The translations under genes were made by a program, and so were the position numbers. The notes below the pieces were generated by a model. That model did not search any database, was not told where the DNA came from, and saw only the letters and a list, made by a program, of their open reading frames with translations. DNA of 45,019 bases, the filler included, from Jimgerdemannia flammicorona (lineage: Eukaryota): the NCBI GenBank assembly GCA_003990765.1. It is 2 parts of 2 records of this genome, joined end to end, with 100 filler letters (N's around TTAATTAATTAA, not from the genome) between each part and the next. Parts side by side here need not be neighbours in the genome. Positions count along the whole stretch, not along the records: positions 22,561 to 45,019 come from RBNJ01001277.1; 1 more part is not named here. One strand, 5' to 3'. Shown here piece by piece: positions 1 to 45,019 of the stretch (its first letter is position 1; each line of letters begins with the position of its first letter).

Positions 1-10
1 AAAAAAAAAA

Positions 11-2140
11 GACATCCTGCAGTAGAAAGAGATCTACCTCCAGCCCCTTTAGCCATCCAAATATATACTTCCTCCTAGCTGCCCCCCATAACCCATTCAT
101 ATTCAAAGAGAATATTCTAGTTGTACTATTCATAATGAATAATGTTTGAATTTGAGACCCCAGCCTAGTATTCCATGCTCATCTCATCCCCAGCCAGATC
201 CAAGTACTGCTCTGCTTCCAAGTCTACCTCCATGACAGCCTGAGCATCTAATGCCTCTAAGATTTCTTGACATTCCACCCCATCCACCATCTCCATCTCT
301 GACTGATAGTCTGTGCAGACCACCCTCCACTTCTCCAATCCCTTCCTTGAGTTCTACAAGTAAGCTGTCTGATCATTTGCGATCTCTCTAAGTTCCTCCT
401 CCTTCTGATCATCGACCTGGTATTTAACTGATTCTAAGAGGACTGCCAGGATCTCATTTCTCACCTTTTGCAGCACCTCCTCAGTATAAAAATTTCCTCC
501 CAATGCCTCTCTTCCATAACCTGGAAGTCCTCACCCCCCAGCTCCTCCACTGCCACCCCTTCCAGAGTCTTCCACAGCTACTTCTCCTCATCCACTGCCT
601 CTGCCATACTCTGGGCAACCCAATCACCCCCCACCTCTGGGTCCACCAAAGTGCTCCTCCTTACCGACTCATCCCACTTCTTATCTGGTACATCCAGCAA
701 CTCCTCCTCACCCCCTGCCCCACTCAGGACACTATACTGAGGGTGAACCCCTTTGCTTATTTCCACATCTGCCTCTACACCGCCCTCTCTCTCCTCCCTC
801 AGTCCATCCTGTATTCCCTCCCCCAGGCACTCATATGCAATCCTGCACTCCCATCTCCTTTACTGCTGCCAGCTCCACTGCCACCCAACTTCACCAGCAG
901 CTCTTTCTGGATTCTCCTCCCCTGCATCTTCTCTCAGGTCCTCTGGTCTATCCTGATCCTCTTTCCATCAACTACTTCCACCACCATCTTGGCTTCATAC
1001 TCCTTCCAAGCCAATCTCCTCCTCTCGATCCCATCTACCAGATCCTCCAAAGCCTCAAGCAAATCCTCCTCCTCTTCCTGAGTCCCCTTTACCCGCATGA
1101 CCTTGTACTCCACTTGTCCCCACTTCAGGGTCGCTGGCCAATCTCTCATCTTCCCTGTGTTCTCCTTTCCAGCCAGTCTCACCTGAATGTCAATGTCACC
1201 AGTCCGGAACTCCATACCCTCCCAGACCTTGAACCCGATGTCCACAATCTCACTATACTCCTTGACTGCCCCTATAATCAGCTCCCTGGCCCTCTCCCTC
1301 AACACTGTAGGAAGATCCAGTACCATCAACTGCACCACTTGGGGGTCTCAGTGCATGCACCTGGCCATTGGGACCACAACCCTGCCCACTGTTACCCCCT
1401 TCTTTATGGCAGCCAGCAATGCTTCCTCTTCCTCAAACCCCACCTCGACCCCTTCTTTCCTCTTCAAAAACTTCACTGACACTGCTCCTTTCGCCTCCTG
1501 CACTACCAGCCACAAGATTATCCTCACAGTAACTGCAATGCCCCTGAAGCACATTGTGATGGCGAATTCTGACCTTGATTTCTTGAGTAATGGTACTGAC
1601 ACCATGCCCATCACCCCATCTGCCAGGTCCCTGGGCCTTGTGCCTGCCCTCTGTCCTGAACCATTAACCACCATCACATCTGGATTTTTTTCCAGATCCC
1701 TAGTCACAGCTCCATCAGCAGTCACATCTCCAGCCCCTACTCCCCCCCCTCCCCTACCACTGGACACTCCCCTGGGCACTCCTTCCTGTCCCCTAGCAGC
1801 AGTCATTGACACCTTCCCTAGGCCCAGCCAACCATCTAGACCAGAGGCCATTCTCCCCATCTTAACCTTGTCAGCAAAGGTTGACCTCTCCCCTCCTTGC
1901 TGCCTCAGGCCACCCCTCCCTCCACCACCAGTGTCTCGGCCAGCCATCGAGGTCCCCGGCATCCCCAAACCATCTTCCCTCATCCCCACCTGCTGCCAGC
2001 CAAAGGCCCCACTGCCCCTCTGGCCAGTACACTCACCAGTGTAATCGTTGCCATCCATGTCAATAGTTGTCAATTACCAAAAATGTTGTAAAAAGTGTTG
2101 TCTGAGTCTTGTGTCATCTGAATGGTACTGGTGAAAGATG
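11..2140 (-). mobile_element. L1-like non-LTR retrotransposon, copy A (5' UTR, degenerate ORF1, start of ORF2); truncated at the window start
   Basis: The reverse complement aligns end to end with the first 2.2 kb of the LINE at 14589-16750 (5' end CATCTTTCACCAGTACCATTCAGATGACAC vs CACCTTTCACTGGTAACATTTAGGTGACAG). ORF2 starts at 133: MNSTTRIFSLNMNGLWGAARRKYIFGWLKGLEVDLFLLQDV, an APE endonuclease N-terminus. Confidence 0.92.
165..2058 (-). pseudogene. LINE ORF1 (copy A), with stops and frameshifts
   Basis: ATG at 2058 and TAG at 165-167. ORF-track fragments 1348-2073, 934-1338 and 578-766 match the ORF1 fragments of copy B (e.g. DWPATLKWGQVEYKV vs DWPVTLKWGQVECKV). Confidence 0.85.
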
Positions 2141-5100
2141 ATAATCACTGAGCATTATGTAAGATTGTATTCATATTGTTAAATTCTCAAATAAAGATTA
2201 TAATATATACTATGATAATATATAAGATATAGGAAGCTTTATGTAATCATCACATATAAGTATCTATGTTGAATCTGTTCTACTTGAAATCTCAGCTATT
2301 CAATCTTTGAATAATGCCTAAGAAGAGTATCTATGAATATGCTAGTCATATCAATAATCTGATGAATCAAGTGAATTCCATTAGTATATCTGCAGATTAC
2401 ATTTAGAATGAAGACAAGATTATGCTACTCACAAGAGAACTTCCAGATGTATATAATATCATAGTGGCAGTCATATATAAGGAAATATATCAAGAAAATA
2501 GTGTCAATGATAATAAAGAAGCCTTCAATAGGTCCTATAGATGTGGTGCTAAATAAGGTCAAAAGTATAGGCAATACAGCCAAAGTGAACAAATCCAAAC
2601 TTAAGCTCAATAATGTGATAATCAGTCTAGCTAATCAACTAAGTATGATGGTTACTGTGAATACTGTGGCAAGTATAGACACAGGAAGTGGTATTACTAT
2701 AGTTGGGAAAATGATAAGAAGAGCAGTGAAAATAAGCATAGAAAAAGCCAGTATTGGCAATGTGAGAATGGTGGAAAGAACTATTGAGGGAAGCTTAGCA
2801 ATATAAATACTATTGAAACTGATGAAAGTAGTAATATATTTTTTATGCAAGCTGCCAGTTCTACCACCAGTACCAGTTCTGCTAGTACAAGATTAATATC
2901 TATGAAATCTGGTCAGCAGGATGACAATTTTGGACTAAAAAGTCCATCTAAATTTACTGCCAATTCCACAAGCACCCATTCTGCCATTACAAGATCTACT
3001 GTCAAAACCACCAACTTATCATCTATGAATCCCAGTCAGCAAAACACTTTTGGGCTGAAGAAAAGTAGTAATATCAATTTTGCCAACAACTATATATTCT
3101 CAACATATATATCTGATAAATATACTATCAACATAGCTGATGTTAAAGATGTCTGGCTCTTGGATTCTGGAGCTATACAATATATGATGCCATACAGAGA
3201 ATAGTTCTCTATATATGAGCCTTTCAAGTTCTCTGTATCTATTAAACCAGGAGGAAATAATATCATCTATACTCAAGAAAAGAAAAATGTAGAGATACAT
3301 CTCTATAGTAATATCATTGAGTCTACTGCTACTTTTGTAGATGTATTTATACTCTAGATATAGAAAAGAACCTCTTCTCAATTGGTAAATGATGACTTGC
3401 AGCAATAAGAAGATCTATATACATTTAAATAGTACTACAGTATATGATTTACATGACAATGAGCTGATGATAGTCTTGAAATTTGGATGCCAAATTGCAT
3501 AAAACCCTCTGCTTATATGACAACTATATCCAATATATAGCATCAAAGCTTTAGAAATATTGATAAGATAAGCCTCAAATATATGAGAAAAAGCAGCTCA
3601 GTAAGTGGATTGCTGGCATATATACATCCAGAGAATAGCTTTTACAAGATATGTGTGGAAAATAAAGCTTTCTAGTTATCATTCAAAGAATGATTGAAGT
3701 GCATCTTGGAGATCCTTGATCTCATCTATACTGATATATACAGTCTAATGCATACTCTATTATATTCCAGTAAGAGATATTTTCTGATATTTGGCAATAA
3801 TCATACATGTAAGATATATATATATTTCCTATCAGTAAAGAGCAAAGCCTTGGAGAAATTCAAAGAATTCAAATCAATTGCCAAGAATAAAACAGGATGT
3901 AGAATATATACTATATGCTTAGATAATATATACAAATACATTAATAATGCATTCAGGCAATTCTTGATGAAACACAGTATAAGCCATCAGATGATGGTTT
4001 CTTATTCATCTCAGCAAAACAGTGTGGTCAAGTGATTTAACTATATGGCTATAGAAATAATATATATGATAATTAATATAGCTAGACTAGGATATTCCTA
4101 TTGGACTGAAGCTATCAACATGGTGGTATACATCTGCAACAGATGTGTATCTCGATCATTAAGCAAGGATTCAGACAACAATAAGTATTCCAGAGATGAT
4201 GATCTTATCTCTAAAGAATTATAAAGTAGATCTAAGCTGAATATATCATATCTACAGATCTTTGATTGTAATACAAATATTCTCAACAAAAGCAATATCA
4301 ATCAGTATAAATTTGAGCCAAAGGCAGTCAAGTATATATATCTAGGATATAGTGGGAAATTGTATAGACTCTGAAATTCCATACAAGATGTATGGTGATT
4401 TCATATAACATATAATTCAATGAAAAAGGCTAGAGATATATATGGAAATACTTAAGAAGACCTCTATATCTATATTCTCACAAGCAAAAAAACCAGTACT
4501 ACCAACATCTCTGATAATTCCAGTGGTTAATTAAAACTATTTTCAACTGCTATACATACCTGAGCTAGAGTTGTCTGAGCTAAGGATTACTGAGATCAAA
4601 GATAATGACAGTGAATCCTCCAATAATGAGAGATCCTCTATTAAGGGTAAGGGCAAGCAAAACCCAAAGTGTAAGCTCAGAAATGAGACATATTCAGAAT
4701 TAGGAAGTTATTGGAGTATGCCAGTGAGTTCTAGATAGCAGCAACATCAAGACCATATGAGCTATACCAAAGTATATGAATGCACATGTATTGTGACATC
4801 TTCTGGCAAGCCAAGAATATACAACAAGGCTATGCAATGTCTAGATAAAAGGAAATAGCAATAAGTGATAAATGAGGGATATGATTCACTCATTGAAAAT
4901 GATATATAAGATCTAGTACCTCTTCTACCAAACCATCAAGCAATTGGATCCAAGTGGGAGTATAGGATAAAACATAATACTGATGACAATGTAGAGTGGT
5001 ATAAAACTCATTTCATTATCAAGAGTTATTTGTAATATTATGGCATAGACTACGATAAGACATTTTTATCTATATTCAAGCTCACTTCACTTAGAATACT

Positions 5101-6385
5101 CCTTGCAATCAGCATACTATATAATCTCGAAATTCATCAAATAGATATAAAGATAGCATTTCTAAATAGTGATATAGATACTAAATTATATGTCCATCAA
5201 CTGTAAGAATACAAAAATGGTAAGCTCTTATGTAGATTGTAGAAGAGACTATATGATATTAAGCAAGTAGTATGGCAATAGAATAAAAGAATTGATAAGT
5301 ATCTCTTTAGCAATAGATTCATATATTGTGAAGCAGATAATTATATATATATCTATATTATAATAATGGCATAGTATTCATTGGTGTATAGGTTGATAAT
5401 ATAATTATTATTGCTAGCAAGAATAGGCTTAATGGAGTCAAAGAAGCCTTATGCTGTGAATTCAAGATGACCAATATGGGCAATATGTTCTTCCTTTTGG
5501 AGATATCTATCATACATGATAGAAATATATATACCATACATCTCTTATAAGAAACTGACACCAAAGCCATCTTTAAACATTTTAATATAAGTGAATGCAA
5601 ATCTATCAGCACTCTTATAGATACTTCTATGGAGTTAAAGAAACCAAATACTATATCCAAGAATGATAACAATATGCTCAATATCTCCTATCAATAAGTA
5701 GTCAGTTCCCTCATATCTATAATACTTAGAATGAGACCTGATATATCCTATACTATTAATAAAGTAGTGCCGTATTGCTCATATTATGACAACTTACACT
5801 CATTGGCAATCAAGAGGAATTTCAGATACTGAAAGAGATCAGCATACTATATGCTCATATTGAGTTATGATGGATTTAGTAGGAGCAATAACAAGAGCAA
5901 TAGTATCCAGCTATCTGGTGCATATGATGCAGATTGGGCCAGAGACTTGGATGACTGCTGGTCTATGACCAGATGTCTCTTCCATATTAGTGAAGACAAA
6001 GGGACCATCATTATATAGTAAATATATAACCAATCTCCTGTTGCAATCTCATCCATGTAAGTCAAATATCAGGTATTATTATTAGCAACAAAGGAAGCCA
6101 TTTGGCTCCATGAACTATTAAAGGAGCTTGGCTTTATTTAAGAGAACCTATGTTGATTAGGCAAGACTACCAATTTACAATAGTGCTTACTAAGAATCTG
6201 GTACATCATAGCAGAATGAAACATATCAATATATAGTATTATTTTGTATAGAAATATATTGAAAATAGTGCTATATACTTGAAATATATCTTCATAGAGT
6301 ATATAATTGCCAATTTACTTATAAAAGTCCTTCAAAAGCCAAAAGTTCTAACAATATGTTAAAGGAATAGATCTTTTTAGTAATT
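2141..6385 (+). mobile_element. Ty1/Copia LTR retrotransposon internal region (gag-PR-INT-RT-RH), heavily degenerate
   Basis: Domains in Copia order: gag-like I*EALC...LKSQLFNL...EDKIMLLTRELP (~2230-2460); zinc knuckle CEYCGKYRHRKWYY (~2656-2697); protease WLLDSGA (~3154); integrase LDLIYTDI...KSKALEKFKEFK...SQQNSV (3694-4035); RT IGSKWEYRIK and IHQIDIKIAFLNSD (~4940-5175); RNase H YDADWA and SRMKHINI (~5920-6230). No LTRs identified. Confidence 0.93.
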
Positions 6386-6513
6386 GACTATAATACATTT
6401 TTCAGACTATTAAAGGCCTCCCACACTACATATATATTAGTTATATTCCTCACCTATGAGAGAATTATATACATTATATTCTTCATATTCTTCACCTATA
6501 GGTGGACATTTCA

Positions 6514-7762
6514 AGTATATTTCAGAATACTTTTTGACCTGCAAAAATTTCTTTACATTGCTTTTTATTCTAGTTTGTATTTTTTTTTTTAGGTATATGT
6601 TATATTTTTTTTTTATTATATATCTTATTAAGCAGGAGTATTGGGATGGCAACTTGATATATTGGTATAAGATCTTATGCCATACTATCAGATTTATATC
6701 ATTCATTAGTAAAGTATGAAATTATGACCTATATAACTTCAATAAAATGTCTCTCTCTTTTTTTTTTTCCTTTTATAGTTACTTGGACCCTTTCCTTTAT
6801 TAATACCCCCATCTATCCAATATAAATACATTGAGTCTGCTCCTATCTGATCCCCCTAGGGGGCCCTCTTTCCCCCACTCCTTCATGATGAAAGACCACT
6901 AGGTCATTAACCATTGCATCCTGCCCACCACTCTGTTTACAGATTTCCTCCACCAGATAGTGATATCACCCACCCTGGAGACCTCAACCCACCCACTACC
7001 CTGTCAATAAATCTCCCAATAATAATAAAATGTCTCTCTCTTTACAAAAAAATTATTGTAGAATATAAGAGCTCTGCAAATGTGAATGCAACAAAAAGAT
7101 AAGCAACTACTGAAAGAGTAATAACTAGTGATACCAAAAGGGTAATAACTAACTAGAAAGCCTTTTATGACTCCTACTAACAAGGTCTAAAGCTGATACA
7201 TTCTAAAGAAATGATAATAATAATGATAACTATATCAACTAGAAATGACATCTATATCTAATCATAATACCTGTTAATAATAACAATAGTATTGGATCAA
7301 GTTGAAGTATATAGTTATCCAACTTCTATGATAGTGACTGGTGATCTCAATGAATAGTTGCCTAGAATATATCTCTTATAAGTAGATAATTATGAGACAT
7401 TGTTGGCTCTCAAATACCTTTATACTATATATACATTTTACATATAATTACATATATTGCATTTCTGTAAATATTATTGTTTATATCATGAGTATTATAG
7501 AATACTTTTCAATCTGTGAAAATTCCTAGATTTTTGTAATTCTGAGTTATTGGTAGTTCTAGATTTTGAATATATTATACATTACTTTTTATTCAAGGTT
7601 TCATACTTTTTTTTTTTTTTTGGATATAGTTGATATTCTGTTTTTTGTTTTGGCATATATATCAACTTGAGCAGGAGTATTGGGATTACAAGTCAATATG
7701 TATTCACATAACTTTATACTAATTCATTTTACATCATTTTTATATCATTATTCAAAAGTATC
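6514..7762. repeat. Pair of diverged ~200-270 bp direct repeats (6514-6720 and 7491-7762), origin unknown
   Basis: Both copies carry the same blocks in the same order: AGAATACTTTT, TACATT(G/A)CTTTTTATTC, a poly-T run, AGCAGGAGTATTGGGAT and TATATCATT. Confidence 0.6.
6758..7023 (-). mobile_element. 5'-truncated LINE (3' end plus poly-A tail) with a 17-20 bp TSD
   Basis: TSD AATAAAATGTCTCTCTC(TTT) at 6741-6757 and 7024-7040; poly-T at 6758-6768. The minus-strand end AATAAAGGAAAGGGTCCAAGTAACTATAAAA resembles the 3' end of LINE B (AATAAAGGGAAGTCTGAGTGACTATAAAA). Confidence 0.88.
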
Positions 7763-8523
7763 TAAAAGCATACAATTTGTATTATGAATAAATTGATTCT
7801 TCTGTTCATCACAATACTTTATAAGATATCTTAATATTATAGCCTAGATATTTATAACTAAAGAATACTTGGCTCAAGTATAATCTATACTTGATAAAGA
7901 TATAGTATAGTATATCTTGTATATTTCAATACTATTCTTCTTACTAAAGCCTACAAAAAAGATAAAAGCTATAATCTTAGCAGTCAGAGATATAGTAATA
8001 AGTCTTTAAAGAATAAGACTCATCAGTACTAAACTTATTAAACATTCTCTAAATCCAGTTAATCTCAAGATCAGGACTTATAAAATAAGAAGTAATAATT
8101 GATGAAAAACTGTAGACTAGCAGAATTAAAGTTATCTTAAAAAACAGTTACTTTGAATAAATCTAAATTTATATAAAAAACAAAATCACTCAAAAGTTTA
8201 AAATATTTCAATTATAAGAAGTTACTGAGCTTACTTAAGATATAAGATAAGTAAAATAATTTGAAAGTTCAGATAAAGAGAAGTACTTTTGCTTCATATT
8301 ACATAACTACTTTATGATAAATCTCTCTCAGTTAGTTCTGAAATATCATTCTGAAGCCAAAAGAGTAGACTGTCTTTAAAATCTTTATACTACTATATAT
8401 CAGAAATGTTTTCTTTAAACTGAATAAAGAAATTCAAAATTTTAATATAGAAGAGTATATATTCTCTATTAAAAAAAATCCAGTATACTTTGGAAAAATC
8501 AATATATTTAAAATAATATCTAT

Positions 8524-9591
8524 TGTTATAAGCAAATAGTATAATATAGCTAGATGATGTGAACTTCCAGCATAGCATAACATAACATAGTAACCAGACA
8601 CAGCAACCATTGCTGTGGAAAACTATATAAATAGCCAGACTACCAGGTAAGGTATATCTGTACAAGACCTATACACCTGTGCAAGACCTGCACACTCATG
8701 TAAGACTTGCACACCTGCCATAGATAGCAATCTATAATTAGCAACATAGTAACCAGATAGCAATCACAACTGTATAAAATACCCCAGAGACAATAGTGAA
8801 TAAACCTTAGTCTGAAATTGCATCCAAAAAGCAAAAGACAAGTCTGCCAATTACACTTCGAGATACATCTGCCAAAAGCTACTTGATTCAGAAAGGATTG
8901 CAACTAGGAGATTGTGAGCATTGGTTCCCTTTTTCCACTCTGGTCCACTTTTGGATACAAAGCCTTGGTTTGCTTGCCAGATAAGCCTGAAGATTTGCCG
9001 CCTAAGTTTGAGTGAAGAACTTTACTGCCTTTTGAAGAGAAACCTGCCGTTTTCAAGTTATCTGCATTCCCAGAGAACCTTGCCAATTCTGGAAGAATCT
9101 GCGACATCCAAGTTGTTTGTTCCCAGTGAGCCCAGTATAGAAGAATCCACTGCCAGTATAATTCCCAGTAAGCCGCTGTTTCAGTGAATCTGCACCAAAT
9201 TGAGTTATCCGCCAAATCCGCATAAAGAAGTCCACCAAGATCGCCAAACCAGAAATCGCATACTTTTGGAGATCATTGCACTACACAAGATCGTCACACC
9301 AGAAATCGCATACTTTTGAAGATCATCATGCTACACAGAGATCACCGCGCTACACAGAGATCATTATACAGAAATCAGATAATCGTCCTGCATAAGGAAC
9401 CCAGTTGCACTATACAAGATCATCATGCAGAAATCACATACTTTTGGAGATTGCTGCCACCCAAGAAGGAAAGACATACAAATTGCTGCTATGTACACCC
9501 AAGAACCCATCCCAATAAGGAAATTGCTCACAGACATCCAGCTTTGACTATTATACCACTAAACACCAACAACATTTTGTTGCTTTTAACA
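8524..9591 (+). repeat. Putative 5' LTR (~1.07 kb) of the Gypsy element
   Basis: Begins TGTTA (8524) and ends TAACA (9587-9591), followed by a PBS-like motif. Contains TATA-like CTATATAAATA (~8623) and internal short repeats (CAAGACCTGCACAC-type ~8661-8720; AGAAATC(G/A)CATACTTTTG at 9251, 9301 and ~9429). No second LTR is available to confirm it. Confidence 0.55.
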
Positions 9592-9598
9592 AAGTAAC

Positions 9599-9607
9599 TG
9601 GGGGCTT
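9599..9607 (+). promoter_or_regulatory. Putative primer-binding site (tRNA-Pro-like)
   Basis: TGGGGGCTT lies 7 nt after the putative LTR end; its first 8 nt match the classic tRNA-Pro PBS TGGGGGCTCG. Confidence 0.45.
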
Positions 9608-10198
9608 AAGCCAAACTACACCAACCCCCAACATTGTAATTTGCCTCCATTGAGCCAAGCATATTACATTTGGGGTCTCAGCTTCACAAGAACCCACAGT
9701 CAAACTGGATACATTTGACCCAACACCAACCTCTGCCACTACAGGAGAACCAGTTATCACCAATATTTGGACAGGAAGAGAAGTAATCACCTCAAGACTT
9801 ACCAACTATGCAGCATCAGAAGGATCTCAACCAAAGCCAGTACAGCCTGAAATCCTCAACCAGATCAATCAGACAACATAGGAGGCCCTGTTGGAGACTT
9901 CAAATAACTTGCCCAAGAACTAGAAGATCTTATTGCACAGGCCTGAAATCCAGTAGCCAGATTTCCGAGAGGAATCCCACCAGTCTCATCTATTGAATCT
10001 CTACCACCAGCCTTTGCAGAATTGAAAGCAGCTTCTTCAAGAATACCTAGGTTTATTCTACCTTATTCAAGAACCAGAACACCATCCTCAAGATACCCTA
10101 GCACCCCCATCTCCAGCAATAGTTCAGAAAGTGAATCTGAATCAGAATCCAAATCAGAATCTGGACCAGAACTAGAATCAGAAGAAAGTGATGATGAA

Positions 10199-11000
10199 AT
10201 GGCCAACTCATTGCCAACCTTTGCAGGAAATCTAGAGGAAGACCCCAGAGAATTCCTTGATGGAATTGAAGGAATCACAGCCCTGAGGAATCTCTCAGTG
10301 AAAGAAAAATCAACATCTATAAGGCCCAGCTCAGAGAACCAGTTAGAGGAATTTTCCACAGAACAGCAAATAGTACAAACTCACAACTGGCAATAAAAAT
10401 ATGAGCAGCAACAGCCTATAAGCTAGAATATGTAGCCATGGTTCACTGGCTTATTGAAAAATATGCAGGAAATGATACCCACCACAAGGCTTAAGAATCC
10501 ATTATAGGGATGAAGATGAATCTTAGAGAATTACCCAGAGCATTCTTCACAAGAATCCAGAAGAGAATGCATTCAGCTGGGTTCAATACTACCAACCAAG
10601 AAATCATAGGCCCAATGATCTTCATGAAGGAATTTTCCCAAACATTGCTCAGTATATCTGTATGTTAGATATCAGAAGGTCTGAAGAACAAGTAGATGCA
10701 GCCCAAGGATTCTTTGATATCAGACAAAGAACTATCTGGAGTGATCATAATAAGAAGAATAATAAAGAAGACATCCTGATCAAAGCCCTATGAGGACTCC
10801 TTCAAGGACAAGAGAGATCTGAAGAAAGAAGGCCAGCAAAAGAAGGAAAGAAGAATACGAACCAAATTCAAGACCTCAGCTCCAAGTTGGACTGATTGGT
10901 TGAACAGATTGAAAACTCACCATATGTGAAAATCAGAGCTATCAAGACAATAGAGGATATCCACCACAGAGGAACCAAGGTTATCCACCAAGAGATAACA
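10199..11000 (+). pseudogene. gag: Gypsy gag (degenerate; end approximate)
   Basis: MANSLPTFAGNLEEDPREFLDGIE matches the Ty3-type gag N-terminal PxFxG..EDP.EFL motif; downstream stops and frameshifts. Confidence 0.7.
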
Positions 11001-11701
11001 GGAGCTACCAGCAAGAAGAAAGAAGGTATCCTGTTCAAGATAGAGCCCAAGTCCAATGCTTCTACTGTGGACAATTCAGACACTATGCCACTGAATGTGA
11101 CAACAAAAGAAGTGACCAGAGGGACTCAGAACCATCAAATAGAAGAAATGAAACCCAGTATAAGAAGACTGAAGCCTATCCTGTGGAAGATTTGAAGAGG
11201 AAAGCAACAGTGAAGACTACAGTGATTTGGACTTATATTCAGCCAAAGTCAGCACCCAAAAAACAGTCTACCCAGCAGAGAAAAGGAAGAGACCTGTTGG
11301 AAGACCATCCAGGAATATCAGCAGAAGAATTATCAAAGAAGAAGACAAAGAATATGAAGAACAGCAAGTAGAAACACCTCCCCAGACCCTATCACATTTT
11401 GTTCCTAAGACAAATAAGTTGCCACCAGAGGATAAGGAAATAGAGCAAGAAGAATGAGAACCTGCTGTAGAAGAAGTATACCCCAAAGACCATACCCAGA
11501 GACATCTACAATGAAGCTTAGCAAAAGATTCAAGAAGTCAAGATAGAAGTCCCTCTCCTGCAGTTCCTGCAACTGATACCAGCTGGAGTCTGAAACAAAC
11601 TACTGAGGACCACTAGGTCTAGCACTGGCTGAGTCCCAATCCCACAGTAAGAACCAGCTCTCACCCCTCTTCAGGCTGCAGAAAGACATGTCAGCACCTA
11701 T

Positions 11702-12050
11702 GTAAATGGAGATATTGGAGGACAAAAGGCAAAAGTCCTCATAGACACAGGAGCAGCTGTCTGTGTTATTGCCAAACTATTCCTAGATACCCTCCAATGG
11801 CCCATTGATGGACCATTGAATCTCAGCATTATAGTAGCAGATAGAGCTCGAACTCAACCCCTTGGAGAAGTATGAAACATCACTATCTCTCTTGGACATA
11901 TTTAGTTCTCTATCCCAAAAGCTGTTGTGACTGAAGCTGTTACCTATGACATGATCCTTAGCACTAACTGGATGAAGGAAATGAATGCAGTTGTTGATAT
12001 TGGTCAACAAGTACTCAAGTTTGACTACTAAGGCAAGAAGTACTGAGTTA
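11702..12050 (+). pseudogene. Gypsy aspartic protease domain
   Basis: VNGDIGGQKAKVLIDTGAAVCVI (DTGA at 11744-11755) and TYDMILSTNWMKEMNAVVD; internal stops. Confidence 0.9.
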
Positions 12051-13348
12051 AGGTGACCAGCTATGAGCAATTAAAGAAGAAGAAGGTGACTATCCAGGAA
12101 GAATATGCCAGTAGTGAAGAATCTACTACAGAAGAGAAGGAAGAATCTGAAGATGGAAATGACCCCAGACTCAATTCCCAAATCAACCTGGTGAATGACA
12201 GATCAGAAGATAATGTTTGGGTCAAGAATACTATCCCCATCACCATTGGAGCTATTGCAGGAGAAATCAAAGGATGCTCCACCTATCTCAAAAGATACAA
12301 GTGCTCTGAGCATTCCTCTAAGATTATGGGAACAAGGAAATTGCCTGGTACAGCTTGCCCTGAGTACAGAAAGAAGAAGAAGAAATGCAGACATATTTCA
12401 GAGACACCTGTAGCTGAAGCTGCAGAAGTATAAACAATTTGGTGTCAGGAGTCTTCAGAGGAAGAAGAGACCTCCAAACAGGAAGTTCCCAAACAAGAAG
12501 TGCCTGAAGAAGAAGAAGTCCCCAAACTAATTCTCTGGAATGACTCTCGCTGGACACCATCTGAAGATAATGACCCCTGGAATATGGAAGAAGGACCCAG
12601 CATAATCTCTATTATTTCCAAGAAAGAAACCCACTAATAAAGAGCTTTTTAGCTAGGAAGGTGTCTACACCAAATGGTCTTTCACTCTCTCAGAGACTAC
12701 TGTTATCAGTGCCACCTGATAGACTAACAAGAAAGACAGAGGCCCCAAAGAATGGAACCCCCAACAACAGTTGCATTATCAACCACCTTCCATGAAGTTA
12801 CCACCAAGTTGCAAAGCCAATTTAGAGGACAAGGTCTCTTCACTCAAACAGAAGTATACCCCTTATTTACTCTTCTCTCAACTTATGATCAAGATGGGTA
12901 CCAATTCCCAAGACAACAAGAGATCAACAACCAGAAACAGCATTTCTGAAGAATGGGATATTGTAACCATTGAAGACACCCAGACTGCTGAGACTGCATA
13001 CATCAGAAGATTCACCTCAGTTATGATGTTGTGATCTATACCTTAAAGAGAGGAGATAACAGAGGTCAGATTAGAAAAAGTCAGACCAAAAAACCAGGAA
13101 GAAGGACCCTCAGGATATATGATTTAGGAGAAGACATCCTAGCTCTCACCAGACATGCAACCTACCAAGGATAGATAGAAGATGCCACCAACTTCATGGA
13201 AGCCCTAGACCCTATCAGAAAAAGAGAAATCAACTATCTCCAAGACCCCTCTACAGGAGCTAGGTGGCTACACCTCAACCTCAGAGCCTGGAGACTCTCT
13301 GTCAGTAGAGCTTCAGCCTAAGGACAGCCTGAACTCAGCAAGAATGTT

Positions 13349-13756
13349 GCCCAATATGCCCTGCTACATTCTAAGGTCAAACCCCTGACCAAAGCTCACC
13401 CAGAAGATATAGAGTATGATCTTAATAGTATGGAGGATGAATCTATTAAGCCTGGAAAAACATTCATAATCAGAACCAGACTAGCCATGCAGCCATTCCA
13501 AGGAACTTACATTCAACTGACCTCAAGATCTGGACTTGCCAGATAGAGAATAACTGTAGAAGAAGGAACCATTGATTCAGGATATACAGGCAAAATCAAG
13601 GTCATCCTGCACAACAGCAGTACAGAATGGCACTGAATCATAAGAGGACAGAAGATTCTCCAAGCAGTCTTCATGAAGGTCAAGACTCTACAATTACAAG
13701 AAGTCCCCAAACTGACTGAAGGAACAAGGCAAGCCAAAGGATTTGGAAGCTCAGAC
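13349..13756 (+). pseudogene. dUTPase domain within the Gypsy pol
   Basis: All five trimeric dUTPase motifs in one frame: EDIEYDL (I), SRSGLA (II), GTIDSGYTGKIKV (III), GQKILQAV (IV), TRQAKGFGSS (V). Two in-frame stops. Confidence 0.92.
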
Positions 13757-14148
13757 AAGAAGAAAGTACACCTCCTTTAGGTCAATCATCTCAAAAGAAA
13801 TATTTCCCAGCAAGTGTACCACCAATCAGTCAAACTGCACAAGCATCTCATCCTAGAGCCTGGAGAGCAAACAACTTTCGAAATCTTTGTACTACCCAAC
13901 CCCAGAAATCTCTTCTTCGAACCCAATGAAGATATCCTGTACCTGGATATAGAAGGACACACATTTCCTGATAAGATGAACCCAGTACACTTCTGAGCAA
14001 CCAACCAAAGTTGGGAAACCATCATCTTGCCAAAAGGAACCATCATAGGATATCTGGTACCTTTTCTTAACTGAACTTATAGAGAAGTTTATAAACTAAA
14101 CTTATCAGGAAACAGCAAAAGGTCCCAGAAGAAAGGAAAGGCCGCTCT

Positions 14149-14588
14149 GTGACCCAGGAGACAGTGAAGCCTTCCACCAACATTGGAGAAGAATTGACAC
14201 CTCAGCAACAACAACAACTAGTAGAACTTCTCAATAAATATCAAGATATCTTCACTACAGACTATGGCAACCTGCCATACAACCCATCATATCACTACAG
14301 TATAAATACAGGAAATGCCACACCCATCTAGCAGAAACCTGATATAATACCCCATCACCTAAAGATATTCAAAAATGAGCACATTCAAGAACTCTTAAAA
14401 AATGGAGTCATCCGACCCTCAACTAACCCCTGGGCCAGCCCTATACCAATTGTACCAAAGAAAGGAGGATGGAGACTCTGCATAGATTACAGGAAACTCA
14501 ATTTAGTCATCAGAAAGGATGCCTATCCTTTGCCCAGAATTGATGACATTTTGGATCAGTTACAAGATGCCAGATACTTCAGCAGTAT
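14149..14588 (+). pseudogene. Gypsy reverse transcriptase, N-terminal part
   Basis: [61 protein letters not shown]; breaks at the LINE insertion. Confidence 0.93.
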
Positions 14589-14676
14589 CAAGAACACCTT
14601 TCACTGGTAACATTTAGGTGACAGAAGACTCAGATAATACTTTCTGCAATATTTTTGGTGAAAGGAGACTATCAAC

Positions 14677-16594
14677 ATGGACAGCAATGAGCATACTGGT
14701 GAGCAGGTAGGCCAGAGGGGCAGCAGTGCCTTCAACTGGCAGCATGTTGGGAGGAGGCAAAGAGACAGTTTGGGAATACCAGAGCCTCCTATGAGTAGCT
14801 GTAGTGCTGGCAGTAGAGGGAGGGGTGGAGTGAGGCAATAAGGAGGGGGGAGGATGACCTTTGCTGATAAGGTCAGGATGGGGAGAATGTCATCTGGTCT
14901 GGATAGTTGGTTGGGACTGGGGAAGGCATCAATGGCTTCAGCTGGAGGACAGGGAGGGACCCCTATGAGAGGGTCAGGTGGTAGGGGGGGGGGGGAGGAG
15001 GGGCTGAAGATGTGGCTGCTGATAGAGCTTTAACCAGAGATCTGGAAAAAAATCCAGATGTGACAGTTGTTGGTAAATCTGAACAGAGAGAGGGCACAAG
15101 GCCTGGGGACCTGGTAGATAGCATGATAGGCATGGTGTTGGTACTGTTACTCAAAAGGTTGAGGTCAGAATTTGACATCATATTGTACTTCTAAGGCTTG
15201 ACATTGACTGCAAGGATGATTTTGAGGCTGGTGGTATAGGAGGTAAAGGGGGCAGATTTAGTGAAGTTCTTGAAGAGGAAAGAAGAGGTCAAGGTTGGAT
15301 TTGAGGAAAAGGCATTGATGTTGGAGATGGTGGAGAAGGGGGTAGTGGGGGTGGAGTGGTGGTCTCTATGGCCAGATGTATGCACTGGGATCCCCAAGTG
15401 GTACAGTTGATGGTATTAGATCTTCCTATGGTGTCAAGGTAGAGGGCTAGGGAGATGATTGTGGGGGGGGTTAAGGAGTATGAGGAGATTATAGATGTTG
15501 GGTTCAGGGTCTGGGAGGGTACTGAACTTTGGACAAGAGACATTGACATCAGGGGGAGGCTAGCTGGGAAGGAGAATATAGGGAAGACAAGGGACTGGCC
15601 TGTGACTCTTAAGTGGGGACAAGTTGAGTGCAAGGTCTCATGGGTGAAAGGGATGCCAGAGGAAGAGGATGACTTGCTGGAGGCTCTTAAGGATCCGGCA
15701 GAATTAGTAGAGAAAAGGAGGTTGGCTTGGAAGGAGTATGAAGGCAAGACAGTATTGGAGATTGTGGATGGAAAGAGGATCAGAATGGATAAGGTGGCCT
15801 GGAAGAAGGTGCAGGGGAGACAAATCCAGAAAGGGCTGTTAGTGAAGTTGAGAGGAGATGTAGAGAGCAGCAGAATAGGAGAAGTGGGTGCTGGACTGAA
15901 GGAGAGCACATGGGCTGGAGCATGAAGGATGGCCCAGAATGAGGCCCATGGTGGATTGAGTAAGGAGGGCCAGGGCAGCATAGGGGAGGATACAGAAATG
16001 GGTAAGGAAGTACACCCTCAGTATGGAGTCCTGGGTAGGGCAGGGGGTAAGAAGGAACTATTGGACATTCTGGAGGAGGAGTGGGATGAGTCAGGGAGGA
16101 GGAGTGCATTGGTGGACCCTGTGGTGGGGGTCAAAGGTGTCACTCAGAGTGTTGCTGAGACAGTGGATGAAGAGAAGTGACTGTGGAAGACTATGGAAGA
16201 GGTGGCAGCAGAGGAGCTGGGGGGTGAGAACTTCTGGATACTAAGCAATAGACATTGGGAGGAAATTCTCCATAGTGAGGAGGTGCTGAGGAAGATTAGG
16301 AATGAGATCTTAGCAGTACTCTTAGAGTCAGTGGAATATCAAGTTGATGATCAGAGAGAGGAGGCTCTCCAAAGAATTACAAATAACTGGGCAGAGTACT
16401 TGTGGGGTTCAAGGAAGGGGTTAGAGAAGTGGCCAGTGGTGTGCATGGATTATCAGGCAGAAATAGAGGTTGTGGATAGGGTGGAGTGTCATGAAATCTT
16501 GGAAGCACTAGATGCTCAGGCTGTAGTAGAGGATGATTTGAAGGTAGAGCAGTACTTGGATCTGGCTAGTGATGAGATGAGTATGGAAAACTAG
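14677..16594 (+). pseudogene. LINE ORF1 (copy B), degenerate
   Basis: ATG at 14677 and TAG ending at 16594; collinear with copy A ORF1; multiple stops. Confidence 0.85.
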
Positions 16595-16625
16595 ACTGGG
16601 CTCTCAATATCAAACATTATTCAAT

Positions 16626-19600
16626 ATGAATAGTATAACTAAAATATTTTCTACGAATTTGAATGGGTTGAGGGGTGCAGTAGGGTGAAGAAATATCTTT
16701 GGCTGGCTAAAGGGACTGGATGCAGATCTTTTCTTACTACAGGATGTATGGTATGAGGTAGATATGGATTTACAGGACTGGACTAGATAATGGGGTGGGG
16801 CAGCCTGTGGACTGGGCAGGTGGGTATTTTGGTTCGAAAGGGGATAGGAGACATTGAGGACATTGGACATTGGGAGAATAGGCTGGTGTTAGGTATATGG
16901 AAGAGGCCTGGGTGGAACCTCTTGACTGTTGGGTCATATTATTGCCCAGCTGAGAGGGGGGAATACATCAATTGGATTAGAGGCTTGAAAGAGGCTTGTG
17001 TTATGGATGAGGCAGAGATTGATTGACTGGGGGGTGATTTTAACATGATACATGATAGTGGGATGAACAGGACTGATGGTGGGAGAGAAATGGGGGGCTG
17101 ACGTGGCTGGTTGGATGATTGATTGGAGATTGAGAGGTTGAGCTCCTTAGTTGACTCAGGGTTACAGTTTTGGGTAGAGAGCTGAATTTATACTCACTGG
17201 GTGGCATGGCTGAGCTCAAGGATTAACTGGGTGTTGATGGCAGATTGCTGAAGAGTAAATGTCTGGGACATGCTGGAAGTGGTCTGGTGCCTGTGGTCAG
17301 ATCACTGGGAGCTGATAGGGAGTGGGAGATTTGGGAGAAGTGGGGATGGGCCTGGACATTGGCAACTGAATGCTACTCTGTTGGAGGATGGTCCTTTGTT
17401 GACAGGCTGGGAGGTAGAGATTACTGAGAAGATTGGTAGGTGTCAGATGCAGGAACTAGTAATTGAGGATTACTGGCAGTGGCTGAAATCGGGTGCTCAG
17501 AGATACTGGGGGGCGGCAGAGAAAGGAAGGAGTGCTCAGAGGTGGCAGTGAGTGCAATGGGTCTCGCAGAGATTGGCAGTACTTCTAGAAAGGTAGGTGG
17601 GGTCACAGGAGGATGAGGGAGCAGCCAATTGGCAAATTGGGCAGATATAAAGGAAGTAGATGAGCTAATGGAAGTGCTACAAATGGAGGAGAAGGTGAAG
17701 CTGAAGGGAATGGTGGTAAGATTGCAGTGACAGGGGTTGGAGGAGAGGGAGAGGTCCACTAGATTCCTATCATTGGCACTTCAAGCTCAGCTAACCAGAC
17801 AGCAGTGGGATGGAATTTTGGGTGAGGATGGAGAAATGGTGGCAGAGACTCCAATGATTTTGGAATTGCTGAGGACTCACTGGGGAAATTTGTGGAGTGA
17901 TAAGGAGGGGGGTGAGAATGCTCTGAATATGGAATGTTAGCTGGAGGAGTGGTATCTGGACTCAGCCTTGGGCCTGGGATTATTGGGAGACCCAGTGCAG
18001 AGAGAGGAGGTATGTAAGGTCTTGGCTTCAATAAGTAAGGGGATTGCTCCTAGGGAGGATGGGCTACCCTGGGATTTCTGGAAGAAGATGGCTGGAGTGG
18101 AGGTGGTACTAGTAGAGATGATGGCAATGTATGATGTGGTACTTTGATCAGGTACTTGGATTGCAGGCCAGTACCTAGGGTGGTCTCTTTGCTCTATAAA
18201 GATAAGGGGAGACATGAGGATTTGAACAACTGGAGATCAATCATGCTCCTTGATATGAACTGCAAGCTGGTGACAAAAATCTTATTAAATAGGCTGCAGG
18301 GGATCGCTTAGCAGGTACTGGGAGTAGAGCAGCGGGGATTTGTAGGTGGTTGGTTAATCTGAGATGGAACTGCCTGAGTCTATAGAGTGATAGAAGGTGC
18401 TCAGGTGGCTGGGGTTGTGGCCAATTACTGTTTCTAGATCAGGAGAAGGCATATGACAGAGTGAGGAGAGTCTGGCTAGAGGGAGTGCTGAAATGTATAG
18501 GAGTTCCCCCAGGGTTCAGGAGGTCATTCATAGGTTTATTGGAGAACAGTCAAGCAGTATTAGTAGTGAATAGACACAGGGGAGAGACTTTTCCACTAGG
18601 TCATAGGGTGGCACAAGGGGATCCTTTGTTGCTCATCCTTTATGCCCTCTCCTTAGAGCCCCTCTTGGATTGGATCCAGTGTAGAATTGGAGGTCTAGAC
18701 ATTGTAGGGATTAACTGGAAGGTTGTGGCTTTTGTGGATGATATGCTAGTTGGCTTGGGTTCATTAGCAGATGTTGAGGAATTACAGAGTAAAGTGGAAT
18801 GGTATGAGAGAGGCTTAGATACTTGACTTAACTGGTACAAATATGAGACTCTAGTGCTAGGCAGCAGCATAGTTAGTAGTGATGTGATTGGAACAGTAGT
18901 GCCAGTGAGAGAACTGGTCTGGTACTTGGGGATATACTTTTTAGTATATGGGTCTCTTCTCCCTTGTACTTGGTGGAAACAGCAGTTACTAGTATGGGGG
19001 AATGTTCTCTTGAGGTGGGGTGGTTGGCATATTTCCTTGACAGGAAGGGTGATGGTGCTGAATGTGTATTGGATACCAAAGCTGTGGTATATGGGATATT
19101 ATTTGGACTTTTTGGTTTGGGTAGTCAGATAACTTTTGAAGTTGACAAGGTCATGGATTTGGGCCAGATAGCGAAGTCAGATAGGCTGAGAGGTTCTAAC
19201 TCTGCCTGTTGACAGAGGTAGGCTGCTTGGTGGACTTTACCAAGCACCTTCATTGTCTAAGAGCATGGTGGCTGAAGAGGATAAGCAAGTTGAGGGGCTG
19301 GGAGTGGGTGCCACTCATACAGAGAGTGTGGGAAGTCCAGTATTCCCCTTATGGAGTGATGGTGACCTGCTTGCATTAGTGGCCCTGGACAGGAGCAGGA
19401 GGATGTGTTATAAAGGCTTTTGGTGGGGTGTGGTGGACAGTGTAAGGAGAATTGGACTTTGGTGGCAGGGAGATAAGGGGAAGGAGGACTAGGGACCTCA
19501 GATATAGAGATGGGACAGACTACTGCTGGGAGGTATCTTGGTGGAGGACTTTCAGCTTAGTGATAGAATGGAATATATGTAGGGACTCAGGGGGAACTTG

Positions 19601-20220
19601 TGGTCTGAAGTGTGGCAGAGGGTGGGGATTGGTGAGGAGTGCAACTGGAATAATATTTGGCCTTAGAGTAAGCAGGTGCTTCAGTGGCTTCCCCCCAAGT
19701 TCTGGGTGGTATTGTGGAGGTTCCTGAAGCAGAATGTGATACTGAACTATTGGTTAGAGCACTCAGTGGCAGATGGCACATTTGAATATGAGGAATGCAT
19801 ATATGTTGACCAAGAGGGAGGAGTGATACAATCACCTGAACATTGGCTAGGAGAGTGTTAAATTTTGGGGGAGTTTTGGAACTGCATTGTGAACAGATTA
19901 GGATTGTGGCCCCTGGTGGGGGAGGAAGGGGGGAGATGGGGGGACCTCTGCCAAAGGTTAGTGGGTGAGATTGGAGATGAATGGCTGACCTTAGGATGGG
20001 CTCTGGCAATTTGGGTGGGGCTGACCAGACATTGGCTTCATGTATTTGAGAGGGACCAGTGGGTTGTGGTTGAGGCTAAGGTAGCATATTGGGAATAGTT
20101 AGCACTTAACATTTTGAATGATTGGTAGAGAGAGTAGGGACCAGGTGGGGGGGGGTAGCAGAATCTGGTGAATTGTATTTGTAAGAAGAGTGGAGAGAGG
20201 GTTTGGGTGGTGGGTGGAGG
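16626..20220 (+). pseudogene. LINE ORF2 (APE endonuclease, RT, C-terminal Cys/His motif), degenerate; end approximate
   Basis: APE: KIFSTNLNGLR, LFLLQD, LGGDFN, SRINWVL, SDH. RT: APREDGLP, NWRSIMLL, QRGFV, LDQEKAYDRV, RVAQGDPL, AFVDD, YLGI, SLTGRVMVLN. C-terminal ECIYV...SPEHWLGEC. Confidence 0.93.
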
Positions 20221-20360
20221 GGTTATACTCCAGAGGGGAGAGACTGAGAGTAGGGAGGGGGATTGGAGGGGTATCAGCTGAATAGGGAAGGTATAATTGT
20301 ATTATTATTAATAGATTGAGTGGTAATAAAGGGAAGTCTGAGTGACTATAAAAAAAAAAA

Positions 20361-21335
20361 GATACTTCAGCAGTATGGACCTTTTTGCAGGATTCCATGA
20401 GATCCCCATGGACCCAAAAGACATTCAGAAGGCAGCCTTCCTTGCTTTAGGAAAACTGTTTCAATACCTCCAAATATCCTTTAAACTTTGCAATATACCT
20501 CCCACCTTCCAGAGAATGATGAATTCAGTCTACACTCCTCTGATCTACCACTGTCTGATTGTATATATGGATGATTCCAACATCTATTCAGCAAATTTCG
20601 AAGAATACCTACACTACCTAGAAGAATTCTTCAAGCTCACCTGCAAGAACCACCTGAGACTCAATGCCAAGAAATACTACTTTGGGAAACAGAAACTTGA
20701 ATTCCTTAGATTTGTAGTTTTGAAAGAAGGAATCCATGCAGACCCAAAGAAAACTGAGAAGATCAACAATTGGTCAGTACCCAAGACCCTAATGAAAACT
20801 CTATCATTCCTAATGCTAGTATTCTACTACAGAAGATTCATCAAGGACTTCATTCAAATCACTGCCCCAATCTGGATCCTTCTCAAGAAAGGAGTACCTT
20901 ACAGATGGACAGAGTTACAAGAGAAAGCTTTCAAAGAACTCAAGAACTGCATGACCACAGCACTAATCCTCATCTACTCCAATCTACAGAAACTATTCAT
21001 CTTATATACAGATGCTTCCAAAGATGACCTGGGAGCAGTTTTAGCCCTAGAAGGACCTGATTAATAACACTATATAATAGCTTTTGCAAGCTGAACTACT
21101 AATTAGCAGCAGATGAATTATGGCAGCACCAAACTGGAATGTCTTGCAGTTATATGGGCAGTCACTCTGTTCAAGTATTACCTCATCTGAAAAAGGTTCA
21201 CTCTGATCACAAACCATATAGCTCTTAAATGGCTATTTAACCACAAGGAAGCTACCAGAATCTTCGTCTACTGGATCTTTATCCTCCAGGATTACAAAAT
21301 CACCATTATCCACAAAGCAGAGAAAGCTCACAAGT
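20361..21335 (+). pseudogene. Gypsy RT (C-terminal part) and RNase H
   Basis: RYFSSMDLFAGFHEIPM, FQRMMN, VYMDD; RNase H FILYTDAS, NYGSTKLECLAVIWAV, LITNHIALKWL. Confidence 0.93.
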
Positions 21336-21399
21336 ACTTTCCCACCAGCCCCAATGAACTAGAAAAAGGGTGTCTCAAGGAATTACACTCTAAAGGAAG

Positions 21400-22400
21400 C
21401 TCCTCAGACCATCAAGGTACAAGAAGATCTTATCCAAAAAGAACATCAGAAAGCTCACTAGGGACAGGCAAATATAGAAGAGAAGCTACGAACAATACAC
21501 CAACATTGGCCCAATCTCAGAATACAAATCTGAGATATACTTAGGAAATGTGACACCTATCAGAAGTACCAAGAAAGGAAGAATTACCAAGCACCATCCA
21601 ACCAATTATACTACTAGACAATATCCTTCAGAGATGGGAAATAGATATAATTAGACCCCTACCAGTTATACCAAGAAGAAACAAGTATATCCTTGTATTT
21701 GTGGAATATCTGACTAAGTAGCCTGAGGCTTTCCCAATAGAAATCACAGATGCCTTAACCATTGTAGGTCTTCTCCATGGACTCACTCTCAGATATAGAC
21801 CCCCAGAAGAACTCATCTCTAACTGAGGCATAGAATTCATCAATAACATAATCACAAGTTATGCTCAAATTCACAAGATCCACCTCAAACAGACTACATC
21901 ATACTACCCCCAGACCAATGGCATGACAGAAAGAATGAACCAGATCATCAAGAAAGAACTTGCCCAAGTCAATGCTATCAACTGAGATCTCTGCTTACCT
22001 GAGATTCTATGGGAAATTCAGAACAACCCTGCTGCCTCCACCAAACAAAAGCCATTTGAAATGATGTTTGCCAAGAAGACCAGAACTGCTGACTATGAGA
22101 ATCTTGGAGATCTCCTCAAGAAGGCAAAATATTTATGTAATCAGGCCCAAGTTCAGATTATCAAACTCAAGAAAGACAAAAAAAGTACTATGACCAGAAG
22201 CAGAAAGATCAGGAGATCAAGATTGGAGATCAAATATTAGTTTGGAGAAGCAAGATTGAAATGAATTTTGCTACCAAACTAGAGCCCAAATGGGAAGGAT
22301 CTTATCTTATACACAATATCAGAGAAACTAATATCTATTTAAGAAGCATAGATGGGCAAATCCTGAAGACACCAGTATACATCAATTGCCTCAAGATATA
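21400..22400 (+). pseudogene. Gypsy integrase (HHCC remnant, core, GPY/F region)
   Basis: EHQKAH...KCDTYQK, WEIDIIRPLP, YILVFVEYLTK, YYPQTNGMTERMN, KLEPKWEGSY. Confidence 0.9.
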
Positions 22401-22460
22401 CCTCTCCCCACATCATGAATCAGAGAGTTGACAACTGCCTTCATACTCTTGTACTTTTTT

Positions 22461-22560
22461 NNNNNNNNNNNNNNNNNNNNNNNNNNNNNNNNNNNNNNNN
22501 NNNNTTAATTAATTAANNNNNNNNNNNNNNNNNNNNNNNNNNNNNNNNNNNNNNNNNNNN
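22461..22560. other. Artificial contig-joining spacer
   Basis: 44 N, then TTAATTAATTAA (22505-22516, stop codons in all six frames), then 44 N: exactly 100 bp. Confidence 0.95.
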
Positions 22561-23060
22561 TTTTTTGAGGAACCTTTATTCTCTCTGCTTCATTCTCTCA
22601 CTCTTTATTTCTACAGATTATCTTCTATATACCTTGCTACTTGAAAAGACTATCTGTACTCCTTACTTAAGATATATTATATATATTCTCTATTATTATT
22701 TTTTTGAGAGATCTTTACTCTCTCCACTTTATTCTCTCACTCTCTTCACTTTATTCTCTCACTCTCTCTGCTTCATTCCCTCACTTTTCACACTTTATTC
22801 CTTCATTCTCTATTTTTTACAGCTTATCTTCTATATATCTCACTATTTAAAAAGACTGTCTGTACTCTATTCTAATTACTTTTATATATCTTACTATTTG
22901 AAAAGACCATCTATATTCCTTGCTTAAGATATATCATATACATTCTCCAATATGCCTTACTGCTAATATACCTTACTACTTGTAAAGACCATCATACTCC
23001 TTGCTTAAAGTATATTATATATATATATTCTCTAATATATCTTACTGCTTGAAAAAGTCA
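22561..23060. repeat. Degenerate AT-rich repeats
   Basis: About four copies of TATA(C/T)CTT.CTA(C/T)TTGAAAAGAC.ATCT.TA.TCCTT.CTTAAG plus CTTTATTCTCTC-type units. Confidence 0.65.
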
Positions 23061-23199
23061 CTCTCTTCTGACATACTTATTTTTAATATATTATATTTAA
23101 TATGTTATATTTATTCTCTATATCAACTTCTTATCATAGTAATACTTATTATAATAATACTTACTATAATAATACTTGTTTGTGTCTTTTATTTTTATT

Positions 23200-25715
23200 A
23201 TACATATTTAATAGATTATATTTTGTATTTGACTATCTGTCTTGATAATTATATATCTCTTTTATTTTTATTTTATTTGATGGGTTATATTTTATGTCTG
23301 GCTATCTACCTTAGTAATTCTACTCTTTATTTATTTATTCTTATAAATTATATATCATATCTGGCTATCTGCCTCAATAATTATATCTCTCTTTTATTAT
23401 TTTATTTAATAAATTATATATTATACTTAGTTATCTACCTTAATAATTATATCTCTCTTTTATTATTTTATTTGATGGGTTATATATCATATCTAGCTAT
23501 CTGTCTTAATAATTATATCTACTTTTTATTATTTTATTTGATAAGTTATATTTCATATCTAGTTATCTACCTTGATAATTATATCTCTCTTTTATTATTT
23601 TATTTAATGAGTTATATATCATATCTGGCTATTTGTCTCAATGATTATATTTCTCTTTTATTATTTTATTTGATGGGTTATTTTTATGTCTAACTATCTG
23701 TCTTAATGATTATATCTCTCTTTTATTTTCATTTCATTTGATGAATTATATTTCATATCTAGCTATCTACCTTGACAATTATATCTCTCTTTTATTATTT
23801 TATTTAATAGGTTATATATTATATCTAACTATCTGCCTCAATAATTATATCTCTCTTTTATTATTTTATTTATAAGTTATATATTATATCTGGCTATCTG
23901 TCTTGATGATTATATCTCTCTTTTATTATTTTATTTAATAGATTATATATCATATCTAACTATCTACCTCAATGATTATATCTTTCTTTTATTTTTATTT
24001 TATTTAATAGATTATTTTTGTATTTAGCTATCTGTCTTGATAATTATATTTCTCTTTTATTTTCATTTTATTTGATGAATTATATTTTGTATCTAGTTAT
24101 CTGCCTCAATAATTATATTTCATATCTAACTATCTGTCTTGATGATTATATCTCTCTTTTATTATTTTATTTAATAAGTTATATATTATGTCTAGCTATT
24201 TACCTTTATAATTTTACTCTTTATTTATATATTCTTATAAGATATATATTATATCTGGCTATCTATCTTAATGATTATACATATCTCTTTTTTTTATTTT
24301 ATTTTATTTGATAGGTTATATTTCATATCTTGCTATCTGCCTTAATAATTACATATATCTCCCTTTTATTATTTTATTTAATAAGTTATATATCATATCT
24401 AGTTATTTGCCTTAATAATTATATTTCACATTTATTTTCATTTTATTTAATAAGTTATATTTCATATCTAGCTATCTGCTTTAATAATTATATCTCTCTT
24501 TTATTATTTTATTTAATGGATTATATATCATATCTAGCTATCTGCCTTGATGATTCTATTCTTTATTTATTTATTCTTATAAGTTATATATTATATTTAG
24601 CTATCTATCTCAATAATTATATTTTCCTTTTATTTTCATTTTATTTGATAGATTATATTTCATATCTAACTATCTGCCTTAATAATTATATCTCTCTTTT
24701 ATTATTTTATTTGATGGGTTATATATTATATCTGGCTATCTGTCTTGATAATTATATATTTCTTTTATTTTTATTTTATTTAATGAGTTATATGTCATGT
24801 CTGGCTATCTGTCTCAATAATTATATCTTCTTTTTATTTTCATTTTATTTGATAGTTATATTTTATATCTGGCTATCTGTCTTAACAATTACATCTCTCT
24901 TTTATTATTTTATTTGATAGGTTATATATTATATCTGGCTATCTGCCTTAATAATTCTATATTTTATTTATTTATTCTTATAGATTATATATTGAATCTG
25001 ACTATTTGTCTCAATGATTATATCTCTCTTTTATTATTTTATTTGATGAGATATGTTATGTCTGACTATTTATCTCAATAATTATATCTTCCTTTTATTT
25101 TTATTTTATTTGATAGATTATATTTTGTATCTAGCTATTTGCCTCAATGATTATATCTCTCTTTTATTATTTTACTTGATGGGTTATATATTATATCTGG
25201 CTATCTGTCTTGATGATTATATCTCTCTTTTATTTTTATTTTATTTGATAAGTTATTTTCATGTCTAGCTATCTGCCTTGATGATTATATCTTCATTTTA
25301 TTTGATGGATTATATTTTACATCTAGCTATCTGTCTCAGAAATTCTACTCTTTATTTTATTTATTCTTATAGATTATATATTGTATCTGGCTATCTACCT
25401 CAATGATTATATTTTCTTTTATTTTCATTGTATTTAATGGGTTATATTTCATGTCTGGCTATCTGTCTTGATGATTATATCTCCCTTTTATTTTCATTTT
25501 ATTTGATAGGTTATATGTTATATCTGGTTATCTACCTTAATAATTATATCTCTCTTTTATTTTTATTTTATTTGGTGGGTTATATTTCATATCTGGCTAT
25601 CTGCCTTGATGATTATATCTCCCTTTTATTATTTTATTTGATGGATTATATGTCATGTCTGACTATCTGCCTCAATGATTATATCTCCCTTTTATTTTCA
25701 TTTTGTGTCTGGCTA
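23200..25715. repeat. Tandem array (minisatellite) of 66/69-bp units, roughly 35-40 copies, CpG-free
   Basis: Approximate consensus TATCTGGCTATCTG(C/T)CTTGATGATTATATCTCTCTTTTATT(ATT/TTCATT)TTATTTGATGGGTTATATTTCA; it appears as 22/23-aa periodicity in the ORF track. Confidence 0.93.
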
Positions 25716-26392
25716 GCAAGCACAACCTAATTATGGACTGATGTCCTGGTCTCGTCGAGACTGTTATGTCATCAACGAGACTTTGTTGGCGGACTGGACG
25801 GGACGAACTGATTGGGCGAATGTGTGGGCTGGACCAATGAACATGCCAGAAGTTTAAACATTTTATTAGCGGTAAAGAAGGAGGACGCAATGATTTCATT
25901 TGGGATTAATGTCTCATCCACATGATCCGAAAAATGCTATTGTGACAACTTGCTGCCATACTGACGCGCATCCGTTTTTATTCGAGTCGCCCGTATCAAT
26001 GTTGGCTACAGGCATTATTTTATTTATTTTATTTTTGGTTTTAATTTTACTGTTTTTAATGGGGCTTCTATTTTATTTTTCATGTTTTTTTACCAAACAA
26101 TAAATTGTCATCAGAAATGTGAAGGGGCCCAGTCAACGCGCAGTCACACAACACGTCCTTTGTGTGAAATGCCCATAACCGGACCGAATCAACAATGCTC
26201 AGGCACCCTAGAATTACGATGAGCGAGCATAGCCAATGGCAGGTCATGCAGTCAGATCGTCAGCATTCGCGACCCATCTGTTCCAAGGCACGATAGCAAT
26301 TTTGTGACGGGTGCATTAATGTATGTATATAATTATGCAACCGATTTTAAATCGTGATATTTAAACCACCTGATTTTTAAAGTTCTATTAGC

Positions 26393-26570
26393 GAGTGGGC
26401 TGCAAAGAACGGACACGTCAAGGTCATGAGGTTGCTGTTGGCCAATTCAGGGCGCCCAGGACAGCACGCCATTTCAATTAGCTGCACAGTATGGGCATAT
26501 CGAGATCGTGAGGTTGCTCGTGGCCGACGCCAAAGCCGTGTATCAGAATGGTGAAACGCTGAGTTATTAA
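26393..26570 (+). pseudogene. Ankyrin-repeat gene fragment (two repeats, frameshifted)
   Basis: EWAAKNGHVKVMRLLLANSG, then in another frame STPFQLAAQYGHIEIVRLLVADAKAVYQNGET; both fit the ANK consensus TPLHxAAxxGHxEIVxLLL. Confidence 0.8.
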
Positions 26571-26604
26571 AAAAAAAAAAAAAAAAAAAAAGAACGCTGA
26601 GTTA
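26555..26604 (+). mobile_element. Solo poly(A) insertion with a 12-bp TSD
   Basis: AACGCTGAGTTA (26555-26566), then TT-A23-G, then AACGCTGAGTTA (26593-26604). Confidence 0.75.
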
Positions 26605-27039
26605 CGCCAAAATTAGAGCTAACCAAAACACTTAGAACTGTAAAAACGGAGTGGCTTAAATATCACGATTTATAAAAAGGGCAATCAGGCGATGGAGCAT
26701 AGGTGTAATGTATAACCATGGGGTCCTAATAAGAGCAGCTTTGATGGTATACGCGGGTCGGGTCGCTTATCCAAAGCCGACGACGATAATGACGAACATT
26801 CGGAGGACCTTGAAAGGGGCCAAGAAACAAACCCGGTAATATTATTACAGGCGAACCCAAGTTTCGCTCGCTTTGAGTTTTTCAGAGGAAGATGTACATG
26901 AGCGAACAAGGAGGGTGAAGGGGGTATGAAGTGGGCTATCATAATATAAAGATCAAATAATACAACGAGCCTGCGTTTATATATGGAAGTAATTCTACAC
27001 AAAAGGGGGTCGAGAAAGAGAATAAACAACCAAAACATC

Positions 27040-28863
27040 TTACACCTTAACCAACCTCACGCCACCGACCTGCCTCTCGATCCCGTCCGCGGCGGTCATA
27101 GTCCACGGCGAAATATCCAACCCCCTCGCTACGCCCCGCGTGTCGCGCTGGAGATGCCCGCCAAAGTGCCTATGTAAGTTCGGGTCGGACTTTGAAGTTC
27201 GGAGCTGCGCGGCGGGGTCGACGGGGTGTAAGGTGAGGCCGTCCGTCACGGGTGCGGTTGCGGATGCGGGATGGCTCTGCTTAAGCAGCTTCGAGACCTG
27301 CGCCTGGTACTTATGCACGGTTGGCACGACATTCTTGACAAATCCGCCGACGCTCTCCATGGCCTTCTTTGCGGGCTCGAGGAAATTGAAGGCGTGGAAG
27401 ACGTGTACCATGTCCTCGTAGCACTCGTGCTGGACGTGGGTAGTCTCCGATTCAGCGAGGCGACGGGCCAGCTGGTTGATCTCATCGCACAGGTTCTCCG
27501 AGTCGCCGTGCTGGATCAAGAGCGGGGGCAGGTTCTCGAACGAGGTCGCGAAGAGGGGAGAGACGTACGGATGCTTTGCTAGCTGCGGGTACTGATCGCC
27601 CAGGTAGAACCTTGTCGGGTGAAGAGGAGCGTCCTCTTGAGGGCGTGGCGGGAGATAGTCGAAGAGGATGTTCGTGTCCCAGCTCGGTGAACTGAAGGTC
27701 AGGTCGACCCACGGCTGGAAACAAAAATTTGGCGAACGATTAAACATGAGTTCCCAAATTCGAATATGCCAACATAAATGAGCGCAAATTGCACATCGAC
27801 GAACACATACCGAAAACAGCACGCCACCGCCCGGTGTCTCCATATCATGGTCCCTCAGGTAAAATAAAAGGGCTAGAGCCAACCCGCCGCCCGCCGAATC
27901 GCCCATCACCACTACGTCCTTGGGATTGATGGCCAAACCATCGGGATCCGTAAGATACAGGAAGGCGTAGACGGCGTCAAGTAGCGCGCCAGGGAAAGGA
28001 GTTTCGGGAGAGAGGCGGTAATTTAAGGCTGTGATTTATTATCATTTATTTTATTTTATTTGGGAGGGAGGGAGGGGGTGATGAAATAAAATAGTGAGAA
28101 TGGCACTGGAGAGTGTGTAAGAGGGAACCAGATGATACCAGTAAATATACTCACCAAAAACCCTCTGGCCGGTAACCTTGCTGACACGATACGTGATATC
28201 TCTGTGAGTCTTTGCGCTCATCAGGTAATACGCGCCGCCATGCAAATATAGGACGACCTTCTCCCTCCCCTGCCTCTTGCCCTTAATCCTTCCACCCAAA
28301 TCGAGCGCGCTTCTCTCGGCTGCGTCCGACGCCCTGGCCTTGGTCTCTGCGTTCCACCTCTCCCACACCTTCCTTTCCGCTACCCACTCGCCGGTAAGCT
28401 CTCTAGATCCGTCCTCCTGCGCATCATGCACCGCCAGCAGGCCCTTGAGCTTGTGCGAACTGACGCGGAAAGATGTCTCGGTGATGACGGCGCTCCAAGG
28501 GATCATGTTGGGCATGAAAACGAGGGCGCGTGCCATGGCGAGGTCGCCGAGGTGGGTGTGGGAGGTGATCTGTTGGAAAACTGAGACGAACATGGCGAGG
28601 CGGATGTCCCACGAGGGCTTCTTGGGCTTGGAGAAGGTGTGGGTGAGGAAGTCGGTAGCCAGCGAGCGAACGTTATGCGTGAGCAGACTGACGGATTTGA
28701 GCAGAAGCTCAGTGGCCGTGTTCCTCTGCACCAGCGCCACCGTCGTGATCGGTGCCGGCGTAGGCAATGGTTTGCAGCAGCCCTCGATAGCGCACGTTGA
28801 CCAACGGTCGGAGGGGACAGAGGTGGGCCGCGCGTGGTCGATGGTGGGTTGGAGGGTGAGCAT
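27040..28863 (-). CDS. Alpha/beta-hydrolase, hormone-sensitive-lipase (GDXG) family esterase/lipase, ~533 aa, 3 exons: 28863-28155, 28028-27811, 27714-27040
   Basis: Motifs YLHGGAY, ALNYRLSPETPFPGALLDA, GDSAGGGL, FSPWVDL, GDSENL and MVHVF. Introns GTGAGT..CAG (28154-28029) and GTATGT..CAG (27810-27715) give a 1602-nt open frame. Confidence 0.93.
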
Positions 28864-29743
28864 TTTTTTTTTTTTTGTGAGAGTGTAATTGGATTCTGCC
28901 TGCAGAATTCAAAGGACAAGGGTCCATGACGCGCCTCTTTATTCGCGATGTAGGAGGCGGTCACATGGGTCTGGCAGATGCATCGACTTCCAAATGCGAG
29001 TGTTGTCAAGCCACATGACCCAAGTGTGTTATAGAAATGGTCCCATCTTGAGCCCCCGTTACACACCGTTCTCGTTGTTTTACACTTATTTGTTTTCGAG
29101 GAAAGGCGAAAGGAATTAAAAAAAAAAAAAAACCTATCTCGTCGTACATTCACGCCACAAGCCCGCTCTGACCAATGCGTTCACATGAAATTCATACGTG
29201 ACGCTCACACTGCGCAGGGAGGTTTAGGCCTCGCACAAGTTCAACTGTCAAAATTGACCCATGACCGGCCTGGTGGGAAATGGCACATGCAAACCTGGAG
29301 TAGGAGAGGAAGGGGGAATCACATGCAGGGTGGGACCACGACACATAACGTATGTACATTGAATAAATCAGCGGGTGTCGCCAGCGAAGGCGCGCTATGT
29401 TGGTACGATCGACGTTCGCATTGGGGCGCAATTCCGTATGACAAGCCGTTATGCACAAGTCAGTGTTTACAAGTCAAGCGATACCTTTTGGGCCACCCTT
29501 TCCTGTTTCGTGGCGTTGCGGGTGCATGGGGTCCAAAAGCGTTCGGATTCGGGCAAGGAAAATATTGGGCGGAAAATATAATCTGAGGCCGAGGACAGTG
29601 TACGGTATATACGACGCGTCCATGTCCAGGATTGATTGTGTGCGGGTGAGATCTCTTGGCCTAGCTAGCGAGATACCTTAAATCTTCCCCACCCAAATCT
29701 TTTGTCTGGGTCACGCTGGCAGCGGCGCTGTCCTGTTTTCACA

Positions 29744-29803
29744 TGAGACGAATCAATGGACGCCATTTGAAATTGAGACGAATCAATGGACGCCATTTAA
29801 TAT
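29744..29803. repeat. 30-bp tandem duplication
   Basis: TGAGACGAATCAATGGACGCCATTTGAAAT followed by TGAGACGAATCAATGGACGCCATTTAATAT. Confidence 0.9.
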
Positions 29804-30466
29804 TGACGACGCGTCAGCGTTTTAACTCTAAAAAAAATGAACGCCCCAGGTCTCGAATGGGCCCCAACCACATCTGCTCACATGTCTCCAAAGCAATGAT
29901 TTAGTCCCATGTCACATTTCTGCGCCGCTTCCCTACGCCCATGCCCCTGACCGGGGACGACAATCACAATAGTATCCGCCATGCGGTCACCACCCACTGG
30001 CACGGTCCGGGAACTCGTCAGGATCGCCGTCGTCCCCGATCCGAAATTCAGATCAACCACCTATACCACGCGACCGACCGTATATACGTGAGGAAATGAT
30101 GTAATTAACAGTGGGGGATCGAGCAATATTAATTACAAGGGGTCGTTGCTCGATGCAATGCAGTGAAGAAAAAGAAGGAAAATGAAGGGCCGGAACCAAT
30201 ATTGAAAAACAAAACAAAAAACAAAAAGATCAATACACCCGATAAGAAAACAAGGGAAGACTAACGGTAGAAAGAGTACGAAAGGAAAGGAAAAAGTTTT
30301 CTCCGTATTTCCAGATTCCAAAACACTACTCTTGAGAACCTCCCCCTCTCCCTTATTATATACACACACACACAAAAGCGATACACGCCATTCGTCACCG
30401 TATTCGCCATCTCACTTCCTCTCCCTACAACCCCCATCCTTTCGACTAACGATCCTACCTCCGTGC

Positions 30467-30853
30467 TCACTCCTCATCCTCGCTCTCCGACTGACCATTA
30501 AGAGTCTTCCTCCGTTCGGCCTTGATCCTCTTCTGCTCGACGATATCAATATTCTTCTTCACAATCTCGCTCTTCTCCTCCAGCGCGGCGGCTTCCTCGC
30601 GCAACCGGTCAATCATCTCCCGCAGCTCGTCCACCGAGTACAGTGACATCTTGCTCAGGTCTACCCGCGGCTTTTCCTCTTCCTCCTCCTCGTATTCTTC
30701 CCCTCCTTCCTCCTCCCCCGACTCCTTCACGATATCCTCGCGGACATCGTCATGCCCGGTTCCAGCTCCGGCGTCCGTATGGTCCTCGACGGCGGTGACC
30801 GCCCCGTGGACGCCGTGATCTTGGATGGTGGAATTCTGTTCGGGTGCGGACAT
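30467..30853 (-). CDS. Small acidic protein with a predicted C-terminal coiled coil, 128 aa, function unknown
   Basis: Single ORF with AAACATGTCC start context, GC3-rich codons like the hydrolase gene, a Glu tract and the heptad-like segment DELREMIDRLREEAAALEEKSEIVKKNID. Confidence 0.7.
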   Translation of the reverse strand: MSAPEQNSTIQDHGVHGAVTAVEDHTDAGAGTGHDDVREDIVKESGEEEGGEEYEEEEEEKPRVDLSKMSLYSVDELREMIDRLREEAAALEEKSEIVKKNIDIVEQKRIKAERRKTLNGQSESEDEE

Positions 30854-33436
30854 GTTTGGTTTGGGTTGATGCGGTTTGGTATGGTACGGTTTGGTTCGGT
30901 GGGCGGTTTGTTGGAGCGGAAGAAGTGTGTGGGTTTGCTTGGCGTGGGGTGGGAAGAAGAAAGGGGGGGGGCTTGGGAGTCGCGAAGGGTGTGCGTATGC
31001 GTGATCGATTTTATCGGAGATTTTAACCTCGAGTAATAGAAATCCCGCTAAGCCACACCCACGGTTTTAAACGAGTCTGCACTGCAACTCGACTGAAAAT
31101 TAATACCATGCTAGTTTGCCGAAACTCCTGCAACCCCAAGGTCAGCCTTCATTCACGCACTCTGAGGGTGTGCTTTCCCGGCCACAGGCCTGGTAGATTG
31201 GTTTTCATCATGCAGGGTGTTGTGATTTGTAACCGTTCGTTATGAAATCAACTCCAGAACCGGTATCGAGCAGGTGATGTTGCACACAATTGGAGCCAAG
31301 CCTCTCGACGTACGACCGCACCGCGCCGGCACTAGAATTCGCGGGGTGAGAATCGGAGACTGCGCAACCGTCCCCGCACGGGGGACGTTTTTTTTTTTTT
31401 GCTTGGGATTTTGCTCCATTGTATGGTTTTTTGGGGAGTTACCCTGCCTGTTAGGTGGTCTCATGCTCGATAAGAAAACGGAAGGCATGATGATTACGAG
31501 AGATTGTGCTGTGCACTCAGTGCACGTAACTTATACGTGTGCATGCCCCGATCCTCCCGCTTTGATGTCTTATGACGGCATAATGGCAATCCTAACTTGT
31601 GCACTCCGTCGAACGAGCCGTCCTGAACATTGGAATCAAACATCAACGAGGTCTTCTGAGATTATCACCCATCGACAATTTTGTTTCGAAAACCCGGTCC
31701 TTTAAAAACTAGCGACCGATCACATCGCCGATCCCATCACAACTTCAGACTTTGCGCTCTTGGCGGTGCAACGCCTTGACATATAATTAGCACACAGCCG
31801 AGTCTTTAGTAAGATCCGTGCATGATTGTTAGCCAACTCGTGACCTGGCTCCACGTGATCCCTGAAGGTGGGTGGTTGCGGGAAGCAATCTGCTGATGGC
31901 CTGTTGGTTATTAAAATCGTTGGCTTCATCACTAATGAGTCTCAACCCATCAAGCGAGCGTCGGAAATCAATCTACAAAAGAGATTACTTGGCGTGAATC
32001 TGCGCAGGGTTTTTTCCAGCGAGTTGGCGGGTTTCAATGGATCCATGAACTTTTTTTTTTTTTGCTGCGATTTGCCGCCTCGCAGAACCGCACGGAGTCA
32101 TCACATTAGATCAGCGAGAAATACGAGGGAGTATCTCTGTAATTTGAAAAAAGAAAAAGAAAAACGGCCAAGTAAACCTATGCATCCTGACGTTTTCGTT
32201 CGTACGTGGACTTTTGCGGCCATTGTGGACTAAACTAAGCCACCCTAGCCCGACCGAATTGGTTACATAAACAAGTCGGTTCTAACGAGTCAGGTCGGGT
32301 CGGGTCGGGTTTTTGCGGCGCGTGGGCGGAAATGAAGAATTCTGACGAGACTAACCAAGACATTACGACACAAAGAATCACTTGTTAATCATATAGAGCG
32401 TACTCAAGTTTTCGAACACGAAAGATTATCAAGAACAACGATCATGCTATGTTAACGATCGGTCCGCTTAACATGCGAAATATTGGAGGTCTAGATAGTT
32501 AATAAACAGGTTTGTGGTTGGTCAAATCTTCGGTACATTTGGTGAAGGGGAACAATATCCAGTGACCTGCCTGCGCCCCCAAAAATTAACACCACCCAAG
32601 TTGGCTATACCACAATTAAGAAATTGAATATGCGCTTTTTATGGTGACTTCTTGCCTAATGGCCATATTACGAGGAACAGTTAGTTTGCAGTTCATGTGT
32701 TTGAATTGAGCACATGCGCAACAAATTTAAAAACCGTGGGTTCTTATTGCCAGTTTGAAGTAGTACATGCTTGCCGAACTTCAACTCGGAAGGATAGTAC
32801 CTAAAGGACGTCCAACTCTTCTTTGTTTCCAACGCAGCTGTAATTTTGCGGCACGTCTTTTGATGCCTGGTCCTGTAGGATGGGTGGCCTTTGCGCATTT
32901 GGGAAGTTTAAGATGGTCGAAAATAGGGAAATATAATTATAAAACAAAGACGAAATCGCCAAGCCTCGTTACTTGCTATTCCGTGGGGTCGGGGTGTGTG
33001 TGCGTGAGTTACCTTAACCATCTTCTGCCACTTTCCCGTGAACAAATTAAAGCGTCACAAAACATATCATCTCTGTTTAATGGTCATAAAGGAACGGCCT
33101 ATTATTCCTGAGGGTCCATCGCATTCCTCAAACTCCCAGTTTCAAACCAAAGAAATTCGGAATACCAACCATTACAAATCGGTCTTGATTTTAAATACGC
33201 TTCACTCTTCATCTTTTAAAACCAGTTTTTTCTCAAAACTGGATGGCTCAAATATCGACTCGTGATTGAACGGGCCATATGTTGCGGGCGACATAAAAGG
33301 GTTCCATGCTAATTACTAATCTGTATACTCCGCATTTCAACCCACACGTCCGGAATGACCTTTTGGATGTTAGATTGCAAATTAAGTATTTAAGATTATT
33401 GTTGTCGCAATAAATCGTCAATCTCTCCCCATCATC

Positions 33437-33496
33437 ATGCCTTACCATTTCAACAATAGTACACGATATATGGATCCCACAGAGTAAGTCTCTCTA

Positions 33497-33528
<32 letters not shown>

Positions 33529-34045
33529 CGTTACACTGACTTATAAGATAACCTAACGGCGAATTCAGCGGTCGATGCTTCTTAGACGACTTGCCTGCGG
33601 AATCTCTTGTAGAATTGCAAAAGTTGCAAACCTCTTTGCAACATCAGAAACCCGAGTCTACCGACGCATTGAACTATAATCCTGACAAATGTGAGTCGAT
33701 CCCATCATCGCAAATGATCGTCACCACTTTCGTTGCTCGGTGTTGAAAGCATGGACCAACCCTCCATGCGTGCAATAATTTGCAGCACTTTTGCATGTCG
33801 GTCTCGGTTTTGACTTCATTCAAGTCACTTTCGGGGAAATGCCTCCAAGTCACCATCGCAAGTTCAACGAACCAAGGGCCACCAGTGCCTGCCAGCCATG
33901 CCGAGACGCTCATAGGAAATGCAACGGTTCGCGGCCCCGTTGCGCGAAGCATGGTCGAGAGTTCACTGATGAGCAGCGTCAACACCATGGTTTTCCAGGA
34001 ATGCCCGCTACGCCAGCTAGTAGTGATGAGATCGAGCCTAGATAA
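33437..34045 (+). CDS. Mini Zn2Cys6-family protein 1 (~142 aa; exons 33437-33483, 33569-33690, 33786-34045); cluster degenerate (4 Cys)
   Basis: Introns GTAAGT..CTAAC..CAG and GTGAGT..CAG splice in frame: MPYHF...DPTDGRCFLDDLPAESLVELQKL...FDFIQVTF...ACQPCRDAHRKCNGSRPRCAKHGREFT. Confidence 0.75.
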
Positions 34046-35112
34046 CGGGGTAAATGACAATGTCACTTGCGGATGATAAGGGTACGTTCAACTTCAACCT
34101 TTTCCCGTTAATACAGTGAAGTGTGATACGATCATCCACCATCTTTGATCGAGCGCTGAACTCTCATTCACTTCCATCAAAGATCCTCAATATGTGTCCA
34201 GCAGCGGCCCAAGAGGTGGCTCGCCTTCCCCAATTACGTTATTTCATTCTCTCGCCGATTAACGTCGTTCAAATGACATCTTCGAGATAATGGTTATGGC
34301 AATTATGCGTGCGATGAATCAAGACTGCAGCCCACATCATTTAGGGCAATGCATTAATTATGATATGACAAGACTAAGCACCATGCAACCGTCAACATTT
34401 AGGATAGACCAATTAATCGCACAACAAAGCATTCTAAAAAAATAAAAATAAAAATAGAAACCACAGACTTCTCGACCTCTCTGAATCAGCATGACCGCTA
34501 TATCATTAAAGAAAACTTCACAAGGTCGCAGTCAATCTACCAAAGCAAGTGTTATATTACTCAGCAAAGGGCGCCGAATCTTTAATGCTTTGTTGAGGGC
34601 ACCGCGACCTCGGGACATCAAAACCAATGGGGCCGAAAGTTAGCACATGAAATGTCGTAGTTGCTCGTCGGAACGCCGTAGGGAGCAACCCGCACAGGGG
34701 CAGGGTAGTCACGCGGCATACCGTCGCATGGATGGGTCTCGAGGTTGGATTTAGCCCCAAATTTGGGATCCGATAGAGGTTGGAGAATGTGGCGTGTTAT
34801 AATTATATATATATATCAATTTATTTTATGAAATTTATCTTATTTCATACCAACCAGCAGATCTTCGATCTTCTATTAAAAAAGGAGATTCGTCTAAAAT
34901 TATAAGCTTGTCGTCCAACCTTTGACCGGTGGTTCCTTCCTCTCTCACCGACTGCACATGCCCATTGTAAGTATTGTAAGTTGTGCTCCACACGTCGTTG
35001 TCCCAGTCACGCGACGACCTGGATCCTTTATCTCGGGATGCGTCATCCGATTTTACCCGTCCTGTCGGAAACCGCGAATCGATCACGTGGCAAATCGATC
35101 CGAGTAAACCAA

Positions 35113-35160
<48 letters not shown>

Positions 35161-35189
35161 CGTTAACTTTCTTACCGACTTATCTGCAG

Positions 35190-35443
35190 AATGCCTCAAA
35201 AATGGGGAATGCCTCAAAATATTACAGAAAAAACGCGACCAACAGCCGGTTCCGTCATGTGCAGACTCCCATCAACGCGGGAAAGCAAACCCTCCAGTCG
35301 CTGGCCTTTGGCTTGAACACGCAATCACGATGATGATGGTTCCCAGCAATCAAAACCTGCATGACATGTAAACAGACCCATAAGGAGTGCAATGGTTGCA
35401 ACCTGCCTGCACAGATGGGTCGGTTAATGATGTCCAAATTTAA
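35190..35443 (+). pseudogene. Zn2Cys6 pseudogene 2 (fragment; boundaries approximate)
   Basis: QSR**WFPAIKTCMTCKQTHKECNG (first Cys at 35358), then a frameshift to LQPACT. The stops CGA TGA TGA TGG look like decayed Arg codons. Confidence 0.7.
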
Positions 35444-35814
35444 TGTTTCTGGGCCTGTTGAGCAGGCTTAATTGGAGCCTTAGTATTTTCAATCTCTCCC
35501 AGTGCCCCAGTGATGCAGTTGAAAATTTTATGTGCCATTTCGAATAATCCGTTTCCAACATAATCATCAGAACCCATCACACAATGCGCTCAGGTATACA
35601 CCGTATTTTCCAAAAAATCCGAAAAATGCATGAAGGGTTTGGGGAAGCGGATGGCCATGGTAATTACCGATACCGAGAAATGCACGATGAGTGGAATATT
35701 GTTACGTAGTAAAGACTATGGGAATATATTAACTTATCACCTTATTCAGATTTCCTCGACTACCATTTCATCGGCCGAAAGACAGAAGACCCGGGACATA
35801 CTCGGCTGTTGGGC

Positions 35815-35852
<38 letters not shown>

Positions 35853-37264
35853 ACAGATTAGATCACTCCTTAGACTACAAAAACACATTCACTCGGCATG
35901 AAATAATACAAAAATAATTAGAACAAAGTTGCCACGAACTTTGTAAAGTTAATCGACACCTCAACAATTTTATCGCCCAGATATGAGAAGCTTCCCCCTT
36001 AAGCTTATGTCTATTTAAATTATCTGGCATCATATCCGTTGATTGATTGCCATTCTTCTTTTTCTTATTTTCCACGAAAGCGGAAATCATCGAGGTTTGA
36101 ACATCATGAAGCTTAATTCGTGGATTACAAATGATCCTATTGTGCTACCCATGCAACGGGTCCAATGAGGAATGACACATACAAGTCGATGCCATGATTC
36201 GTCTTAATTGTAATATTATTTGCAATCCTTGTTCTTGTGATATTGACGAGATAAAGGTAACTCAGTCAAAATGCACAGAACAAAAAACTATGCGACTTTA
36301 GTATACCCGCCCTCAGACCATCAAAAATACACACATTAGGTTACAAAACCGAATGAATTCATGCGCAACATTCCAAAACCACCGAACAACAAAAATCTAC
36401 TTTTTGGTAATACTGTCAGAGGAATGCACCAATAAGCAATAGCGGTGCCGAATATATATATATGTATATACGATATATACGAAAATAGCCAATGACGGAA
36501 ATTACACTGGACCTACGCACAAAAGGGTTCTAATAAATTCAGAGATAAATCAAGCAGATTGACCGAGTGAAATGGTATTGAAATGATACAAACGGCATGT
36601 ACCCATTATAAAAATGCCTGGGAAGAAGCACGCTGAATTCATGTGTATGCGACGAAAATACGTAAAGGGATGAAAGTGTAAAGACGAAATTTCTCACAGA
36701 CGGAAACCGCATTAGTTTCCTTGTCATCCATAAAACCTAGATTTTCATCGCGCCACAAAAGGCGATGTCACGGCGCGTGTGGGCTATATAGTCTGTATTT
36801 GAAAACTCAGTAAACGTGGGAACGTTGCTTTGTCTTCGATCGGCAGTGCTTCGACTGTTGTCTATTTATGGTTAGTATTTTTCGCGTTGATCACAAAACG
36901 GCAGAGGGGTTTTTATCGTGGTGCCAACCCAAAATATTGCACTAGTCACAAAATAGCGGGCTGTCATGCAAAGTTAAAATGCTTCGGTTTTTTAGGAGGC
37001 CGCATGAACGCTTTCGAAACCAATTACTCTAGATAATAACATCCCATCGACTCGTGCATATTTCTTCCCGCGAGATTCAATATTTCTCTTTATCTACAAT
37101 ACATATACTGTATCAAACTTGGTCATAACGATGGATACTAGGCAGTATTCCCAGGTCAATCCTGGCATTCTCACACATTCTGTCTACCGGCAACATCCAG
37201 TCGCAATAAGCAACTTTCACTAGGCATTTTGATGTCTTCCCCCACACTAATTCTTCAATTCCAG

Positions 37265-37614
37265 AAGGTAGGAGCTCCTAGCATTCCAAGAAGCCGGGAA
37301 TGACGGCAAAACCACCCCCCACCCAAACGTCTCCCCATCCCGAAAAATAATACAATGCTCTATTCGGAGCAGATGACACTCGCACGAACTCCAGGCCCTT
37401 CAGGGGTACCTGCCGACAGTACTCACCACGGACGTCCAAAAGGGAGAACGTCGCCAGCAACCGCCAGCATCCGGGGTTTACTGAACTCTCCTCGATCCCG
37501 ACAAATAATGCTAGGCGTGTAGAGAGGCACGCAGAGGATGTGAGAGAAGCTACTCCTTGTAAGAGGTGCGTGAAAGCTGGAATACCAAACGGATGCTACT
37601 ACAGAGTGCCATAG
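37265..37614 (+). pseudogene. Zn2Cys6 pseudogene 3 (5' boundary approximate)
   Basis: 37509-37614 reads C*ACREARRGCER, then a 1-nt frameshift, then ATPCKRCVKAGIPNGCYYRVP*. All six Cys are present (Cx2Cx6Cx5Cx2Cx8C). An upstream CTAAT..CCAG acceptor-like site lies at ~37264. Confidence 0.75.
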
Positions 37615-38898
37615 TTTAGAACACCCCAACACGCTCTTGGGCGTGGATATTACGAAAGGGGAAATTTTGTGGTAACTCATGCTGTTTTGGTCATTTGGTT
37701 CGCATTGAGTGAGGTGAGATGGTAACGTGTGTGCCTTTATTCTCTATGTAAATTGGCCACAGTAAGAAGGATCGGCAGAGGTGTGTACTCAATATACATC
37801 AAAGATATGTTTGTATACAATCGTATCTGTTCGACACGCGCCTTCATGATCCAAAATATATTGAGGGAGACCCACAGACAGGTGAGTCATATACAAGGCG
37901 TTTTGAGGTCTACGCGCCGAACGCTCCGTATTCCGCTTTTAGAAGGCTTTTGTCGATCCTCCCGGTGCATGCGAGGGCGCGACCATTTGCGGAATGGTCT
38001 GTTTCCACGTAGAATGCAACATATACAGTAACTTCCCGTCGTATATGGCTACCCCATAATCAGACATACCATCATCAGGCCGCGCGCACTTGAAACAAGA
38101 ATTTGAAGCTGGATTCGGCGTATCAACCAAATGCGACCGTACCGTTCCCGTCTGAGTACGAAAACAAGATTCACATCCGCCATTCTAAATTTCAATGCGC
38201 TTTTTTTTTTTTTTTTTTCGGAGCTTCAATGTGTGGCGTTTCCGTTATCCTTTTTTTTGGTCAGATAATCTACTCTGCGGCCGTAGCCAACACTTCAGCA
38301 TGACAGCTTTGTAAATGTACGCTCATTGTTTAGGTGTTTGTGCAGACATAACTGACAGCAGCAAAGGATAAGTCCAAAAAAACGTTTGGGGCTCTCTTGC
38401 GCACTACATAATACGTCATCTGGAGCTTCACCGTTTTGCGTCCTCTCATCTCTAGAACCCCTTTCCTGTTTTGTAACGTTCCCGGTCGCGCGATGTCATA
38501 AAAGGACCTGTCTCTCCTACTTTTGGTTATATATAAAAAAAAAAACGTGGCAAAGTCAAAGTCAAATTTCAATCCCCGAAGGTCATGAGCTGTACTGCGC
38601 GTATGCTGGCCAGCTACCGTTAAACATCGACGGCAAACGTAACATTAATATGCATTGCGGTTATCTTTTCTCGAAAGTTGCAGCGCTCGCATAACAGATA
38701 GCGGCTCCGATTGCCAATTAAGCCATCTCTCCGTTGCGGGTCTAAAATTGGCTGCGAGCAATAGGTAACGCTGCCGTGGTTATCGCCTCGATGCATAGGA
38801 AGAAGTTCCAGGAGCAGTTCGACAGATCAGAGAGCTTGGGAAATCCTCCTTGTAAATGATCTCCCAATATTAAATTATCTCGACAGTTTATCAAAGCG

Positions 38899-39846
38899 AT
38901 GAATATTGACACAGAGTAAGTTTCGTAGAGCTCTTTCAAGGACCTCACCAATACGTTTTGGTGTTGATTAATTTTTTTACTCCCATCCTTAAAAAAAAAA
39001 AAAAAAAAATTAGATATCCGCATCAAAAGTTTTTAGACGGCTTGCAAGATAATTTTATGGACGAAGTACTGAAAATCCATAATGACCAAGCGCACTACTC
39101 GGACACGCCGAACGATATTCACCAACAGCCACCTAATGCGGCGCCATCTCAGCATGCAGCGTCGCAACACGCGCCGGGTCCAGCAACTTCACGTAAACAA
39201 CCTGCCGATGGCATCGGGGGTTCGCTTGCGTCCAGCCTCCCCATTCCGGCATCTAGCGAGCCTTCCAAGCTTCAAATAGTCCCAGAAACCGGTCGGGGTT
39301 CCGAGGCTGAACAGTCACTGAAAAGGCAGACAGTCCCAAGGATTCGCGAAGCATGTCTACCATGTCAGAAAGCACACAGAAAATGTGACGGCATGTTGCC
39401 TTGCAAAGAATGCAATAAAAAAGGTAAAAACTGCCGCTACAAAAACGGTAAACCGAATCCCCTCTCCGGACAGCCCTTGCCACCAGCTTCGGTCAACGAA
39501 GGCGATGCAATCCAATTATTCATCCCCCAGCCATTGTCAAACGTCGGGATAGACGAAGAGGTTTATGATCAGCCCGCAGGTGATCTCGTCGGTTCCGATT
39601 ACGGCGCAATCGAGACGAAGCCATTCCGTGATCTTGGCCAACTTTTCCGTAAGGTCCTTCGCAAACGTATTTTACGGAAAATCCTCGCTGGCCCCCGTCA
39701 ACACGCTCAACACCAAGAGGAGACGCGAGTTGGTGACAACGGCAACACCAGCAAACAAGGTGACGAAGGGTCGTCGCGCAGCAAGCAGGGCAGGATCAGG
39801 AGCATCGTCGGGAGGTTTCTTTTTCGAAGGTCGGTTTTTTTTTTTT

Positions 39847-39886
<40 letters not shown>

Positions 39887-39908
39887 GATGTCTGGATTGC
39901 AAAATTGA
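38899..39908 (+). CDS. Zn2Cys6 protein 4 (exons 38899-38915 and 39014-39908; possible extra intron at 39830-39886), ~285-303 aa
   Basis: MNIDTE|YPHQKFLDGLQDNFMDEVLKIH after a GTAAGT..TAG intron; intact ACLPCQKAHRKCDGMLPCKECNKKGKNCRY. Confidence 0.85.
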
Positions 39909-40238
39909 AACTCGATCCTTTTCTGATTTGACGGCATTCTCTTTTCGGCATGTGTTGCAGCGGGAGGCCATCGGCCCGACCGAAAAGGTCAGGTTTGCAG
40001 TAAGCTTCTGACCATATTTCTCGATTTATTGGTCCTACCTGCACACGGTGGTGCGGCACAGGACATCCATAACACATATAAATACATTTACACATGTTTA
40101 CACATATTAACACGTTTACCCGTGCCTTAAAATTTTTCCAGCCCATGTGTTATTTTATCTCTCTCACAACTTATTGGTGAGTGTATATTGTTTATACTAT
40201 TCTAGCTGCTTCCTTTCAATTTATAAATATGGTTAGCA

Positions 40239-40501
40239 TTAAAAAACCTGATATTTGGATTAGTAAATTATTACCATTGTTGTCAGTTGTGTGTAGCTTG
40301 TGACTTGACGGCGGAGCGGCTTGCGGCTTGCGGCTTGCGGCTTGCGGCTTGCGGCTTGCGGCTTTCTATTGTGCTTGTGCGGCTTGTAGCTTGAGTTTGC
40401 GGCTTACTCTCTGATGAAATTTATTAAATCTGATTTTATTTGTCTATCATTTATATATTTAATATTATTGATATATATCTTTTAGGTATCAGGTTTTTTA
40501 A
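40239..40501. mobile_element. MITE-like element (~263 bp) with 15-bp terminal inverted repeats and a central (GCGGCTT)7 tract
   Basis: TTAAAAAACCTGATA (40239-40253) and TATCAGGTTTTTTAA (40487-40501) are perfect inverted repeats; heptamer tract at 40316-40364. Confidence 0.6.
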
Positions 40502-41130
40502 ATGATGGGCGCGTACGCGTTAACCAATTCGGGTTTTGGACGCGCCCAACCTTTTGTCGTAGTGGTTAGGAGCAAACCTCCTGTTGATAATAACAAAATT
40601 TAATTGTTAAAATCACAGCAATATACCCTTGCACTCTTCGGGCAACTATTCCTAATTCTAACTGTTGTTATCCAAGTTTAGAAAAATTGTACAATTATAA
40701 AAAATTGGTCGCACACCCGTATCCTCAGAACCTCTCCGCAATCCTCAATCAAAATTGGAAGGTATATACTAGTATCCGTAGTATACCGCCACACCATCAA
40801 CCACACCGCACCACGCATTACGCGTTACGCGAAGCTTTCGGAGACATTTTCAACGATGCTAACGTCCTTTCCAACATTTGTACTGCATTGCAAAGGCGGG
40901 CCCGTAATGTGTTTCATAAACACGCGTCCGTGTATTTGCAACGCAGGGTCAAGCAACGCCCCCTGCATAGACCGTCCTATTTCGGTCAGACTGGTAGTGG
41001 CGGTATGTGGCGGGAAGGTGGCGCAGAGCATTCGGAGGTGAAATTGGAAATTTTTAAGCACGGGGATATAATCGCCTAACAAAGAGATGGCAAAGCCTAT
41101 ATAAATCTCCTCAGTCGATTGTCTAGTTTA

Positions 41131-41684
41131 ATGGCTTCCGTGTCCCGTACCATTAATATGGCTATTGAAGACGAAGACATTTATATGTTATTCGAAGGCG
41201 ACGACATAACGCTGTGAGTTTCCCTGGTTGAGATTTTTTTATGAATACACAAGGGTAAAACACTAACTATATCCTCTCATCAATTAAAAAATAAAAAAGC
41301 CAAGAGAGTTTTTTGGAAACCCTGCCAGATGACTTTCTGGCAGGTATCCAAAATATCTATAACAGCTCGCAAGTACGCCCCAACCCCATGTCTACACCCG
41401 CGGTTATGGTCGCCCCTGTCCAGCAAGGGAGTTTAAGCGTATTCCATATCGAACGTCGGGATACCGCTTCCACCAGCCCCGTTTCAAATCCAGGACCTCG
41501 GACGCCCACCTTGGACATAGTCTTCGTCCATTATGAAAGGAGATCCCGCACCAAAAAACGGAAAAGATCTAGCGCAAATGTGGTCAAGGCTTGTGAAGGG
41601 TGTCGCAAGTCAAAGAGGAGATGCGACGGACAACAAGGTTGTCGCCAGTGCGTGAAGAGCGGGACCATCTGTATATATAGTTAG
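41131..41684 (+). CDS. Mini Zn2Cys6 protein 5 (~155 aa; exons 41131-41213 and 41300-41684)
   Basis: TATA box TATATAAAT at ~41098; intron GTGAGT..CACTAAC..AAG; ...DDITL|QESFLETLPDDFLAGIQNIY...LDIVFVHY...ACEGCRKSKRRCDGQQGCRQCVKSGTICIYS*. Confidence 0.85.
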
Positions 41685-42423
41685 ATTCTTTCCCATAGAC
41701 GCTCGGGATTATGCAAACATTTCTTTTTATGTATTTATTAGAAAATTTTAACGGCAGTGGGATATAGGATTTTATTATATAAGCATGTACATATATGCCA
41801 ACTATGCCAACTTATGCTATAAACATGACAAATTATGCCAATTTTGTCAATAATAACTCATGACGACAAAAGAAATAAATTCGAGATCCTATACCCGATG
41901 AATCACGATCGGAATGCTATAATGAACACAAAGTAAAACGGTGTTTCGCGCGGGTAGTCGTGCCTAATATTTTGTTGCAGCGGATGGTCAATTGGTCACT
42001 TGGAAGCGTACTATCGAGTTTTATTGTGAAAAGAGACACCGCATAGACCAGTCACCACCGCAGCCCCATAGCTGACATCACCGGCGTCATCTAGAGATCT
42101 AGACTCTTACTAGCATTACAGATAAAATCATAGTTTGATCCTCATCGTCAAGGCTTCAGAGTATAAAGTTGAACTTGTGATACTTCCTACAAATGACAAC
42201 GTCTTCATGCATATGGATAGAATATATAGAATATACACCGAACGGTTCCGTCTCCGTGCTCGCCATATTTTCTTGTCTTCGACTTCTCTTATTTTTACCG
42301 TCATTTACCCTGTTGCTGTTCCAAATACGTCTTTCCCATCATTCACCCCTCAGGGAACCCGGTAGTCGGAGTCCTTTCCGACGGGTGTGGCTTAACTAGG
42401 GTGTTCAACGTCCTAAACAGGAT

Positions 42424-42476
42424 GTCACGTACATGTCACGTGCACGTCACGTCCGTGTCACGTATCATGTGTCACC
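42424..42476. promoter_or_regulatory. Cluster of GTCACGT / CACGTG motifs
   Basis: GTCACGTACATGTCACGTGCACGTCACGTCCGTGTCACGTATCATGTGTCAC contains four GTCACGT copies at 11-bp spacing. Confidence 0.45.
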
Positions 42477-43113
42477 TCGAAAGCCATTGAGTCAGTAAAT
42501 TAGAATTACACTTGGCATATCGAAATCTCAAGCTAAACCTTTAGCACGCCCTCCTCTACTTACCCATTCTCCTTTTATTTCCTTTTGCCTCTGGAGATAG
42601 AAGGACCTTTCATAATTCTGTTACTTGCATATTTTAGAAATATTTAGATATGTGGAGTAAAAGACAAGGGGTCAGATTGGAAAGTACAAGAGATAAAGTA
42701 TAGTGGAATAAAAGAGAACCCAAGAACGAGAGAGAAATATAAATAGATTTTTCAGGAATTGCAAACTTGGAGCGGGAGCCGATGTGCGCAGCGAATGGTT
42801 AGTATAAGGAGGCGGAACCCGATTGGGGTTGTTACATGGTGTAAGAAAGGATTTTTCGTTTCATCATGTTATCTTTTACCCAACGACATTTCTCCGCAGC
42901 AAACCCGAGCGGCATGACATTCCATGGAGAAAGTTCGGTTTTCTAGCGACGAGAAATAGGGGGTCATTTTGTGGATATAAACCCAAACGAACGCTTATAA
43001 AACCGAGACCGGCTACTTGGAGCAGCACTCCTATTGTTTATGCTACAAACACATCCCAAAGAACAATTTGAATACACACATACACTGACCATAAGATCGT
43101 AAGCTCCGACGTT

Positions 43114-43398
43114 ATGTCTGATTTTTTGGCAAGCTTGAAGGACGACGACTTAAAGGAGATCTACGCTAATATGCCCGGCGCGAAGAACTCAACTTCAGCC
43201 ACCAAATATTCCAAGCACTCCTGCCCGTATACCTTTATTGCGTATGGGGGGGTGCTCAAAAAGAAATTAAAGCTGATCGGTGACAAAGCCTCCACTGCCT
43301 GTCCGAAGTGTCGTGTTGGAAAGAGGCGGTGTGATGGAAAGCGACGTACTTGTGCTAAATACAATCCCTTAAGGTCACCAAATTCGCAATATCGTTGA
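43114..43398 (+). CDS. Mini Zn2Cys6-family protein 6 (94 aa, intronless, cluster truncated after Cys4); possibly a pseudogene
   Basis: MSDFLASLKDDDLKEIY...YTFIAY...TACPKCRVGKRRCDGKRRTCAKY; TATAAAA at ~42996. Confidence 0.7.
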   Translation: MSDFLASLKDDDLKEIYANMPGAKNSTSATKYSKHSCPYTFIAYGGVLKKKLKLIGDKASTACPKCRVGKRRCDGKRRTCAKYNPLRSPNSQYR

Positions 43399-44392
43399 CC
43401 CTCGCAAACCGAAATGTAATATTATATTATAATATTTAATTCTTTATTATTAGTCAATAGTTGCGAATTTACTTTCTCTGATCAACGTTTCAATTGATAC
43501 CTATTCATGTATTTACCTATGCTCCTATGCTTCTATACCCCAATTCCCCTATGTCTCTATGCCCTATGCCCTATGCCCTGTTCTATTCATTTGTGTAAAA
43601 CAATTGTGTAAATCAACTGCGAATACATGAAATCTATGCACAAACGTTCCCTGTTGAGTTCCCAGTGTTCGAAAGGTTCCTAAATCATAATTAAAACGCA
43701 AAAGCATATTTCTACCGCATCATAAAATGATATCGAATTGTATACCTGAGAGGCAATAGTTGACGTTTGTGCTGCGGAAGTATTATGTTAATAATTTGGT
43801 CAATTCGACACGGGCTGGCAGAGAAGGCAATTGGCAAGAGGCTTGGTAATTTGAAATATGTTGAACACAGTGCTGCTTTACCCAAACTCATTTGTGGGAA
43901 TCCGGGTCCGAATTTTGCGTTGCGTGTGAGGCTGTGTCGATGGAACAGAGGGGTTGCAAAAACGGAATGCGGTGAACAGTTTCCAACCGAATCGAACGGG
44001 CAATTGACCAATAGCCCAGTCTATTACGTTCCCGTTAGCAAGGCTGCGCCGTGTTCGCGCACCGGACCTAATGTTTTATTCATCGAACTAGAGGATTAAA
44101 TTATATCATAGACTCACGTTGTATTGGATGTGATGCTCATCACGGGGTTGCATCTGATGACTGGCAATTATCGCATAGACACAGACATGACTCCTTAGGA
44201 AGAAAATTTCAAACTTTTGAATGAACACATATTGCTCTTTATTTATGATAGACTCTGGTTGACAATCCACACAAAATCTGGGTGACTATGCGTGTACAAA
44301 TTCGACATTAACGCGGGTCGACCAGGGGAACTTGATACACAAAATAAAAACAATCAACTGATAGACCTATGACGCAGTTTGCGGAACCTCTT

Positions 44393-44810
44393 TGGGAATA
44401 GTGCAAGTTCCAAACCGTGCTGCCTTGAGATTGTTGGTTCTTGGTTCCGCTTTCTATGAGTATTTCCCAAACCGCATTCCTCGGTTGGAATTCCGAATGA
44501 CGGATTGCGGATGACGGATGTCGGATCCTTGTTTTATGAGCCGTGCTGCCTTCAAATCGCGGGTTCTTGGTTCCGCTTTCTTGGCTCATTTTCACAAAAA
44601 TGTAAGAGTATTTCCCAAACCGCGTTTCCCTGTTGGAATTCCGGATGACGGATTCTGGGAATAGCGCAAACTTCAAACCGCGCTGCCTTCAGATTGGGTT
44701 CTTGGCTTTGCTTTCCGGGTTCGTTCTCACCAAAATGTCGAACATTTCCCAAACCACGTTCTTCGGTTGAATTCCGGATGAAATATTGCGGATGACGGAT
44801 GACGGATTCC
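44393..44810. repeat. Diverged tandem repeat (three ~130-140 bp units; ~263 bp higher-order period), possibly transposon subterminal repeats
   Basis: Recurring blocks CCG(T/C)GCTGCCTT, GGTTCTTGG, ATTTCCCAAACC, GAATTCCG(G/A)ATGA and CGGATGACGG; TGGGAATAG.GCAA at 44393 and 44656. Confidence 0.8.
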
Positions 44811-45019
44811 TGTTTTAGTTCCGCATCTTGGGCCTTGCGGATGTTTTTTTTTCATCTTTTTCGGTTCCGCATTCTGCGCCCCTTGCGGGATCTCCTTTTG
44901 GATGCTCTCCACCGTCGCTTTTGTTAGAGATGCGCATCTTTTTTTGGTTCCGCATGTGTGACTTGTGATTCAGTGACATATGCCACTTGAGCAAACCAGT
45001 TTTTTGGGGGCGGGGGGGG

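Follow-up and report, generated by a model that had tools for sequence, protein, structure and literature searches.

A head-to-tail array of short, anciently diverged Zn2Cys6 genes in Jimgerdemannia flammicorona

Six anciently diverged paralogues of a family of short Zn2Cys6 (zinc-cluster) genes lie head to tail in a stretch of 45,019 nucleotides, filler included (hereafter the window), from Jimgerdemannia flammicorona, a root-associated member of an early-diverging mycorrhizal lineage (Endogonales). The family plan consists of a tiny acidic first exon with a phase-2 intron, an acidic-hydrophobic motif of the form FLxxLPxDxL (the N motif), a disordered Ser/Pro-rich linker, a basic patch and, at the C-terminal end or close to it, a Gal4-type cluster. 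No family of fungal regulators is larger than that of the zinc-cluster factors, of which, to our knowledge, nearly all that have been studied are long, dimerising proteins from Dikarya. The features of copies 1 to 6 are as follows, in window coordinates.

33437-34388, + strand: copy 1 gene (P0003, BC938DRAFT_472051), placed by mapping the protein to the window
33437-33483, 33570-33690 and 33786-34045, + strand: coding exons of copy 1, stop codon at 34043-34045
33576-33611, + strand: N motif of copy 1
33890-33943, + strand: four-Cys cluster of copy 1, CQPCRDAHRKCNGSRPRC
34081-34181, + strand: intron of copy 1 past the stop codon
35165-35471, + strand: copy 2, a relic with N motif and half cluster
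35165-35200, + strand: N motif of copy 2, NFLTDLSAECLK
35358-35399, + strand: half cluster of copy 2, CMTCKQTHKECNGC
37509-37596, + strand: copy 3, a pseudogene with six Cys codons, a TAG and a frame change
38899-39908, + strand: copy 4 gene (P0001, BC938DRAFT_472052), stop codon at 39906-39908
38899-38915, + strand: exon 1 of copy 4, followed by an intron at 38916-39013 and the main exon from 39014
39027-39062, + strand: N motif of copy 4
39354-39434, + strand: intact six-Cys cluster of copy 4
about 39816-39886, + strand: predicted T-run intron of copy 4
41158-41684, + strand: copy 5 gene (P0165, BC938DRAFT_472053)
41158-41213, + strand: exon 1 of copy 5, followed by an intron at 41214-41299 and exon 2 from 41300
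41307-41342, + strand: N motif of copy 5
41592-41672, + strand: intact six-Cys cluster of copy 5
43114-43398, + strand: copy 6, an unannotated open frame with its own ATG
43120-43155, + strand: N motif of copy 6
43300-43353, + strand: four-Cys cluster of copy 6, CPKCRVGKRRCDGKRRTC

Results

Extent and annotation of the array

The pattern TGY-N6-TGY-N18-TGY has nine matches in the whole window, both strands included, compared with 2.38 +/- 1.56 in shuffled controls, none of which (0 of 100) reached nine. Eight of the nine fall on the + strand, within 33890-43332. The first halves of the clusters (Cx2Cx6C) begin at 33890, 35358, 37509, 39354, 41592 and 43300, so that the scan recovers all six of the motifs that a sequence-only reading had placed on this strand within about 10 kb; the matches at 39402 and 41640 are the second halves of the clusters in copies 4 and 5. 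A match at 28995 has an in-frame TGA and was taken as chance. A CGG-bearing tract, (GCGGCTT)7, is present within the array, and Gypsy-type relics are found in the same window.

Translation in frame gives the same division as that reading had, into two intact six-Cys, two four-Cys and two broken copies. Copies 4 and 5 contain CX2CX6CX5CX2CX6C and satisfy the spacing CX2CX6CX5-12CX2CX6-9C as they stand, and copy 3 does so only if a stop and a frameshift are ignored; the six-Cys spacing is absent from copies 1 and 6 (CX2CX6CX6C with nothing beyond, and a common motif CX2CX6CX6-CAK) and from copy 2 (CX2CX6CX2C). The Pfam search that had been proposed as a check (Zn_clus, PF00172; gathering cut-off 21 bits) is passed by copies 1, 4 and 5, with 23.1, 30.4 and 33.0 bits, respectively; copy 6 scores 14.8 bits, below the cut-off, and none of the four ORF fragments from copies 2 and 3 gave a match.

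Copies 1, 4 and 5 correspond in turn to three hypothetical proteins of J. flammicorona in GenBank that have consecutive locus tags (BC938DRAFT_472051, 472052 and 472053; 142, 279 and 159 aa), and peptide strings drawn from the copy 1 and copy 5 models are present exactly in the window. The array had been called hidden, which is correct for the unannotated copies 2, 3 and 6 and incorrect for the three with GenBank models. The exact copy 6 protein is absent from a collection of 15 billion proteins. The proteins are short, as had been claimed, at 142 (copy 1), 279 (copy 4), 146 or 159 (copy 5) and 94 aa (copy 6), and their clusters are central or C-terminal: the first Cys is residue 92 of 142 in copy 1, 120 of 279 in copy 4, 117 of 152 in a second-strain model of copy 5, and 63 of 94 in copy 6. 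None of these four has the N-terminal cluster position of canonical Gal4-class factors.

Open and decayed copies

A 667-nt contig from run X1 maps to 33569-33690, 33786-34080 and 34182-34388, with no mismatches to copy 1 in 624 nt and with two GT..AG joints at modelled or nearby introns. Copy 1 is, at the contig level and with the RNA label of the run a guess, transcribed as a short, spliced, stand-alone mRNA; it alone among the open copies has RNA support of this kind. The copy 1 stop codon differs in run X2.

Residues 7-273 of the deposited copy 4 protein are 100% identical to the window, and in the same comparison the protein aligns with copy 5 (residues 10-148, E 2e-7) and, in the cluster and past it, with copy 1 (E 5e-8). 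The 159-aa model of copy 5 includes a 28-nt intron that takes out the sixth Cys; the unspliced frame encodes 146 aa and stops at 41682-41684, 3 residues past the last Cys, and the paralogue P0049 also stops 3 residues beyond its sixth Cys. Residues 1-40 are acidic in both intact copies (D+E versus K+R is 9 versus 2 in copy 4 and 11 versus 0 in copy 5), and the 20 residues ahead of the cluster are basic. Over the alignable parts of second-strain models, 149 of 152 (copy 5), 150 of 156 and 116 of 117 residues are identical.

Two copies are decayed. The half cluster of copy 2 is in a frame other than that of its N motif, and the half-cluster frame has no start codon; TGA TGA is present at 35331-35336, a further stop at 35469-35471, and a 42-nt run of A immediately upstream. 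The family HMM reaches E 0.018 on copy 2, and Pfam gives no match. Copy 3 has an in-frame TAG at 37512-37514 and a one-base frame change between its third (37539-37541) and fourth (37558-37560) Cys codons, and a six-frame motif scan of the window found no N motif for it. A contig about 93% identical to copy 3, from another locus or allele, is spliced from 37563 to 37761 (GT..AG), with no change listed at the TAG site.

Relationships among the copies

The 12-residue N motif is located upstream of the cluster in all units except copy 3, and in each of these five the distance between the two is 180-330 nt. With motif windows picked by a simple FL..L rule after the sequences had been seen, 5 of 5 members tested scored above all 10,986 windows from 145 other zinc-cluster proteins in a leave-one-out comparison, and the top untrained score in the six-frame scan of the window was that of copy 2 (19.8; the next is 14.6). 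When the whole pre-cluster region was put through a leave-one-out comparison, only two of seven members ranked first and five fell below decoys; homology outside the cluster is weak, the 12-residue motif excepted. Copies 1, 4 and 5 have a phase-2 first intron in common, and the exon 1 boundary (ACAGA/GTAAGT) is identical in copies 1 and 4. The N motif and this intron together argue that the units are real paralogues, and we consider it highly probable that they form a genuine paralogous array of short genes, in agreement with the sequence-only reading of a same-strand tandem array of very short Zn2Cys6 genes.

That reading had also described the family as locally expanding and in fast turnover, a description that the results do not support. 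No nucleotide similarity between units was found with blastn other than in A/T homopolymer runs. A tree pairs copy 5 with P0049 (99/95) and copy 4 with P0020 (86/84), both partners being on other contigs, and contains no pair made up of two array members. The duplications must therefore be old, and the array, judged from its sequences, is an old and not an expanding one. Birth-and-death evolution, which had been proposed for it, agrees with a row of paralogues in one orientation that includes pseudogenes (copies 2 and 3); the young duplicates expected of it are absent from both the blastn comparison and the tree. In the databases searched, relatives with the N motif were found in no species other than J. 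flammicorona, so some of the short models could stem from DNA in decay that has been annotated as genes.

Protein architecture

The middle-homology domain of conventional factors is missing: neither Fungal_trans nor Fungal_trans_2 was found in any of the 101 window ORFs of at least 90 aa, in a further 12, shorter ones from the array, or in five family proteins. No coiled coil was found beside the cluster, either in the copy 4 model or in copy 5 and P0049, which end too soon. The AlphaFold model of copy 4 has confident helices at residues 8-14 and 20-34, with the FLxxLPxDxL motif predicted to be helical, and a cluster (121-150) with block means of pLDDT 87-90 and helices at 121-125 and 137-142. 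The sole helix in residues 151-207 is one of four residues (155-158); the next long helix (208-230) is confident, basic and amphipathic, and could still mediate dimerisation.

A Foldseek search with this model gave no matches at E <= 0.001 and 28 weak ones. Every weak match listed is a Zn2Cys6-cluster protein, the best being Pho7 (E 0.021), and Put3 and Lac9 superimpose with an rmsd of 0.9-1.0 Å over 30-31 columns. The family profile also has the Pho7 DNA-binding domain as its best match in the PDB (E 4.7e-7), with the classic zinc-cluster activators at E 7e-6 to 8e-4.

Discussion

We infer that the likely role of the family is to bind DNA as small monomers, with an acidic helix at the N-terminus as the effector. 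The intact members would be small nuclear proteins, each contacting one CGG-type half site without dimerising, in the manner of Pho7 and AlcR: Pho7 is reported to recognise one CGG site in monomeric form (PMC6265462), and AlcR is cited in the same source as a monomeric DNA binder. Monomer binding is hinted at by the missing dimer element and by Pho7 being the best PDB match. The N-terminal helix would supply the effector function, whether as an acidic activation motif or as one that binds a partner or serves export. The four-Cys members would be stages in a process of loss, weakened or reduced to a single zinc; copies 1 and 6, two of the four open copies, are two Cys short and may bind no zinc or DNA. 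We offer this mechanism tentatively, as one that may well prove wrong; for the array of short genes and the mechanism judged as a blend, our confidence is moderate.

Much of the array could be an old duplication wreck, in which frames are short by decay and transcripts are noise or come from pseudogenes. Two copies (2 and 3) are broken and two more (1 and 6) have two Cys fewer, transcription extends to a diverged relative of copy 3 with no listed change at its TAG, the family is known from one species in the databases searched, and the copy 1 stop codon is different in run X2. We nonetheless regard mostly dead DNA as a rather doubtful explanation, given the perfect six-Cys spacing and Pfam scores of copies 4 and 5, the persistence of motif, cluster and intron phases through a complete loss of DNA similarity, the intact second-strain models (with copy 5 so nearly identical), and the clean splicing of copy 1. 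The proteins might instead act as dominant-negative competitors that block the CGG sites used by full-length factors or poison the dimers that these form. The missing middle-homology region and the end of copy 5 right past its cluster are what such micro-factors would have, and cluster-only truncated products arising by intron retention are described in Aspergillus nidulans (PMC8396895). However, a pure blocker needs no N motif, yet the motif is kept in five of the six units despite the lost nucleotide similarity; the copy 4 model offers no coiled coil for dimer poisoning, and a full-length partner with a matching cluster was not identified. A competitor role is therefore unlikely, and a DNA-binding domain joined to an effector module seems to fit the acidic-hydrophobic motif better than a bare competitor does.

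Fast-evolving binders of the genome's transposons, by analogy with KRAB zinc-finger clusters, would suit the wide divergence among the clusters, a genome reported to be more than 77% repeats (PMC10386755), and the Gypsy-type relics. Such adaptors are very improbable here: young duplicates are absent (blastn between units), Pfam scans of the ORFs recognised no repressor domain, one zinc cluster reads about 3 bases, far fewer than a zinc-finger array, and no copy is tied to any repeat. Single chains with four to six clusters exist in other taxa, and the copies might be exons of such a multi-cluster protein or of conventional long zinc-cluster genes, one or several. This is close to untenable, because the short, spliced copy 1 contig argues against it, carrying the stop codon and ending at 34388 before reaching copy 2, while the three deposited models are separate, each with its own start and stop, and the spacers of 1.5-2.2 kb are without any domain. 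A more ambitious version of the effector-helix reading would make these proteins a new class of "inverted mini-Gal4s" of about 150 residues, with an acidic effector helix at the N-terminus and, at the C-terminus, a cluster that binds as a monomer, evolving by tandem birth and death, including an expressed four-Cys and possibly single-zinc derivative, and perhaps serving as a diversifying panel of sequence-specific adaptors that may act on CGG-bearing repeats such as (GCGGCTT)7; we think this decidedly unlikely.

The array is a fairly ordinary lineage-specific gene family, and the present account amounts to the curation of an under-annotated locus, with no new principle. If functional, the compact design of effector motif plus cluster would represent a naturally minimal form of the zinc-cluster family and one more probable case of monomeric DNA reading, and the array, with six-Cys, four-Cys and dead copies next to one another, would provide a small test set for how much of the cluster is needed.

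Among known systems, Schizosaccharomyces pombe Pho7 (PDB 6o19, 6e33), whose DNA-binding domain heads both the profile and the Foldseek matches, resembles the family in having a basic stretch ahead of the cluster and no coiled coil behind it. It differs in being a long protein with the cluster deep inside and extensions on both sides that give a 14-bp footprint, whereas copy 5 ends 3 residues past its cluster. AlcR of A. nidulans, also a zinc-cluster monomer and among the weak Foldseek matches (2alc), is a full-size regulator with additional helices within and after the cluster. The classic activators Gal4, Put3, Ppr1, Hap1 and Leu3 have the same Zn2Cys6 spacing as copies 4 and 5 and share with the array the PF00172 domain, but they begin with the cluster, which is followed by a linker, then a coiled-coil element for dimerisation and, as a rule, a middle-homology region; the array proteins (94-279 aa) are built the other way round, from an effector motif at the front to a cluster at the back, and the adjacent coil and middle-homology region were not found. 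The Zn2Cys6 paralogues of A. nidulans likewise form a large set grown by duplication, with silent and expressed members; they are described as dispersed, with tandem duplication not the main route (PMC8396895), whereas here six stand in a 10-kb row.

The zinc-cluster motifs and their state

The pattern TGY-N6-TGY-N18-TGY matches nine times on the two strands of the 45-kb window, compared with 2.38 ± 1.56 times in shuffled sequences, none of 100 of which reached nine. Eight of the nine matches lie on the + strand at 33890-43332 and comprise the first-half Cx2Cx6C motifs of six units, termed copies 1 to 6 (33890, 35358, 37509, 39354, 41592 and 43300), together with the second halves of the clusters in copies 4 and 5; the remaining match, at 28995, includes a TGA and was treated as a chance match. 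All six + strand motifs of the sequence-only reading are thus recovered at their positions.

Translation in the motif frames agrees with that reading's tally of two intact, two four-Cys and two broken units. The full CX2CX6CX5CX2CX6C is present in copies 4 and 5. In copies 1 and 6 the cluster reads CX2CX6CX6C, then AKH or AKY, with no later Cys, and in copy 2 it reads CX2CX6CX2C; copy 3 keeps all six Cys codons, but a TAG interrupts it at 37512-14 and the frame shifts by one base from the third Cys to the fourth. The PF00172 (Pfam Zn_clus) scan proposed as a check places copies 1, 4 and 5 (23.1, 30.4 and 33.0 bits) over the 21-bit cut-off and copy 6 (14.8 bits) under it, and finds no match in copies 2 and 3, scanned as four ORF fragments. 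As read from sequence, the four-Cys copies 1 and 6 would either retain one zinc site or be losing function, and the CX6-CAK arrangement common to both may reflect shared ancestry or parallel decay.

Annotation and gene models

Copies 1, 4 and 5 are deposited under Jimgerdemannia flammicorona as hypothetical proteins whose locus tags run consecutively; by these tags copies 2 and 3 are judged to be without annotation. The 94-aa protein of copy 6 is absent from a collection of 15 billion proteins. The array had been called hidden, which is so for the unannotated copies 2, 3 and 6 but not for copies 1, 4 and 5, already GenBank models.

Gene models of copies 1, 4, 5 and 6
33437-33483, 33570-33690, 33786-34045, +: copy 1; BC938DRAFT_472051 (P0003), 142 aa
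38899-38915, then 39014 onward, +: copy 4, with a predicted near-all-T intron close to the 3' end; BC938DRAFT_472052 (P0001), 279 aa, residues 7-273 100% identical to the window
41158-41213, then 41300 onward, +: copy 5; BC938DRAFT_472053 (P0165), 159 aa
43114-43398, +: copy 6, single exon

The copy 4 frame stays open across its 3' T run, spliced or not. For copy 5, the deposited models of both strains, the second being the orthologue P0002 (BC936DRAFT_137087; 149/152 residues identical), remove the sixth Cys with a 28-nt GT..AG intron (window 41669-41710). This intron is probably a gene-caller artefact, and we prefer the predicted unspliced reading, ending ...TICIYS, because it keeps the canonical CX6C and because the paralogue P0049, a short J. 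flammicorona zinc-cluster protein from another contig, also stops three residues past its sixth Cys. Exon 1 of copy 5 carries a 27-nt tandem duplication (41151-41207) encoding the acidic repeats MAIEDED and MLFEGDD.

Copy 2 has no start codon, and two TGA codons stand in succession at 35331-36. Its half cluster and its N motif (35165-35200), the latter a 12-residue acidic-hydrophobic FLxxLPxDxL stretch on the N-terminal side of the cluster, lie in separate frames, and a 42-nt A run occupies the place of the intron 1 acceptor of other copies. A candidate phase-1 GT..AG intron at 35259-35346, similar to the second intron of copy 1, would join the two frames.

Pure A or T runs of 26, 42, 35 and 50 bases (33503-33528, 35117-35158, 35817-35851 and 39835-39884) fall within or beside introns of the array genes. 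The main exon is directly preceded by an A-rich run in copies 2, 4 and 5 and by a T run in copy 1.

Transcripts

Two small public sequencing runs with a guessed RNA label, X1 and X2, contain parts of the stretch; their contigs leave copies 4, 5 and 6 uncovered and so have no bearing on expression of these. A 667-nt X1 contig matches 33569-33690, 33786-34080 and 34182-34388 with 0 mismatches and GT..AG joints. The first joint coincides with an intron in the deposited model of copy 1, and the second lies 35 nt past the stop. Copy 1 thus yields its own short spliced transcript, which stops short of copy 2. The RNA check proposed with the earlier reading is answered to this extent, under the guessed label, for copy 1 alone among the open copies. 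A second X1 contig, about 93% identical to 37199-38150 and spliced 37563>37761, has no listed change at the TAG and represents a diverged, transcribed version of the copy 3 pseudogene, at another locus or as an allele. X2 covers copy 1 unspliced, and its stop codon differs at the first base, an alteration that would add four residues only. Besides this 1 stop-codon change, the run shows 0 differences over 257 coding bases and 3 over about 350 non-coding ones, too few to address selection.

Paralogy and the N motif

Nucleotide comparison of the units revealed no similarity beyond homopolymer runs, and evidence for paralogy must therefore come from the protein level. P0001 (copy 4) aligns with copy 5 over residues 10-148 (E 2e-7) and with copy 1 over the cluster and the 25 following residues (E 5e-8). 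The first intron is in phase 2 in copies 1, 4 and 5. The exon-intron boundary ACAGA/GTAAGT is identical in copies 1 and 4, its only two matches being at these boundaries; since 11 of 100 shuffles have at least two matches at one mismatch or fewer, this sharing gives modest support.

The N motif
Copy 1: CFLDDLPAESLV
Copy 4: KFLDGLQDNFMD
Copy 5: SFLETLPDDFLA
Copy 6: DFLASLKDDDLK
P0020, gene on another contig: RFLQDLPEDCLP

When each of these windows, chosen by an FL..L rule after the sequences had been inspected, was left out in turn, all five scored above every one of the 10,986 pre-cluster windows of 145 other zinc-cluster proteins. When all six frames of the window were scanned with the matrix built from these five members, the best match outside the training set was copy 2 (NFLTDLSAECLK), at 19.8, with 14.6 for the runner-up, and copy 3 gave none. 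The motif is thus present in five of the six units, on the same strand and 180-330 nt upstream of the cluster. The same leave-one-out procedure on the whole pre-cluster region recovered just two of seven members and failed for five.

Searching 1,843 six-frame ORFs with an HMM built from the four open copies brought up no additional unit elsewhere in the window, so that the array starts on its 5' side with copy 1; on the 3' side it may run past the window.

Surroundings of the array

Features flanking or interrupting the array
3694-4032 and 18386-21541: Ty3/gypsy-type retroelement relics (rve, RVT_1 and RNase H matches)
23-25 kb: block of 19% GC
27043-28035, -: alpha/beta-hydrolase ORF (Abhydrolase_3, E 9e-29), the closest recognisable gene upstream of the array
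40316-40364: perfect (GCGGCTT)x7 minisatellite separating copies 4 and 5
44393-44817: diverged direct repeats, about 125-260 bases long and 69-74% identical, directly downstream of copy 6

The GC skew near the retroelement relics is extreme, with values of +0.38 to +0.54 across 15-20 kb and of about -0.5 across 1-2 kb. The minisatellite presents a CGG every 7 bases among predicted CGG-reading domains, and an X2 contig 'goes back 47' there, which suggests a different repeat number. J. flammicorona is a member of the Endogonales, and PMC10386755 gives its genome as about 240 Mb with more than 77% repeats.

Relatives and age of the family

An exhaustive profile search returned 1926 proteins at E ≤ 0.001. 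Among the best 150 of these, which were inspected, the proteins outside the family are generic or multi-cluster zinc-cluster proteins; deeper family members may sit below rank 150. The top non-array rows of the 150 rank high through 3-6 clusters per chain and come from Synchytrium, the cryptophyte Hanusia, Boletales and Agaricales. Predicted chains P0005-P0012, with three to six Zn2Cys6 clusters each (Synchytrium endobioticum, Hanusia phi, Boletales, Agrocybe, Neolentinus and Russula), are an intragenic counterpart to the tandem gene array. The N motif pattern occurs in 4 of 158 collected proteins, namely P0001, P0002, P0003 and P0020, and a pre-cluster HMM picked out the 8 family proteins only among 164, the next E-value being 0.013. 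Word-indexed searches returned P0001 alone from P0001, and from a nine-row alignment three proteins only, every one already in it.

Other contigs of J. flammicorona encode further short zinc-cluster proteins.

Short zinc-cluster proteins from other contigs
P0020: 156 aa
P0031: 117 aa
P0049: 145 aa

A tree of 49 rows and 57 columns, with a random 40 of 94 single-cluster hits as outgroups, is mostly unresolved: 4 of 46 inner branches are well supported, and monophyly of the six copies is decided neither way. Copy 5 pairs with P0049 (99/95) and copy 4 with P0020 (86/84), and no two array members fall together. Of the genome-wide phylogeny of Zn2Cys6 domains proposed earlier, this tree covers the collected rows, and in it copies 4 and 5 sit with off-array genes. 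These pairings and the absent DNA similarity indicate that the duplications are old and that the family is dispersed as well. The same two observations give no support to a locally expanding family with fast turnover, as the sequence-only reading had it; of its birth-and-death evolution, the occurrence of live, weakened and dead copies side by side stands, and recent local expansion does not.

Protein architecture and a proposed mode of action

No middle-homology domain was found by Pfam in the 101 ORFs of at least 90 aa in the window or in 12 shorter array ORFs. The AlphaFold model of copy 4, built from the nine-row alignment, has a mean pLDDT of 57.6 and three confident parts only: residues 8-34, with helices 8-14 and 20-34 (block means 79 and 78) and including the N motif; the cluster, residues 121-150 (block means 87-90); and a basic amphipathic helix at 208-230. 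The remainder is predicted to be disordered, with no long helix directly after the cluster. A single-sequence fold of copy 1 has a mean pLDDT of 40.7, too low to be informative. The first 40 residues are acidic-hydrophobic, with 9 D+E and 2 K+R in copy 4 and 11 D+E and 0 K+R in copy 5, and the 20 residues preceding the cluster are basic (K+R 3-9, D+E 0-3).

Among solved structures the family profile matches the Pho7 DNA-binding domain best (E 4.7e-7), then Gal4, Put3 and Lac9. Foldseek with the copy 4 model gave no match at E ≤ 0.001 and 28 weak ones, of which those listed are all Zn2Cys6-cluster proteins, led by Pho7 at E 0.021; the ESM Atlas gave no usable feature match, with structure rows at TM 0.21-0.24. 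Acidic-hydrophobic stretches can serve as activation motifs, and such hydrophobic spacing can also be an export signal. The acidic N-terminus, the basic pre-cluster stretch, the absence of a coil next to the cluster and the likeness to Pho7 point to small, predicted nuclear proteins, each of which would, by analogy, read one CGG-type half site as a monomer, with the N-terminal helix as a putative effector module. Monomeric DNA binding is described for Pho7 and AlcR, and Pho7 is without the Gal4 coiled coil (PMC6265462).

Comparison with known zinc-cluster systems

The domain itself, by its sequence, is an ordinary Zn2Cys6 cluster. Compared with the textbook plan, the array proteins differ in the position of the cluster, have no adjacent coil and have no middle-homology region. 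Short, cluster-only predicted proteins turn up in other fungi too: of 159 full-cluster hits, 41 are shorter than 200 aa and 14 have no more than 15 residues past the last Cys, in a query-biased list that includes truncated models. No description of such an array or of similarly built short zinc-cluster proteins was found in the literature; the supplements of the genome paper, Chang et al. 2019, may list the genes. The genes of the array make up an old tandem family confined to one lineage and coding for short zinc-cluster proteins; half of them had been annotated before. Its closest solved relative is Pho7, a monomeric binder in the account of PMC6265462. For Aspergillus nidulans, PMC8396895 concludes that zinc-cluster genes did not multiply mainly by tandem duplication, and against this mostly non-tandem expansion a six-member row is unusual, though not new in kind.
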